Positions 1-50,251 of a stretch of DNA of 50,251 bases are shown here, in pieces (positions within the stretch are counted from its first letter, which is position 1; every line of letters begins with the position of its first letter). The position numbers were made by a program, and so were the translations under genes. The DNA is taken from the NCBI GenBank assembly GCA_043743145.1, contig JAYTXC010000067.1, positions 1-50,251 of the forward strand. Direction: 5' to 3'. The notes under the pieces are model-generated. The model had not been told where the DNA came from. It was given only the letters and a program-made list of their open reading frames with translations, and ran no database searches. The DNA is from Rhodospirillales bacterium. Its GTDB lineage: Bacteria; Vulcanimicrobiota; Vulcanimicrobiia; Vulcanimicrobiales; Vulcanimicrobiaceae.

Positions 1-807
1 TGAGAGCTCGATTTGAATGCGCGACTCGCTCGTTGCAGCCATAATCGTTACGGGAGTCGTGAAGGGCTCGAAGTGGAATTCTTGCTCGCCGCGGCTTTCA
101 TCGTCGTGGGTCCGCTCTTTGACTTCGAGCGCATACCGGCCGCTCGGAGGCGGTGAGGACAGCGTGTTAAGGCCGATCGTGATCGTCGTGCCGCACACGG
201 CGACGGTGATCGGGAGATTTGCCGGAAGCGCCTGATTGTTGTTGTTGATAACAATCGAGATCTGGCCCGAGTGGGCGTCTTCGTCTTGCTCTTCTTCTTC
301 GGGCGCGTTCGCGTTGAACTGTCCGTTGCCGTTCTGGTCTTCGGCCGAAGCGACGTGAAGCGTCGCCGGAGGACCAGGATTGTAGGTCACGAGCGCTGCC
401 GTCGCTGGGATGGCCGACGCGAGCACGATCGATGCCACGATGGCGTTCGCACCCGTGCCAATCGTTGCGACGACGGTTGCGCCCGCGGGGACCGCTTGCG
501 TAAACGTCAGTTCGGCGAACCCGTTCTTATCGAGTGCGCCCGTCGCGACCGTCGCGCCGTTGTAGGTAACCGTAATGGGCGTGCCTTCGATCGCGAGGTT
601 GTGCCGGAGCGCGTAGACCTGCGATGCGCCGGCGAGCGTGACACCGAGTTTCGTCGCCGACGATTTCGTCGTTGCGGCGGGTGGGTTCGCGGTCGACGAC
701 ACGCCGGGCATGGGGGCGCTACCGCCACCGCCACTGCACGCCGCGAGGCCGAGTGACGCCGTCGCGAGCAAGCCGAGCGTCGTCGTTTGCAGACGAGCAA
801 ATTTCAT
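1..807 (-). CDS. Secreted lipoprotein, paralog A (3' end runs off the window; absent from the ORF track because it is open at the edge)
   Basis: Own codon-by-codon translation of the minus strand from ATG 807..805 gives MKFARLQTTTLGLLATASLGLAACSGGGGSAPMPGV..., a signal peptide plus lipobox LAAC. GGAGA lies 6 nt upstream and the frame stays open to nt 1. The core GTPITVTYNGATVATGALDKNGFAELTFTQAVPAGATVVATIGTGANAIVASIVLASAIPATAALVTYNPGPP is clearly homologous to the next gene. An acidic tract PEEEEQDED follows. Confidence 0.7.
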   Translation of the reverse strand, partial: MKFARLQTTTLGLLATASLGLAACSGGGGSAPMPGVSSTANPPAATTKSSATKLGVTLAGASQVYALRHNLAIEGTPITVTYNGATVATGALDKNGFAELTFTQAVPAGATVVATIGTGANAIVASIVLASAIPATAALVTYNPGPPATLHVASAEDQNGNGQFNANAPEEEEQDEDAHSGQISIVINNNNQALPANLPITVAVCGTTITIGLNTLSSPPPSGRYALEVKERTHDDESRGEQEFHFEPFTTPVTIMAATSESRIQIELS

Positions 808-916
808 GAAAAGTCTCCTAGCTGAGTGAACGTGGGAGTGCGTGTGTCGCGGCTCGTGATGATGTTTTACGATCCGAGCGCGACGAAGAAAATCGATTGG
901 ACACGTAAGAGGAATC

Positions 917-943
917 GGCCACAAGCGACGTGCGCTTGTGGCC
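917..943 (-). terminator. Strong stem-loop between the two paralogous lipoprotein genes (possible terminator or processing site)
   Basis: Perfect 11-bp inverted repeat GGCCACAAGCG / CGCTTGTGGCC with a 5-nt loop, 7 nt after the stop of the 951..1529 gene. On the minus strand it is followed only by a weak U-tract (GAUUCCUCUU). Confidence 0.4.
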
Positions 944-950
944 GATGGGA

Positions 951-1529
951 TCACATCTTCGGCGTGGCGGTCGCCGATGGCGACGGGCTTGGCGACGGGG
1001 ACGCATTGGCGATGTGGTTGCCGTTCTGCGCGTCTTCGTACTCGTCGTCTTCTTCAGCTTCGTTATCCATGTAATGGCCGTCATTTTGGTCGTCGCCGGA
1101 CTTCACGAAGATGGTCGGCGGCGGGCCGGGGTTGTAGATCAATTCCGTTGCGGTCGCGGGGATCGCCGAGGCGAGCTTGATCGATGCGACGATCGCGTTC
1201 GGGGCGCTGCCGATCGTTGCGATAACGGTCGCACCTTCCGGTACGGCCGACGTGAAGTACAATTCGGCAAAACCGTTATGATCGAGCGATCCGGTTGCGA
1301 CGGTGGCGCCGTTATATGTGACAACGATCGGGGTGCCGTACACGTCGAGGGAGTGACGCGACGTGGCGAATGCGGTCGTCTTGCCCATCAGCGTCACGCC
1401 CATACGCGCGGCCGGCGCTTTTGCGGATGCGGACGGTGCGCTCGCACCGCCGCCACTGCACGCGGCGAGCAACGACATGGCGGCAAGCGAACCCATCGCG
1501 GTTATTGAAAAGTTTTTCTTGAACATCAT
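951..1529 (-). CDS. Secreted lipoprotein, paralog B, with acidic and Ser/Pro-rich C-terminal tail
   Basis: ORF track 951..1601. The likely start is ATG ATG at 1529, directly after GGAGA. MMFKKNFSITAMGSLAAMSLLAACSGGG is a signal peptide plus lipobox. The core GTPIVVTYNGATVATGSLDHNGFAELYFTSAVPEGATVIATIGSAPNAIVASIKLASAIPATATELIYNPGPP matches paralog A. The tail reads DNEAEEDDEYED...ASPSPSPSPSATATP. Confidence 0.7.
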   Translation of the reverse strand: MMFKKNFSITAMGSLAAMSLLAACSGGGASAPSASAKAPAARMGVTLMGKTTAFATSRHSLDVYGTPIVVTYNGATVATGSLDHNGFAELYFTSAVPEGATVIATIGSAPNAIVASIKLASAIPATATELIYNPGPPPTIFVKSGDDQNDGHYMDNEAEEDDEYEDAQNGNHIANASPSPSPSPSATATPKM

Positions 1530-1640
1530 GTCTCCGTGGAGAAAGGGAATGAGAGTGCTTCGAAAGCCTACACGACCATCGGCCTGGAAACGCGTTGCCA
1601 TGAGCGTCCCGCGTTGGCTAGCGATAGCTACGCGCGTGAC

Positions 1641-3773
1641 CTAGATCGCGAAGGTCACCACGACGAATGGCTTGCCCGGCACGCCCGAAGGCACGGTGTC
1701 GAGGATCGTGAGGTTCGCCACGCCGCTCGAATCGATCGTAAGCGTGCCAAGCGCGGTCGAGCCGTCCTCGTCGGAAAGCGCGCCCGTTGCGCAGACCAAG
1801 CACGATCCAACGACGCGGACCGCTCGCGCCGCGAGCGACACGTCGATTCGTGAGCGATCCGACGACGGCGACTGCGTCGCAATGACCCGTCGATCGGACC
1901 CGTCGCCTGCAAACGACGTGGCGACCGCGAGGGTTCGTTGCACGATGCCGACCGAGGTCGGAAGGCTTCGCACGATGGTGCCCGAGGATTCGTAACACGG
2001 CGTCGGCTGCGACGAGCCGAAACAGCCTGATACGTCGAGCGGCGCCTTTTGCCGCGCGGTGAACGAGCCCGTGGCGACGACCCGACCGCTCGGCACGTCG
2101 GTAACGACATCGTTCGCAACCGACGACGTCGCCGTGCCGCTCGAGCGAGCGAAGGTATAGTCGAGCGTTTCCCGCGCGATTGGCGCGCCGAGTTGCGTCG
2201 CAAGTGGTCCGTAGGCCTCGATCGTCACGCTCGCGCGGTCGTTGTCGGCATCGCTCGCAACGTGCGTCCACGATCCCGCAGCGAGCAAGCGCGCGGCCCC
2301 GCCCTGCGTCGGATCGAGCGGAAGGCCGTACCCGTTTGGCGCCGCATACCGCCGAAAACCATAGGCATTCGGAGCGCCGGGCACGATGGCGAGCGCGAGA
2401 TTACCGGGCGACGAACACGACGCTCCCGCGTTCTCGACCACGATGAGCGTCGGCGCATTCGCGTTCAACCACTGGTAGCACCAGCCGGTAAAGAGCCCAC
2501 TCGACACCGCCGTGGGTGTCGCGGGCGAGGGGAAACTCGTGGGTATCGCGGCGAGAATCGGATAGAGCCCGCTATCGGTCGCCCACGGTTGCAAGACGCT
2601 GGCCGTCGATCCCGCCGCAAACGCGTCGCGGATTTGCGAGATCGGTGGCGCGATCGCGACTTCGGCTTCGTCCTTGAGATCCTCGAAGGGGCTCGCAGTT
2701 CCCGAGAACGCGAGATTGAGTGTGCCGCCCGAACCCGCGGAGCCACTCGTAAAGCCGCCAACCCCAAAGAACGATCCCGCGCCGCCCGGGGCGGCAATCC
2801 CGACCGCGCCGATCGACGTCGTGAAATCCGTCGTCGCCGGTACGATTGCGCGATACGTACCATTCGCATCGGCGAGTCCGAAAAAGTTGTACGAGCCGGA
2901 CACGCGCGGCGCCGATTTTAGCGTGAAGAGCGCGACGTCACCCGCGCCCGCCGAGCCCGCAAATCCCGCGATGTTTCCGCCGACGGAGAAGCCCGCCGAA
3001 CGCGGCAACGTCATAATTGCCGAAGTCGAGGCGAGTGCGATTGCCGTGGTCGACGTCCGAACCGACACCGTCACCGTATCGAGCGTCGTGCTCGAAACCG
3101 ACGGCGCGGTATAGATCGCCGCGTTCGTTCCCACGATCGGCGCGATCGTCCCCGAAGAGGCGTTCCAAACGACGTTCGCCTGCCCGAGATTTGCGGGTAA
3201 CCCGACGGTATCGACGGGCTCGATGCTCAGGAGCATCGTATCGCCGGAAAAGAGTTCGCTCGCGAGTGGCAGGGTGCGGACTCCCGCGATCGTCGCGCTC
3301 GTTTGTGAGCCGGCGTAGCCAAGGATCGTCGCCACCGTCGCAGGCGTGCCGCGCGCGGGGTCTTGCACTTTGATCGCCGGTTGCGCTTCCGTATCGCGTT
3401 CGAGCGTCGCTTCATGCGCTTGCGCGTACGACGACATCGATGCGGTGAAGTTTCCATTGGCATCGGCAATCTGCGTCGAGCCGTCGGGATACGTCACGAC
3501 AGCGTTCGCGACGGGACCCTTATCCGTGAATCCCGTGGGCAACGCAGCCCCAGCCTGCGAAACGACGATTCCGCGCGTCGAACCGAGCGAGATAAAAAAG
3601 TGCACTTGTGAAGTAAACGGCGGCGCGGTCGATGCCCCCGTCGGCTGTGGACCGGGCCCGGAGCGCGAGCCCACACCACCCGTCGTCGCAGAGGATCCCG
3701 AACACGCGACGAGTGCGCCTGCGACGAGCGCCGCGACCGCAAGGGTTCCAATGGATGTCATCGATCTTTTCAT
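1641..3773 (-). CDS. Large (710 aa) secreted lipoprotein of unknown function with an Ig-like (Big_2-like) segment
   Basis: MKRSMTSIGTLAVAALVAGALVACSGSS is a signal peptide plus lipobox. A Gly/Ser/Thr-rich beta-type composition continues throughout. The segment TLPLASELFSGDTMLLSIEPVDTVGLPANLGQANVVWNASSGTIAPIVGTNAAIYTAPSVSSTTLDTVTVSV resembles bacterial Ig-like group 2 domains. Its ATG overlaps the stop of the upstream regulator (ATGA at 3770-3773). Confidence 0.75.
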   Translation of the reverse strand: MKRSMTSIGTLAVAALVAGALVACSGSSATTGGVGSRSGPGPQPTGASTAPPFTSQVHFFISLGSTRGIVVSQAGAALPTGFTDKGPVANAVVTYPDGSTQIADANGNFTASMSSYAQAHEATLERDTEAQPAIKVQDPARGTPATVATILGYAGSQTSATIAGVRTLPLASELFSGDTMLLSIEPVDTVGLPANLGQANVVWNASSGTIAPIVGTNAAIYTAPSVSSTTLDTVTVSVRTSTTAIALASTSAIMTLPRSAGFSVGGNIAGFAGSAGAGDVALFTLKSAPRVSGSYNFFGLADANGTYRAIVPATTDFTTSIGAVGIAAPGGAGSFFGVGGFTSGSAGSGGTLNLAFSGTASPFEDLKDEAEVAIAPPISQIRDAFAAGSTASVLQPWATDSGLYPILAAIPTSFPSPATPTAVSSGLFTGWCYQWLNANAPTLIVVENAGASCSSPGNLALAIVPGAPNAYGFRRYAAPNGYGLPLDPTQGGAARLLAAGSWTHVASDADNDRASVTIEAYGPLATQLGAPIARETLDYTFARSSGTATSSVANDVVTDVPSGRVVATGSFTARQKAPLDVSGCFGSSQPTPCYESSGTIVRSLPTSVGIVQRTLAVATSFAGDGSDRRVIATQSPSSDRSRIDVSLAARAVRVVGSCLVCATGALSDEDGSTALGTLTIDSSGVANLTILDTVPSGVPGKPFVVVTFAI

Positions 3774-6700
3774 AAAACGCTTTCGAAATACGCCGAAGCG
3801 ACGGAGACGGCCGCCGCGCGATTGTCGACGTTGAGTTTACGTAAGATCCGAGCCACGTGGTTGTTGATCGTGAACGGACTGAGTTTAAGCGCAACCGCGA
3901 TCTCTTTGTTACTTCGACCGCGAGCGATCAATCGCAAGACTTCACGTTCGCGTTCGGAGAGACCGAAGTTCGTCGCTTCGCTTCCACGCGCAACGATGAG
4001 TGAGTAGCGGGCGACGAGTTCCGCGCCGGGCGAAGCCCCGATCGTTTCGAAGAGGCGACGTTTGTACGTGCGAAAGACCAGCCGCGCAGCATCGAACGTA
4101 TCGGATTGCGCGTAGAGTTCCATCAACAACATGATGGTTTCTTCGTCGAGTGGATCGAGTTCGTGCGCGAGCCGCGCGCTCGCGACGGCGACGGAACGAT
4201 CCCCGCTCGCCGCGGCGATCCGAGCGAGGGTTCGATTCGCGTCGACGGCCGCCGTACGCCACTGTGTAACGAAGGGCGCGAGCCATCGCGTGACCGCCCG
4301 ATCCTTGGGCGCGGCCGCGAGGTCGCGCGCAACGGGTGCGAGTAACGTGCATGCTTCGCTCGGAGCGTTGCGGGCGAAGAGCAGCTTTGCGCGACCGAGC
4401 ACCGCGAGCGCGCGTTGCACATCGCTCGGCCCGACGTGTTCGTTGCGCAATCCAATGGCGTTGCTATTGGAGAAGATGTAGTTGCCCGCACCCTCGACAT
4501 CGGGTTCGAGCGCGCGGCGTAAGGCGTGCAGCGTCACGCGGAGCGTCACTTCCGAGCCCGAATCGGCGTCGGGCCAAAGCGCAGCGAGCAACGTCGCTCG
4601 CGGAACGGCCGTCCCAGCGAGCACGAGAAACCGCAACAATTCCGCCGCTTTTTTACGCGTCCAACGCCCGTCGCGCTCCCCGAACGACGCCGCGCCGATC
4701 GTAACGCGAAGTTCGCCGATCACGTCAACGACGAGCGTTTCGACGTCGAGTTTCTGGGGCAGCGACGCGAGCGATCGCGCCGAAATTGCGACGATTTGCT
4801 CGCTATCGCGGAGTAACGCACGCGCGATACGCGATGCGCGTTGCCCATCGAGAGCGGCGAGGAGACGCATCGCCGCGATGCGACCTTCCGCCGAAGCCGT
4901 TGGATCGAGTGCGAGCGTTTCGTACGCATTGCTATCGACTTTACGCGCGCGCAAATACCCTTCGGCGCGCGCGACCGAGACACCGATTCGAAGAGCTCGC
5001 AACAAGACCGTTTGCGCAGCGAGCGGAGCGGCATCGAGCGCGAAGGCTATGCGGCCGTTTTCGATCGCGATTACGATATCGTCGATCTCGCTTCCGCTCT
5101 TCGCATCATCGCGATCGTCGCAAGCCGTACGATGCAATCGCGCGACCATCGCACCGACGCGATCGCCGAGCGCATCGTAGGCGCACCGCGCGGAATCGAA
5201 CGCAATCGCGGCCTGCGCGTTGCCTTCACTCGATTCGATCAATCGCGCGCGTGCGAGCAAAACGTTCGCAGTCATTCCGCGATCGTCGATGAACGTCGCA
5301 CGCGCCTCCGCGCTTTCGAGCGCCGTGCGAACGGCGGCGAAATCCCCGGTTGCAAGCGCGATCTCGACGCGAAGCAGATCGTGTTGAATCCGGATGAGCG
5401 CGTTGCGTTGCTGGATCGAACTGCGCAGGTCCGCATACAGATCGCTCGCGAGTTCGACGTTGGGCGGATCGCATGCGAGCGCGCAGAGCCCTTGGAGGAT
5501 GATCGCGTCGGCGCGTTCGTCCTCGTTGTGCGTGGCACCGAGTCGCTCTTCGGCGTCTTTGGCGAGCGCGAGCGCACGCGGCAGATCTTCGCGCAACATA
5601 TAGTACGCGCGCGCTTGCATGAGCAACGCGAAGCCGACGTGAAAATCGGCACTCCCACGAAAAAACTCTTCCGCGAGTTCCGCGTATTCGAGCGCCTTGT
5701 GCCATTGCCCGCGCCATCCATGCGCGATCGCGATGCCGATGAGGATCGGATCCGTGTGACGTTCTTCGGCAAGCTCGAGACGTTCGGCGATGCCCAAATG
5801 CTCGAAGGCTTCATCGTACGCACATCGCGCCGCAATCGCCATGCCCAAAAGATAATGACCGATGCGACGATAGCCTTGACCGCCGTCGAACTCCGGGGAT
5901 TCTGCAATTGCGAGCGCTTCGCGAAAGAAGCCTTCGCTTGCCGCGAATGTTCCGTGCCCCTGGAGTCGAAAATTTCCCGACGCGACGCCGCGTTCGAGTA
6001 ATGCGATACACGTCGTGCGACGATCGCCGAGCGCGCGCGCGGCTTTATAGCACGACGCGAATTGCTCCGTCGCCGCATCGTACCGACCGATACGCTGGAG
6101 CGCGAGCCCGTGCAGGCGGTAGAGCATGGGCTTCTGCCGCTTAACGTCGTCGGGGACTTGACTGAGCAGATTGAAGAGTTGCGGCAAACGATCCGAATAG
6201 CGAATCGCGACCATCGCCTCGTGCACGTACTCGACGATTTCGAAGAAATCGCCCGCTTCGATGAGTTGGCCGAGCGCTTCGATCGTCTCGCCGCGATTCC
6301 GCAGATATTCCGAATATCGCCTGCGTTTCGCGCGTTCGGCTTCCGGCGCTTCGACGCGCATGCGGCGCAACAGAAACTCGCGAAAGAGCTGATGAAACTG
6401 CCAGCCCATCGCCAACTTCTCGAGATAAACGCCACGCGTTGCGAGGCGCTCGATTGCGGCCGCCGCATCGTCGCGGCCGAGTAACATCGTGGCCGTCGCT
6501 TCGTCGAACGATGCGGGAATCGCAAGTGTCATCAGATCGTCGCGATCGCCCGGCGCGAGATGCGAGACGACTTCTTGCGCGAGAAAATCGAACGCATGAT
6601 CGCGTACGCCCGCGAAGATCGTGTCGAACGACGCTCCGCGAGAAGCGGCGAGCGACGCGCCGAGACGCACGGCAATCGTCCAGCCTTGCGTTTGGGTTGC

Positions 6701-7333
6701 GAGGCGATCTCCGCGCTCGCGATCGCCAACGAGTTCGGCCGCTTCGTCGGCGGTGAAGCGCAGGTCGCGTTCGGCAATCTCGATGAGCCGCCCGGCATTT
6801 CGTAACTTTGAGATTGGGGCGAACGTGAGCGGTCGGCGGGATGCGAATGCCGCATGCACGCGCGGCGGCATCTCGCGGACCAATTCTCCGACGAATGCGA
6901 CCGTTGCGACGTCGTCGAGGACGCTGTGGAGATCGTCGAAGAACACGACCAAATTCTCGGACCGCTCCTCGGTAACGATGTAGAGTTCGTTGACGAGCGC
7001 CCGTGCCACGAGCACGGGGTCGGCGATACCGGCATCGACGAGCCGCTGCGCCGAGTCGCCGAGATCGGGAAGAACCGCATGGAGTGCCGTGCCAAGCCGC
7101 TCCACGAACGCTGAAAGCGAGGCATCGCGCGCGGCGAGCGCGACCCACGCCGTCGTGAACTTGGCAACGCCGAGGCGGCGTTGCCACGCGGACATAACCG
7201 TCGATTTGCCATAGCCGCCACTGCCCACCACGAGCGCCGCCGTGACCATCGGAAGGCGATCGGCGATCGCGTCGAGGCGCGGCCGGTCGAGGAAATAGTC
7301 CGCATCCGGATTGGGCGGCCGGCTGGAGATCAT
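3770..7333 (-). CDS. Large ATP-binding LuxR-family (LAL / MalT-like STAND) regulator with an additional SARP (winged-helix + BTAD) domain
   Basis: ORF track 3770..7450. It has Walker A GSGGYGKST in a MalT-like N-terminus and a long TPR-like helical middle. Then comes a SARP-type module (VIGELRVTIG...LLAALWPDADSG...LHALRRALEPD...YAQSDTFDAARLVFRTYKRRL), followed by a terminal LuxR HTH (LSEREREVLRLIARGRSNKEIAVALKLSPFTINNHVARILRKL). The start is placed at ATG 7333 (GGAGAA 9 nt upstream); the ORF-track start at 7450 remains possible. Confidence 0.85.
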   Translation of the reverse strand: MISSRPPNPDADYFLDRPRLDAIADRLPMVTAALVVGSGGYGKSTVMSAWQRRLGVAKFTTAWVALAARDASLSAFVERLGTALHAVLPDLGDSAQRLVDAGIADPVLVARALVNELYIVTEERSENLVVFFDDLHSVLDDVATVAFVGELVREMPPRVHAAFASRRPLTFAPISKLRNAGRLIEIAERDLRFTADEAAELVGDRERGDRLATQTQGWTIAVRLGASLAASRGASFDTIFAGVRDHAFDFLAQEVVSHLAPGDRDDLMTLAIPASFDEATATMLLGRDDAAAAIERLATRGVYLEKLAMGWQFHQLFREFLLRRMRVEAPEAERAKRRRYSEYLRNRGETIEALGQLIEAGDFFEIVEYVHEAMVAIRYSDRLPQLFNLLSQVPDDVKRQKPMLYRLHGLALQRIGRYDAATEQFASCYKAARALGDRRTTCIALLERGVASGNFRLQGHGTFAASEGFFREALAIAESPEFDGGQGYRRIGHYLLGMAIAARCAYDEAFEHLGIAERLELAEERHTDPILIGIAIAHGWRGQWHKALEYAELAEEFFRGSADFHVGFALLMQARAYYMLREDLPRALALAKDAEERLGATHNEDERADAIILQGLCALACDPPNVELASDLYADLRSSIQQRNALIRIQHDLLRVEIALATGDFAAVRTALESAEARATFIDDRGMTANVLLARARLIESSEGNAQAAIAFDSARCAYDALGDRVGAMVARLHRTACDDRDDAKSGSEIDDIVIAIENGRIAFALDAAPLAAQTVLLRALRIGVSVARAEGYLRARKVDSNAYETLALDPTASAEGRIAAMRLLAALDGQRASRIARALLRDSEQIVAISARSLASLPQKLDVETLVVDVIGELRVTIGAASFGERDGRWTRKKAAELLRFLVLAGTAVPRATLLAALWPDADSGSEVTLRVTLHALRRALEPDVEGAGNYIFSNSNAIGLRNEHVGPSDVQRALAVLGRAKLLFARNAPSEACTLLAPVARDLAAAPKDRAVTRWLAPFVTQWRTAAVDANRTLARIAAASGDRSVAVASARLAHELDPLDEETIMLLMELYAQSDTFDAARLVFRTYKRRLFETIGASPGAELVARYSLIVARGSEATNFGLSEREREVLRLIARGRSNKEIAVALKLSPFTINNHVARILRKLNVDNRAAAVSVASAYFESVL

Positions 7334-7526
7334 GGCACGCTCTTCTCCGCCCGATTGAGACCTACCACCGTGCGGGCCCATACGCTCGAACACGCTTCCC
7401 GCGCGAGACATGCGACCGCCGGGCGGCGTTCGGGCTGCTAGGGCAAACATGCCCCAACTATGACGGGCCCGGCGACCGAAGGCGCGTTGCCTCGAGCGCG
7501 TGCGTTTAGGGAGTGCTAACTAACGC

Positions 7527-10500
7527 CTAGAGTTTGATTTCTAAATTGAGCGCCGCTTGGATCGGCAGCGTCGTGCCGACAAAGCCCGTGTTGAGATTGT
7601 TATTGAACACCCCGTACGGATACTTGAACTGGACCGGCGTGCCCGCAAGGGGGATAAAGTTGCCCGACGGCCCCAGCCCATTTCCACCCGACGGCAACTG
7701 CGAGTAGACGCAGATGCGCTTGTCGTCCCACGCATACCCGCGCTGGAAACACGTATCGACGAGGCCCGTGAGCGCGAGTGAGATCTTGACGTTCTTCGCC
7801 GCTTCGTACGACGCCGCAACGTTGAACGTGAGCCGCGATGGCTGATCGAAGGCACCGATCGTGTCGAACTTTCCCGTGAACGCATCGGGAATGAGCAAGA
7901 ACGAATTGCCGGAGAGCGCCGATCCACCGCACGATTTGGGGTCTGCCGCAAACGAGCCGTTCGCGGCCGCGATGCCCGTCGACGTGCAGCCATTCGGCGC
8001 GTAGCCCGGATACGATAGCGGTGAACCATACTTCGCACCCGAGCTATACGTGAGGCTCGGCGTGATCGTCGCACGTTTGTGCTTATAGCTTACGATGAGC
8101 GACGCGACGTGCGGCGTCTCGTAGCCATTCTCTCCCGTGAACGCTTGCGGGATCTGATCGTAGGTCGTGTACTGGGCGCTTCGATCCATCAGCGGTTGCA
8201 CGGCAGCACCGAAATACGGGTTGCGCACTTGCACGCTCGTCGTATCCGTGGAGGCAAACGTCGCTGCCGCATTGGGATTGGTCGCGCCCGGTGCGAGCCC
8301 GCAGAGTGCGGCGTTGGCTTTCGTAATCGTCGCACACGCCGACGTGTACGAGTTGTACTCTTGGATGTATTGGTTGAGCCCGTCGATCACGTTCGTGCCT
8401 GAGGGGAAGTCGTTATACCGGATGCGGCTGCGTGTGTAGGTGTACGCGAGTTGCGACGCCAGACCGTCGCGACCGAATTCGCCTTTCTTGATAGCAAGTT
8501 CGAGACCGCTCGAAGTTTGCTGGCCGACATTGAATCCCGCGACCACGCCGCCCACCCCGATCGGCACCGGCTGCAATTGATTGCGCGTGCTGCGGTAGAA
8601 CGGCGTAAGTTTGAACGAAATATCCGTACCGTGCAAATGTTTCTCGAGTGAGAAGTCCGCGTTATACGACGTGTCGGGTCGCAGATTGTGGATCGGCGTG
8701 TTGTAGCCGAGCGTGAGGAAGTTCGCGCCGAGGAAGCTCGCGAGATCGGAGTTGACCGCGTCGTATTGGACCCACGACGTGTTGACCGGCCGTGCGTACA
8801 CGCCGAACGAACCGCGCAACACCGTATCGCTATCGATTGCATACGTGGCACCGAAACGCGGCTGAAAGATCGTTGCGGAGATATTTTTGGCCGTCGTGTT
8901 GCGCAGGTTGGCTTGGCGATAGCCCGGCCCGAGTTTCGCACACGATGCGTCGGTCGCACCGGGGCCGATGTTGACGGGCGCGAGGCCGCCCAGCCGATAG
9001 CAATTCTCGTTGTTGTATGCATTGAACCAGAACGCACGTGCGGCATCGCCCGTCGTATCGGAGAGCCGGTCGTTGTAATTCTCCACGCGCGCGCCGAGCG
9101 TGATCGTGAGTTTGTCGTTGGGCCGGAACTGATCGGTAATCGCGCCTGCGGTAAACGCGGGCGCGACTTTATTGAGCCGCGTGTTGCGGAATCCGGCATC
9201 GGTCGCGAGCCACTGCGCGGTCGTCGTCGTGCCGTCGGGAGCGGTCACCGTCGCGCTACCCGTCGGCAGAGTATATGCGGGATCGGCGGGCGACCCCGGC
9301 GCGTTGCCCGGAAATTTACCGCGCGCGCCGTCGTTGAAGCAACTGGCAACGGCAGCCGTCGCGGGATCGTAACAATTCCCGCGCGCGTCGACGAGATTCG
9401 TGAACGAATATCCCGGCGTATTGCCAGGGAAGGACGACGAAAACGTGCGGCGCACCTGGGCCGCGGTGAAGGAGCCCGTGAGCGAAAGCAGATGTTTACT
9501 CGAGAGTTGGTTCGAGTAGTTTGCGTTAAAACCGAACGTGTGGCTCGGCAGCTCGTAGTCGTTGAGCTCACCGCTGTAATAATTCGTGAATTGGGCGTTC
9601 GCCGGTCCGCCGATGAACCAATTCGAGTATTCGGTGTACCCGTAGAGACGCAAGTATGATGACGAGCTAAAATTACGTTGGTACTGTAGTTTCGTCAACG
9701 CGACGCCGTTATCGGAATAATCGCGATCGTTATTCGGCGCGTTCGCTCCGAACGCGCGATAGCCCGGCCGATAGTTCTGCTGGTAGACCATCCGAACGTT
9801 GGTCGGATCGACGGGTGCGTATATCGCGCCCGTATACGTATACCCATCGTGGAAGAACGCGTTCCCGTTGTTGCCGACGGCCTGCGCGACGTTGGCCGGG
9901 CCACCCTGATCGTTGATGCTGCTGAAATATTTGGCGACGACTTCGCTCGTAAGATAGAGCAATTGGATATCGTCTTTTCCACCGTCGCCGTGATGTGGAA
10001 TACCGAGGTGCAGGTTGACGACGTTCTCGCGATCGGTCGTCGTTGCGATCGAATACGTGGTGCCCGGCGCGTAGTTGATCGTTCCCGCCGTGCCGTCGTA
10101 AAGATTGAAGCGGCCCGGAATATACACCGGGTAGAAAAGTTGCGGATCGCTCGCGCCATTGAATTGATCGGCGTAGCGATAATCGTTGTTCACGCCCGCG
10201 AGGCCGACGTAATACGAAAAGAGTCGATTCTTCGTGGCGCCGCCCGCTTCGAAAGAAAACTTGTGGTAGAAGCTCGGACCGCCGACGCCGATGTTCGCTT
10301 GTGCGAAGCCGGGATACGTGCCCGTGCGGATCACCTGATTGACGTATCCCGCGATCCCCGAGGCGTCGGCGGTTGCGGGCGTGCCGCCCGTGTAGACTTG
10401 CAGCTCTTGCTGACCGATGCTCGAGAGCACGGTTTGCGGCGCGTTATCGTACACGCGATTAACCGGGATGCCATCGAGTTCGTAGCCGACCTGGTCGATA

Positions 10501-11060
10501 TCGCCACCCCGGATGCTGACCGTCTGATACCAGCCCTGCTGGCCTTGCTGAACGTTGACCCCCGGCACCGATGCAATCGCGCTGTAGGCGGAATTGAGGC
10601 CGCCCGGCCCCCCGAGGGCCTGCGCCGCTTCGGCACCCGCGGCGTTGACCGAGTACACGTCGCTCGTCGTGCCAGGGCGAATGAGATCGTTCGAGGCACG
10701 GGCCTTGACGCGACCGATCGTCGCGAGCGCTTTCGTCAACGTCACGGGAAGCGTCTGCGTTTGATCGGAGAGCACCGTGACGCCGGTAAGCGATGCCGAA
10801 TCGTACGACGCGAGCTCGATGCTGATCATGTACGTGTCGGGCGCGAGTGAGATAAAGCGAAACGCACCCGTACTATCGGTCGTCGTCGCGACCGATTGTG
10901 ATGGCGAGACCGCGTTCACGCGCGCGCCGGCGAGCGGCCCCTGTGTCTTCGCATCGACGACGCGACCGACGATGCCCCCGGTCGTTCCCGCGCGCGCTCC
11001 GCCGAGCACCCCGACGACGAACACGAAGACCAGAAGTAAATTACTACACGTCCGTACCAT
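7527..11060 (-). CDS. Outer-membrane TonB-dependent-receptor-type barrel with N-terminal carboxypeptidase-regulatory-like domain (Oar-like)
   Basis: Signal peptide LLLVFVFVVGVLGGARA. CarboxypepD_reg-like N-domain: GGIVGRVVDAKTQGPLAGARVNAVSPS...TDSTGAFRFISLAPDTY. Plug-like segment: TVSIRGGDIDQVGYELDGIPVN. The remaining ~900 aa are rich in Y/G/N/T, as expected for a beta-barrel. Confidence 0.8.
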   Translation of the reverse strand: MVRTCSNLLLVFVFVVGVLGGARAGTTGGIVGRVVDAKTQGPLAGARVNAVSPSQSVATTTDSTGAFRFISLAPDTYMISIELASYDSASLTGVTVLSDQTQTLPVTLTKALATIGRVKARASNDLIRPGTTSDVYSVNAAGAEAAQALGGPGGLNSAYSAIASVPGVNVQQGQQGWYQTVSIRGGDIDQVGYELDGIPVNRVYDNAPQTVLSSIGQQELQVYTGGTPATADASGIAGYVNQVIRTGTYPGFAQANIGVGGPSFYHKFSFEAGGATKNRLFSYYVGLAGVNNDYRYADQFNGASDPQLFYPVYIPGRFNLYDGTAGTINYAPGTTYSIATTTDRENVVNLHLGIPHHGDGGKDDIQLLYLTSEVVAKYFSSINDQGGPANVAQAVGNNGNAFFHDGYTYTGAIYAPVDPTNVRMVYQQNYRPGYRAFGANAPNNDRDYSDNGVALTKLQYQRNFSSSSYLRLYGYTEYSNWFIGGPANAQFTNYYSGELNDYELPSHTFGFNANYSNQLSSKHLLSLTGSFTAAQVRRTFSSSFPGNTPGYSFTNLVDARGNCYDPATAAVASCFNDGARGKFPGNAPGSPADPAYTLPTGSATVTAPDGTTTTAQWLATDAGFRNTRLNKVAPAFTAGAITDQFRPNDKLTITLGARVENYNDRLSDTTGDAARAFWFNAYNNENCYRLGGLAPVNIGPGATDASCAKLGPGYRQANLRNTTAKNISATIFQPRFGATYAIDSDTVLRGSFGVYARPVNTSWVQYDAVNSDLASFLGANFLTLGYNTPIHNLRPDTSYNADFSLEKHLHGTDISFKLTPFYRSTRNQLQPVPIGVGGVVAGFNVGQQTSSGLELAIKKGEFGRDGLASQLAYTYTRSRIRYNDFPSGTNVIDGLNQYIQEYNSYTSACATITKANAALCGLAPGATNPNAAATFASTDTTSVQVRNPYFGAAVQPLMDRSAQYTTYDQIPQAFTGENGYETPHVASLIVSYKHKRATITPSLTYSSGAKYGSPLSYPGYAPNGCTSTGIAAANGSFAADPKSCGGSALSGNSFLLIPDAFTGKFDTIGAFDQPSRLTFNVAASYEAAKNVKISLALTGLVDTCFQRGYAWDDKRICVYSQLPSGGNGLGPSGNFIPLAGTPVQFKYPYGVFNNNLNTGFVGTTLPIQAALNLEIKL

Positions 11061-11073
11061 TATCGCGACTTCG

Positions 11074-11111
11074 CCGGAAGCGACGGACCTTACCTCTGCC
11101 GGAGGCGACGC
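11074..11111. repeat. Direct repeat CCGGA(A/G)GCGACG(G/C) x2 with 25-nt period, just upstream of the barrel gene start
   Basis: CCGGAAGCGACGG at 11074-11086 and CCGGAGGCGACGC at 11099-11111. Both lie in the 58-nt gap between the membrane-protein gene stop (11119) and the barrel gene ATG (11060). Confidence 0.35.
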
Positions 11112-11118
11112 GCTCGCT

Positions 11119-11610
11119 TCAGAATTTCAACAGGTGTCGAAGTGGCTCGATTGCGTATCGTGAGATCAACATGAGTGGGAATTTCGGATCGGCGATGCCC
11201 GATGCGCTCAAACTCGCGAATCCCAAGAGAAAGACCGCGGTGAAGATCGAAAATATCCGTAGCCCCTTGTCCCATTCTTTTTGAAAATAGGGCAGCAGAA
11301 TGACGACGGTCGCCGCGATGACGAGGATGAAGGCGAGCGGCGAGCGGAACGATTCATCCCAAAGCTGCCCGTGCGGCAACTCGCTCAGACGAATCATCAC
11401 GAGATACACGAAGACGGCCACGAGATAGGCGACCGCGATGAGCCCGAGCCATTGCAGGATATCCCAAAGCCAAAACCCCTTGGGCTCGTATCGCGAACGC
11501 GTTCGGGGGCGTGGCGGTAAGCGACTCACGCGACTATGGTTCGCGGGCTCTGCGTGTGATTCCGTCGAACTCTGCTGTGATGCAAGACCGAATATCGCCA
11601 TTCCCCGCAC
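11119..11610 (-). CDS. Small integral membrane protein, unknown function (start uncertain)
   Basis: ORF track. It has three to four hydrophobic helices (LGLIAVAYLVAVFVYLVMI, LAFILVIAATVVILLPYF, IFSIFTAVFLLGFASLSA) and locally lower GC. Alternative GTG at 11529 would remove the overlap with the divergent gene at 11580. Confidence 0.5.
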   Translation of the reverse strand: MRGMAIFGLASQQSSTESHAEPANHSRVSRLPPRPRTRSRYEPKGFWLWDILQWLGLIAVAYLVAVFVYLVMIRLSELPHGQLWDESFRSPLAFILVIAATVVILLPYFQKEWDKGLRIFSIFTAVFLLGFASLSASGIADPKFPLMLISRYAIEPLRHLLKF

Positions 11611-12062
11611 TCGCCGTATCTGGCGCGATTGCGGGGCTCGTCGGCGCCGTGTTGATCGATGCGTACCTCCTCCTCACGCTCGTCGTTGCGGGCCATCTCG
11701 CAACCGTCGCGGGCTTCTTTCAATACATTGCATCGGGAGCGCTGGGCAAAGCCGCATATGCGACCCCGGGCGCGATCGCCCTCGGGATCGCCGTGCATTT
11801 CGTCGTTGCGATCGCCTGGGGCATCGGCTACGCCTATGTCGCCGCGAAGACGCCACAAGTCCACGAGCGGCCGTTGCTCTCGGGTACCGTCTTCGGGATC
11901 CTCGTGATGGTCGCGATGCAATTCGTCGAGGTTGCCGCGAATATCTACGTTTTGCCCAACACCGTGCTCTTTTTCAACGGCATCATCGCCCACGTGGTCT
12001 TCTTTGGTCTGCCCATCGCCTATATCGTCGGACGTCGTCTCGGAGAGCGAGAGGCGCGTTGA
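11580..12062 (+). CDS. Integral membrane protein (4 predicted TM helices), unknown function
   Basis: ORF track 11511..12062. ATG 11580 gives MQDRISPFPALAVSGAIAGLVGAVLIDAYLLLTLVV..., hydrophobic throughout. The stop TGA overlaps the TTG start of alr (TTGA at 12059-12062). Confidence 0.55.
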   Translation: MQDRISPFPALAVSGAIAGLVGAVLIDAYLLLTLVVAGHLATVAGFFQYIASGALGKAAYATPGAIALGIAVHFVVAIAWGIGYAYVAAKTPQVHERPLLSGTVFGILVMVAMQFVEVAANIYVLPNTVLFFNGIIAHVVFFGLPIAYIVGRRLGEREAR

Positions 12063-13228
12063 TCGCCACCCTCGAGATCGATCTCGACGCGATCCGGCGC
12101 AACGTCGCCGCCCTCGGCGCACTCGTCGCACCCGCGCGATACGCGGCGGTCATCAAGGCGGATGCCTACGGTCACGGTGCGGTCGAAGTGGCGCGTGCGC
12201 TCGCACTCGATGTCGCCATGTACTGCGTGTACCGCGTCGATGAAGCCGTCGCGCTTCGTGCCGCGGGCATCGCGACACCCATCCTCGTGCTCGGCCCCGT
12301 CGAATCGCACGATCTTGCGGCGCTCGTCGAATCCCGGGCGGCCGTTGCGCTCTGGAGCACGGGCGGCTTCGCACGCGATCTCGGGCGAGCCGCGCGCGCG
12401 AGCGGACGACGCGCACCCGTGCACGTGAAAATCGATACGGGTGTCACGCGACTCGGTCTCGATGTCGAACGCGCGCCGGCAGCCCTCGCGCAGTTCGGGG
12501 ACGACGACGCACTCGACGTGCGTGGCGTCTTCACGCATCTCGCCGCGGCCGAAGAACTCGCATCGGAGTACACGCACGCACAACTCGACCGATTCGCCGC
12601 CGCAACCGCTTCGTTGCGCGAGCGTTTCGCTGCGCATGGCGTCGTCGCTCACGCCGCGGCCTCCGCGGCCGCAATGCTCTATCCGCAGGCGCGCCTCGAC
12701 ATGATTCGCGCGGGAATCGCAACGTACGGAATTTGGCCCTCGCCGCAGACCGAGGCCGCCGCATCGGATGCGCTATCGCTCGAACCGGCGCTCGCGTGGC
12801 GCACGAAGCTCGTCGTCGTACGCGACGTGGAAGCCGGGCGCACCGTGGGATACGGCTGTTCGTTCACGACATCGCGCGCGTCGCGCATCGGTATCCTCCC
12901 GATCGGTTATGCCGAGGGTCTCCCGCGCGCGCTCTCCGATGCGGGCTTCGCGCTCGTGCGCGGCGCGCGCGTGCCGTTCATCGGACGCGTGTGCATGAAT
13001 ATGGCCTTCGTCGATGTGACCGACGTCGCGCACGCGGCAACGGGCGATGCCGTAACGCTCATCGGTCGCGACGGGGGGCATGAGATCGGCGCGAACGACC
13101 TCGCGGCGTGCGCCGGAACGATCGGCTACGAACTCCTGGCGCGCTTACCCGCGAACGTTCCGCGCGTCTATCATGGCAGGCGTGCGAACTCAGCGATCGC
13201 TTCGCCGACGTCGATGGTCCCCTCGTAA
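12059..13228 (+). CDS. alr: Alanine racemase
   Basis: This is the C-terminal 390 aa of ORF 11438..13228. LIATLEIDLDAIRRNVAAL...AAVIKADAYGHG contains the PLP-lysine motif, and the protein is alr-like for its full length. The TTG start at 12059 is preceded by GAGAGG. The upstream 200 aa of the listed ORF are Arg-rich junk. Confidence 0.85.
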   Translation: MIATLEIDLDAIRRNVAALGALVAPARYAAVIKADAYGHGAVEVARALALDVAMYCVYRVDEAVALRAAGIATPILVLGPVESHDLAALVESRAAVALWSTGGFARDLGRAARASGRRAPVHVKIDTGVTRLGLDVERAPAALAQFGDDDALDVRGVFTHLAAAEELASEYTHAQLDRFAAATASLRERFAAHGVVAHAAASAAAMLYPQARLDMIRAGIATYGIWPSPQTEAAASDALSLEPALAWRTKLVVVRDVEAGRTVGYGCSFTTSRASRIGILPIGYAEGLPRALSDAGFALVRGARVPFIGRVCMNMAFVDVTDVAHAATGDAVTLIGRDGGHEIGANDLAACAGTIGYELLARLPANVPRVYHGRRANSAIASPTSMVPS

Positions 13229-13917
13229 ACCGCGCGACCGACGATCGCACGATCGATGCTCGGACCCGTTCCGCTCGCGAGCGCGTGCAAATCGGCAAGC
13301 GACTTCGCGCCGCCACTCGCCGTCACGCGCATCGCGGTGAGCGCGCCCACATGTGCGAGCGCCGCGACGTCGTAGCCCGTACCCGCACCATCGCGCGCGA
13401 TCTCGGTATACACGATCCGCTCCACGCCCCACACCTGCAGTTCGCGCACGACCTCATCGCGATCCCGGGCCGTACCTTCGAGCCAGCCGCGCACCGCAAC
13501 CGCACCACCGCGTGCATCGACACCGCCGACGACGCGTGAGCCGTGCGCGTCGACGATCGTGCGTGCGATCTCGGGCGCCTCGACGATGATCGTGCCGATC
13601 ACGATCGCATCGGCGCCCGCCGCGATGCGCGCGTTCGCATCGGCGAGGGTGCGGATCCCGCCACCCGTCTGCACGCGCGCGCCCACGCCCGCACAGATGG
13701 TGCGGATCGCTGCGAGATTTTCACCCGTGCCGAACGCGCCGTCGAGATCAACGACGTGAATCATACGCGCACCCGCGCGAACGAACGCGCGCGCGCGATC
13801 GAGCGGATCGCCGTCGTAGCGCGTCTCTTGCGTTGGATCGCCGTAGAGCAACCGCACGCAGCGTCCGCCGCGCAGGTCGATCGCCGGCACGATTTCGAGC
13901 GGTCGTGTGGCGATCAT
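13171..13917 (-). CDS. hisA: Phosphoribosylformimino-5-aminoimidazole carboxamide ribotide isomerase (HisA)
   Basis: Motifs PAIDLRGGRCVRL, VVDLDGAFG, QTGGGIR and TASGGAKSLADL. ATGA overlap with the hisH stop. Confidence 0.9.
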   Translation of the reverse strand: MIATRPLEIVPAIDLRGGRCVRLLYGDPTQETRYDGDPLDRARAFVRAGARMIHVVDLDGAFGTGENLAAIRTICAGVGARVQTGGGIRTLADANARIAAGADAIVIGTIIVEAPEIARTIVDAHGSRVVGGVDARGGAVAVRGWLEGTARDRDEVVRELQVWGVERIVYTEIARDGAGTGYDVAALAHVGALTAMRVTASGGAKSLADLHALASGTGPSIDRAIVGRAVYEGTIDVGEAIAEFARLP

Positions 13918-14528
13918 GCGAGTGCGGCCGTCCCGCAGAGCGCGATAAAATTGTCGAGGAGCAGGGCGCCTGTCGCCTGACTCTTCTCGGGATGGAACTG
14001 CGTCGCCATCACGTTCTCGCGCGCGACGATCGCCGCAAAGCGCTCGCCATGCGTCGCGGTCGCCAGCGTATGCGCATCGACGACCGCGCGATAGCTATGC
14101 AAAAAATACGCGTATGCCTCCGTGCCCAGACCGCGCACGAACGGATGCTCGGCGACGATCTCGAGTGCGTTCCATCCCATATGCGGCACGCGCGGTGCCC
14201 GGACGAAACGCGTCACGAGTCCCGGAAATATGCCGAGCCCCGCATGATCGCCGTGCTCGTTGCTTCGGTCGTAAAGAATCTGCATCCCGACGCAGATGCC
14301 GAGAAACGGCCGACCCGCCGCGATCGTGTCGCGCACCGCGACGTCGAGGCCGCGCTCGGCGAGCGCCGACATCGTCGCGCCGAATGCGCCGTCGCCCGGT
14401 AAGATCGCAGCGCGGGCGCTCGCGACGATCGCAGGATCGGATGTGACGGTGAAGGTCGCACCGCGGCGACCGAGCGCGGAGACGAGCGATCCCAAGTTCC
14501 CACCACCGTAATCGACGACCGCGATCAC
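13914..14528 (-). CDS. hisH: Imidazole glycerol phosphate synthase, glutamine amidotransferase subunit (HisH)
   Basis: Motifs VVDYGGGNLGS, GICVGMQ (nucleophile Cys) and QFHPEKS. GTG start at 14528. Confidence 0.9.
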   Translation of the reverse strand: MIAVVDYGGGNLGSLVSALGRRGATFTVTSDPAIVASARAAILPGDGAFGATMSALAERGLDVAVRDTIAAGRPFLGICVGMQILYDRSNEHGDHAGLGIFPGLVTRFVRAPRVPHMGWNALEIVAEHPFVRGLGTEAYAYFLHSYRAVVDAHTLATATHGERFAAIVARENVMATQFHPEKSQATGALLLDNFIALCGTAALA

Positions 14529-14531
14529 GAC

Positions 14532-15893
14532 TTACCCGCCAACGATGCTCGCTTCGTTCGGCATCGCAGGGCCACTCGGCATTTTCGATGCCGAGCCGTT
14601 GGTCTGCAAACGCGCATCGACGCTGACGTACGAGCGTTGCGTCGGCCCGACGTAGAGTTGGCGCGGACGCGTGATACGCTGATCGGGATCTTCGATCATC
14701 TCTTTCCAATGCGCGAGCCACCCGGTCGTGCGCGAGAGCGCGAAAATCGCCGTGAACATGTTGATCGGAATGCCGAGCGCTTTCATGATGAGGCCCGAAT
14801 AGAAGTCGACGTTTGGATAGAGCTTGCGCGAAACGAAATAATCGTCTTCCAGTGCGAGACGTTCGAGTTCTTTCGCCATTTCGAAGAGAGGATCGTTGCC
14901 GAGATCGAGTTCTTCGAGCAGCTCGCCATAAATGCGCTTGAGAACCTTTGCGCGTGGATCGTAGCTCTTGTAAACGCGATGCCCGAAGCCCATGAGCCGG
15001 AACGGATCGTTCTTATCTTTCGCGCGCCGGATCGCATCGGGAAGCGCTTTCACCGACCCCAGTTCTTGCAACATCGCAACGACGGCTTCGTTCGCGCCGC
15101 CGTGGATCGGGCCCCAGAGCGACGAGATGCCTGCCGCCACGCACGCGAACGGGTTGGCGCGGCTCGACCCGACGGTGCGCACGGTCGAGGTCGATGCGTT
15201 CTGTTCGTGATCGGCTTGGACGATGAGAATCGCGTTCATCGCTTTGGTGAAGATGGGATTTGGCACGTACGCCTCGGCTGGAACCGAGAACATCATGTGG
15301 AGGAAGTTCGAACAGTAATCGAGATCGTTGCGCGGATAGACGAACGGCTGGCCGACCGTGTATTTATAGGCCATCGCGGTAATCGTCGGAAGTTTCGCGA
15401 CGAGCCGATCGATCGAGATGAGCCGTTGCATCGGATCGTAGACGTTGATCGAATCGGGATAGAATGCCGAGAGCGCGCCCACGACGCCGAGCATGACTGC
15501 CATCGGATGCGCGTCGCGACGGAAGCCGTGATAGAAGCTCGAAATCTGCTCGTGCAACATCGTGTGATGGCCGATGTCGTACTGGAATTTTACAAGTTCC
15601 GCATGCGAGGGAAGTTCGCCGAAAAGTAAGAGATACGCGACTTCGACGAACGAGCTCTTTTCGACGAGTTCGTCGATCGCGTAGCCACGATAGAGCAGCA
15701 CGCCTTTTTCGCCGTCCACGTATGTAATCGCCGAACTGCAACTCGCGGTCGATGAAAAACCAGGGTCGTACGTCGTGACGTGCGTGCCGTCGAGGAGTTG
15801 GCGAACGTCGATTGCGTCGTGACCGAGCGTGGCTTTTAGGAGCGGGAGGCGCGAATTCGCACCCGTCTCGGTGGTCAGCGTGTAGTCAGACAT
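14532..15893 (-). CDS. gltA: Citrate synthase, long (type II, GltA-like) form
   Basis: Full-length citrate synthase with catalytic motifs [23 protein letters not shown] and NVDFYSG. It sits 3 nt after hisB and 3 nt before hisH. Confidence 0.9.
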
Positions 15894-15896
15894 CGG

Positions 15897-16490
15897 CTAC
15901 GCGAGCAGTCCTTTCGTCGAGGGAATCGACACGTCGGCGGTGATCGCTTTGGCCGCTGCGAACGAGCGTGCGAACGCTTTGAATGAAGCCTCGCAGAGAT
16001 GGTGCGAATTGACGCCGGCGAGTTGCACGAGGTGCAGATTAAATCGCCCGTTCTCGCTCACGCTGTGAAAGAAGTGCGAGACGAGTTCGGTCTTGAGATC
16101 GCCCAGATTCTCGACGTTAAACTTCACCGTAAAATTGAGCCACGCGCGGCCGGAAAGATCGATACTCCCGAGCACGAGGGCGTCGTCGAGCGGCACGGCG
16201 AGCGAACCGAAACGCGCGATACCGCGCTTTTCACCGAGCGCCGTGTAGATGGCCTGACCGAGCGCGATGCCGACGTCCTCGATGAGATGGTGATGATCCA
16301 TCCCGTCGCCCGTCGCTCGCAACACGAGGCCGCATCCCGAATGCTTCGCGAACGCGTCGAGCATGTGATCGAGAAACTTCACATCCGTACGAACTTCGCA
16401 CGGACCGCCGTCGAGGTCGAGTTCGAGAGCGATCGTCGTCTCTTTGGTTTCGCGCGAAATCGTCGCGCGACGTGGGGGCGAGATCATCAT
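15897..16490 (-). CDS. hisB: Imidazoleglycerol-phosphate dehydratase (HisB)
   Basis: Motifs ISRETKETTIALELDLDG, FLDHMLDAF and MDHHHLIEDVGIALG. The start is set at ATG 16490, which overlaps the TGA of the upstream gene (ATGA). The ORF track extends further, to GTG 16622. Confidence 0.85.
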   Translation of the reverse strand: MMISPPRRATISRETKETTIALELDLDGGPCEVRTDVKFLDHMLDAFAKHSGCGLVLRATGDGMDHHHLIEDVGIALGQAIYTALGEKRGIARFGSLAVPLDDALVLGSIDLSGRAWLNFTVKFNVENLGDLKTELVSHFFHSVSENGRFNLHLVQLAGVNSHHLCEASFKAFARSFAAAKAITADVSIPSTKGLLA

Positions 16491-17701
16491 GAGCGTTCCG
16501 ATTCCGGTGCGGCGGCACGGCGCTCGATCGGCACGAACGCTGCGGGCGGGTGACCCGCGTATGTTGCTTGCGGTCGAATCAATCGATTGTCGGCGAGTTG
16601 TTCCAAGACGTGCGCCGTCCACCCGGCCATGCGACTACACGCAAAGAGACAAGTGAATTCATCGGGCGGAATGCCGAGTGCGTACAGCGTCGGCGCGGTG
16701 TAGAATTCGACGTTCGCCGCGAGCGGCCGAGCGGGTTTCGCACGCGCGAGTGCCACCGAGGCGGCCTCTTCGAGCGCGCGTGCGACGGTGTGCCACACGG
16801 TGTTCGTCGCTTCGCCGAGATCGCGTGCGAGCACGTCGAGATGCTTGGCGCGCGGATCGCGGACGCGATATTCGCGGTGTCCCATGCCCATGATGCGTTG
16901 GCCGCGCGCTAAGAGATCCGCGACGTACGCCGGGGCCTCGGCGGGCTTGCCGATCCCCAGAAGCATCTTCATCACCTGACCCGGTGCCCCGCCGTGAAGA
17001 TCGCCTTCGAGCGTCGCGAGCGCCGACGTGGCGGCGGCGAAGATATCCGCGCGTGTCGAGGCCGTTACACGCGCTGCAAACGTCGATGCATTGTATGAGT
17101 GGTCCGCGAGCAGGACAAAATATGCATCGAGCGCGCGTTCCGCTTCGGGGATCGGCATCCGCCCCGTGCGCATATAGAGAAAGTTCGCCGCCATGCCCAG
17201 ACGAGGGAGCGGATCGATCGGCTGGAGTCCGCGCCGCAAGCGATCCCATGCGGCGACGATCGTCGGCGTTTTCGCGATGAGGCTGATCGCGGTGCGCGGC
17301 GTGGAGAGGTGCGCCCCGTTCTCTTGATGCGGCGCGAAGAGCGCGAGCGCGGAGACGGCGGTCCGCACGACATCCATCGGCCACGCGTCGATCGGGATTT
17401 CGCGCAACATCGCAAGCACCGCCGGCGGCAGTGCGCGATTGGCCGCAAGTCGCACGCCGAGATCGGCGAGTTGGTGTGCCGTCGGCAGCGTGCCGAATAG
17501 GAGGAGATGCACGACTTCTTCGAACGACGCGTTGCTCGCGAGGTCGTCGATATCGTAGCCACGATAGCGGAGGCGGCCGGCAGCGCCATCGATCTCACTC
17601 AAGGCGGTCGTACCGACGATGATGCCTTCGAGGCCGCGATCGACGACCGTTCCTGAACTCCGCATCGTACCCGGGTTCGCCACGCTAAGTGCGTTCTCCA
17701 T
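16487..17701 (-). CDS. Citrate synthase family enzyme, short (type I CitZ / 2-methylcitrate synthase-like) form
   Basis: Motifs RYRGYDIDDLA, DLHGGAPGQV, GMGHREYRVRDPRA and NVEFYTAP. 404 aa. Confidence 0.85.
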   Translation of the reverse strand: MENALSVANPGTMRSSGTVVDRGLEGIIVGTTALSEIDGAAGRLRYRGYDIDDLASNASFEEVVHLLLFGTLPTAHQLADLGVRLAANRALPPAVLAMLREIPIDAWPMDVVRTAVSALALFAPHQENGAHLSTPRTAISLIAKTPTIVAAWDRLRRGLQPIDPLPRLGMAANFLYMRTGRMPIPEAERALDAYFVLLADHSYNASTFAARVTASTRADIFAAATSALATLEGDLHGGAPGQVMKMLLGIGKPAEAPAYVADLLARGQRIMGMGHREYRVRDPRAKHLDVLARDLGEATNTVWHTVARALEEAASVALARAKPARPLAANVEFYTAPTLYALGIPPDEFTCLFACSRMAGWTAHVLEQLADNRLIRPQATYAGHPPAAFVPIERRAAAPESERS

Positions 17702-17707
17702 GCAGTC

Positions 17708-19669
17708 TTACGCGCCCGTGAGGGTTTTACTCGATGTGCTTCCGATCGAGCGCGGGATCGCTGCGACTTTGCGGCGCTTCACCGGACGGTTAATCGTGAT
17801 GACGGCACGTGCATGACTGCCACCGTCGTGGCGACGCGTCGCCCCGAATTCAGCCGCGAGCGCGCGAACGATGAAGAGGCCGCGCCCCGATTCCGCGAAC
17901 GTGTCGGCGGGAAGATGCGGCGCATGGGTGAAGCCGCGGCCGCGGTCGAGAACGCTGAGCACCGGAAGCGCGCCCGAAGCGTCGAGCACGACTTCGCACG
18001 ATCCCGGAGCGTGCCGCACGACGTTCCCGACGAGTTCGCTAAAGATCATGTTCGCGTCGTTGAGTTGCGCTTCGTTCGCACCCGCCGCGACCAGGGCTGC
18101 GGAAATCGACGCGTGCGTTTCGTGCGCGGCCGCGCGATCGTCAGAACGAAACGTGAACCGGCGAAAGCGCGAATCGCCATCATCACGATCGCAGTCGAGT
18201 GCGAGAATCGCGACGTCGTCGGTCGCGCCGTTGGGGAGCACGAGCGCCGCGAGACGATCGGCTGCGGGAATCGTCGACGGCACGCCGACGCGCGCCACAG
18301 CATCGCGCAAACGTCGTTCGCCCGCCACGAAGTCGTGTGTCGATTCGACGAGCCCGTCGGTGTAGAGTGCGAGAAACGATCCCGCGACGAGAACGATCGC
18401 GCGTGCCTCGGTGTCGCCTTTGCGCCGCACACCGAGCGGCAATCCGGGAGCGGCGAGTTCGACCACGCTCCCATCGGGAAGCCGTACGAAAGGCGTCGGA
18501 TGCCCCGCAAGTGCGTACGTGAGCACGCGCGTCACGGGATCGAAAACGCCGACGAACGCCGTCACCATGCGATCCGATGCGTCTTCACGAAGCGTCCGAT
18601 CGGCCGCTTCTAAGATCGCGATCGGATCGGCGAGGATTTGCGCGGCGCCGCGCATCGCCTGGCGCATCGCGACCATCGTGATCGCAGCTGCGAGGCCACT
18701 CCCTGCAACGTCGCCGATCGAAATGACCACCCGCCCGTCGAGCAATCGTAACGCATCGTACCAATCGCCTCCGACCGCCGCTTCGCGTTTGCCCGCACGG
18801 TAAAGTGCCGAAAACGTCAGCCCCGGAACGTCGGGAAGACGCGCGGGTAACGACGCGCGTTGAAACGCTTCGGAGACACGATGTGCGACGGCAAACCGCG
18901 CTTCGAGATTCGCTTGCTGGACCTTATGATCGTCGATATCCGTGCACGTCCCGAACCAATGGACGATCTCGCCGCCGGGATCGCGAAGGGGTGCGGCGCG
19001 CGCGAGGAACCAGCGATACACGCCCTCTTTTCCGCGCAGACGCATCTCGATCTCGTACGTGATGCCTTCTTCGAGCCCGGCTGCCCACTGTTCGCGCACA
19101 CGGGCCACATCTTCGGGCGAAATCACGTCCCAAAAGGCGGTCGAACCGCGCAGCAGATCGTCGCTCGCGAGACCCGTATACGCAATCCACGCCTCGTTGA
19201 CATACTCCATCGCGCCCGTGGCATCGGCGCGCCAGACGAGTTGTGGAATCGCTTCGGCAATCGCCGCGAAATTGCGTTCGCGCATCGCCGAGCCTTCGCT
19301 CGCAATCGCGCGGAGACGATCCGCGTTCTCATCCGCGATCCGTAGCGAATCGGCACGATGCGATCGGCGTAAGAACTCGTCGTAGCGTTCCACGGCGACG
19401 AAAACGATCGTGGAGATGATCGCGAGGACGAGCGTTTCGATCGCGACCGTTTGCCATGCGCCACCATGCGGCACGCGTCGCTCGGCGACTGCGAGAAAGA
19501 CGGCCACGACGACGCCAATGACGACGGCCGCACGCAACCCGTACGCGCGCGCGAGCAAGACGAGAGGGACGATCTGGGCGTACACCAGATGGAGCGACGG
19601 CATGACGGCATCGAGCGCCGCGAGCGCGACGCCGAGGGCGATCGCGAGAGCGGCGGTTTTAGCTCGCAT
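17708..19669 (-). CDS. Membrane sensor: TM region - PAS - PP2C/SpoIIE phosphatase - RsbW/SpoIIAB-like HATPase kinase domain
   Basis: N-terminal TM helices. PAS: IPQLVWRADATGAMEYVNEAW...YRWFLARAAPLRD. PP2C: VGGDWYDAL...GDVAGSGLAAA...LYTDGLVE. C-terminal HATPase: ELVGNVVRHAPG...VLDRGRGF...GRGLFIVRALA. The start is set at ATG 19669, inside the last codons of ddl. The track start at 19750 would overlap ddl by 92 nt. Confidence 0.8.
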   Translation of the reverse strand: MRAKTAALAIALGVALAALDAVMPSLHLVYAQIVPLVLLARAYGLRAAVVIGVVVAVFLAVAERRVPHGGAWQTVAIETLVLAIISTIVFVAVERYDEFLRRSHRADSLRIADENADRLRAIASEGSAMRERNFAAIAEAIPQLVWRADATGAMEYVNEAWIAYTGLASDDLLRGSTAFWDVISPEDVARVREQWAAGLEEGITYEIEMRLRGKEGVYRWFLARAAPLRDPGGEIVHWFGTCTDIDDHKVQQANLEARFAVAHRVSEAFQRASLPARLPDVPGLTFSALYRAGKREAAVGGDWYDALRLLDGRVVISIGDVAGSGLAAAITMVAMRQAMRGAAQILADPIAILEAADRTLREDASDRMVTAFVGVFDPVTRVLTYALAGHPTPFVRLPDGSVVELAAPGLPLGVRRKGDTEARAIVLVAGSFLALYTDGLVESTHDFVAGERRLRDAVARVGVPSTIPAADRLAALVLPNGATDDVAILALDCDRDDGDSRFRRFTFRSDDRAAAHETHASISAALVAAGANEAQLNDANMIFSELVGNVVRHAPGSCEVVLDASGALPVLSVLDRGRGFTHAPHLPADTFAESGRGLFIVRALAAEFGATRRHDGGSHARAVITINRPVKRRKVAAIPRSIGSTSSKTLTGA

Positions 19670-20594
19670 CCACGAGCGCACGGCCGCGATCGAGCGCGGC
19701 GCGCGCCAAGCGCTCGACGAGCGCGTCGAACGATATTCCGGCCGCCGCACAGACCTCGGGAAAGAGACTCGTCGGCGTCATGCCAGGCAGCGAATTGATC
19801 TCGAGAATATACGGCCGCCCCGTTGCCGTCACGATGAAATCGGTGCGCGAATAATCGCGCAAACCGAGCATGCGGTGCGTCGAGAGCGCGAGCATTTGCA
19901 GGCGATGCGCGAGGTCATCGTCGATGCGCGCAGGCGTTTCATGGCGGCTCCCGCCCGATGAATACTTCGCGTCGTAATCGTAAAATTCGGAGTTCTGCGG
20001 GATGATCTCGACGATGGGGAGCGCCGCGCCGAAGAGCACGCCGCAGCCGAATTCACGACCGGGCACGAATTCTTCTGCGAGAATCGTCGAGCGACTGATG
20101 GAGAGATCGAGCATCGCGCGCGACCATTCTTCGTGCGTGCGCACGATCGAGACACCCGTACTCGAACCTTCGGCGCGCGGCTTGACGACGAGCGGAAGAT
20201 TGAGCGATCCCGGCAAGAGCGGCAACGTGCCGCCATCGAAATCGAAGGTATCCCAGGCGGGCGTCGGAAGGCCCTCGGCCGAGAGTAACTTTTTGGTTAA
20301 GTGCTTGTCCATCGAGATCGCACACGACCGGAGATCGCTCCCCGTATAGGGCACGTGGAGCCAATCGAGCACGCCTTGAATCGTGCCGTCTTCGCCGCCC
20401 GCACCGTGGAGCGCGTTGAAGACGACATCGGGCTCGAGCTCGCCGATCGCACGCGCGAAGTTTGCATCGAAATCCAGCGTCCGAACGTCGTATCCCAAGC
20501 GCTCGAGTGCGGCTGCGATGCCGCGACCGCTCGCAATCGAGACCTCGCGCTCGGTACTGGGACCGCCCATCACGACCGCGACGCGCGCCTTCAT
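19659..20594 (-). CDS. ddl: D-alanine--D-alanine ligase
   Basis: Motifs VAVVMGGPSTEREVSIASG, HGAGGEDGTIQGVLD and EINSLPGMT. ATGA overlap with the murB stop. Confidence 0.92.
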   Translation of the reverse strand: MKARVAVVMGGPSTEREVSIASGRGIAAALERLGYDVRTLDFDANFARAIGELEPDVVFNALHGAGGEDGTIQGVLDWLHVPYTGSDLRSCAISMDKHLTKKLLSAEGLPTPAWDTFDFDGGTLPLLPGSLNLPLVVKPRAEGSSTGVSIVRTHEEWSRAMLDLSISRSTILAEEFVPGREFGCGVLFGAALPIVEIIPQNSEFYDYDAKYSSGGSRHETPARIDDDLAHRLQMLALSTHRMLGLRDYSRTDFIVTATGRPYILEINSLPGMTPTSLFPEVCAAAGISFDALVERLARAALDRGRALVDAS

Positions 20595-21538
20595 ACGAAC
20601 GCTCCCACGAAATGGACTTCGAGTTCGAGTTCGACACCGAAGCGTTCCGCAACCGAGCGTCGCACGCGCGCGAGCAACGCCGCCGTTTCGGCTGCCGTCG
20701 CACCACCGCGATTGACGATAAAATTCGCGTGCATCTCCGAGACCTCCGCGCCGCCTTCGCGCAACCCCTTGCAGCCCGCGGCCTCGATCAATCGGCCCGC
20801 TTTATCGCCCGACGGATTACGAAAACACGACCCGGCGCTCGGATACTGTAGTGGTTGTGAATTCTTGCGGCGAACGAGCCGTTTTTGCAGGACCTCGCGC
20901 ACCGTTGCGGGCTCGCCACGTTCGAAATGCAGCGTCGCATGCGTCACCACCGCGTCACGCGCGAGCGTCGTGTGGCGATAGAAATATTGCGGCGTAACCG
21001 CATGTGTCTCCGGCTTCGCGGGCGTCTGCACCGAGACGTCGCGCACGAACTCCCCGAACTCGCGGTCCGTGCCCGCGTTCATGCGTAAACTGCCACCGAC
21101 GCTTCCCGGAATTCCAGCGAGCGAATCGATGCCGATCGCTCCGAGCGACGCGCCTTGCGCGACGACGAGCGGGAGCGACGCCGACGCGCCCGCCACGATC
21201 GTTACGCCGTCGTCTTCGTTGCGAGCCTCGATGCGCGCGAATTCCCCCGCGAGCCGGATGACGATCCCGCGAATGCCGCCATCGCCGACGAGCAGATTCG
21301 ACCCGCTGCCGAGCACGAACCACGGCAACGTTCGCTTGAAAGCGAGGCGCAGAATCGTGGCGAGTTCGGCGCTCGTTTCGACGACGCACAATGCATCGGC
21401 CGGGCCGCCGATCTTCCAATACGTGTGCGGTGCGAGCGGCGCATCGAAGCTCGCGCGATCGCCGAGCGTCTGAGCGAGCAGCGTGCGGTCGGCATCGCAG
21501 AGGACGCTCGCGCGTGCGCAGATCTCCGTGAGACTCAT
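20591..21538 (-). CDS. murB: UDP-N-acetylenolpyruvoylglucosamine reductase
   Basis: Motifs HTYWKIGGPADAL, GSGSNLLV and CFRNPSG. ATGA overlap with the murC stop. Confidence 0.9.
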   Translation of the reverse strand: MSLTEICARASVLCDADRTLLAQTLGDRASFDAPLAPHTYWKIGGPADALCVVETSAELATILRLAFKRTLPWFVLGSGSNLLVGDGGIRGIVIRLAGEFARIEARNEDDGVTIVAGASASLPLVVAQGASLGAIGIDSLAGIPGSVGGSLRMNAGTDREFGEFVRDVSVQTPAKPETHAVTPQYFYRHTTLARDAVVTHATLHFERGEPATVREVLQKRLVRRKNSQPLQYPSAGSCFRNPSGDKAGRLIEAAGCKGLREGGAEVSEMHANFIVNRGGATAAETAALLARVRRSVAERFGVELELEVHFVGAFV

Positions 21539-22938
21539 GGCGCGCTCGCAGGAGCAACACGCGGTTCGATCGCGCGCGCGAGTCGCGCCGCAGCAGCCGT
21601 AATCGATCCCGCACCGAGCATGAGCACGAGCGCGCCCTGCGGTGCGTGCGCGAGCAACTCCGCCTCGAGATCCTCGACCTTCGCATACGCGACCTCGCAG
21701 CCGAGCCTCGCGAGCGGTGCGCCGATGGTCTTCGCATCGACGCCCGGAATCGGCGCTTCCGATGCGGCGTAAATGTCGGTGAGCACGACGCGATCGGCGC
21801 CACGGAGCGCGCGTGCGAAATCGTTTCCGAGATAGCGCGTGCGCGTATAGCGATGCGGTTGGAACGCGACGACGATCGGGCCGTCGAAATTCGCGCGTGC
21901 TGCCGCGATCGTCGCTTCGACGGCGGTTGGGTGATGCGCGTAATCGTCGACGACCGTCATCCGGTCGCCGCGCGTGAGAATTTCGAAGCGACGCCGCACG
22001 CCGCGAAATCCCGCGAGGGCGTTCGCGATCGTTTCGAACGGCACGCGCAGTTCGAGTCCGACGGCGATCGCGGCGAGCGCGTTTTCAATATTGATCGCAC
22101 CGGGCACGTCGAGAACGACCGTCCCTGCCGGCACGCCGCGCACGAGCACGTCAAACGTCGATCCAAAATCGGCATAGTACGGATGCGCGGCGCGGATATC
22201 GGCATCTTCAGCGAATCCAAACGTCGTGGTCGTTGCGGCGTGCGCGGTGCCGGCGAGCGCGGCCGCGCGCGGTTCGTCGGTCCCGATCACGAGCCGACCG
22301 TGTGCGGGCACGCGAGCGACAAACGTTTCGAATGCCGCAACGAGCTCGGGAAGATCGGCATCGCTCTCGATGTGATCGTTCTCGATATTCGTGACGATCG
22401 CGATCTCGGGATCGAGGCCGAGAAACGATCGATCCGACTCGTCGGCTTCGCTCACGAACCACACGCCCGACCCGTCACGGGCATTCGTTTTTGTATCGAC
22501 GCGTTCGCCGCCGACGACGACCGTTGGATCGCAGCCACCGCCTTCGAGGACGCGCGCGATCATCGCCGTGGTCGTCGTCTTCCCATGCGTTCCCGCAACC
22601 GCGATGCCGCGGCGTTGCGCCATGAGTTGCGCGAGAAGGGCACCGCGATGGAGAATCGGGATGCCGCGTTCGCGCGCGTCGAGCAGTTCGGGATTGTGGT
22701 CGTCGATCGCGGTGCTGATGACGATCGACGTCGCACCCGCGCAGTGACCGGCCGCATGACCGATCGCGATCTGCGCGCCTTCGGCGGCGAGCGCGTCGGT
22801 GAGCGTCGTTCGTCGATCCGACGAGCCACTTACCGTGACACCGCGCGCCAAGAGGATGCGAGCGAGCCCCGACATGCCGATGCCGCTAATGCCCACGAAA
22901 TGTACGCGGGCGCTGGCGTCGCCCGTCGGTATTCTCAC
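21535..22938 (-). CDS. murC: UDP-N-acetylmuramate--L-alanine ligase
   Basis: Motifs VHFVGISGIGMSGLA and GTHGKTTTT. The preferred start is GTG 22938, overlapping the murG stop (GTGA). The track start is 22965. Confidence 0.9.
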   Translation of the reverse strand: MRIPTGDASARVHFVGISGIGMSGLARILLARGVTVSGSSDRRTTLTDALAAEGAQIAIGHAAGHCAGATSIVISTAIDDHNPELLDARERGIPILHRGALLAQLMAQRRGIAVAGTHGKTTTTAMIARVLEGGGCDPTVVVGGERVDTKTNARDGSGVWFVSEADESDRSFLGLDPEIAIVTNIENDHIESDADLPELVAAFETFVARVPAHGRLVIGTDEPRAAALAGTAHAATTTTFGFAEDADIRAAHPYYADFGSTFDVLVRGVPAGTVVLDVPGAINIENALAAIAVGLELRVPFETIANALAGFRGVRRRFEILTRGDRMTVVDDYAHHPTAVEATIAAARANFDGPIVVAFQPHRYTRTRYLGNDFARALRGADRVVLTDIYAASEAPIPGVDAKTIGAPLARLGCEVAYAKVEDLEAELLAHAPQGALVLMLGAGSITAAAARLARAIEPRVAPASAP

Positions 22939-24056
22939 GAGGGGGCCGCTTTCGAAATCGACCACGCATTTACCCGTGCGACGATGGTCGTGCGTGGATC
23001 GACGGCCGAGGCGCGTTCCGCGGCCGCGCGCATCGCCGCAAGCGCCGTGGGCTCGAGCGCCGCCGCGAGTTCTGCCCGCAAACGCACCGCATCGAGGTCG
23101 CGATCGGCCACGACGCGCGCGCCACCGCCCGCCGCATACGCGCGGGCGTTGTGCGCTTGGTGATCGGCCGTCGCGAAGGGATAGGGCACCAAGAGCGCCG
23201 GCGTCGCGGTCGCCGCGAGTTCACCGAGGGTCGATGCGCCCGCGCGCGCCAGCACGAGGTCGGCCGCCGCATACGCGCTGCGCGGGTCGTCGAGATAGGC
23301 AAGGACCGTCGCATCCGCGCGGCCCGCAAGGCGACGCGCGAGCACGGCAAAATCGCGGTCCCCCGCAAGAACGAGCATATGTACTCCATCGGCGACGCCC
23401 GCCTCGATGTAACCTGCGACGGCTTCGTTGATGGAGCGCGCGCCCTGGCTGCCACCGATCACGACGACGATCGTCGCCGTAGCGGGCAGGCCGAGTGTCG
23501 CGCGCGCATCGGATTTCGCGAGCGGCCGTCGCATCGACGAACGCACCGGAATGCCGACGACGAACTCCCCTCGGCGGAGTGCGCGAGCACTCGGTGGGAT
23601 CGCATACCAAACCTCATCGACGAGCGGCGCGACGAGTCGGTTCGTCAAGCCCGCCGCCGCATTGGGTTCGAGCACCGCAATCCGCGCGCGCGAACGTCCG
23701 AGCGCGCGCACGAGCCGCATCGCCGCGACGACGGGAAGCGAAACGTAGCCGCCCGTCGCGATCACGATATCGGGTTGGAGCCGGTGCAAGACGCGTAGCG
23801 CATCGATCACGCCGAGCACGTTGGTCGCAAGCGTCCCCACGAGCGACAAGCTCATTTTCCGCGCGAGCGGCGCGGCACGCACCGTATACAACGGGAGTCC
23901 CGCAGCGGGGACGATTCGCGCTTCGAGGCCGCCACGCGTCCCGATGAAATTTACGGCGAACGGCGCGAACGCGGGTTCGGTTGCGAATGCCTCGGCGATC
24001 GCAAGTGCGGGGTACACATGGCCGCCGGTCCCGCCACCCGTGAGCACGAGACGCAC
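22935..24056 (-). CDS. murG: UDP-GlcNAc:undecaprenyl-PP-MurNAc-pentapeptide GlcNAc transferase
   Basis: The LTGGGTGGHVYPALA motif lies near the N-terminus. The preferred start is GTG 24056, 13 nt after the ftsW stop. The track start TTG 24119 would overlap ftsW by 50 nt. Confidence 0.88.
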   Translation of the reverse strand: MRLVLTGGGTGGHVYPALAIAEAFATEPAFAPFAVNFIGTRGGLEARIVPAAGLPLYTVRAAPLARKMSLSLVGTLATNVLGVIDALRVLHRLQPDIVIATGGYVSLPVVAAMRLVRALGRSRARIAVLEPNAAAGLTNRLVAPLVDEVWYAIPPSARALRRGEFVVGIPVRSSMRRPLAKSDARATLGLPATATIVVVIGGSQGARSINEAVAGYIEAGVADGVHMLVLAGDRDFAVLARRLAGRADATVLAYLDDPRSAYAAADLVLARAGASTLGELAATATPALLVPYPFATADHQAHNARAYAAGGGARVVADRDLDAVRLRAELAAALEPTALAAMRAAAERASAVDPRTTIVARVNAWSISKAAPS

Positions 24057-24069
24057 GAACGCCCGCGCG

Positions 24070-25233
24070 CTATCGCGCCGCGATGGGCGTGTACTCGTAC
24101 GGTCGGCGCACGTCGCCAACCGCGTATGCCGACTCGCGCGCGATGCGGGAGCGGCCGACGTTGACGATGAGCGCGACCGCGGTTAGCGACGTCACGAGCG
24201 ACGTGCCCCCAAACGAGATGAACGGCAACGGAACGCCCGTTACGGGCCACGACGACGAGACGACGCCGAGGTTGACGAACGCTTGAATCACGATGAGCGC
24301 CATGCACCCGATGCAGAGAAAAAACCCGAACCGATCGGGTGCGGCGAGCGCGATGCGCACCGCGCGATAGGCGAAGATCACGAAGAGTGCGACGATTGCG
24401 GCCATGCCCGCAAAGCCCGTCTCCTCACCGATGATCGAACCGATAAAATCGGTGTGCGCCTCAGGTAGCCAAAAGAATTTTTGGTGCGAGAAACCGAGCC
24501 CGACGCCGAACCAGCCACCGCTGCCGAGCGCCATCAACGACTGTACGATGTGAAAACCCTTATCTTGTGGATCCTTCCACGGATCCATAAACGCGACGAC
24601 GCGCGCGAGCTTGTACGGATCGTGGCGGATCAAGAGAATCGCGGGCGGCATGACGGCCGCAAAAATCATCAGCAGATGGACCACGCGCGCGCCCGCGACA
24701 AAAAAGAGTGTCGCCGCCGTAAACGCGAGCAGACTCGCGGTGCCGAAGTCGGGCTGTTTGATGACGAGCATCGCCATCACAGCCGTCACGAGTGCGAGCG
24801 GAAAGAGGCCGCGTACGAGCGATCTGATACGATCGCCTTTCGTCGCGAGCGCCGCCGAAAGATACAGGACCAAAGCGAGTTTCGCAAACTCCGATGGTTC
24901 GAATTGGATCGGGCCCACGCCGAGCCAACGGGATGCGCCGCCCGCAATCACGCCGACGTGCGGCACGAGCACGAGTGCGAGTGCGACGATGCTCGCGCCA
25001 AGCGCCCACGGCGCGACCACACGGAGCTTGCGGTAATCGATCCGATAGGCCACGTAGGCGACGGCGAGCGCGACGACGAGCCACATCATCTGCCGTTTGA
25101 GAAAGTATCCCGCATCGTGTTGCAGCGCGACCGCGTACGCACTCGACGCGCTGAAGATCATCACGAGACCGATCGTGACGAGCGCTGCGATCGCACCGAC
25201 GAGCACGGTATCGGGCGCCTCGCGTTTACCCAT
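24070..25233 (-). CDS. ftsW: FtsW/RodA/SpoVE-family peptidoglycan polymerase (division type by position)
   Basis: Polytopic membrane protein with LVMIFSASS and PEAHTDFIGSIIGEETG motifs. It lies between murD and murG. Start is ATG 25233 or GTG 25239. Confidence 0.88.
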   Translation of the reverse strand: MGKREAPDTVLVGAIAALVTIGLVMIFSASSAYAVALQHDAGYFLKRQMMWLVVALAVAYVAYRIDYRKLRVVAPWALGASIVALALVLVPHVGVIAGGASRWLGVGPIQFEPSEFAKLALVLYLSAALATKGDRIRSLVRGLFPLALVTAVMAMLVIKQPDFGTASLLAFTAATLFFVAGARVVHLLMIFAAVMPPAILLIRHDPYKLARVVAFMDPWKDPQDKGFHIVQSLMALGSGGWFGVGLGFSHQKFFWLPEAHTDFIGSIIGEETGFAGMAAIVALFVIFAYRAVRIALAAPDRFGFFLCIGCMALIVIQAFVNLGVVSSSWPVTGVPLPFISFGGTSLVTSLTAVALIVNVGRSRIARESAYAVGDVRRPYEYTPIAAR

Positions 25234-26623
25234 GCGCACCGAGCTCTACCGCAGCGGCCTGCGCGAAGGCGTCGCCGCGTGCTTCGGCCGAGGCGAACAT
25301 GTCGAACGACGCGCAGCCGGGCGAAAGAAGCACGACATCGCCCGGGGCCGCGATCGACCGCGCGACCGCGACGGCGTGCTCCATCGACGTTGCGCGTTGC
25401 GTCGGGACGTTGCCGATCACGGCCGCGATCTCATCCGCTGCTTCACCGATGAGTACGACGGCTTTGGCATGTTTTGCAATCGCGGAACCCATCGCGCGAA
25501 AATCCGTGCGTTTCGATTTTCCACCGGCGACGAGAACGATCGGTTGGTCGAACGATGCGAGCGCCGCGACCACGGAGCCCGGATTCGTCGATTTCGAATC
25601 GTCGACGAATGTGACGCCATCGGCAACTGCGACGCGCTGCAAGCGGTGCGGCAGCGCGACGAAATCACCGACTGCCGCCCGCAGTGCGGCCGGATCGAGA
25701 TCGGCTGCGAGACCGATCGCGAGCGCCGCGAGCACGTTTGCGACGTTGTGCGCGCCGAGCAACGGTATTTCCGAGACCGGCATGATCTCGATCGGACGCG
25801 GGTCGCCCGTCGGCGGCGCGTAGACGATGCGCCCTTGGCGGACGTAGATCGTCGCCGCGCGGTTCGGCGCCATCGCAAACCACGTCGCGCGCGCGTTGAG
25901 TCGCTTCGCCGATTCGCCCGCGCAAAGTTCGGCGACGATCGGGTCGTCGAGATTGCCGACGAACGTATCGGTCGCCGATTGATTCGCGAAGATGCGGAAT
26001 TTCGCTTCGCTATATTCATCCATCGAGTGGTAGCGATCGAGATGATCGGGTGAGAGATTGATGATCGCGGAGATTTTCGGTTTGAACGACCGGATCGATT
26101 CGAGCTGGAACGACGATACCTCCGCGATGACCCAGTCGCCCGCAGCGGCGACGAAGGTCTCGTTGATGAGAGCGTTTCCGATATTCCCGCCGACGTGCGT
26201 CGTCTTGCCCGCGCGGCGGAACATCGCACCGACGAGCGCCGTCGTCGTCGTCTTGCCTTTGGTACCCGTGATCGCGACCATCGGCGCCTTGCAGATTCGG
26301 TACGCGACCTCGATCTCGGAGTAGACCGAGATCCGTGCAGCCTGCACGCGTCGGACGAGATCGATGTTGAGCGGAACGCCGGGCGACACCACGCACGCCG
26401 TGAGTTGCGGCAACACGCGATCGATCTCGGCGGGATCGACGAACTCCACGGCATTCGCATCGAGTTCGGCAATCGTTTTCGCGAGCGCTTCGCGTGGCTT
26501 TTCGTCGGTCGCGAAGACGGTCGCGCCGCGCGCACGCAAGACCGCACAGCTCGCGATGCCGCTCCGACCGAGGCCGATCACGAGCACGCGTTCGCGCGGA
26601 TCGAAGGTCCCGGTAACGTTCAT
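25226..26623 (-). CDS. murD: UDP-N-acetylmuramoylalanine--D-glutamate ligase
   Basis: Motifs VLVIGLGRSGIA and TGTKGKTTTT. ATG 26623 overlaps the mraY stop (ATGA). The track start 26701 is an extension. Confidence 0.9.
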   Translation of the reverse strand: MNVTGTFDPRERVLVIGLGRSGIASCAVLRARGATVFATDEKPREALAKTIAELDANAVEFVDPAEIDRVLPQLTACVVSPGVPLNIDLVRRVQAARISVYSEIEVAYRICKAPMVAITGTKGKTTTTALVGAMFRRAGKTTHVGGNIGNALINETFVAAAGDWVIAEVSSFQLESIRSFKPKISAIINLSPDHLDRYHSMDEYSEAKFRIFANQSATDTFVGNLDDPIVAELCAGESAKRLNARATWFAMAPNRAATIYVRQGRIVYAPPTGDPRPIEIMPVSEIPLLGAHNVANVLAALAIGLAADLDPAALRAAVGDFVALPHRLQRVAVADGVTFVDDSKSTNPGSVVAALASFDQPIVLVAGGKSKRTDFRAMGSAIAKHAKAVVLIGEAADEIAAVIGNVPTQRATSMEHAVAVARSIAAPGDVVLLSPGCASFDMFASAEARGDAFAQAAAVELGAHG

Positions 26624-27609
26624 CGGACGATCGCCAATCCGACGAGCGAGAGGATCGCCGACGCGGTCCAGAAGCGCGCGGTGACTTTCGTCTCGGGCCA
26701 ACCGCCGAGTTCGAAATGATGGTGCAACGGGCTCATGCGAAATATCCGTTTGTGCGTGCGCTTAAAGTAAAGGACTTGAATGATAACCGAGAGCGCTTCG
26801 GCGACGAAGACGCCGCCGATGAGCGGGAGCAGAAGGTGCGTACCGGTTAAAACGACGCTTCCCGCAAGGACGCCTCCCAAAAGAAGCGCGCCCGTATCGC
26901 CCATGAACAGGCGTGCGGGGTGAACGTTGTAGACGAGGAAACTGCCGAGCGACGCCATCACGGCAACGTCGACGAACGCGACGCCGCGAGCACCCATCTG
27001 CCAACTGAAAAATGCAAGGACGGCGAGCGGCGGAAGCATCGTGCCGCCCGCGAGCCCATCGAGCCCATCGGTGAGGTTTACGGCGTGCGTCGTCGCGAGA
27101 ATGACGAGCAGGCCCAAGCCGAACCAAATCACATACGGCACGACGAGATGCGCGTTGCCCGCAGAGGCTGCGGTCGCGAAGATCGTGCCCGGCTCGAACG
27201 TCCCGTCGCGGCGCGCGCCGAATGTCGCGAGCGCGAGGAATGCGATGCCGACCGCGATCGTTGCCGCGAACTTCGAGCGCGGGCTCAGGCCCCGATTCTT
27301 GCCGCGGCGGATTGACGTGTAATCGTCGATGAATCCGACGAGCCCGCATCCGAGGCCGAGCACGGCGAGCGAGAAGGTCGCGAAGTCGGGATGGATGATC
27401 GCAGCGGCAACGAGCGCGATGACGAAGAGCACGCCGCCCATCGTGGGCGTGCCGCTCTTGATCGCATGCGTTTTCGGCGCGTCTTCGTAAGCGTGCTGTT
27501 TGAACGATACCCGGCGGAGCAGCTCGATCAGCGGCCGCACGACGATACTGCTCAAGCTCGCGACGATAACCGCGGTCCATACGAGCGAGTTGCTCGAAAA
27601 GACATTCAT
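26620..27609 (-). CDS. mraY: Phospho-N-acetylmuramoyl-pentapeptide transferase
   Basis: Polytopic membrane protein with motifs TPTMGG, NLTDGLDGLAGG, FMGDTGALLLGG and PLHHHFE. Confidence 0.92.
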   Translation of the reverse strand: MNVFSSNSLVWTAVIVASLSSIVVRPLIELLRRVSFKQHAYEDAPKTHAIKSGTPTMGGVLFVIALVAAAIIHPDFATFSLAVLGLGCGLVGFIDDYTSIRRGKNRGLSPRSKFAATIAVGIAFLALATFGARRDGTFEPGTIFATAASAGNAHLVVPYVIWFGLGLLVILATTHAVNLTDGLDGLAGGTMLPPLAVLAFFSWQMGARGVAFVDVAVMASLGSFLVYNVHPARLFMGDTGALLLGGVLAGSVVLTGTHLLLPLIGGVFVAEALSVIIQVLYFKRTHKRIFRMSPLHHHFELGGWPETKVTARFWTASAILSLVGLAIVR

Positions 27610-28355
27610 CCGCTACGGCCATGGAGCAACGGGCTCGATCCCACATCGCGCCACGCGAGTACGACGATCGGCGTCTGCTCGTCGCCGTTGCCGTGGGGAT
27701 TGTCGCGCAGCGACTCCTCGACATTGGCGCGGTGGACGCCCGGCGACGCACCGAGCACCTTCGCGATACCGAGATCGTTCGCATCGACGACGACCGCGTG
27801 CGCACCGATGCGCGTCGCAATCTCACTCGCCGCACCGTCGGGATTCTCGGGCCCGAGCACGATCTGCCGATCGAACGGCGGCAGCGTACCCGTGTATCCG
27901 TCGATGGCCGAAATCGCTTCGCCGAGAATCTCGTAGAAAACGCCGCGCTTCCCGAGCACGCGTCCGAACACGTGCGCGACGGCCGCATAGACGACACGCC
28001 ACGCACCGACGTCGTCGATCACGAGTTGCATCGATTCCGGTTGGTTCATCGTCGCGAGCGCACCCGCGCGCCGCGAGAGCACGTATGCGAGGCGCGTCGG
28101 GCGAATCGTTTCGGCGGCGATCATGCGATTTTGCGCGATCGCGACCGCGGTTTCCGAGATCGCGACGACGTCTCCGCCACGCACGACGCCACGCACGGCA
28201 TCGGCGACGATGCCCGCGAGATCGTCGCCCGCGCGTACGAGCGGCGTGCGAATGGGAATCGCAGCGAAGCGATTGCCGAACGCTTCGCGCTTGCGCGTGG
28301 GATCCGAGCGTCCGATCGTTGCCGGCCGTTGCACGAGTTCAGGCATGTCGTGCAT
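27606..28355 (-). CDS. CofE-like (F420-0:gamma-glutamyl ligase fold) protein inserted between murF and mraY
   Basis: ORF track 27606..28451. The motif order IPIRTPLVRAGDDLAGIV / GDVVAISETAVAIAQNRM / LPPFD..PENPDGAASEIA / AVVVDANDLG / NPHGNGDEQTPIVVL follows my memory of archaeal CofE (PLIKEGDDLAELI / GDVLVV.STVISKAEGR / LPP.DPDGSA / ITDTNG / GEGGDGIP.VVVRG). The stop overlaps the mraY ATG (ATGA). Candidate starts ATG 28355 and 28346 lie within the last codons of murF. Confidence 0.5.
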   Translation of the reverse strand: MHDMPELVQRPATIGRSDPTRKREAFGNRFAAIPIRTPLVRAGDDLAGIVADAVRGVVRGGDVVAISETAVAIAQNRMIAAETIRPTRLAYVLSRRAGALATMNQPESMQLVIDDVGAWRVVYAAVAHVFGRVLGKRGVFYEILGEAISAIDGYTGTLPPFDRQIVLGPENPDGAASEIATRIGAHAVVVDANDLGIAKVLGASPGVHRANVEESLRDNPHGNGDEQTPIVVLAWRDVGSSPLLHGRSG

Positions 28356-29799
28356 CCCCGTTCGCGCGCGAGGCGCGCAGACCATCGACGATCTCTTCAA
28401 ACCGATAACGACGCGACGCTTTGAGCAAGATGCAGTCGCCTGGGCGTGCATGAGCGTCGAGCCACGTCACGGCTTCGGCGTTGCTCGCGAACGCGACGAT
28501 GCGGTCGGCCGGAAATCCCGCCTCCCGCAAGCCGCGCGCGAGATCGCTTGCGAAATCGCCACCGACGAGCACGTACGCGATCGTCGCACTCGCGACCGAG
28601 GCACCGACGCGCGCGTGCATCGCGGGTGCGTCGGCGCCGAGCTCCGCCATGCTGCCGAGGACGGCGATGCGACGCGTCGCAGATTCCACCTCGAACGACG
28701 CGATCGTCGCGAGCGTCCCGTCCATCGAGGCGTTGTAAGCATCGTACACGAGCGCGAGTGTCCCGAGCGTGATGCGCTCGTACCGGCCCTCGGGCAGATC
28801 TGCGTCGCGCAGCGCGTCCGCGATCTTCGCGGGTGCGATGCCGAGCGCGACGGCCGCGGCCGCCGCGGCCGCGACATTGCGCAAGTTGTGCTCGCCCGCA
28901 ACGGCGACATGCGTCTCCACGCTCGCGCCCGCTCGATCGCCCGCGATCACGACGAGTCGCTCGCGCCCCACGAGCGCGACCGTCGTCTCCGACGCTCTTC
29001 CCGTTCCTGCGATCTCGCTTGCTGCATCGGCCGCGTAGAAATACGTGCGCGGTCGCCCCGCTCGCGCGTCGCGCTCGGCTGTTGCGGCGTCGTCGCCCCT
29101 TGCGTCGTCGTCCGTGATACCGCGATCGCTCGGGCGCAAGGGCACGACCGCGCGGGCGCCCGTTGCGAAGATGCCATACTTCGTTTCGCGCAATCGCTCG
29201 CGCGAACCGAAAATTTCCAGATGAGCGTCCCCGATGTTCGTGATGACCGCGACGTCGGGGCGCGCGGCGCGTGCGAGCGGCGCGATCTCGCCGAAATGGC
29301 GCGCGCCGAACTCGACGACGATGTATGCCGCGTCGTCAGAAGCACCGAGCAAGAGCTTCGCGACGCCGATTTCGTTATTTTCATTCGCATGTGTCGCCAC
29401 GACCGGGCCCGACTGAACGCGTTGGAGCAATGCTGCGAGCACGTGTTTGGTCGTCGTCTTCCCCGCACTCCCGGTGATCGCGACGACGCGCGCACGCGAA
29501 GCCGATCGCGCGACGCCGGCGATCGCGAGATAGGCCACAGTCGTGTCGTCGACAACGAGTGCGCCAACGCCCGGCGGCACCGCGCGCGCGTCATCGACCA
29601 CAACCCCACTCGCACCGCACGCGAGCGCTTCGCCCACGAAGGCGTGGCCATCGAACGTCGCGCCACGGAGTGCGACGTAGAGGTCGCCCGGGACGAGCGT
29701 TCGTGTATCGGTGGAAAAGCGCGCGGCGATCGGCAACGCATCGGGTGCGAGGACGCGCGCGCTCGAGGCGGCGACGGCGGAGGTGAGCGGGATCTTCAC
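28339..29799 (-). CDS. murF: UDP-MurNAc-tripeptide--D-alanyl-D-alanine ligase
   Basis: Motifs STDTRTLVPGDLYVALRG..DGH and ITGSAGKTTTK. The GTG start overlaps the murE stop (GTGA). Confidence 0.9.
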   Translation of the reverse strand: MKIPLTSAVAASSARVLAPDALPIAARFSTDTRTLVPGDLYVALRGATFDGHAFVGEALACGASGVVVDDARAVPPGVGALVVDDTTVAYLAIAGVARSASRARVVAITGSAGKTTTKHVLAALLQRVQSGPVVATHANENNEIGVAKLLLGASDDAAYIVVEFGARHFGEIAPLARAARPDVAVITNIGDAHLEIFGSRERLRETKYGIFATGARAVVPLRPSDRGITDDDARGDDAATAERDARAGRPRTYFYAADAASEIAGTGRASETTVALVGRERLVVIAGDRAGASVETHVAVAGEHNLRNVAAAAAAAVALGIAPAKIADALRDADLPEGRYERITLGTLALVYDAYNASMDGTLATIASFEVESATRRIAVLGSMAELGADAPAMHARVGASVASATIAYVLVGGDFASDLARGLREAGFPADRIVAFASNAEAVTWLDAHARPGDCILLKASRRYRFEEIVDGLRASRANGDARHA

Positions 29800-31256
29800 G
29801 CGGGTTCGCGTGCGGCGAGTGCCGACCGCACTTCATCGCGATCGTCGAAATGGTTCGTTACCGTACCGATGATCTGGTAGGTTTCATGCCCCTTCCCCGC
29901 GACGACGACGACGTCGCCCGGTTCGGCATCGAGGATCGCGCGCCGAATCGCGGCACGGCGATCGACGAGTGCGACGACTTCACGCAAGTCGTCGATCCCG
30001 CCGAGAATCTCGTCGATGATCTCTTGGGGATCTTCCGAGCGCGGGTTGTCGCTCGTAACGAAGACGCGGTCTGCACGTGACCGCGCGATCGCGCCCATGA
30101 GCGGACGCTTGCCGCGATCGCGATCGCCGCCGCATCCGAAGACGACCGCCAGTTCGCCACGTGCCGTTTCGCGTGCGGCCCGCAAGATGACATCGAGCGC
30201 ATCGGGCGTGTGCGCGTAATCGACGAGCACGTCGATCCCGCCACCAGCAAGGTGTTCCATGCGACCGGGGACGCGTTCGAACGCGGCCATCGCGCGCGCC
30301 GAATCGTCGTCAGCGACGCCGTGCGCGCGCGCGATACCGAGCGCGGCGAGTGCGTTTGCAATATTGAATCGCCCCGGCAAGCGTAGCGCGAACCGCCGCG
30401 CATCGACGTTGAAGCTACTGCCGTCGGCGCGCAGCGCGATATCGCGCGCGACGAGCGTCGCGTCCGAATCGAGTGCGTACGTATCGACCGTCTTGCCGGC
30501 CGCGCGCAGCTCGCCCGCCCACGCGCGGCCGAGCGGGTCGTCGCTATTGAGGATCGCGATCGGCGCGCGCTCGAAGAGGCTTCGCTTCGCCGCCGCATAC
30601 GCTTCGAACGTCCCGTGATAATCGAGGTGATCGCGCGTCACGTTCGTCAGCACCGCGACCGCGAAGTCGACGTCGGCGACGCGATCTTGTGCGAGCGCGT
30701 GCGAACTCGCTTCCATCGCGACGGCCTGCGCGCCACGATCGCGCATTTCCCCGAGCAGCGACTGAAGTTCCAGTGCGAGCGGCGTCGTATTTTCGAGCGA
30801 CCACATCGCGCCACCGAATCGCGCCCCGAGCGTCCCGATGCGCCCCGTCGGAACGCCGCCCGCATCGAGTATCGCCGCCGCGAGATGCGTTACGGTCGTC
30901 TTGCCGTTCGTTCCCGTCACGCCCGTCACGCGCAACGTCCGGGACGGGTTGCCGTAAAAGAGCGCGGCCAAGCGCGAGAGCGCGCGACGCGTGTCGTCGA
31001 CAACGACGATCGCGCCCGGCACGGCGAGCGTCGAGAGATCGAATCCACCATCGACGACGACGCCGATCGCGCCCGATGCAAAGGCGCTCGCAACGAACGC
31101 ATGCCCATCGACGCGTTCGCCGCGCAGCGCGACGAACAGTGTGCCGGGCACGATGGCGCGCGAATCGTGTGCGATCGCGCGAACCGTGATACCGAGGTCG
31201 CCCGTCGCGCGCGGATCGTCGAGCGCGGCGACGAGCGAGGCGAGCGTTGGATTCAC
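29796..31256 (-). CDS. murE: UDP-MurNAc-L-Ala-D-Glu--2,6-diaminopimelate (or L-Lys) ligase
   Basis: This is the C-terminal 487 aa of ORF 29796..31853. Motifs HDSRAIVPGTLFVALRG..DGH, VTGTNGKTTV and DNPRSEDP. GTG 31256 overlaps the ftsI stop (GTGA). The upstream 199 aa of the listed ORF are Arg-rich and overlap ftsI. Confidence 0.9.
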   Translation of the reverse strand: MNPTLASLVAALDDPRATGDLGITVRAIAHDSRAIVPGTLFVALRGERVDGHAFVASAFASGAIGVVVDGGFDLSTLAVPGAIVVVDDTRRALSRLAALFYGNPSRTLRVTGVTGTNGKTTVTHLAAAILDAGGVPTGRIGTLGARFGGAMWSLENTTPLALELQSLLGEMRDRGAQAVAMEASSHALAQDRVADVDFAVAVLTNVTRDHLDYHGTFEAYAAAKRSLFERAPIAILNSDDPLGRAWAGELRAAGKTVDTYALDSDATLVARDIALRADGSSFNVDARRFALRLPGRFNIANALAALGIARAHGVADDDSARAMAAFERVPGRMEHLAGGGIDVLVDYAHTPDALDVILRAARETARGELAVVFGCGGDRDRGKRPLMGAIARSRADRVFVTSDNPRSEDPQEIIDEILGGIDDLREVVALVDRRAAIRRAILDAEPGDVVVVAGKGHETYQIIGTVTNHFDDRDEVRSALAAREPA

Positions 31257-33088
31257 GTGCGTTGTTTCGGCGGACGCACGACGGGCACAGGCTGCGCTGC
31301 AAGTGGAAGCGGTGCGCGTACGCGCGCGCGCGCGGGGATCCGAGCGGGCATCACGCCCGCGTGCATCATCGCGAGCTTCGCGATTTCGGCGAAGGCCGGC
31401 GCCGCGACGACGCCGCCATAGATCGCGCCATGCGGTCGTGCGATCTTTACGAGAATCACGAATTTCGGCGATTCGGCGGGCACGAATCCGACGAACGACC
31501 CGATATATGCACCCGAAACGTAGCCGCCATTTTCGGCGACTTGCGCGGTTCCCGTTTTTCCCGCCGTCGTATATCCCGGTACGATCGCCGACGGATTCCC
31601 CGTCCCGCGCATGACGACCGCGCGCAGATAGCGGCGCAACGTCGCAGCCGTTTTCACCGAGATCGCGCGGCGTTCGATTTCCGGCGCGTAACGATAAACC
31701 GTGCGCCCGTCGCCATCGAGCAACGCCGAAAGGATACGCGGACGCATGAGGAGCCCGCCGTTGGCGATTGCCGCGTACGCACGTGCGAGCGCGATCGGCG
31801 TCGTCGAGATGCCGTGGCCGAACGAGATCGTCGGCAGCGACGTCTCGCTCCACTCAGCGATCGGCGGCACGATCCCGGGGTTCTCGCCCGGCAAACCGAC
31901 GCGCGTGTAATCGCCGAATCCGAACTTACGCATCGTCGCGTACATCGTGCGTCGCCCGATCGTCAATCCGACTTCCGCGGCGCCGACGTTATGCGAATAG
32001 GCGATGATATCTTCGAGCGTTTCCGAGTTTGCGGAGCCGGCGAGAAAACCGTCTTCGGCGTTGTGGATCGTGCGGCCACCGATCGTGAGTTGGTCCCTCG
32101 CCGGAAACTGCGTTTGGGTCGTTACTTTGCCGCTATCGAGTGCGGCTGCTGCCGTTATCAGCTTGAAGGTCGAGCCGGGTTCGTAGGCGTCCATCACGAC
32201 GCGATCGCGCCGCGCGTCGGGGCTCGCGCTCGCATAGTGGCGCACGTCGTAGTCGGGTACGTTCGCAAGTGCGAGCACCTCGCCCGACTTTGGGTCCAGG
32301 ACGAGCGCGCAGCCGCTCTCTGCGTTCCATTTGTGGACCGCATCGCGCAAGATGCGTTCGACGTTGTATTGCAGATACGAATCGATCGTGAGCTCGATCG
32401 AATTTCCGGGCTTTGCGGCAACGACGACGCGAGGCTTTGCGAAGGGAATCGCGCGACCGAATTGGTCGGCCTCGAGCGTCATCTTCCCGGGCGCACCACG
32501 CAAGAGTCCGTCGAAGGCATATTCCACCCCCTCGAGTCCGTCTTCATCGAAGCCCGTAAAGCCGATGACGCTCGACGCGAGTCGCCCCGCGGGTACGAAG
32601 CGCGTTCCCGTCGACTCGGGGACGATGCTGATGCCGGGGAGCGCGAGCTTGGCAATCGCATCCGACGCGTCACGCGAGACTTTGTGGCCGATCTGTACGT
32701 ACGACGACGCACCGGCAAGCGACGCGCGCAAACCACGGGCGGAACGTTCGCGCAGAATACCTGCGAGCGCACGCGCGGTGCCGTCGATATCTTTCACGTC
32801 GCCCGTCGTCGCGTACACGCTTTGCGACGGGAGCGAGCGCGCGAGCGCGGTTCCGTCGCGATCGAAAATCGAGCCGCGGTGGGCGGCATAATTGACGGTT
32901 TCGAGACGTTGCTCGTACGCGCGCGCGGCGAGTTTGGGACCATCGTGAACCTGCACGATGTAGAGGCGAATGCCGAGTGCGATTCCGGTCGAGAAGAGCA
33001 GATAGAAAACGATCTTCGCACGCAGAGCGCTCGCTCTTACCGCCGCTTCGGCGGGACGTCGCGGCGCGCGGTTCGCGCGGTCGCTCAC
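31253..33088 (-). CDS. ftsI: Division-type class B penicillin-binding protein (transpeptidase)
   Basis: TM anchor IVFYLLFSTGIALGI. Transpeptidase motifs STFK (EPGSTFK), SHN (YSHN) and KTGT (AGKTGTA). The GTG start overlaps the ftsL stop. Confidence 0.9.
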   Translation of the reverse strand: MSDRANRAPRRPAEAAVRASALRAKIVFYLLFSTGIALGIRLYIVQVHDGPKLAARAYEQRLETVNYAAHRGSIFDRDGTALARSLPSQSVYATTGDVKDIDGTARALAGILRERSARGLRASLAGASSYVQIGHKVSRDASDAIAKLALPGISIVPESTGTRFVPAGRLASSVIGFTGFDEDGLEGVEYAFDGLLRGAPGKMTLEADQFGRAIPFAKPRVVVAAKPGNSIELTIDSYLQYNVERILRDAVHKWNAESGCALVLDPKSGEVLALANVPDYDVRHYASASPDARRDRVVMDAYEPGSTFKLITAAAALDSGKVTTQTQFPARDQLTIGGRTIHNAEDGFLAGSANSETLEDIIAYSHNVGAAEVGLTIGRRTMYATMRKFGFGDYTRVGLPGENPGIVPPIAEWSETSLPTISFGHGISTTPIALARAYAAIANGGLLMRPRILSALLDGDGRTVYRYAPEIERRAISVKTAATLRRYLRAVVMRGTGNPSAIVPGYTTAGKTGTAQVAENGGYVSGAYIGSFVGFVPAESPKFVILVKIARPHGAIYGGVVAAPAFAEIAKLAMMHAGVMPARIPARARVRAPLPLAAQPVPVVRPPKQRT

Positions 33089-33507
33089 TTCAACCAGGGA
33101 AGGAAGGCGAGCCCGTGCGGTACGGTCTGAGGACGTTCGGTGGGCAAAGTAATTTGCGCGAACGTTTGCGGTTCGTGCATCCCCAAGCTCGCGGCGAGGC
33201 GCGCGAGCCGTTCGCGCGATGCGAGGCGCGCGATCGTATCGTCCATGCGCGACGACTCGTCGAGCAAACGTGTCTTCTCACGCGTCGCGCGCGAAAGGTC
33301 GTAATTCATGCGGGTGACGTTCGCCATGAGCGCGAGATAGACGACGATCGCGAGCGTGAGCACGGAGGCCGTCCCGAGAATCTTTACCAGACTTGCGTAG
33401 CCGCGCGCGCGCGTTCGATTGCGGCGTTGGTTACCCGCGGTGCGGCCGGAGCGGGTTCCCGTGCGCGGCGGAACGAGTTCTTCGTAGGGTAACGGTTGTG
33501 CGATCAC
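33085..33507 (-). CDS. ftsL: Cell division protein FtsL-like (bitopic, coiled coil)
   Basis: Basic N-terminus, a single TM (LGTASVLTLAIVVYLALMA), then a short helical region. It occupies the canonical position between rsmH and ftsI. The GTG start overlaps the rsmH stop. Confidence 0.7.
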   Translation of the reverse strand: MIAQPLPYEELVPPRTGTRSGRTAGNQRRNRTRARGYASLVKILGTASVLTLAIVVYLALMANVTRMNYDLSRATREKTRLLDESSRMDDTIARLASRERLARLAASLGMHEPQTFAQITLPTERPQTVPHGLAFLPWLK

Positions 33508-34421
33508 GGGAGGCGCTCCGCGACGCGAAGTTTTGCCGACCGCGATCGCGGGTTGCGGCTCTGTTCGTCGTCGCCGGGAAGGAGTGGTTTGCGGGTGATG
33601 GCGCGGACGCGGTCGTCTTCGCGGAACCGCACCTTGACGATGCGATCTTCGAGGGAGTGGAAGCTGATCGCCGCGATGCGGCCGCCGGGTGCGGTGCGCG
33701 CGATCGCGGCATCGAGGCCGCGCTCGATCGACCCGAGTTCGTCGTTGACGGCGATGCGCAACGCCTGAAAGGTGCGCGTTGCCGGGTGGATGCGCTCGCG
33801 CTTGCCGCGCACGTGCATCACGCCCGCGATCATGCGCGCGAACTCCGATGTCGTTTTCGGAAGCGTCCCGCGTTCGCGCGCGCCGACGATCTTGCGCGCG
33901 ATGCGGCGCGCCGCGCGTTCGTCGCCGTATTTGAAGATGATATCGGCGAGCTCGGTCTCGTCGCTCGTTTCGAGAAGATCGTAGGCGGTCTGGCCGTCGC
34001 TCGGATTCATGCGCATGTCGAGTGGCCCTTCGCGAGCGAGCGAGAAGCCGCGCTCGGCGCGATCGAATTGCATCGACGAGACGCCGAAGTCGAAGAGCAC
34101 GCCATCGACGAGCGCGATGCCGAGATCGTCGAGTGCCGCGCCGAGTTCGGCGAAGTTCGTGCGGACGAGCGTGACCGATTCGGCGAGATCCGGGGGCACT
34201 TCGGCGGTCGGGTCGCGATCGAAGGCGACGACGCGTCCGCCGCGCGCGACGATCGCGCGCGTGTGGCCGCCCGCGCCGAAGGTGCCGTCGACGTACACGC
34301 CGTCCGCACGGACGCCGAGTGCATCGAGAGATTCTGCCAGGAGGACAGGGACGTGCGACGCGGCTGCAACTTCATCATCGTTAATAGAGGCCGAGCTCCG
34401 TGGTAAAGGCAGCGGCTTCAT
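33504..34421 (-). CDS. rsmH: 16S rRNA (cytosine1402-N4)-methyltransferase
   Basis: Motifs HVPVLL, DGTFGAGGH and SFHSLEDR. ATG 34421 overlaps the mraZ 3' end by 41 nt. Confidence 0.9.
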   Translation of the reverse strand: MKPLPLPRSSASINDDEVAAASHVPVLLAESLDALGVRADGVYVDGTFGAGGHTRAIVARGGRVVAFDRDPTAEVPPDLAESVTLVRTNFAELGAALDDLGIALVDGVLFDFGVSSMQFDRAERGFSLAREGPLDMRMNPSDGQTAYDLLETSDETELADIIFKYGDERAARRIARKIVGARERGTLPKTTSEFARMIAGVMHVRGKRERIHPATRTFQALRIAVNDELGSIERGLDAAIARTAPGGRIAAISFHSLEDRIVKVRFREDDRVRAITRKPLLPGDDEQSRNPRSRSAKLRVAERLP

Positions 34422-34824
34422 CCGCGCTCGGGCTCGCCGTGCTCAGCCGCTCCTTGGCCCAGATCTCCACGCGCGTCAGCGATCCGATCGAGACCGCATC
34501 ACGTTCGATCGCGGCATAGATGCGAAGCGGACCCGGTATGAGCAGGCGGCCCTGCGCGTCGAGCGTTGCCTCGTCGGTGTGGGCAAAGAGATGTCGGACG
34601 AAGCGCCGATAGCGGTCGTCTTTGACGGGCGCGGCCTCGAGGCGCTCGCAGAACGCGTCCCACGTGGCCTGCGGGTAGAGCGCGAGGCATGGTTCGGGCT
34701 CCGCGATCGTTACGATGAACTTCGCGCCGAGTCGTTCGCGGAAGCGCGCGGGGACGACAAGCCGGCTCTTGTCATCAAGAGCATGTTCGGCACGACCCGT
34801 AAAACGCGGAACATCGCGAGCCAG
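34381..34824 (-). CDS. mraZ: Transcriptional regulator MraZ (start codon uncertain; CTG 34824 favoured)
   Basis: Two MraZ half-domains are present (FTGRAEHALDDKSRLVVPARFRERL and THTDEATLDAQGRLLIPGPLR). The ORF-track start TTG 34896 coincides with the -35 box of the promoter. GGAGG (34832-34836) lies 7 nt upstream of in-frame CTG 34824. In-frame GTG 34848 lies inside the operator repeats. ATG 34814 is out of frame. Confidence 0.8.
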   Translation of the reverse strand: MARDVPRFTGRAEHALDDKSRLVVPARFRERLGAKFIVTIAEPEPCLALYPQATWDAFCERLEAAPVKDDRYRRFVRHLFAHTDEATLDAQGRLLIPGPLRIYAAIERDAVSIGSLTRVEIWAKERLSTASPSADEAAAFTTELGLY

Positions 34825-34833
34825 GGAAAGACC

Positions 34834-34868
34834 TCCACTTCGCCCCACCAGGCACCACTTTCGCCCAC
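34834..34868 (-). promoter_or_regulatory. MraZ operator: four GTGG(G/T/A) boxes at exact 10-bp spacing
   Basis: The minus strand reads TATAGTGGGCGAAAGTGGTGCCTGGTGGGGCGAAGTGGAGGTC. The boxes fall at 34864-68, 34854-58, 34844-48 and 34834-38. This matches the known MraZ binding-repeat architecture (GTGGG-type repeats with 10-nt periodicity downstream of Pmra). Confidence 0.7.
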
Positions 34869-34896
34869 TATACCTTGGTGCGGCTCTCCGAAGCAA
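34867..34896 (-). promoter_or_regulatory. Pmra sigma70-type promoter of the dcw cluster
   Basis: TTGCTT (34896-34891), an 18-nt spacer, then TATAGT (34872-34867), immediately upstream of the MraZ boxes. Confidence 0.55.
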
Positions 34897-34950
34897 GGCA
34901 TCCGCGCGAAGCTCACGTCACGATCTCGCGCGGCAACGCCGGGCGCCCGC

Positions 34951-34978
34951 TTGAAGCAAAGGCCGCCGTTCGTATGGG
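34951..34978 (+). promoter_or_regulatory. Possible divergent promoter for the SLT-lptFG-lptD genes
   Basis: TTGAAG, a 16-nt spacer, then TATGGG, ending 17 nt before GTG 34996. Pattern match only. Confidence 0.25.
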
Positions 34979-34995
34979 GCGAAGGCGCGGGAGTC

Positions 34996-35472
34996 GTGAG
35001 AATTGTCGTAGGCCTCGTCTTGCTCGGAGCGCTCTACGGCTGCAGCGGTGGTGGCTTCGTGCCCGGCGGACCGCACAGCATGAACGCCGTCACGCTCAAG
35101 CGCCTCGTCTCGAGCGGCGCTCGAGCGAATCAGATTTCGCCCAACCTCATCGCGGCGATGGTGCAGATCGAGTCGCATGGCGATCCGGCCGCCGTGAGTC
35201 GCGCGGGCGCGCAGGGATTGATGCAACTCATGCCCGAGACGGCCGCGACCTACGGCGTCCTCAACTCGTTCGATCCCGAAGAAAACGTTTTGGGAGGCTG
35301 TCGGTACATGCACGACTTACTCGCGCGCTACCATCACAACGTGCCCCTCGCGCTCGCCGCGTATAATGCCGGCCCGGGCGCGGTCGATGCCTTTCACGGC
35401 ATCCCGCCGTTCGGCGAAACGCGCGCATACGTCGCGCGCGTGACGTCGGCTGCGCGTTCGACGACGAACTAG
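34996..35472 (+). CDS. Lytic transglycosylase (SLT domain) lipoprotein
   Basis: This is the C-terminal 158 aa of ORF 34009..35472. GTG 34996 gives (M)RIVVGLVLLGALYGCSGG, a short signal peptide plus lipobox. SLT motifs: MVQIESHGDP (catalytic Glu-Ser), GLMQLMP and AYNAGPGAV. Confidence 0.8.
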   Translation: MRIVVGLVLLGALYGCSGGGFVPGGPHSMNAVTLKRLVSSGARANQISPNLIAAMVQIESHGDPAAVSRAGAQGLMQLMPETAATYGVLNSFDPEENVLGGCRYMHDLLARYHHNVPLALAAYNAGPGAVDAFHGIPPFGETRAYVARVTSAARSTTN

Positions 35473-35522
35473 GGCTCGTGGCGACTGCCTCCGGCATCCG
35501 TGCCGCAGCACCCATCGCGCCC

Positions 35523-36647
35523 ATGCGCGTTCCCGGGCTGCCGATTCTCGACGCGTACATCTTACGCGAATTGCGCGGGCCCTTCGCGTTCGCGTTTTTG
35601 GCCTATCTGCTGTTCTGGTTCATCAACATCTTTTTCTTGGCGGCGGATTACATCATCAACGCGCACGCGCCGCTGTTTTTGGTGTTGCGGTTTCTCGCTT
35701 TCCGCGTTCCGCAGAGTACGCCGCTCGCGTTTCCATTTTCGTGTCTCTTCGCGACGTTGCTCGCGTTCGGCCGACTCGCGGGCGATAACGAACTCAACGC
35801 GATCCGAACTGCGGGCGTAACGTTCCTGCGCATCGCTCGTACGCCGCTGCTCTGCGGCGTGGCAATGTTCGGCGTGTCGTACTACATCAACGAGACGATC
35901 GCGCCGATCACGACGGATCTTTCGACGCGAACGTTCTATCAGATCGTCTACAAAACCGACCAACTGCCGATCGTTCCGGGATTCTTCCGCAAGGACGATT
36001 CGACGGGCAATGTCTTCTACGTCGGCAACGTCGCGAGCGATCACAAGACGATGACCGACGTGATGATCTTCCAAAACGCAACGACCACCCCGTTCAAGAC
36101 CGTCGTAAATGCGAAGATCGCCCAAGTGCACGGGACGGTCTTACATCTCGTCAACGCGCGCGTGACGAAATTTAAAATCACGGGCGAGACCGATGGCGAT
36201 GCCGTCAATCGCGATATCGATATCGGCCTGCCGATCGGCGAGACGATCGAACAGTTCGTTAATACCTCGACCAACGATCCCTACGCGATCAATTCCAAAC
36301 AGCTCAAGACGCAGATCAACGCCATGCAAGCGACCGGACAAGGGGGGAGCGCGCTCGGCGTTCTCAAAATCACACTCGCGCAACGACTCGCGTTTCCGTT
36401 CGCCGCGTTCATCTCCGTCGTGCTCGCGCTTCCGCTCGCGACCTCGATGGGGAAGCGTGGGAAAAATCTCGGCATGGGCTTCGGGATCGCGCTTTCGGTG
36501 CTTCTCCTTTTTATCTATTACTTAATGATGTCCGCATTCGGGGCGCTCGGAAAGAACGAAGCGATCAATCCGTATCTCGCCGCTTGGGCGCCGAACATCA
36601 TCATGGGAATCGCTGGTGCCGTTATGTTCTATCGGGTGGAACGCTGA
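35523..36647 (+). CDS. LptF/LptG-family LPS export permease
   Basis: MRVPGLPILDAYILRELRGPFAFAFL is the typical YjgP/YjgQ N-terminus. It has six TM segments with a central periplasmic domain. ATG 35523 is preferred over the track's GTG 35478. Confidence 0.8.
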   Translation: MRVPGLPILDAYILRELRGPFAFAFLAYLLFWFINIFFLAADYIINAHAPLFLVLRFLAFRVPQSTPLAFPFSCLFATLLAFGRLAGDNELNAIRTAGVTFLRIARTPLLCGVAMFGVSYYINETIAPITTDLSTRTFYQIVYKTDQLPIVPGFFRKDDSTGNVFYVGNVASDHKTMTDVMIFQNATTTPFKTVVNAKIAQVHGTVLHLVNARVTKFKITGETDGDAVNRDIDIGLPIGETIEQFVNTSTNDPYAINSKQLKTQINAMQATGQGGSALGVLKITLAQRLAFPFAAFISVVLALPLATSMGKRGKNLGMGFGIALSVLLLFIYYLMMSAFGALGKNEAINPYLAAWAPNIIMGIAGAVMFYRVER

Positions 36648-39337
36648 AGTCGCAGGCGCGCGCGCGGTGGGTCGCATGCGTCACCGCCGCCGCGCTCGCC
36701 GCGGGCTCGATCGCGCCGGTACGTGTCGCCGCGGCCGAACCCTATCCCGGGCTCGATTCGCGCGTCGCCGCGCTCTTGCGCTCGCACCCGTGCGGTGAAA
36801 CTTCGCGCGCGCTCCCGCCCGCCACACCATCGCTCGATCTCGCGCGCGCGCTCGCAGCCCCACGCGAAGCCACGTTGCCGAGTCGCGACGACGCGCGCGC
36901 TCACCTCGAGCTGCGCATGCGCGAAACGCTCGCAATGGCGACCGCCGTACCGACGCCGACACCCGACCAATCCCCGAGTGCCGCCGTCTCCGCCGATCCC
37001 GCAACCACGACGTCCGCGTCGCCGGCGACGAGCGCATCGCCGAGCCCGACACCGAGCGCCTCACCGTCGCTCATCCCGATTCCGCCCGTGCCACCGATCG
37101 GGCCGCAGAGCATCATCGCACCGACGCCGCGACCGACGGGCAGTGCCACCGCATCGCCCGTGCCTCTGCCGACGACGTCGCCGCTCACGCGCGACACGGG
37201 GCCCGTCTTTATCCAACGCTCGGGCACGCCCGCACCAATCACCGGCAAAGGCGAGTCGCCGGCACCGAACGCGAGCATGAGTCCGAACGCCACGCTCCCA
37301 TCGCCCGCCGTCACGCCCGAGCCGAAGCCGCTGCGAACACTCGCACCGAACGAAATCGTCTCCGTCGCAGACAAACTCAGCGGCTCGAGCGATCGAACGA
37401 AGCCCTCCGATCTCACCGGCAACGTGCATATTTTCTACGCCGAGGGCCAGATCGTCGGCGACCGCGCACATTTCGATGGCGACCATACGATCGTCGTGAG
37501 CGGCCACACCTATCTCGTCAACCGCAGCGAAGATTCGATCTTGTACGCCGACTCCGTGTCGTTCGATACCGAATCGCGCCGCGCGACGCTCCTCAATGGC
37601 GCGGGCGAAACGATCGAAGGCGTGCAACGCGGCAAGCTGCACTACACGGCCGAGTCGCTAACGACGCGGACGAACGGCGTCTCGCATGGCGAACGCGCGT
37701 CGTTCTCGACGTGTGAGCGGCCGCATGCGGGCTACCACATCGAAGCGCGGTCGATCGACGTAACGCCCGGCAGTAAGATCGTCGCTCGCAAGGCCGTCGT
37801 CTTCCTCGGACCGACCGCGATCTTCTATCTCCCGCTGCTCGTCATACCGCTCGTGGAAGCCGCCATCGATCAGCGCAAGAACGCGAGCTTCCTTCCGCTC
37901 ATCGGCTACAACAAAACCGAGGGCTTCTTCGTGAAAGCTCGCATCGGCTTCGCGCCTTCCGAGACGTATTTCGGATACTATCGCGTCGAGTATTTCACCA
38001 AGCGTGGACTTGGCCTCGGGTACACCGCATTCATCGGGTCGACGATCGGAAAGCGTTCGACCTCGATCGATTCGTACACGATCGACGACCATTTACAGAA
38101 CGCGCGGCATACGAATATCTCGTTGCAAGAGACCGAGAACTTCAATCGTCGCGTACGCGGACAATTCGGCATCAACTACCAGAGCGACTACGGTCCCAAT
38201 CTCGCCTTGCCCGCGACCGTCGATCTCACGGGCTCCGTGATCCGTCAAGGCAACGGCTCGACGGAAACGCTCACGTTCTCGCGATTTTTGCGCGGCAAGC
38301 TCTCCGATAATCTCAACGTCGGCTTCATCGATAGTCTCGTGCTCTCACCGAGCCTCCAGCAACAAATCAACCTCACGTACGCAAAATTCAATAGTGCGAT
38401 CTCCTCGAGCAACACGCTGAAGATTTCGACGAATACCCACCTCTTTACGAAATTCGCCGATTACAATCTGGCGTACGAGAAGAGCGATTATTCCGCCAAT
38501 CCGTTCGGCTACGATCGCCTTCCCGAACTGCAGGTACTGCCGCATTTACAATACGGCGCGCTAAAATTCGGGCCACAGGTGCAACTTTCGATCGGCAAAT
38601 ATACCGAGCCGCAGAACCATTTCACGACGACGCGCGTGCAGGCAAAAATTGACGAATCCGTTTTCTTTAAAATCTTCGGTTCTAGCGATTTCTCGGCGCA
38701 CTACAGCCTCGACCAAGACTACTACGGCACGGGCGATGCGAAGGCACTGGACCAACAGAACGCTTCGCTCAACACGCCGATCGGATCGCATTTCGTCAAC
38801 TCGATCAGCTACAACGAACAGCATCCCATCGGCCCGGCAAACGTGCCGTTCCAACTCTTCGATCGGCTCTCCAACGGCGCGCACTCCGCGCAAGATACGC
38901 TGCGTTTTTTCAACCGCGACGTCTATTCGCTGCAACTCGCGACGGGCACGAACTTCAACCGTCAGGCGCAATCGGTGAGCTACCAGGCGAGCGTCAAGCC
39001 CTCAGCGCGCTCGTACGTCCTCCTCGGCGGGTATTACCAACCCGGCCCCGGCCTGGGCTTTAATCAAACGAACGTTCAGGCGATCACGCCGTTCGGCAAA
39101 GATACCACGCTCGAGTTCACGACCAACGTCGATTGGAAACATCATAACCGGTTGACGAATAAAAATATCTACATCACGCGGACGATCGACGACTGTTACA
39201 ATATTTCGGGTTCGTATAATCAAGACCTCAAACAGTTTTCGTTCAACGTCGTGATCTTGGCGTTCCCGGGGCAGGGGGCGGGCTTCGGATTCGGCGGGCA
39301 GAAGTCGCCGATCATCCCGGGCAACTTCGCGTTTTGA
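36584..39337 (+). CDS. lptD: LptD/OstA-like outer-membrane LPS-assembly protein with Pro/Ser/Thr-rich linker
   Basis: Signal peptide KSQARARWVACVTAAALAAGSIAPVRVAAA. PT-rich tract: TPTPDQSPSAAV...SASPSPTPSASPSLIPIPPVPP. OstA-like N-domain: LTGNVHIFYAEGQIVGDRAHFDGDHTIVVSGH...ATLLNGAG. It is followed by HAGYHIEARSIDVTPG and a long barrel-like C-terminus. Start is TTG 36584 (64-nt overlap with the previous gene) or CTG 36644 (overlapping the previous stop as CTGA). Confidence 0.75.
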   Translation: MGAEHHHGNRWCRYVLSGGTLKSQARARWVACVTAAALAAGSIAPVRVAAAEPYPGLDSRVAALLRSHPCGETSRALPPATPSLDLARALAAPREATLPSRDDARAHLELRMRETLAMATAVPTPTPDQSPSAAVSADPATTTSASPATSASPSPTPSASPSLIPIPPVPPIGPQSIIAPTPRPTGSATASPVPLPTTSPLTRDTGPVFIQRSGTPAPITGKGESPAPNASMSPNATLPSPAVTPEPKPLRTLAPNEIVSVADKLSGSSDRTKPSDLTGNVHIFYAEGQIVGDRAHFDGDHTIVVSGHTYLVNRSEDSILYADSVSFDTESRRATLLNGAGETIEGVQRGKLHYTAESLTTRTNGVSHGERASFSTCERPHAGYHIEARSIDVTPGSKIVARKAVVFLGPTAIFYLPLLVIPLVEAAIDQRKNASFLPLIGYNKTEGFFVKARIGFAPSETYFGYYRVEYFTKRGLGLGYTAFIGSTIGKRSTSIDSYTIDDHLQNARHTNISLQETENFNRRVRGQFGINYQSDYGPNLALPATVDLTGSVIRQGNGSTETLTFSRFLRGKLSDNLNVGFIDSLVLSPSLQQQINLTYAKFNSAISSSNTLKISTNTHLFTKFADYNLAYEKSDYSANPFGYDRLPELQVLPHLQYGALKFGPQVQLSIGKYTEPQNHFTTTRVQAKIDESVFFKIFGSSDFSAHYSLDQDYYGTGDAKALDQQNASLNTPIGSHFVNSISYNEQHPIGPANVPFQLFDRLSNGAHSAQDTLRFFNRDVYSLQLATGTNFNRQAQSVSYQASVKPSARSYVLLGGYYQPGPGLGFNQTNVQAITPFGKDTTLEFTTNVDWKHHNRLTNKNIYITRTIDDCYNISGSYNQDLKQFSFNVVILAFPGQGAGFGFGGQKSPIIPGNFAF

Positions 39338-39373
39338 CGTCTTGCGTTTGTGGGTCGGCTGCGTAAGCGATCG

Positions 39374-40231
39374 TTACTGGAAGTTGTCGATTTCGCCGCC
39401 GACGATTTGGGCAGACGCATCGCTTGGGCGGATGCTGCCGGTTTGTTTGAAGATCGGGTAGTTGTTGGTCGCGTCGACCGCGATGCCGATGCCGTTGAAT
39501 GACGTGTCTTGGGCGCCGCCGATGCCGAGTGAGTCGACGACCGTGCGCGATTGCGTATCGATCGTGAAGAAGTTGAAGTACCAGAAGCGTTGGTTGAGTG
39601 TCGTTGGCTGGGAGTTTGGCGGTGTTGGGACGGACGTCATCGTCGCGGTGGGTGAGGATGACGCGGTCGGCGTTGCACTCGGGGTCGCGCTCGCAGACCC
39701 GGTGGGTGACGAGCCTGCGGATGCTGATGCGGTCGGGACGCTCGGTGCGGGCTTGATGTTGGGGCAGGGTTGGGCGACTTGGAGTGGGTTACTGAGTTGC
39801 TGGCGCACGAAGGTGAGCTGGAATTCGGAGTTCTGTTGATTGCTGTTGGTCACGAATTGCGTCGTCGATGCGCCGAGGGGGACCTGTTGCGGATTGAGCG
39901 AGTTCGCGACGCCGGGCGTGATGATGTATTGGAAGAGCGCCGGGCCCGCGGTACCGTAGATGCCGCCCATGAGAAACGAGAAAGAATAATCGTTGAATGT
40001 CGTCGCGAAGGCGTTCGGGAACGGTGTTCCGCCACCGCACGTGTCGACGACGACCGCGTACGTATATTTCGTAAAGTCCATCGTACCGTTCGTGCGGAAT
40101 CGAACGACCATTCGCCCCGATAGGTTGAGGTTACCATTCTTGAGGCCCGGATCGGGAGTGACTTGGCGGCCGCAAGCGACGACGAGTGTGATAGCGAGCG
40201 CGAACGAGACGAGTGCGGCGCGACGGAGCAT
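39374..40231 (-). CDS. Two-domain lipoprotein with Ser/Thr/Pro linker, unknown function
   Basis: ORF track 39374..40459. Internal ATG 40231 gives MLRRAALVSFALAITLVVACGRQ, a signal peptide plus lipobox. Linker: PSVPTASASAGSSPTGSASATPSATPTASSSPTAT. The upstream 76 aa of the listed ORF are antisense to lnt and look non-coding. Confidence 0.65.
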   Translation of the reverse strand: MLRRAALVSFALAITLVVACGRQVTPDPGLKNGNLNLSGRMVVRFRTNGTMDFTKYTYAVVVDTCGGGTPFPNAFATTFNDYSFSFLMGGIYGTAGPALFQYIITPGVANSLNPQQVPLGASTTQFVTNSNQQNSEFQLTFVRQQLSNPLQVAQPCPNIKPAPSVPTASASAGSSPTGSASATPSATPTASSSPTATMTSVPTPPNSQPTTLNQRFWYFNFFTIDTQSRTVVDSLGIGGAQDTSFNGIGIAVDATNNYPIFKQTGSIRPSDASAQIVGGEIDNFQ

Positions 40232-41753
40232 GGTATCCTCGGTTGTCCCGTTCGTTGCGGCGACACTCGGCGCCATTGCGATGGCGCTTGCGTTTCCGAA
40301 GACGAACGCGGCGGTGCTCGCACCACTGGGGGTGGCTGCGATCTTTTGGGCGTGGTTTGGACTCTCGCCGATGCGCGCCTTCTGGGTCGGTTGGCTCGCG
40401 GGCACGGTCTTTTTCGCGATCGACTTCTGGTGGTTCGGCGAAACCGCAGGCGCACTCATCGCCCCGTTCGGTTTTTTTCTCGCTCTCGGTCCCGCGATCG
40501 GCGACGCGTTCTTTAATTTCGCACTCGTCGGCGCACTGTCCGCGCTCGCCGCACGCGCACTCGCACGGCGCGATCGCGTTGCTCGCGCGAGCGTCCCTGT
40601 TGCGGGCGCCGCGATCTACACCGTGGCCGAATGGCTTCGGAGTGAAGGCCTCGGTGTGCTCGGCGTGCCGTTCGGCAGCCTCGGGCTCACACAAGTCAAT
40701 TCACCGCTCGCTCCTCTCGCCGCGTTCGTCGGATCGTACGGCGTAACGTTCGTCGTTTGCGCGATCGGCGCGTATATCGCGTATGCGGTTCGCATGCGCG
40801 CCGTTCGCGGCAGCGGAGTCGACGCAAGCGTAGCGGCGCTCGGCGTGCTCGTCATCGTCGCACTCGCATGGCTTGCGTGGCCCGCCCGCGAGCTTACGAC
40901 ACCGACGCTGAGCGTTGCCGCAATCCAGGGCAACATCGCGCAAAAACTCAAATTTACGCCCGATGCCTTCGATGAGGCCCTCGCACGCTACGAAACGCTC
41001 ACGCGAAAGGCTGCCGCGAAACATCCCCGGCTCATCGTGTGGCCCGAGACCGTTATTCCCGCCGCGCTCAATCGGCTTCCGGCGTTGCAAGCACGTTTCG
41101 CAGCGCTCGCCAAAGCGACGCACAGCGAGCTCGTCGTCGGGACGTTCTTCATCGAACCCGATGGCGAATATAATGTTCTGTACTTTTTTCGTCCCGACGG
41201 TGGGCTCGACTCGATCTATCGCAAACGTCAACTCGTCCCGTTCGCCGAGCATTTGCCGTTCGCACAATTCCTCGGCTGGATTCCGTGGGCCCAGAACGCA
41301 TCGCACTTTCGCTCAGGCTCGACGAACGGCATCGCGACGATCGGATCGCTGCGCTTCGCGCCGATCATCTGCTGGGAATCGGCATTCACCGATCTCGCGG
41401 GCGACGCCGTGCGCGATGGAGCGACCGCGCTCATCATCGCGACCGATGATGCGTGGTTCGGCACGACGGCGGGACCCTATCAGCACGCACAGATCGCGCA
41501 AATGCGCGCGATCGAATCAGGACGCTGGATCGTTCGCGCCGCCGCGACGGGGATTAGTGGCATCATCTCACCGCGCGGCCAATTCACGCGCGCGAGCGTG
41601 CTCGACGAACAAGCCGTCGTCACGGGAACGATCGGGGCGCCGGTCGACACGTTCTACACGCGCGTTGGCGGCAATGGCATCGCGCTCTTCTTCGCGATGC
41701 TCGCTGCGGCGATCGTGGCGTGGGGCCGCCGCGAAGGCGTCCGCGCGCTATGA
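40230..41753 (+). CDS. lnt: Apolipoprotein N-acyltransferase
   Basis: This is the C-terminal 507 aa of ORF 39993..41753. MVSSVVPFVAATLGAIAMALAFPKT is the typical first TM helix. The CN-hydrolase domain has VWPETVIP (Glu) and FAPIICWESAF (Cys). Confidence 0.88.
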   Translation: MVSSVVPFVAATLGAIAMALAFPKTNAAVLAPLGVAAIFWAWFGLSPMRAFWVGWLAGTVFFAIDFWWFGETAGALIAPFGFFLALGPAIGDAFFNFALVGALSALAARALARRDRVARASVPVAGAAIYTVAEWLRSEGLGVLGVPFGSLGLTQVNSPLAPLAAFVGSYGVTFVVCAIGAYIAYAVRMRAVRGSGVDASVAALGVLVIVALAWLAWPARELTTPTLSVAAIQGNIAQKLKFTPDAFDEALARYETLTRKAAAKHPRLIVWPETVIPAALNRLPALQARFAALAKATHSELVVGTFFIEPDGEYNVLYFFRPDGGLDSIYRKRQLVPFAEHLPFAQFLGWIPWAQNASHFRSGSTNGIATIGSLRFAPIICWESAFTDLAGDAVRDGATALIIATDDAWFGTTAGPYQHAQIAQMRAIESGRWIVRAAATGISGIISPRGQFTRASVLDEQAVVTGTIGAPVDTFYTRVGGNGIALFFAMLAAAIVAWGRREGVRAL

Positions 41754-42289
41754 AGCGGATCGTCGCGGGCGTCGCCGTCGCCGCGCTCGCCCTCGTGGGA
41801 TACGGTATTTACGACGCGGGTCGCGACGAACGTCCGATGCCGCTCCCGAACACGAACATTCAATTCAGCAAAGGCCACGCGAACGGGCAACGCCTGAAGT
41901 TTCGTTCGTGGGCCGCGGACTACGATAAGATCGTCAGCAACGCCGATCAAACGATTCTCGATATCCAAAACGTCCATAACGGGACGCTCTTCAAAAATGG
42001 AAAGCCCTATATGAACGTCCGCGCTGCTCACATGACGGTCAACACCATCACGCACGATTTCGTGGAGACGGGGCCGATGCACGCCGAGACGGTCGGCACG
42101 TTACCCGCGCGCTCGTTCGATACCGATTCTGCCGTTTGGAACGATGCGATGCAAACGCTCACGTTTGCAAAGCACGTCGTCGTTCACAGCGGGACCGACG
42201 AGCCGTTAACGGTCGGCAGTCTCACGCTGGATATTAAAACCGGCGCCGTCGAGATCCGCGATATCGAGGGACCGGTGCGACTCAAATGA
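41750..42289 (+). CDS. Bitopic periplasmic protein, LptC-like by size, topology and context
   Basis: ATG 41750 overlaps the lnt stop (ATGA). MKRIVAGVAVAALALVGYGIY is an N-terminal anchor, followed by ~150 aa rich in beta-type sequence. The LptC assignment rests on context and weak pattern similarity only. Confidence 0.45.
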   Translation: MKRIVAGVAVAALALVGYGIYDAGRDERPMPLPNTNIQFSKGHANGQRLKFRSWAADYDKIVSNADQTILDIQNVHNGTLFKNGKPYMNVRAAHMTVNTITHDFVETGPMHAETVGTLPARSFDTDSAVWNDAMQTLTFAKHVVVHSGTDEPLTVGSLTLDIKTGAVEIRDIEGPVRLK

Positions 42290-42670
42290 CTACGGTTTCT
42301 TCGCGCTCTTCGTTTTTTCGGCGGCAATTGTTTCGGCGGCCGTCTTCTCAGCGGCATCGGCGATATTTTTCTTTGCTTCGGCGATCAATTGTTTAACTTT
42401 TTGACCGCCCTTGTGGCCGATCTCTTCGTAAAAATTCGAGCCATACTTTTCTTTCACGACACGTCCGCCTTTTTGGCCGATCGTTTCGTAAAATTGCGCG
42501 CCATGACGCTCGCGAGTCGCTTGTCCGCCCTTGCGACCGATCGTCTCGTAAAAACCACTGCCGTAGCGCTCGCGAACCGTGTCGCCGCCTTTTTTGCCAG
42601 CTTCGCGTACGGACATCTCCCCACCGGGAGCTTTTTCTTTCGGAGCGTCGTTCTCGGGAGTTTCAGCCAT
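42290..42670 (-). CDS. General stress protein with KGG repeats (YciG/GsiB-like)
   Basis: Contains three and a fraction tandem 20-aa units: KGGDTVRERYGSGFYETIGR / KGGQATRERHGAQFYETIGQ / KGGRVVKEKYGSNFYEEIGH / KGGQKV. The protein is hydrophilic, Lys-rich and locally lower in GC. Confidence 0.85.
   Translation of the reverse strand: MAETPENDAPKEKAPGGEMSVREAGKKGGDTVRERYGSGFYETIGRKGGQATRERHGAQFYETIGQKGGRVVKEKYGSNFYEEIGHKGGQKVKQLIAEAKKNIADAAEKTAAETIAAEKTKSAKKP
42395..42592 (-). repeat. In-frame tandem 60-nt repeats encoding the KGG stress motif
   Basis: See the protein repeat units above. Coordinates were derived from codon positions 27 to about 92 of the 126-aa ORF. Confidence 0.8.
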
Positions 42671-42707
42671 AGTCAGAGCCCTTTCGCACCAGGCGAAATG
42701 TGGAGTG

Positions 42708-42721
42708 GTACGTTGTCGTAC
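42708..42721. promoter_or_regulatory. Perfect palindrome GTACG-N4-CGTAC in the divergent intergenic region
   Basis: GTACGTTGTCGTAC at 42708-42721, between the KGG gene (start 42670) and the D-aminoacylase gene (start 42760). The 5-N4-5 geometry resembles Crp/Fnr-family sites, but the half-site sequence differs from TTGAT/TGTGA. Confidence 0.3.
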
Positions 42722-42730
42722 GCCAGGCTC

Positions 42731-42755
42731 GTACCCAGAGCAAACGGGCTCAAAC
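42731..42755 (-). promoter_or_regulatory. SigB/SigF-type stress promoter candidate upstream of the KGG gene
   Basis: The minus strand reads GTTTGA-gcccgtttgctct-GGGTAC. This fits GTTT-N15-GGGTA(C/T) and GTTTAA-N13-GGGTAT type consensus sequences. It lies about 60 nt upstream of ATG 42670. Confidence 0.35.
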
Positions 42756-42759
42756 TCCG

Positions 42760-44340
42760 ATGATCGATGAGATCATCGAGGGAGCCACGATCTACGACGG
42801 AGATTCCGCCCGACCGTTCGCGACCGATCTTGCGATCGTCGGCGACCGCATCGCCCTCATCGGTGACCTGCGCGAGCGCGATGCGCGTCGACGGACCGAT
42901 GGTCGCGGCCGTACGCTCGCACCCGGATTCATCGACGTCCATTCCCATTCCGACGAGCTCTGGCTCGCCGACGGGCGTTGCGTCGGTAAAATTCGTCAGG
43001 GCGTCACGACGGAGATCGGCGGCAACTGCGGGACGAGCGTCGCGCCGCTTCGTGGTATCGCCCGCGAGCGTAAGATCGAAGAGGCGCGCGTCGTCGGCGT
43101 CGACGCGTCGTGGCGCGATCTCGACGATTTCTTCGCGAGCGTCGAACGCGCGGGCGTCGCGCTCAACATCGCGACGCTCGTCGGGCTCGGTACGACGCGC
43201 CGCAGTGTCGCGGGCGATGACGACACACGTCTCGATGAGACGACGCTCGCCGCACAGCTCGCACTCGTGCGCGAAGGTATCGACCACGGCGCGCTGGGTA
43301 TTTCGAGTGGGCTCATCTACATACCATCGCGCTACGCCGATCTCGACGAACTCGTCGCGTGTGCGATCACCGCGCGCGAAGCCGGTATGGCGCGGTACGT
43401 CTCGCACATCCGCAACGAGAGCGACGACATGCTCGTGGCTGTCGATGAAGCGATCTGCGTCGGCGAACGCGCCGAGACGGCAGTCCATATCTCGCACCAC
43501 AAGGCCTCGGGTAAAAAAAATTGGGGCGACGTACATCGCTCGCTCGCGGCGATCGCTCGCGCGCGCGGACGCGGAGTCGCGGTATCCGCGGACGTCTACC
43601 CCTACACCGCGATGTGGACGGGGCTCGACACACTCCTTCCCGACGACGCACTCGCGGGCGGCCGCGACGCGACGCTCGAGCGGCTCGCGGATCCCGAGAC
43701 CGTCGTCGCACTCGCGCTACGACTCGAACTCGATCATGCCGGCACCTGGCACGACATTGCGATTTCGAGCGTCTCGAGTTTACGGAACGAACGCTATGCC
43801 GGGATGCGCGTCGACGAGATGGCCGCGCGCATGCGTTGCTCGCCGGCACGCGCGGTTCTCCGCTTACTCTTCGAAGAACGGCTCGGCGTCGAAGCGATTT
43901 TTTTCTCCTTGAGCGAACTCGACGTCGCAACGGTAATGTCGGCGGAGTTCGTCTCGATCGGGAGCGACGCGTCGGCGCGTGCGATCGACGGTCCGACCGC
44001 GGTCGGCGTTCCACATCCGCGCACGTTTGGGTGTTTTCCGCGCGTGTTCGGTCGCTTCGTGCGAGGACGTAAAACGCTCGAACTCGGCGAAGCGATCCGG
44101 CGCATGACCTCACTGCCCGCCCAACAATTCGGCCTCGCCGATCGTGGCACGATCGCACGCGACGCATTCGCCGATCTCGTGCTCTTCGATGCGAACACGA
44201 TCGTCGATACGGCGACGTACGATCGACCATATGCGTATCCGACCGGTATCGATGCCGTGTGGGTCAACGGCCGCGCGGTCGTGCGCGATAGCGAGATTAC
44301 CGGCGCACGACCCGGTCGCGCATTGCGCGGTGGCCGATGA
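42760..44340 (+). CDS. N-acyl-D-amino-acid deacylase (D-aminoacylase), amidohydrolase superfamily
   Basis: ATG 42760 gives MIDEIIEGATIYDGDSARPFATDLAIVGDRIALIGDL. Motifs GFIDVHSHSD (HxH metal site) and HISHHKASG are present, and the protein is D-aminoacylase-like for its full length. Confidence 0.8.
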   Translation: MIDEIIEGATIYDGDSARPFATDLAIVGDRIALIGDLRERDARRRTDGRGRTLAPGFIDVHSHSDELWLADGRCVGKIRQGVTTEIGGNCGTSVAPLRGIARERKIEEARVVGVDASWRDLDDFFASVERAGVALNIATLVGLGTTRRSVAGDDDTRLDETTLAAQLALVREGIDHGALGISSGLIYIPSRYADLDELVACAITAREAGMARYVSHIRNESDDMLVAVDEAICVGERAETAVHISHHKASGKKNWGDVHRSLAAIARARGRGVAVSADVYPYTAMWTGLDTLLPDDALAGGRDATLERLADPETVVALALRLELDHAGTWHDIAISSVSSLRNERYAGMRVDEMAARMRCSPARAVLRLLFEERLGVEAIFFSLSELDVATVMSAEFVSIGSDASARAIDGPTAVGVPHPRTFGCFPRVFGRFVRGRKTLELGEAIRRMTSLPAQQFGLADRGTIARDAFADLVLFDANTIVDTATYDRPYAYPTGIDAVWVNGRAVVRDSEITGARPGRALRGGR

Positions 44341-45014
44341 ACGTTCTGCAGCTCGACGATGCGCGACGCGAAAGGCTGCTCGCCGATGCAAAACGCATCG
44401 CGATTGCGCGCGGCGATTTTCTCTACATGCCCGGCGACGACTCGAACTCCGTCTACGTCGTCGAAAGCGGGCGTGTGAAGATCGTGCGTACGACGGCGAA
44501 CGGATCGGAATCGATCATCGGCATCCGTAATCCGGGCGATCTCTTCGGCGAACTCAGTTGGATGAGTGATGCTGCGAGACGCACGGCGAGCGCCGTCGCA
44601 CTCGACCCGGGATTCGTCACACGCATCGACGCGGTGCAATTCGAACGCCGTTTACGCGACGACGTCGTCGTCTCGGCCGCGTTCGCGCGTGGCATGTCGC
44701 TGCGGCTCGCAATCGTCGAACGCGAACTCACCGAACTCGCGGGGAAGAGCGTACCGGGCCGACTCGTCGATGCCCTCGGGCGGCTCGCGGCCGATCACGG
44801 TGTACGCGAAGCCGACGGCACGCTCCGAATCGCGCTCAGTCTCACGCATAAAGATCTCGCCGATCTCATCGGCACGAGCCGCGAAACGCTCACAAAAGAA
44901 CTCAGTGTGCTCGCCGACGTCGGTTTATTGCGGGTCTCCCATCGCGAGATCGTGCTCGTCCAACCGCAAGCTTTTCCATTCGCACGGCGCAGTACGCCCA
45001 CGACCGAACGCTAG
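44337..45014 (+). CDS. Crp/Fnr-family transcriptional regulator
   Basis: cNMP-binding barrel: FLYMPGDDSNSVYVVESGRVKI...GDLFGELS. C-terminal HTH: SRETLTKELSVLADVGLL. ATGA overlap with the preceding stop. Confidence 0.85.
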   Translation: MNVLQLDDARRERLLADAKRIAIARGDFLYMPGDDSNSVYVVESGRVKIVRTTANGSESIIGIRNPGDLFGELSWMSDAARRTASAVALDPGFVTRIDAVQFERRLRDDVVVSAAFARGMSLRLAIVERELTELAGKSVPGRLVDALGRLAADHGVREADGTLRIALSLTHKDLADLIGTSRETLTKELSVLADVGLLRVSHREIVLVQPQAFPFARRSTPTTER

Positions 45015-45595
45015 GCCGTCGCGCGAGCGCGATTGCGCACGGTTACGTAGATGCGACGCGCGAGCACGACGAGCACGATCGTCAGCGCGATCGCAACGAG
45101 CGCACCGACGAACGGCAAGGCGATGGCAAGCACCGTCGCCCCGAGCGCGAGCACGTCTTCGACGACACTCACGATCGGATTTCCGAGCCCACCGCTCATC
45201 GCGGTCGACGCACCGCGCAACGTCGTAACACCGGCATGTACGCCGAGCGCATTGAACGCACCTAACCCCATCAGCGCGTAGGTGGCGATGTCGGGCGATC
45301 CTCCGGTCGACGGCAGTGCGCTTCCGACGAGGAGCGCGGCCGCGATTGGTTTGGTAGCGAAGTGAATGACGTGCAACGTATGATCGAGGATGGGTACTTT
45401 GTCACCCGCGAATTCGAACAGGGCGAGACCCGCGAGCAACCACGTCGCGCCGTCGCTCCCGAGAAACGCGAACGCGTGCGCGGGATGGAGATAGCCCAGA
45501 TGCATCGCGAGTGATGCGATGGCGAGCACGAGAAATGGGCGCAAGCCGATACTCGTCGAGAGCCCGTAGGCCGTGGCAAAACTCGAACCGTCCAT
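45011..45595 (-). CDS. DUF4126-like integral membrane protein
   Basis: ATG 45595 has GGAGG 7 nt upstream. MDGSSFATAYGLSTSIGLRPFLVLAIASL...FEFAGDKVPILDH. Family name is from memory. The stop overlaps the convergent Crp stop (CTAG). Confidence 0.6.
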   Translation of the reverse strand: MDGSSFATAYGLSTSIGLRPFLVLAIASLAMHLGYLHPAHAFAFLGSDGATWLLAGLALFEFAGDKVPILDHTLHVIHFATKPIAAALLVGSALPSTGGSPDIATYALMGLGAFNALGVHAGVTTLRGASTAMSGGLGNPIVSVVEDVLALGATVLAIALPFVGALVAIALTIVLVVLARRIYVTVRNRARATA

Positions 45596-45725
45596 GGTGG
45601 CACCTCCGAGCCCGGCTCTACCTCGCCGCAAGCCTGAGGTTTCGTCGCGCGCCACCGAATCGTGAAAAGGCGCGAAAGGCGGTCGGGTCGTGCCTTGCTT
45701 CCATCCTCGGTGTCGGACGCGAGCT

Positions 45726-46373
45726 TCACGCGCTTTCGGGCGCAGGCGGCGTTTTCACGGGACGCGGCCGCGACACGGCGGGGAGGCGTTCGAGGAGATC
45801 CGCGTAGACGTCGCGCACCGTGTCGACGAGCGCATCGATCGTGCCGTCATTGTCGATCGTGTAATCGGCGAGTTCACGCGCACGCTCGGGGTCGATTTGC
45901 GCGGCCATGCGTCGTCGTACGTCGTCTTCGGAAAAACCGCTACGCGAAACGACGCGCCCGATACGCGTCTCCTCATCGGCGACGATGAGCACGTTCGCAT
46001 CGCACGTCCGCGAGAAGCCGCCCTCGAAAAGCAACGGCACGTCGTGGATCACGATCTGTTGCGGCCCAGCGGCCGCTTCGCGCGTGGCACCGAGCCGCCG
46101 AACCTCCGGATGCACGATGGCATTGAGGTCGTCGCGCGCTCCCGGATCGTGAAAGATGACGCTCGCGAGCGCCGCACGATCGAGCGAGCCGTCTGGAGCG
46201 ACAACGCCGGGGAACCGCGCGGCGATCGTGCGTAAGCCAGGTGAACCCGGTGCGACCGCCGCGCGCGCGAGCTCGTCGGCGTCCACCACGAGCGCGCCGA
46301 GGACCCCGAAGATTTTGGCGACTTCCGATTTTCCCGAACCGATGCCGCCGGTGAGGCCCACGCGAAGTTTCAC
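45726..46373 (-). CDS. coaE: Dephospho-CoA kinase
   Basis: GTG 46373 (AGAGG 5 nt upstream) gives (M)KLRVGLTGGIGSGKSEVAKIF...VVDADELAR.... P-loop present. The ORF-track start 46589 is an Arg-rich extension. Alternative start GTG 46388. Confidence 0.85.
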   Translation of the reverse strand: MKLRVGLTGGIGSGKSEVAKIFGVLGALVVDADELARAAVAPGSPGLRTIAARFPGVVAPDGSLDRAALASVIFHDPGARDDLNAIVHPEVRRLGATREAAAGPQQIVIHDVPLLFEGGFSRTCDANVLIVADEETRIGRVVSRSGFSEDDVRRRMAAQIDPERARELADYTIDNDGTIDALVDTVRDVYADLLERLPAVSRPRPVKTPPAPESA

Positions 46374-46570
46374 GTCGGCCTCTTCCACGACGCCCGACAC
46401 TTTCGCTTGCCGCACCGTAACGGAACATTTCGTGCGGCGCGTGTTGCGTGAATTCGACGACGACTTGGCGCGCGGCGATCGCACATGACGACCGCAACCT
46501 CGCCCGACGCGCGGTCTTGCGAGCGGAGGAGATTGGCGGGCCCGAGCTCGCGCGCGAATGTGGCTTTCAC
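46370..46570 (-). pseudogene. Remnant of a tautomerase-family gene (5'-truncated, ~80-nt internal deletion, frameshifted)
   Basis: FARELGPANLLRSQDRASGEVAVVMCD matches AFRELGPGNLVRLQDGALRDVVVVMCD of the intact copy at 48331..48732. QVVVEFTQHAPHEMFRYGA follows in another frame. The stop TGA overlaps the coaE GTG (GTGA). Confidence 0.65.
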
Positions 46571-46663
46571 TTCGGTACCGTAGCGACATTATCGACCGCG
46601 GCCCCGATGCCCGGGTCGAAACGTGGGTGACTCGCGGTGCAACCGCAACGTGTTAAAGTGAGC

Positions 46664-47278
46664 ATGGAGCGTTACTATGATCTTGCCTTCGGACCGAGCG
46701 TTCGCGAGGCGCAATCCGAGGATGGCAGCCGCGACCGCTACGCACGCGCCGCCGCTGCGCGACCCGTGCCGCTCGGCCTCGGGCCCGATGAGCGCGCGTT
46801 CGTCGAATCCGTCGACGGCTTCTACCTAGCAACCGCGACGAACGAGGGCTGGCCCTACGTACAGTTTCGCGGTGGGCCGCCGGGCTTTCTCAAGGTCCTC
46901 GACGCAACGACGCTTGCCTTCGCTGACTTTCGCGGAAATCGACAACTCGTAACCGTCGGCAATTCCCGCAAGGACGATCGCGTCTCACTCTTCATCATGG
47001 ATTACGCGAAGAAAGAGCGACTCAAACTCTTCGCGCGCATGAACGTCCGAGATGCGACCGGCGATCCCGAGTTACGCGAACGGCTCGCGATGCCCGGCTA
47101 TCCGGCATCGATCGAACGCCTCATCACCTTCGACGTCGTCGCCTTCGATTGGAATTGCAATCAACACATCCCACAGCGCCACACGCTTCCGGAGATCGAC
47201 GCGCTTACGCGACCGTTACGCGACCGTCTCTCTGGGCTCGAAGCGAGGCTCGCGGAGCTCGGCGAGCCGATGGCTTAG
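46664..47278 (+). CDS. Pyridoxamine 5'-phosphate oxidase-family FMN-binding protein
   Basis: Sequence MERYYDLAFGPSVREAQSEDGSRDRY...GFYLATATNEGWPYVQFRGGPPGFLKVLDATTLAFADFRGNRQ...DWNCNQHIPQR. This is a conserved split-barrel family pattern, recalled from memory. Confidence 0.7.
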   Translation: MERYYDLAFGPSVREAQSEDGSRDRYARAAAARPVPLGLGPDERAFVESVDGFYLATATNEGWPYVQFRGGPPGFLKVLDATTLAFADFRGNRQLVTVGNSRKDDRVSLFIMDYAKKERLKLFARMNVRDATGDPELRERLAMPGYPASIERLITFDVVAFDWNCNQHIPQRHTLPEIDALTRPLRDRLSGLEARLAELGEPMA

Positions 47279-47780
47279 CGTCCCGGCGATCTCTACCCCT
47301 TGCGCCGGTCGCCATCGCGCGTTCGTGAGCGAAACGAGAATGCCGTCGCGCCAGGCATCGTTGAGAAAGAGATAATCACGCGCATGCCCTTCGACGACAA
47401 ATCCGAGCTTTCGTAAAACTTGGCCGCTACGCTCGTTCGTCGAAGGCGTAGCGCACGACAGCCCGCGCGCCTTCCATCGCGTACCCTCGCCCCTCGCGGG
47501 TTGCATCGATCGAATAGCCGAGCATCGCCGATTGCAAAATGCCGCGAAAAATCGAGAGCAGGTCGATCGATCCGACGATATCGTCGCCATCGCGTTCGAT
47601 CGCGTCTCGAATCGACGCTTCGGTCGTCTCCTCGAGCGGACGCGTCGGCATCCATGGGCGTACGTGCTCGTCGTTCCGAGCAACATACGCGAGAAGTGCG
47701 TGGGCATGCGAAACGTATAAATACTCGAGACGGAGTCGCTCCGTAGACAGCGGTTCGCCAGACATACTTCGCGGCATCAT
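47216..47780 (-). pseudogene. GNAT (RimJ/RimL-type) N-acetyltransferase disrupted by an internal deletion and frameshift
   Basis: The N-terminal part (ORF 47427..47873) reads PLSTERLRLEYL...GYSIDATREGRGYAMEGARAVVRYAFDE and then stops. The C-terminal part sits in another frame (ORF 47216..47707) and reads NERSGQVLRKLGFVVEGHARDYLFLNDAWRDGILVSL. The usual ~15 aa between the AF-x-E and N-x-x-S motifs are missing. The start is placed after the terminator at 47804-47834. Confidence 0.55.
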
Positions 47781-47803
47781 GGTGATTTCGTTCGCACCGA
47801 AGG

Positions 47804-47834
47804 AAAAAAAAAGACCGGCATCGCCGTCGGTCTT
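47804..47834 (-). terminator. Rho-independent terminator downstream of the S1-domain ORF
   Basis: The minus strand reads AAGACCG-acggcgatgc-CGGTCTT followed by a T-run (9 consecutive T including 2 in the stem). It lies about 30 nt after the stop at 47866. Confidence 0.7.
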
Positions 47835-47865
47835 TCTCGATTCGAAACGCCACCGATCGTGACGT

Positions 47866-48296
47866 TCATTCATGACCGAACGATTCGGCGGTAACCGGTT
47901 TCATCGGAGAGCCGATCGAGCCGAGGTCGTCGTCGGCCGTCTCGGTTTCGAGTCCTTCTGGCGGGATGTCGGCGACGTGCTGGATCGAACCCGTGATGGG
48001 ACGCGTTGCGTGGTTGATCGTGAGCAGCGTAACTTCGACTTCTTGGCCGAGGCTGTACTGGATCGAGAGGGTTCGAACTCGCCCTCGGGTACCATCGCGA
48101 GCACGCTGCGAATGATCTCGACGAGGAGATAATTCGGCGTGACCTTGACGACTTGCGCGATGAGGCGTTGGCCTTCGACGAGCTCGTCGGCATACTCGAC
48201 CCACGGGTCAAGCGACGCGTACTTGGCGACTTTCGATTTTCCCGATCCGATACCGCCGGTGAGGCCAACGCATCGTTTTACGTTTGGCTCTTCCAC
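47866..48296 (-). pseudogene. Chimeric relic: 5' ~40 codons of a coaE paralog fused to an S1 RNA-binding domain, with a frame break
   Basis: VKRCVGLTGGIGSGKSKVAKY...YADEL parallels the coaE N-terminus, but the GTG start is mutated to GTA. It continues as an S1-like domain, VEGQRLIAQVVKVTPNYLLVEIIRSVLAMVPEGEFE. The rest, RTLSIQYSLGQEVEVTLLTINHATRPITGSIQHV...ESFGHE, is in the -1 frame (ORF 47866..48204). Confidence 0.5.
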
Positions 48297-48330
48297 GACG
48301 CCCCGTGCTTTGGCTCGTGTGTGCTTCTTT

Positions 48331-48732
48331 TCACTCGACGCCGTTCACGTCGCGTTCCGCCGCAGACCACTCCGTAGCGATCGCACCGTAACGGAACATT
48401 TCGTCCGACGCATGCTGGGTGAATTCGACGACGACTTGCAACGCATCGAGCGCGAACGACGACGCAACGAGCGCCACAATTTTTCGCGCGAGTGCCTCTC
48501 GCTGCGCCGCATCGCGACCGCGCCGAATATCACACATAACGACGACGACGTCGCGCAAGGCACCATCTTGCAGACGCACGAGATTGCCGGGACCGAGTTC
48601 GCGAAAAGCGATGCTCGGAACGTGCGATCGTGTCTCCATCGTTCCCGCGTAGAGCGCCGCGAGTTTACGTGCAAACGCGGCCTTTACTTGGGTCGGATAG
48701 GTTTTTGGGAGGTCGATCTGAAGAAACGGCAC
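48331..48732 (-). CDS. Tautomerase-superfamily protein (long, two beta-alpha-beta units)
   Basis: ORF track 48331..48771. GTG 48732 is followed by CCG, giving (M)PFLQIDLPKTYPTQVKAAFARKL..., with the N-terminal Pro expected for 4-OT-family enzymes. The second half reads DVVVVMCDIRRGRDAAQREALARKIVALV...VVVEFTQHASDEMFRYG. Confidence 0.6.
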   Translation of the reverse strand: MPFLQIDLPKTYPTQVKAAFARKLAALYAGTMETRSHVPSIAFRELGPGNLVRLQDGALRDVVVVMCDIRRGRDAAQREALARKIVALVASSFALDALQVVVEFTQHASDEMFRYGAIATEWSAAERDVNGVE

Positions 48733-48888
48733 CGTCATGACCTTGCCGACCGCGGCGTCGATTTCTTTCACAAAAGCCAGCGCCCCGCATTCGGTTCCCG
48801 TTTTTTGAACATGTGTTATCGGGCACGTTGTGGTAAAGCCTCGCCGACGGTGCGAACCGAGATTGTACGGTTGGCGTCACATTGGGGG

Positions 48889-49275
48889 ATGACGACCAAG
48901 CGCCAAGTGCTGCCTTCTATAGAAGGCCATTTTCCGACGACCTCTGCAGAGCTCGATACCCTGCCGTACGGCGTTATCGTGGTCGACACCAACGGCAATG
49001 TGGTCGATTATAATGCGGCCGAAGCGCGGGCGACGGGGTTGGAAAGCGAGCGTGTCGTCGGGCGTAATTTCTTCTCCGACGTGGCGCCGTGCACGCAGGT
49101 CCGAGCGTTCCAGGGCCGCTTCAAAGAATTCGTGTCGCGGAACGTCGTGACGATCGAACCGTTCGAATTTATCTTTCCCTTTGCGAAGGGGCCCGATCGC
49201 GTCTCGATCCTGTTCTATCGCGAGGCGCCGAAGAATGCGACGATTTCCATTATCGTCATGCGTGATGTCGGCTGA
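48889..49275 (+). CDS. pyp: Photoactive yellow protein (PYP) homolog
   Basis: This is the C-terminal 128 aa of ORF 48139..49275. Ours LDTLPYGVIVVDTNGNVVDYNAAEARATGLESERVVGRNFFSDVAPCTQVRAFQGRFKEFV aligns with H. halophila PYP (from memory) [61 protein letters not shown]. The chromophore Cys and the Tyr42/Glu46/Thr50 equivalents are conserved. Confidence 0.8.
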   Translation: MTTKRQVLPSIEGHFPTTSAELDTLPYGVIVVDTNGNVVDYNAAEARATGLESERVVGRNFFSDVAPCTQVRAFQGRFKEFVSRNVVTIEPFEFIFPFAKGPDRVSILFYREAPKNATISIIVMRDVG

Positions 49276-50251
49276 TGCGCGCACGGATTTCCCCCGCCAA
49301 CGCGCTCGCATGCGCCGGAGCCGTTTTGCTCGCCGCCATCGTCACGTTCCTCGCATTCGTGGAAGCATCGCTTGCGTTGCGAGCGACGGCATTCGCGTTG
49401 GCCGTTCTCTGTGCGATCCCAATCGCACTCGTCACGCGCCAGCGCCGCCTTTCGGCGCTTGAGGAAGCCGCGCGACCAACGCAAGAAATGCTCATGCGCA
49501 TGGTCGCCGATCTCGCGAAGCGCACGCTCGCCGTCTCCGAATCGAAACGGACCGCCGATCTCATGATCGATGCCTCGGCGCTCGGAATGCTCGCGCTCGA
49601 CGATTCCTTACGCGTGAAGCGGGGCTATGCGACTTCGATTGAATCGCTTCTCGCCACGAAAGAAATAGCGGGCCGCCCGCTCTTGGATGTGATACGACCG
49701 CTCTTGACCTCGAACGCGCTGCGGGCTACGGCGATCGTTCTGCCCCAGCTCTTCGATGCAAGCGTTGCTAACGAAGTGTTCGACGCGCCGAGCGACCTCG
49801 ATGAAGTCGAATTCATGACAAAAGCTGCAGACGGAACGACGCGGGCACGTTACTTACGGTTCCACTTCGAACGTGTGCGTGAAGACGGCCGAATTCGCGA
49901 TGTCTTCGCCGTCATCGAGGACGTGACCGAACGGGTCCGCATGGAGCGCGAGCTCGCGCAATCACACGTGCACGGCATTCGAAAATCTGCGCTGCTCGAT
50001 CTCGCGTTGCGCATGACATCCGAGCAATTCGGAGCGTTCGTCACGAAGATGCGCGCGCTCGCGGGCGAACTCGGCGATGCGTTGCGCCCGCAAGATTTCG
50101 CCCTCGTCGTTAACGGTCGCACGGGAGAACTCCGCACACGGCTCGATCGCGTCATGCGCATCGCAGGCGAACTCGGGGTCGAGGCGGAGAGCGTCGGCGG
50201 GGAATCATTCATCACCCTCGCGCAAACACTCGATGACGCAGCCGCCGACGC
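49275..50251 (+). CDS. Membrane-anchored PAS-domain signalling protein (partial; runs off the window; not in the ORF track)
   Basis: Own translation from ATG 49275, which overlaps the pyp stop as TGATG. It reads MRARISPANALACAGAVLLAAIVTFLAFVEASLALRATAFALAVLCAIPIALVTRQRR (2 TM). A PAS-like region follows: DLMIDASALGMLALDDSLRVKRGY...RYLRFHFERVREDGRIRDVFAVIEDVTERVRMEREL. Then comes a helical segment. The frame is open to 50251. Confidence 0.7.
   Translation, partial: MRARISPANALACAGAVLLAAIVTFLAFVEASLALRATAFALAVLCAIPIALVTRQRRLSALEEAARPTQEMLMRMVADLAKRTLAVSESKRTADLMIDASALGMLALDDSLRVKRGYATSIESLLATKEIAGRPLLDVIRPLLTSNALRATAIVLPQLFDASVANEVFDAPSDLDEVEFMTKAADGTTRARYLRFHFERVREDGRIRDVFAVIEDVTERVRMERELAQSHVHGIRKSALLDLALRMTSEQFGAFVTKMRALAGELGDALRPQDFALVVNGRTGELRTRLDRVMRIAGELGVEAESVGGESFITLAQTLDDAAAD

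Follow-up and report, generated by a model that had tools for sequence, protein, structure and literature searches.

All steps of the cytoplasmic peptidoglycan pathway are considered to be known: MurA to MurF, then MraY and MurG. The stem-peptide modifications that we know of are made by Mur-ligase-like, AsnB-like, ATP-grasp or Fem-type enzymes. A separate amide-forming ligase is the F420-0:gamma-glutamyl ligase CofE, represented here by AfCofE of Archaeoglobus fulgidus (AF2256). The 2007 work of Nocek is reported to describe D109, D150/T151 and E208 as the acidic metal-binding residues of AfCofE. A domain-swapped beta-hairpin of CofE makes critical F420 contacts, F92 stacks on the F420 ring, and the G153-C155 face also contacts F420 (PMC10861534). 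We analysed a stretch of 50,251 nucleotides (hereafter the window) in which a gene predicted to encode a CofE-like fold, gene X, lies in a cluster of peptidoglycan genes. The host phylum is Eremiobacterota (Vulcanimicrobiota), a dominant but barely cultured phylum of soil and cryosphere, and the relatives of the X locus are found in the class Eremiobacteria.

Gene X at the murF-mraY junction

A first-pass annotation of the window had described an ORF wedged between murF and mraY and apparently co-translated with them. This arrangement was confirmed (Table 1). X opens with an ATG and encodes 249 aa followed by a stop codon; its TGA (27606-27608) shares an ATGA with the start codon of mraY (27607-27609), and its start lies inside murF. 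A second in-frame ATG at 28346 (MPELV..., 246 aa) is preceded by an SD-like GGGGA at a distance of 9 nt and is as good a candidate for the start as the ATG at 28355, or a better one. The overlap with murF is 8 nt from the former and 17 nt from the latter. The murE gene of the same dcw cluster carries the DNPR motif of the mDAP type; the cluster is not followed by ftsQAZ.

Table 1. Features of the X locus (positions in the window)
Feature	Position	Strand	Basis
Gene X, predicted CofE/FbiB-N (PF01996) fold, almost certainly a non-F420 subfamily	27606..28355	-	ORF, Pfam, AF2/Foldseek, third-position bias
murF-end / X-start overlap	28339..28355	-	ORF coordinates
X stop / mraY start ATGA overlap	27606..27609	-	ORF coordinates
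murF, UDP-MurNAc-tripeptide:D-Ala-D-Ala ligase, directly upstream of X	28339..29799	-	TIGR01143, 320.7 bits vs 288.6
mraY, phospho-MurNAc-pentapeptide translocase, directly downstream of X	26620..27609	-	TIGR00445, 263.8 bits vs 192
dcw cluster: mraZ, rsmH, ftsL, ftsI/PBP, murE, murF, X, mraY, murD, ftsW, murG, murC, murB, ddl	19659..34896	-	

X is a genuine gene and not a chance ORF. A homology search with X returned 2050 homologous clusters, mismatches to six relatives fell 158, 120 and 499 times on codon positions 1, 2 and 3 of the X frame, and the gene order was repeated in 80 species-level genomes. A crude GC3-based gene caller picked instead an antisense ORF of 267 aa (27621-28424, plus strand). 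We rejected it as a shadow ORF because homology, Pfam and codon-position substitutions all favour the minus-strand frame.

We then compared the locus with its relatives. X was identified in 366 species genomes. Among the best 80 species genomes, the order murF-X-mraY was present wherever the flanks reached far enough (~78/80), so the junction is not unique to this assembly. Of 74 loci, 44 had a murF/X overlap of 4 nt and a further 7 one of 8 nt, and X overlapped mraY by 4 nt at 53 of 77 loci. X thus appears to be translationally coupled to both neighbours, with a placement fixed in its relatives rather than an assembly quirk. X is also better conserved than either neighbour: identity across relatives was 67.7% for X, versus 49.8 for MurF and 55.3 for MraY (MurE, 58.6; MurD, 62.3). 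Purifying selection on X is very strong.

The fold of X and its distance from CofE

The first-pass annotation had assigned X to the CofE fold on the basis of six motifs, all of which occur in the X translation. The assignment stands. Pfam F420_ligase (PF01996) matched X with 57 bits (gathering score 25, E 2.5e-15), over profile positions 2-136 of 218 only. When an AF2 model of X (pLDDT 80.7) was searched against the PDB with Foldseek, the only matches were the AfCofE entries 2PHN, 7ULD and 2G9I (E 7e-9 to 6e-8, TM 0.52-0.56, including one with E 7e-9 and TM 0.55). The X-type domain of a distant relative, P0138 (model pLDDT 91.4), again matched AfCofE only, and hhalign aligned X with AfCofE over up to 195 columns at a probability of 91-94%. 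On these models, X has the CofE fold. Mur_ligase N, M and C domains (PF01225, PF08245, PF02875) were absent from X whereas MurC, D, E and F of the same window all matched them; any likeness of X to Mur ligases would be mechanistic and not by descent.

X belongs to a family that has no curated model and that numbers, by exhaustive phmmer, 753 or more clusters at 50% identity. Among 150 diverse representatives, D62, D152, D191, N193, N219-P-x-G and T228-P229 were conserved at 90% or more. The family signature, GD...(S/A)E(T/S)xxAIxQGR, FYRxAG...IDDxxGTxPPYD, VDANDLG and NPxGNxxEQTP, was kept in three family alignments (A2, A3, A4) and is carried in full by the window protein, which also has a basic, conserved N-terminal extension (G15-R16 ... 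R23-x-P25-F26). Oscillospiraceae, among them the cultured Youxingia wuxianensis, have many members of the family, which also occurs in Spirochaetia, Bacillota and the green alga Tetraselmis. Several database records call X orthologues 'coenzyme F420-0:L-glutamate ligase'. Nothing relevant emerged when we searched the literature for links between CofE-like/PF01996 proteins and peptidoglycan, the dcw cluster or Eremiobacterota, and the subfamily to which X seems to belong has no published description that we could find.

Does X make F420? X scored far below the cut-offs of the CofE equivalog models (TIGR01916, 37.9 against 180.65; NF009809, 39.1 against 274; NF009810, 22.8 against 304), and its distant relatives reached 20-29 bits. 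About 28 aligned positions, lying between AfCofE residues ~164 and 197, are deleted in X, the model of which runs from strand 198-203 straight into helix 209-216. The deleted stretch is probably the F420-contacting beta-hairpin of CofE. The segment that holds F92 in AfCofE is replaced by three helices (helices 106-150). To our knowledge, Oscillospiraceae and the green alga belong to lineages that are taken to lack F420. A complete F420 pathway with X as its sole cofE is unlikely given the failure of the equivalog models, the presumed loss of the hairpin and of F92, and the abundance of the family in presumably F420-free taxa. X is almost certainly neither a CofE equivalog nor a cofactor F420 gene. 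As the first-pass annotation had observed, no other F420 gene accompanies X: cofG/H or fbiC, cofC/fbiD and cofD/fbiA are all missing from the 50 kb window. A PNPOx-like ORF at 46637-47278 was considered as an F420-dependent enzyme and set aside, its closest model being an FMN-type PPOX, below threshold. A literature search for F420 pathway genes in Eremiobacterota found nothing.

X D152 aligned with AfCofE D109 in both hhalign runs; AfCofE D150 fell on D191 in one run and N193 in the other, and T151 on A192 or D194. The invariant D/N-D cluster of X (D191, N193, D194) lies at D150-T151. The S-K-x-E-G-R motif of AfCofE and FbiB (S44-K45-x-E47-G-R49) reads A72-I73-A74-Q75-N76-R77 in X and AIAQ-(N/G)-R family-wide, with loss of its Lys and Glu, and AfCofE E208 aligns with N223. 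The nucleotide chemistry of X may therefore be altered or absent. The FbiB sequence that we used also has no Glu at 208 but apparently a Lys, which makes the role given to E208 look unreliable. The sole check on that sequence was a match to AfCofE at E 1e-37; the AfCofE sequence was taken from the PDB alignment obtained with the FbiB N-domain as query. A 72-aa AfCofE fragment used as query for true CofE sequences returned two short fragments only.

A possible peptidoglycan-precursor ligase and its rivals

We tentatively propose, at somewhat less than an even chance, that X is a nucleotide-dependent amide ligase of the CofE/FbiB-N fold that acts on a peptidoglycan precursor in the Eremiobacteria operon. 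We infer its ligase activity, nucleotide, substrate and product. In outline, a cytoplasmic enzyme of this fold would have been recruited into the precursor operon of the class Eremiobacteria, and the codon overlaps at both junctions would match its synthesis to that of MurF and MraY. By homology to CofE, X would most likely be a dimer with a metal-nucleotide site, at which a substrate carboxylate would be phosphorylated to an acyl-phosphate; attack by an incoming amine (candidates are ammonia, an amino acid or a polyamine) would then yield an amide bond, by the same chemistry as in the unrelated Mur ligases. The most likely substrate would be UDP-MurNAc-pentapeptide as made by MurF, or else lipid I/II on the inner side of the membrane. 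Of the stem peptide, a carboxylate that is still free would be the likely target, either the D-iGlu alpha-COOH or the mDAP epsilon-COOH. The isolate paper on Eremiobacterota that we consulted does not report the peptidoglycan composition of the phylum.

With a little less confidence, we extend this proposal: X could be an unrecognised cytoplasmic precursor step, in which a ligase of non-Mur fold derivatises a stem-peptide carboxylate between MurF and MraY throughout Eremiobacteria, and forms in the wider family could perform related wall-peptide ligations. Those forms, predicted to be cytoplasmic, membrane-tethered, or fused to amidase or AsnB domains, would occur in Clostridia, Spirochaetes, Actinobacteria and algal plastids. 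A candidate reaction is the attachment of a polyamine or amino acid to D-Glu, for which no gene is known.

The wider family has links to the cell envelope. X-domain fusions to Amidase_3 (MurNAc-L-Ala amidase) formed 6 clusters at 50% identity and fusions to an AsnB-type amidotransferase 7. The Amidase_3-X proteins showed no N-terminal hydrophobic signal by inspection, and their genes adjoin a SpoVB/MurJ-like flippase, or a D-aminopeptidase M55 together with a second amidase. The fused AsnB domains gave generic TIGR01536 scores; like the deacetylase partners, they are of a generic kind and not peptidoglycan-specific. In membrane-anchored relatives, K+R counts around the helix were 1 in the N-flank and 73 in the C-flank. 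By the positive-inside rule, the X domain should face the cytoplasm, the side of the membrane on which lipid I and II arise; an extracytoplasmic placement, which would have told against NTP chemistry, was ruled out by the same counts. The Amidase_3 and AsnB fusions and the tethered cytoplasmic forms may be read as circumstantial support for a precursor role. The commonest fusion partners, TPR repeats and an Ig-like sandwich, are functionally uninformative, as is the N-terminal domain of a ~400-aa class (a generic Ig-like sandwich, adaptin-ear, ApaG or TMEM106B-like). MurF-X (P0124) and X-MraY (P0135) fusion proteins, one small cluster each, could be frameshift artefacts of the overlapping genes and were given no weight.

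The same survey bears on a different reading, which we consider somewhat less likely than the main proposal: X could be a CofE-type acyl-phosphate or phosphoryl-transfer enzyme acting on another envelope-related or small-molecule substrate. Candidates are a polyprenyl or lipid-phosphate carrier and a fatty acid, as well as a precursor of a secondary cell-wall polymer and a metabolite destined for glutamylation. X would then sit in the dcw cluster only for growth co-regulation. At the loci inspected outside Eremiobacteria, no relative lay in a dcw cluster. Neighbourhoods varied and included diverse envelope genes (GtrA-like, MBOAT+DHHW, NAGPA, MurJ-like), as this reading would have it; it also draws on the many relatives tethered to the cytoplasmic membrane face and on one-off fusions to PlsY, a CDP-alcohol phosphatidyltransferase, GNAT, an M20 peptidase and a PgaB/IcaB-like deacetylase. 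However, the only recurrent catalytic partners of the domain are the peptidoglycan amidase and the amidotransferase, and in Eremiobacteria X lies precisely where the gene for the enzyme completing the nucleotide precursor meets the gene for the enzyme using it up, with overlapping codons kept class-wide.

Alternatively, X might be a non-catalytic adaptor or regulator that binds a nucleotide or the precursor and links MurF with MraY; it could, for instance, pass UDP-MurNAc-pentapeptide on to the membrane step, or sense how much GTP or precursor is present. The missing Lys and Glu of S-K-x-E-G-R and the Asn opposite E208 speak for this reading, the conserved basic extension of X could be an interaction peptide, and stoichiometric, translationally coupled expression fits a partner in a complex. 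We nevertheless find this improbable: the invariant residues are of the active-site type (Asp, Asn, Gly/Pro loops, including the putative equivalents of CofE D109 and D150) and are kept from Eremiobacteria to Clostridia and algae, and the fusion partners of the domain in other phyla are enzymes other than MurF and MraY.

That X is the organism's own CofE, adding the gamma-glutamyl tail to F420-0 from an incidental dcw position, is very improbable indeed: the above-threshold Pfam match and the names of several orthologue records speak for it, but both CofE equivalog models (TIGR01916 and NF009809) were missed by 140-235 bits, the putative F420-covering hairpin is gone and the F92 segment has turned to helices, close relatives are plentiful in Oscillospiraceae of the gut and are also present in a green alga (presumed F420-free), the 50 kb around it offers no F420 gene, and the coupling to murF and mraY is conserved.

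Comparison with known ligases

If X does act on the precursor as we propose, a new enzyme fold would be added to the peptidoglycan pathway, and an undescribed wall chemistry would be predicted for Eremiobacterota. The proposal would also provide the first functional handle on the whole family, which currently goes under the wrong name of an F420-0 ligase in presumably F420-free organisms. That label inflates the F420 pathway completeness deduced in metagenomic surveys.

The closest system is AfCofE (PDB 2PHN, 2G9I, 7ULD), the sole PDB match to X. The two proteins have in common the fold and, near the N-terminus, the motifs P-x-x-x-GDDL and GD-V-x-x-x-S/C-x-T, together with what appear to be the equivalent of Asp109 (D152) and the acidic cluster at D150. 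They are only 16-17% identical, however, and X has invariant loops of its own (IDGYTGTLPP and NPHGNGDEQTP) and a genomic home between murF and mraY, not in an F420 gene set. [quoted passage not shown] Unlike FbiB, X has no fused nitroreductase-like C-terminal domain, and it shows the same motif losses as against CofE.

Mur ligases and their relatives (MurC-F, Mpl, MurT, FPGS) would share with X the proposed chemistry, that is, NTP-dependent carboxylate activation followed by amine attack, and they share its operon and pathway context, although their fold is unrelated. A parallel between CofE and MurD has been pointed out (PMC10861534). MurT/GatD provides a precedent for a change to a stem-peptide carboxylate after MurF; it differs in that MurT works on lipid II with a separate glutaminase, and no glutaminase gene adjoins X in Eremiobacteria. 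Finally, the AsnB1/LtsA-type amidotransferases, which amidate mDAP, are of the broad AsnB type found fused to the X domain. These fusions suggest a pathway in common, with both partners perhaps acting on carboxylates, whereas AsnB1/LtsA enzymes have a different fold from X and activate their substrate by adenylation.

A conserved gene between murF and mraY

The window (G+C 63.5%) carries a complete dcw cluster, with every gene on the minus strand, in the order mraZ, rsmH, ftsL, ftsI, murE, murF, X, mraY, murD, ftsW, murG, murC, murB and ddl, where X denotes the CofE-like gene. The murE product has a DNPR motif and is thus of the mDAP type. The cluster ends at ddl, with no ftsQ, ftsA or ftsZ after it in the window; beyond lie a PAS-SpoIIE-HATPase gene, two citrate synthase genes and hisH/hisA. 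The LptF/G, Lnt and TonB-dependent receptor genes of the window indicate a diderm envelope. By the names of its database hits, the organism falls in Eremiobacterota/Vulcanimicrobiota (Vulcanimicrobiaceae, Baltobacteraceae).

Coordinates of X, its neighbours and other ORFs of the window
Feature	Position	Strand	Remarks
hisH/hisA	13171-14528		adjoin the citrate synthase paralogues
Citrate synthase paralogues	14532-15893 and 16487-17701	-	Pfam 455 and 408 bits; ~600 nt apart
PAS-SpoIIE(PP2C)-HATPase_c_2 protein	17708-19750		first gene past ddl; longest ORF overlaps ddl end
dcw cluster	19659-34896	-	
mraY	26620-27609	-	downstream of X; TIGR00445, 263.8 bits
X	27606-28355	-	ATG 28355 to TGA 27606-27608; 249 aa
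Shadow ORF	27621-28424	opposite to X	rejected
X residues 1-30	28266-28355	-	basic extension
murF	28339-29799	-	upstream of X; TIGR01143, 320.7 bits
murE ORF	29796-31853	-	685 aa from GTG
917-aa ORF	36584-39337	+	directly after LptF/LptG permease gene
PNPOx-like split-barrel ORF	46637-47278	+	rejected as evidence of F420 use

The stop codon of X and the start codon of mraY overlap as ATGA. X begins 17 nt inside murF at the first ATG, or 8 nt inside it at an in-frame ATG at 28346 (MPELV...); the latter, preceded at 9 nt by a GGGGA, could be the genuine start. Mismatches between X and six relatives numbered 158, 120 and 499 at codon positions 1, 2 and 3, and 2050 homologous protein clusters were found; on these two grounds the predicted reading frame is real. 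The motifs quoted in the first-pass annotation all occur in its translation. An opposite-strand ORF favoured by a crude GC3 gene caller was rejected as a shadow of this minus-strand frame.

Scanning one genome per GTDB species, we found 366 genomes with an X relative. The best 80 of these 366, nearly all labelled Eremiobacterota or Vulcanimicrobiota, were searched by tblastn with the MurF and MraY of the window, and murF-X-mraY was present at every locus with long enough flanks. The X stop overlapped the mraY start by 4 nt at 53 of 77 loci, and the murF stop overlapped the X start by 4 nt at 44 and by 8 nt at 7 of 74. Two large contigs with independently called genes showed the same arrangement. 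Mean identity to the window proteins in these genomes was highest for X (67.7%; MurD 62.3%, MurE 58.6%, MraY 55.3%, MurF 49.8%), making it the most constrained protein of the stretch. X is under strong purifying selection and is co-translated with MurF and MraY throughout one bacterial class.

Several MAGs (L005, L007, L010, L014, L023, L042, L055, L057) labelled Rhodospirillales, Alphaproteobacteria, Janthinobacterium, Acidiferrales, Limnocylindria, Verrucomicrobiia or Binatia carry an Eremiobacterial murF-X-mraY locus at 63-93% identity, probably through mis-binned contigs or wrong taxonomy. The dcw cluster of OY969808.1, a 4.54 Mb Eremiobacterota chromosome (L002, 10443-11498), has a second insertion, a DUF2332 gene between ftsW and murG, that is absent from the window. 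The murE ORF of the window can be extended ~200 codons 5' of the Mur-ligase domains; the extended ORF runs into the end of ftsI, and the added stretch is rich in arginine and appears to be non-coding, the real start probably lying near VNPTLASL. The 917-aa ORF had no Pfam or NCBIfam match.

The fold of X

Pfam F420_ligase matched X with 57 bits (gathering score 25), but the match is confined to the first 136 of the profile's 218 positions. A sequence search of the PDB gave weak matches to AfCofE, the Archaeoglobus fulgidus F420-0:gamma-glutamyl ligase (E about 1e-4), confined to X residues 33-105. An AlphaFold2 model of X (pLDDT 80.7, pTM 0.79) retrieved AfCofE entries only (E 7e-9 to 6e-8, TM 0.52-0.56, 16-17% identity), the next PDB structure having an E of 1.8, and profile-profile alignment paired X with AfCofE at 91-94% probability over up to 195 columns. 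X and CofE have in common the N-terminal PxxxGDDL and GDVxxxS/C-x-T motifs; D152 of X aligns with AfCofE D109, and its invariant D191-A-N193-D194 cluster falls at D150-T151.

Other CofE features differ in X. The S44-K45-x-E47-G-R49 of CofE and of FbiB, the mycobacterial ligase, becomes A-I-A-Q-N-R, AfCofE E208 aligns with N223, and three helices (residues 106-150) take the place of the CofE beta segment with F92, the residue that stacks on the F420 ring. The FbiB sequence used in the alignment was validated by its match to AfCofE only, and the ligand-residue roles in CofE are assumed. X also lacks about 28 aligned positions found at ~164-197 of AfCofE, and in the model strand 198-203 leads directly into helix 209-216. 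The AfCofE sequence was taken from a PDB alignment, and its numbering fits the residues named in PMC10861534 (F92, G153-C155). The domain-swapped hairpin of CofE makes critical F420 contacts (PMC10861534), and we infer that it is the stretch deleted in X. Confidence in the model is lowest at two loops, 155-159 and 222-224. They correspond to GYTGT and GNG, invariant in the family, and are plausibly mobile loops of the active site.

Before the CofE-like core lies the basic extension, in which G15, R16, R23, P25 and F26 are nearly invariant across Eremiobacteria. One possible role is binding to a partner or to the membrane, in place of the transmembrane anchor seen in distant relatives.

The wider family

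In an exhaustive phmmer search (E <= 1e-3), 1.84 billion representatives yielded 753 X-family clusters at 50% identity, with the signature GD...SE(T/S)xxAIxQGR, FYRxAG..IDDxxGTxPPYD, VDANDLG and NPxGNxxEQTP. No NCBIfam model reached its cut-off on X or the tested relatives, and our literature search found no publication on this subfamily. The CofE-like subfamily to which X belongs is large and uncurated, and databases misname it coenzyme F420-0:L-glutamate ligase. Named hosts are Oscillospiraceae and Ruminococcaceae, including the cultured Youxingia wuxianensis and a complete Oscillospiraceae genome; others are Bacillota, Spirochaetia, Acidimicrobiia, Candidatus Xenobia and the green alga Tetraselmis. 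Outside Eremiobacteria, the neighbours of X relatives vary, and none of the neighbourhoods examined had a dcw setting.

Among 86 long representatives, the most numerous class combines an N-terminal transmembrane helix, a ~150-aa domain (a generic Ig-like sandwich) and X, in that order. In this class, the 15 residues before the helix hold one Lys+Arg versus 73 in the 15 after it; thus, the X domain lies in the cytoplasm, anchored at the membrane's inner face. X is also joined to TPR (about 11), AsnB-type glutamine amidotransferase/synthetase (7) and Amidase_3, a MurNAc-L-Ala amidase (6), and once each to PlsY, CDP-alcohol phosphatidyltransferase, adenylate kinase, M20 peptidase, GNAT, HD and a PgaB/IcaB-like deacetylase. 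The Amidase_3-X fusions have no signal peptide; a SpoVB/MurJ-like flippase gene adjoins one, and genes for a D-aminopeptidase (M55) and a second amidase adjoin another. The family is recurrently and physically linked to peptidoglycan amidase, amidotransferases and the cytoplasmic membrane face.

Eremiobacterial metagenomes also encode apparent MurF-X (736 aa) and X-MraY (414 and 461 aa) fusions (P0124, P0135, P0129), which may be real or may be indel or frameshift artefacts at the 4-nt gene overlaps. In Tetraselmis striata (P0137 and P0279, EukProt), the Ig-like domain and X follow a long Arg/Ser-rich extension that replaces the transmembrane helix and looks like an organelle transit peptide.

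Candidate functions of X

Our leading reading, to which we give somewhat less than an even chance, is that X is a CofE-type ligase acting on the MurF product or lipid I/II, substrates suggested by gene position. The CofE mechanism that serves as template has been described (PMC10861534, PMC8498797). By homology, X would be a dimer, and at its two-metal nucleotide site a substrate carboxylate would become an acyl-phosphate open to amine attack. Only two free carboxylates are expected to be modifiable without blocking cross-linking, the D-iGlu alpha-COOH and the mDAP epsilon-COOH, and either could be the target. Attachment of a polyamine or amino acid to D-Glu is speculation; the papers we consulted on peptidoglycan carrying polyamines do not assign the attachment step to a gene.

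The same chemistry could instead serve another envelope or small-molecule substrate, with the gene position reflecting growth co-regulation; we consider this somewhat less likely. The lost S-K-x-E motif and the conserved basic N-terminal peptide suggest a further possibility, a non-catalytic adaptor or sensor linking MurF and MraY, which is more doubtful still.

A genuine F420 CofE is highly improbable. The NCBIfam CofE equivalog models score X at 38-39 bits against cut-offs of 180-274, and X is not in that group, because three of the defining features tested were absent from it. The 50 kb yielded no F420 biosynthesis gene, as the first-pass annotation had observed, and no F420-dependent gene was found there. 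The PNPOx-like ORF has as its nearest model the FMN-dependent MSMEG_1061-type PPOX (46 bits, cut-off 170). F420 production is not known in many lineages carrying the family. X is a cytoplasmic CofE-fold protein distinct from F420 CofE.

X has none of the Mur ligase domains, and the acyl-phosphate chemistry proposed for it parallels that of MurD. The ligase we favour would thus work like CofE and, by analogy, like the Mur ligases and MurT.

Follow-up and report, generated by a model that had tools for sequence, protein, structure and literature searches.

A divergent photoactive yellow protein gene paired with a membrane PAS gene of CheA-like ancestry: a candidate light-input module in an uncultured Vulcanimicrobiaceae bacterium

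At the end of a 50,251-nucleotide stretch of DNA (the window) from an uncultured Vulcanimicrobiaceae (Eremiobacterota) bacterium, a gene for a divergent photoactive yellow protein (PYP) runs directly into a gene for a membrane PAS protein, and comparison of related loci supports the view that the two genes form a dedicated two-gene unit. This unit is best explained as a light-input module, a role that we consider probable. The signal relay of stand-alone PYPs is a long-standing gap, and the partner of the Halorhodospira halophila PYP is still unknown (PMC12826048, PMC13250908, bioRxiv 10.1101/2021.06.01.446672). The presence of PYPs in Eremiobacterota, a leucine at position 52 and multiple PYPs per genome have already been published; the novelty lies in the type of partner and not in the occurrence of a PYP here, and this partner type is absent from the published lists of PYP operon partners that were consulted (PMC12826048, PMC9664959). 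The original prediction had taken PYPs to be known from few lineages and their downstream partners to be largely unknown. Both statements have to be revised: about 1000 PYP sequences are now known from a wide range of phyla, Eremiobacterota among them, and operon partners have been catalogued in several classes (PMC12826048, PMC9664959).

Results

Organization of the locus and pairing of the two genes

The PYP-like gene (48889..49275, plus strand) encodes a divergent PYP family member of 128 aa followed by a stop codon. The last base of this stop codon (TGA, 49273-49275) also begins the ATG start of the partner gene (49275-49277), so that the TGATG junction at 49273..49277 of the plus strand is exactly as it had been read originally; a one-base overlap of stop and start is typical of translational coupling. 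The partner gene (49275..50251, plus strand) is an in-frame ORF, of which the first 325 codons lie in the window and which is open to the window end. On the other side, a tautomerase-like gene (48331-48771, minus strand) is divergently transcribed from the PYP-like gene, and the intergenic region between them (48772..48888), the sequence of which was read, is the presumed promoter region of the pair. A scan for consensus promoters returned none in 48772..48888 and none above chance across the region scanned, and a scan for terminator consensus sequences around the pair gave chance-level results. A GGGGG run is located immediately 5' of the PYP-like ATG. An upstream extension of the PYP frame, a 378-aa ORF at 48139-49275, was rejected as a real gene because the homologs are 121-153 aa long and the extension overlaps the gene on the opposite strand.

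The divergent clade that includes the window PYP comes from metagenomes of Vulcanimicrobiaceae (Eremiobacterota). The DNA sequencing runs found to contain the stretch are sediment metagenomes, and no RNA-seq runs containing it were found. An exact look-up of the window PYP protein in the assembly index gave no match, and the genomic context was therefore taken from relatives. Short partner genes with readable upstream DNA were obtained from seven lineages, and in every case a PYP-like ORF was found directly upstream on the same strand, with flanking genes that vary from lineage to lineage; the idea of a dedicated pair is thus borne out. Across the paired loci the two genes either overlap by 1-4 nt or are separated by a single nucleotide: TGATG is common to the window and contigs L020, L001 and L007, a 4-nt ATGA or GTGA overlap occurs in L014, L017 and L018, and a 1-nt gap in L013. 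A full-length kinase relative of the partner (L019) has no adjoining PYP gene. The closest PYPs outside the clade (P0007 and P0008) stand among unrelated genes and therefore do not help to explain how the pairing arose.

The PYP-like protein and its chromophore pocket

Profile and structure-database searches confirmed the 128-aa protein as a member of the PYP family belonging to a divergent clade. It matched the PYP model TIGR02373 with an E-value of 6.5e-26 (90.9 bits) versus 3.5e-7 (30.4 bits) for the generic PAS model TIGR00229. The best 33 matches among solved structures were all PYPs (E 3e-21 to 4e-17), including the PYP domain of Rhodocista centenaria Ppr (PDB 1mzu, E 3e-21), and the best non-PYP PAS domain was that of FixL (E 2.6e-4). 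Database relatives outside its clade carry the name photoactive yellow protein. The homology to PYPs rather than to generic PAS domains was thus predicted correctly, but the alignment does not extend over the whole length of the protein as had been claimed: it spans only residues ~18-118, and residues 1-17 show no conservation. With 90.9 bits the protein misses the curated TIGR02373 equivalog cut-off of 143.05 bits and is therefore no equivalog of the H. halophila-type PYP; this model recovers only ~20% of the wider PYP family (PMC9664959). The protein resembles H. halophila PYP (E 1e-19) in its single PAS domain of ~125 aa, its hydrophobic pocket and the positions of Cys69, Tyr42, Glu46 and Thr50; it differs in overall sequence (~31% identity) and in the N-terminal cap, which is not conserved.

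The chromophore pocket of the window PYP is intact, as read from the translated gene. In PYPs, Cys69 is the thioester attachment site of the chromophore, and hydrogen bonds link Tyr42 and Glu46 with its phenolate. The translation contains Cys69 within VAPCT, Tyr42 and Glu46 within VDYNAAE and Thr50 within ATG, in line with the chromophore residues listed originally. VAPCT is found at the aligned position in eight of the nine paired sequences compared, and Tyr42 and Glu46 are invariant in the same proportion. At Ile31, Phe62, Val66, Ala67, Pro68 and Phe96 the window protein is identical to H. halophila PYP, and nine pocket residues together with Cys69 are all kept in eight of the nine paired sequences. 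A conserved Cys69 is the membership criterion of the PAS_PYP family (Xing, Gumerov and Zhulin 2022). The clade-specific changes with respect to H. halophila PYP are F28Y, R52L, Y94F, Y98F, M100K (M100K/S/G across the clade) and W119S. The leucine noted originally in place of Arg52 is indeed there and is no oddity, since leucine is the consensus residue at this position in PYPs (PMC12826048).

The substitutions F28Y, Y94F, Y98F, M100K/S/G and W119S and the score under the TIGR02373 cut-off would also suit another reading, namely that the PYP-derived PAS domain of this clade is no longer light-sensing and passes a different small ligand or a redox signal to the membrane partner. A redox neofunctionalisation has been proposed for some PYP homologs (PMC9664959). 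The one exception among the nine sequences, the paired lineage L026, carries C69Y, E46T and Y42F and has retained the pairing, and the core job of the pair might therefore not be light sensing. We nevertheless regard the loss of light sensing in the clade as unlikely, since Cys69, Tyr42, Glu46 and six further pocket positions do not vary among the remaining eight sequences even though overall PYP identity is 48-79%, a constancy that would scarcely be expected unless the ligand were the same.

Chromophore supply bears on the same question. Six-frame translation of the window showed neither a MIO-type ammonia-lyase motif nor an AMP-binding motif, and no Pfam match to ammonia-lyase or AMP-binding families was obtained for 20 window ORFs, in agreement with the earlier remark that the window contains no gene for a tyrosine ammonia-lyase (TAL) or p-coumarate-CoA ligase (pCL). 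No TAL was detected in 306 kb of related loci, and neither pCL nor TAL adjoins any paired locus, which would suit a clade that no longer senses light. However, pCL is encoded near only 30-32% and TAL near 5-10% of pyp genes (PMC12826048, PMC9664959). Moreover, a pCL-like gene exists beside a canonical paralog in the same genome: in MAG GCA_054928035.1 a paired PYP (L013) coexists with a canonical PYP (L010), the gene of which overlaps that of an AMP-binding, pCL-like ligase. Two metagenome assemblies each contain both types of locus.

The membrane partner and its ancestry

The partner gene was followed past the window in contig L020 (92-96% identical), where the ORF is uninterrupted and encodes a full-length protein of 402 aa (P0026), the closest relative, 93% identical to that of the window. 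Other full-length forms comprise 518 aa (L018) and 547 aa (L017), and contigs of 711 kb and 872 kb bear forms of these two lengths. Two transmembrane (TM) helices at residues ~7-28 and ~33-55 (49293..49439, plus strand) are indicated by Kyte-Doolittle segments (~5-30 and ~25-56), by the AF2 model and by the alignment. The loop between them comprises ~4 residues in the window partner, and Arg-rich segments on both sides of the TM pair suggest that both termini are cytoplasmic. A long helix with the invariant motif RMVxDLAK (residues ~56-100, 49440..49574, plus strand; alignment and AF2 model) leads from the second TM helix to a predicted cytoplasmic PAS fold (residues ~101-216, 49575..49922, plus strand; AF2 model and Foldseek). 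This is followed by a helical domain homologous to HPt (CheA P1-like), recognized through longer relatives, which starts at 49926 and runs past the window (49926..50251, plus strand).

The AF2 model calculated from a 105-sequence alignment (pLDDT 88), which replaced an earlier one from a 7-sequence alignment (pLDDT 41.6), displays the TM helices, the PAS domain and a helical bundle, with block-mean pLDDT values of 89-97 in the PAS stretch. Foldseek ranked LOV, FixL and further PAS domains highest, at target-normalised TM-scores of 0.55-0.66. At the level of the model, the middle domain is thereby confirmed as a PAS fold, which is defined by an antiparallel sheet of five strands and helices at its flanks; Pfam PAS_4 stayed sub-threshold, with E 0.014 for the window fragment and E 0.0022 for L018. 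The two TM helices and the PAS domain of the original prediction are thus supported by hydropathy and by the modelled fold, but the notion of a PAS sensor whose output domain lies beyond the window is not, as the full downstream gene seen in the relative P0026 adds no enzymatic output. Pfam and NCBIfam searches detected no MCPsignal domain in the window fragment or in the P0026, L017 and L018 forms. On this ground the reading of the partner as an MCP or Htr-type transducer was rejected; the MCP signalling domain that defines such proteins is a hairpin four-helix bundle.

Profile comparison shows clear homology of the partner to membrane CheA-like kinases of ~700 aa, over their PAS-HPt part. 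Searching with the partner profile yielded 830 relatives, of which 368 had an E-value no higher than 1e-10; P0035, for example, matched with E 2.6e-41 over profile positions 41-367. Ten relatives were scanned with Pfam, and all nine long ones (625-1340 aa) carry Hpt and HATPase_c. Among solved structures, the profile of the long relatives matches CheA P1, CheA P3-P4 and the periplasmic domain of PilJ, and the motifs LRxxDFA and DGxxFLxxV are common to them and the partner. Pfam found no HATPase_c in P0026 (402 aa), L018 (518 aa) or L017 (547 aa), and the partner C-terminus falls approximately where the P3/P4-like region of the relatives starts. The HxxKG motif has its histidine in 90 of 95 long relatives versus none of ten short partners; in the alignment with long relatives, the column of this phospho-accepting residue is occupied in the window by Gly298 (codon 50166-50168, plus strand). 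P0026 gave no Pfam Hpt match, and a profile built from short partners only found no HPt or CheA match among solved structures, and the HPt assignment therefore rests on homology via the longer relatives. On these comparisons the partner is a truncated, His-less CheA-like relative with no enzymatic output.

Could the partner itself be the true sensor, with the PYP-like protein in an accessory or chaperone-like role? The partner has its own PAS domain, which appears well folded in the model, and distant partners (L014, L017 and L018) contain an insert of ~150-170 aa between the TM helices. In L018 this inter-TM domain has a weak, sub-threshold PilJ-type match, and the similar-sized inserts of L014 and L017 are without Pfam match. 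The pairing has also outlasted the loss of the chromophore cysteine in L026. Yet the clade of the window dropped the periplasmic domain and has kept the PYP pocket intact, and fused or adjacent PYPs are well-established input modules (PMC12826048, PMC9664959). We thus consider it quite unlikely that the PYP-like protein is a mere accessory of a sensing partner.

Selection on the pair

The dN/dS values (0.14-0.30 for the PYP against its relatives and 0.14-0.26 within close pairs, 0.20-0.30 for the partner between close relatives) indicate that both genes are under purifying selection. It is highly improbable that the downstream gene is the decaying, functionless remnant of a sensor kinase that adjoins the PYP-like gene by historical accident: the ATPase domain and the phosphorylatable histidine are gone, in some lineages also the periplasmic domain, and no Pfam or NCBIfam model scores above threshold on the partner, but this low dN/dS is accompanied by intact ORFs of 371-547 aa in seven lineages that share ~24-35% identity between the deepest, by 57 invariant columns in a nine-sequence alignment, by a 547-aa form on >50 contigs and by a tight start-stop junction that is upheld throughout.

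Discussion

In the light-input module that we favour, the first gene would encode a soluble, single-domain PYP paralog, most likely with p-coumaric acid thioester-linked to Cys69 and absorbing blue light; PYPs of the family carry this chromophore covalently, have an absorbance around 435-465 nm and undergo a photocycle. Its signalling state might be slow-recovering, because this is a PYP without Met100 and Arg52. The product of the second gene, translated in step with the first, would be anchored in the membrane and face the cytoplasm, and would combine two TM helices with a long helix, a PAS domain and a helical bundle resembling HPt. Its ancestor was presumably a membrane CheA-like kinase with a PilJ-type periplasmic sensor, TM helices, PAS, HPt (P1) and P3/P4 ATPase domains, from which the ATPase domain and the phospho-accepting histidine, and in the lineage of the window the periplasmic sensor as well, would have been lost. 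A protein lacking the ATPase and this histidine cannot phosphorylate or be phosphorylated there, and the partner must therefore act by binding. Light-activated PYP may dock on the partner, a PAS-PAS contact being the most plausible mode, and the docking would change the helical bundle, which might in turn engage or release a competent kinase or response regulator encoded elsewhere, serving as a pseudo-substrate or decoy.

We put forward only tentatively, as a possible and by no means probable mechanism, that a stand-alone PYP gates a membrane-tethered pseudo-HPt, which has a phosphorelay under its control, either through sequestration of a kinase or regulator or in the role of a pseudo-substrate; this would be an undescribed PYP route. 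If true, PYPs would gain their first defined class of non-enzymatic transducers, and pseudo-HPt inhibitors would have a counterpart in bacteria. In Arabidopsis, AHP6 has an HPt fold without the phospho-accepting histidine and competes in the phosphorelay with no phosphate transfer of its own. AHP6 is soluble, comes from another kingdom and has neither a PAS domain nor a photoreceptor partner, and AHP6-like competition could serve as a model of how the partner works by functional analogy only. Independently of the mechanism, the partner is a concrete candidate for a PYP signalling partner, and the strict pairing in seven lineages makes a direct PYP-partner binding experiment worthwhile.

A comparable arrangement is known for clade B PYPs (Leptospira, Salinibacter), which are encoded next to sensor-less chemoreceptors, as well as for MCP-PYP fusions and sensory rhodopsin-Htr pairs (PMC9664959, PMC12826048). 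Common to these chemoreceptor and Htr systems and to the pair described here is a soluble or separate photoreceptor that is coupled genetically to a membrane protein with two TM helices from the chemotaxis toolkit, and in the clade of the window the membrane protein is devoid of a periplasmic sensor domain, as in sensor-less chemoreceptors. Unlike the MCP and Htr systems, the window partner has no MCPsignal domain and comes from the kinase (CheA-like) side rather than from the receptor side. The pair also recalls Rc-PYP and PBP of Rhodobacter capsulatus, where the candidate partner was likewise indicated by an adjacent gene and has no enzymatic domain, and for which light-dependent complex formation has been shown (bioRxiv 10.1101/2021.06.01.446672). 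PBP is, by its description, set apart as a soluble protein of 142 residues, compared with a 402-aa membrane partner with PAS and HPt-like domains.

Eremiobacterota includes a cultured phototroph that is phototactic towards blue light and whose photoreceptors are unassigned (PMC9758169). A scan of genomes of the GTDB species and a protein search returned no partner labelled Vulcanimicrobium alpinus, and a link to the phototaxis of that organism is therefore not supported.

With respect to CheA-type kinases (P1 HPt, P3 dimerisation and P4 ATPase domains), the window partner is homologous in its PAS and HPt region to the membrane relatives with PilJ-like sensors, but differs in having no HATPase_c/P4 domain and a glycine instead of the HxxKG histidine. 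Beyond the pair itself, our analysis brings to light a large family of membrane kinases that has no name, with a PilJ-sensor, PAS, HPt and ATPase architecture.

A photoactive yellow protein homolog and its gene

The gene predicted to encode a photoactive yellow protein (PYP) homolog is an ORF of 128 codons on the plus strand (48889-49275), with an ATG start and a TGA stop at 49273-49275. A longer in-frame ORF (48139-49275, 378 aa) was rejected as an artefact of the 63.5% G+C content, since the homologs measure 121-153 aa and its extra upstream part runs across an opposite-strand gene. The protein matched the NCBIfam PYP model TIGR02373 with an E-value of 6.5e-26 (90.9 bits), whereas the generic PAS model TIGR00229 reached only 30.4 bits. 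The best 33 distinct sequences of solved structures were all PYPs or engineered PYPs (E 3e-21 to 4e-17), and the next PAS domain was that of FixL (E 2.6e-4). Together, the model and these structures bear out the assignment as a PYP homolog rather than a generic PAS domain. The score of 90.9 bits lies below the curated TIGR02373 cut-off of 143.05, so that the protein is not an equivalog of the Halorhodospira halophila (Hhal) type; the model captures only some 20% of PYP family members (PMC9664959).

In an alignment of the window protein with Hhal PYP and 16 database homologs, Asp24, Leu26, Gly29, Gly37, Asn43, Glu46, Gly59, Asn61, Phe62, Phe63, Ala67, Pro68, Cys69, Thr70, Gly77 and Phe79 were invariant. 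All nine published residues of the p-coumaric acid pocket (Ile31, Tyr42, Glu46, Phe62, Val66, Ala67, Pro68, Cys69 and Phe96; PMC12826048) are kept in the window protein, as is Thr50; the attachment Cys and the pocket Tyr, Glu and Thr had thus been read correctly. Xing et al. define the PYP family by a conserved Cys69 (PMC9664959), and on this definition the window protein is a member. Leu occupies the position of Arg52 as originally noted, but this is no oddity, since Leu52 is the family consensus (PMC12826048).

The membrane partner descends from CheA-like kinases

The stop codon of the PYP gene shares one base (49275) with the start codon of the partner gene (ATG 49275-49277, plus strand), confirming the described overlap, and the partner frame stays open for 325 codons up to the window end. 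A collinear contig, L020 (92-96% nucleotide identity to the window), extends beyond this end. Its partner, P0026, is 402 aa long, is 93% identical to the window fragment and is followed by unrelated genes. The partner therefore does continue past the window, as an uninterrupted ORF with no further domain; the interruption that would have spoken against the original prediction was not seen, the L020 partner being intact.

The partner gave no above-threshold match to any Pfam or NCBIfam model. Its structure model from a 7-sequence alignment was unusable (pLDDT 41.6), while an alignment of 105 sequences including distant profile-search relatives gave a pLDDT of 88 and a pTM of 0.67. The latter model comprises helices at residues 7-28 and 33-100, whose first parts coincide with two hydrophobic segments by hydropathy, an alpha/beta domain (101-216), a helical bundle (218-364) and a tail of low confidence. 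In Foldseek, the middle domain fell among PAS domains, including LOV and FixL, so hydropathy and the modelled fold support the predicted architecture of two transmembrane helices plus PAS.

A profile search against 1.84 billion representatives returned 830 relatives at an E-value of 1e-3 or better: a handful of short proteins (369-547 aa), then mostly proteins of about 700-750 aa with roughly 200 extra residues after the stretch matching the partner. Ten matches were scanned with Pfam, and all nine long relatives among them carried Hpt and HATPase_c domains; their N-terminal domain was a weak PilJ match in four and dCache plus HAMP instead in two. The profile of the whole set matched solved structures of CheA P3-P4 (e.g. 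1b3q, 6s1k; E about 1e-54), as well as of the P1 HPt domain of CheA (1tqg, 2ld6) and the periplasmic domain of PilJ (7zjr); for the C-terminal part, NCBIfam likewise pointed to CheA. In the joint alignment, the His of the HPt motif HxxKG was present in 90 of 95 long proteins but in none of the 10 short partners. The window partner has Gly298 (codon 50166-50168) in the His column, and Gly and Val replace the Lys and Gly of the motif. These comparisons identify the partner as a relative of membrane CheA-like kinases that has retained the TM-PAS-HPt scaffold and lost both the phospho-accepting His and the catalytic domain. Consequently, it is incapable of His-based phosphotransfer at the HPt site and of catalysing phosphorylation. 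In the more distant partners L014, L017 and L018, the two transmembrane helices are still separated by a domain of about 150-170 aa, which in the window clade has shrunk to a loop of about four residues.

The long relatives (P0035-P0179; example at L019 5001-7241), membrane kinases of about 700-750 aa, make up a large family that apparently has no name. The majority of the scanned members combine a weak PilJ-like periplasmic domain, PAS, a CheA-P1-like HPt domain and a CheA-like ATPase domain, with no CheW-like (P5) match in Pfam; in some, dCache plus HAMP or Reg_prop/Y_Y_Y replaces the PilJ-like sensor.

Pairing of the two genes across lineages

Short-partner loci were gathered from the contexts of PYP and partner relatives, 185,579 GTDB species genomes and JGI metagenomes, and all were searched with HMMs of both proteins. 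At every short-partner locus with readable upstream DNA, a PYP-like ORF lay immediately upstream on the same strand. This held for seven lineages defined by sequence (the window, L020 and L021; L001-L006 and L016; L007-L009; L013; L014, L015, L017, L027 and L028; L018; L026); L029 begins within the partner gene and is hence uninformative. The junctions were TGATG, ATGA, GTGA or a 1-nt gap, and the surrounding genes varied, those of L018 and L026 being quite different from other lineages. No PYP gene was found near the full-length kinase relative at L019. Between close lineages, dN/dS values of 0.14-0.26 (PYP) and 0.20-0.30 (partner) indicate purifying selection (deeper comparisons were saturated). 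This is strong comparative evidence that the two genes form a functional unit, in line with the proposed dedicated photoreceptor/transducer pair; it bears on the unit, not on physical contact of the two proteins.

What the unit preserves may be contact between PAS domain and partner rather than light sensing, a reading kept alive by L026. Its PYP-like ORF (5199-5567), upstream of the partner, carries Y42F, E46T, T50P and C69Y, and without the attachment Cys the protein cannot form the thioester. The L026 partner is divergent and apparently frameshifted, and the contig is a low-coverage long-read assembly; if its sequence is correct, there is at least one lineage in which the pairing has persisted after the chromophore site was lost.

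Chromophore supply

As noted, the window contains neither a tyrosine ammonia-lyase (TAL) nor a p-coumarate-CoA ligase (pCL) gene, neither a MIO-motif lyase nor an AMP-binding motif being present; across the 306 kb of loci searched no MIO motif was found. This is weak evidence against photoactivity, since published surveys place pCL near only 30-32% and TAL near 5-10% of pyp genes, and find multiple PYPs in 16% of genomes (PMC12826048, PMC9664959). The MAG GCA_054928035.1 carries both the paired type (L013) and a canonical PYP, P0023 (Arg52, Met100, Trp119). The P0023 gene overlaps one for an AMP-binding ligase, at the place where pCL usually lies. The two locus types also occur together in each of two metagenome assemblies. 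Vulcanimicrobiaceae-type contigs with such a canonical PYP are L010 (4339-5888), L011, L012, L022 and L023 (10001-11553 in the last two). The gene directly after the PYP encodes an AMP-binding ligase of 374-391 aa, probably pCL; next comes a pirin gene in the opposite orientation, with no TAL nearby. About 1-2 kb upstream in L010 are a response regulator and a small HisKA/HATPase kinase.

Proposed mechanism and relation to known systems

Most likely, the window protein is a PYP paralog of the cytoplasm that receives p-coumarate through a ligase whose gene lies elsewhere. Blue light would change its conformation, whereupon it would bind or release the partner, which is anchored in the membrane, at its cytoplasmic PAS/helical part in a putative direct contact. 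Loss of Met100 in Hhal PYP mutants slows dark-state recovery by orders of magnitude, and by analogy a slow photocycle with a long-lived signalling state is expected here. Because the partner has no catalytic or phospho-accepting site, it would signal by binding alone; it could plausibly serve a CheA-like kinase as a decoy P1 domain, or sequester a kinase or regulator at the membrane as its putative target.

PYP homologs in Candidatus Eremiobacterota (PMC12826048), including WPS_26150 of the cultured V. alpinus (PMC9758169), are already published, as are Leu52 and the presence of a second PYP in a genome. Partners catalogued in operons or fusions comprise pCL, TAL, GGDEF/EAL, HisKA/HATPase, MCP, phytochrome, V4R, REC and BLUF (PMC12826048), as well as transcriptional regulators and sensor-less chemoreceptors (PMC9664959); in vitro work exists on one soluble binding protein encoded next to a PYP, PBP (bioRxiv 10.1101/2021.06.01.446672). 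These partner lists (PMC12826048, PMC9664959) contain no two-TM PAS/pseudo-HPt protein, and database copies of the partner are all unnamed or labelled hypothetical. We therefore regard it as a not yet described partner class of a known photoreceptor family. The genomic support for this candidate partner is unusually strong and the candidate can be tested directly, but every function is inferred and the organisms are uncultured.

Host and genomic surroundings

The close PYP relatives P0002-P0006 (60-76% identity) come from metagenomes and MAGs and, where named, belong to Vulcanimicrobiaceae bacterium, a family of Eremiobacterota; the window sequence occurs in sediment metagenomes. Two pair-carrying MAG contigs, L016 (JANYGA010000209.1) and L018 (CAJCIN010000070.1), are labelled 'Rhodospirillales bacterium', which may be a binning or naming error. 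L016 shares with L001 the gene order (Amidohydro_3, Crp, DUF4126, CoaE) and an identical 128-aa PYP (P0003), and the L001 order agrees with that of the window and its relatives.

Upstream of the pair, a direct repeat (46315-46608 and 48223-48762, 83% identical) duplicates the coaE 5' end and an adjacent tautomerase-like gene. The copies flank a PNPOx-like gene (46637-47278) and, on the minus strand, a GNAT acetyltransferase gene (47427-47873) and an ORF (47901-48296) in which 25 aa of the CoaE N-terminus are fused to a fragment of an S1 domain. The same arrangement recurs in L020, so the rearrangement is real rather than an error of assembly; PNPOx and S1 are located downstream of the partner in other lineages. 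The tautomerase-like gene divergent from the PYP gene (48331-48771, minus strand) gave weak family matches (E about 1e-3), and its product lacks a Pro directly after the start Met. It adjoins the pair in four lineages but not in others, and thus probably lies outside the PYP-partner unit.

The remaining window is ordinary chromosome, with genes for citrate synthase, alanine racemase, a penicillin-binding protein, LptF/G and Lnt. On the minus strand, a large LuxR-type regulator of 1225 aa (3770-7450; AAA_16, Trans_reg_C, BTAD and a C-terminal LuxR/GerE helix-turn-helix) is followed by a TonB-dependent receptor of 1176 aa (7527-11060) that carries a CarboxypepD_reg domain. A 679-aa protein on the same strand (17708-19750) joins PAS, a SpoIIE-type PP2C phosphatase and an anti-sigma kinase-like HATPase_c_2 domain, and looks like a fused partner-switching module.
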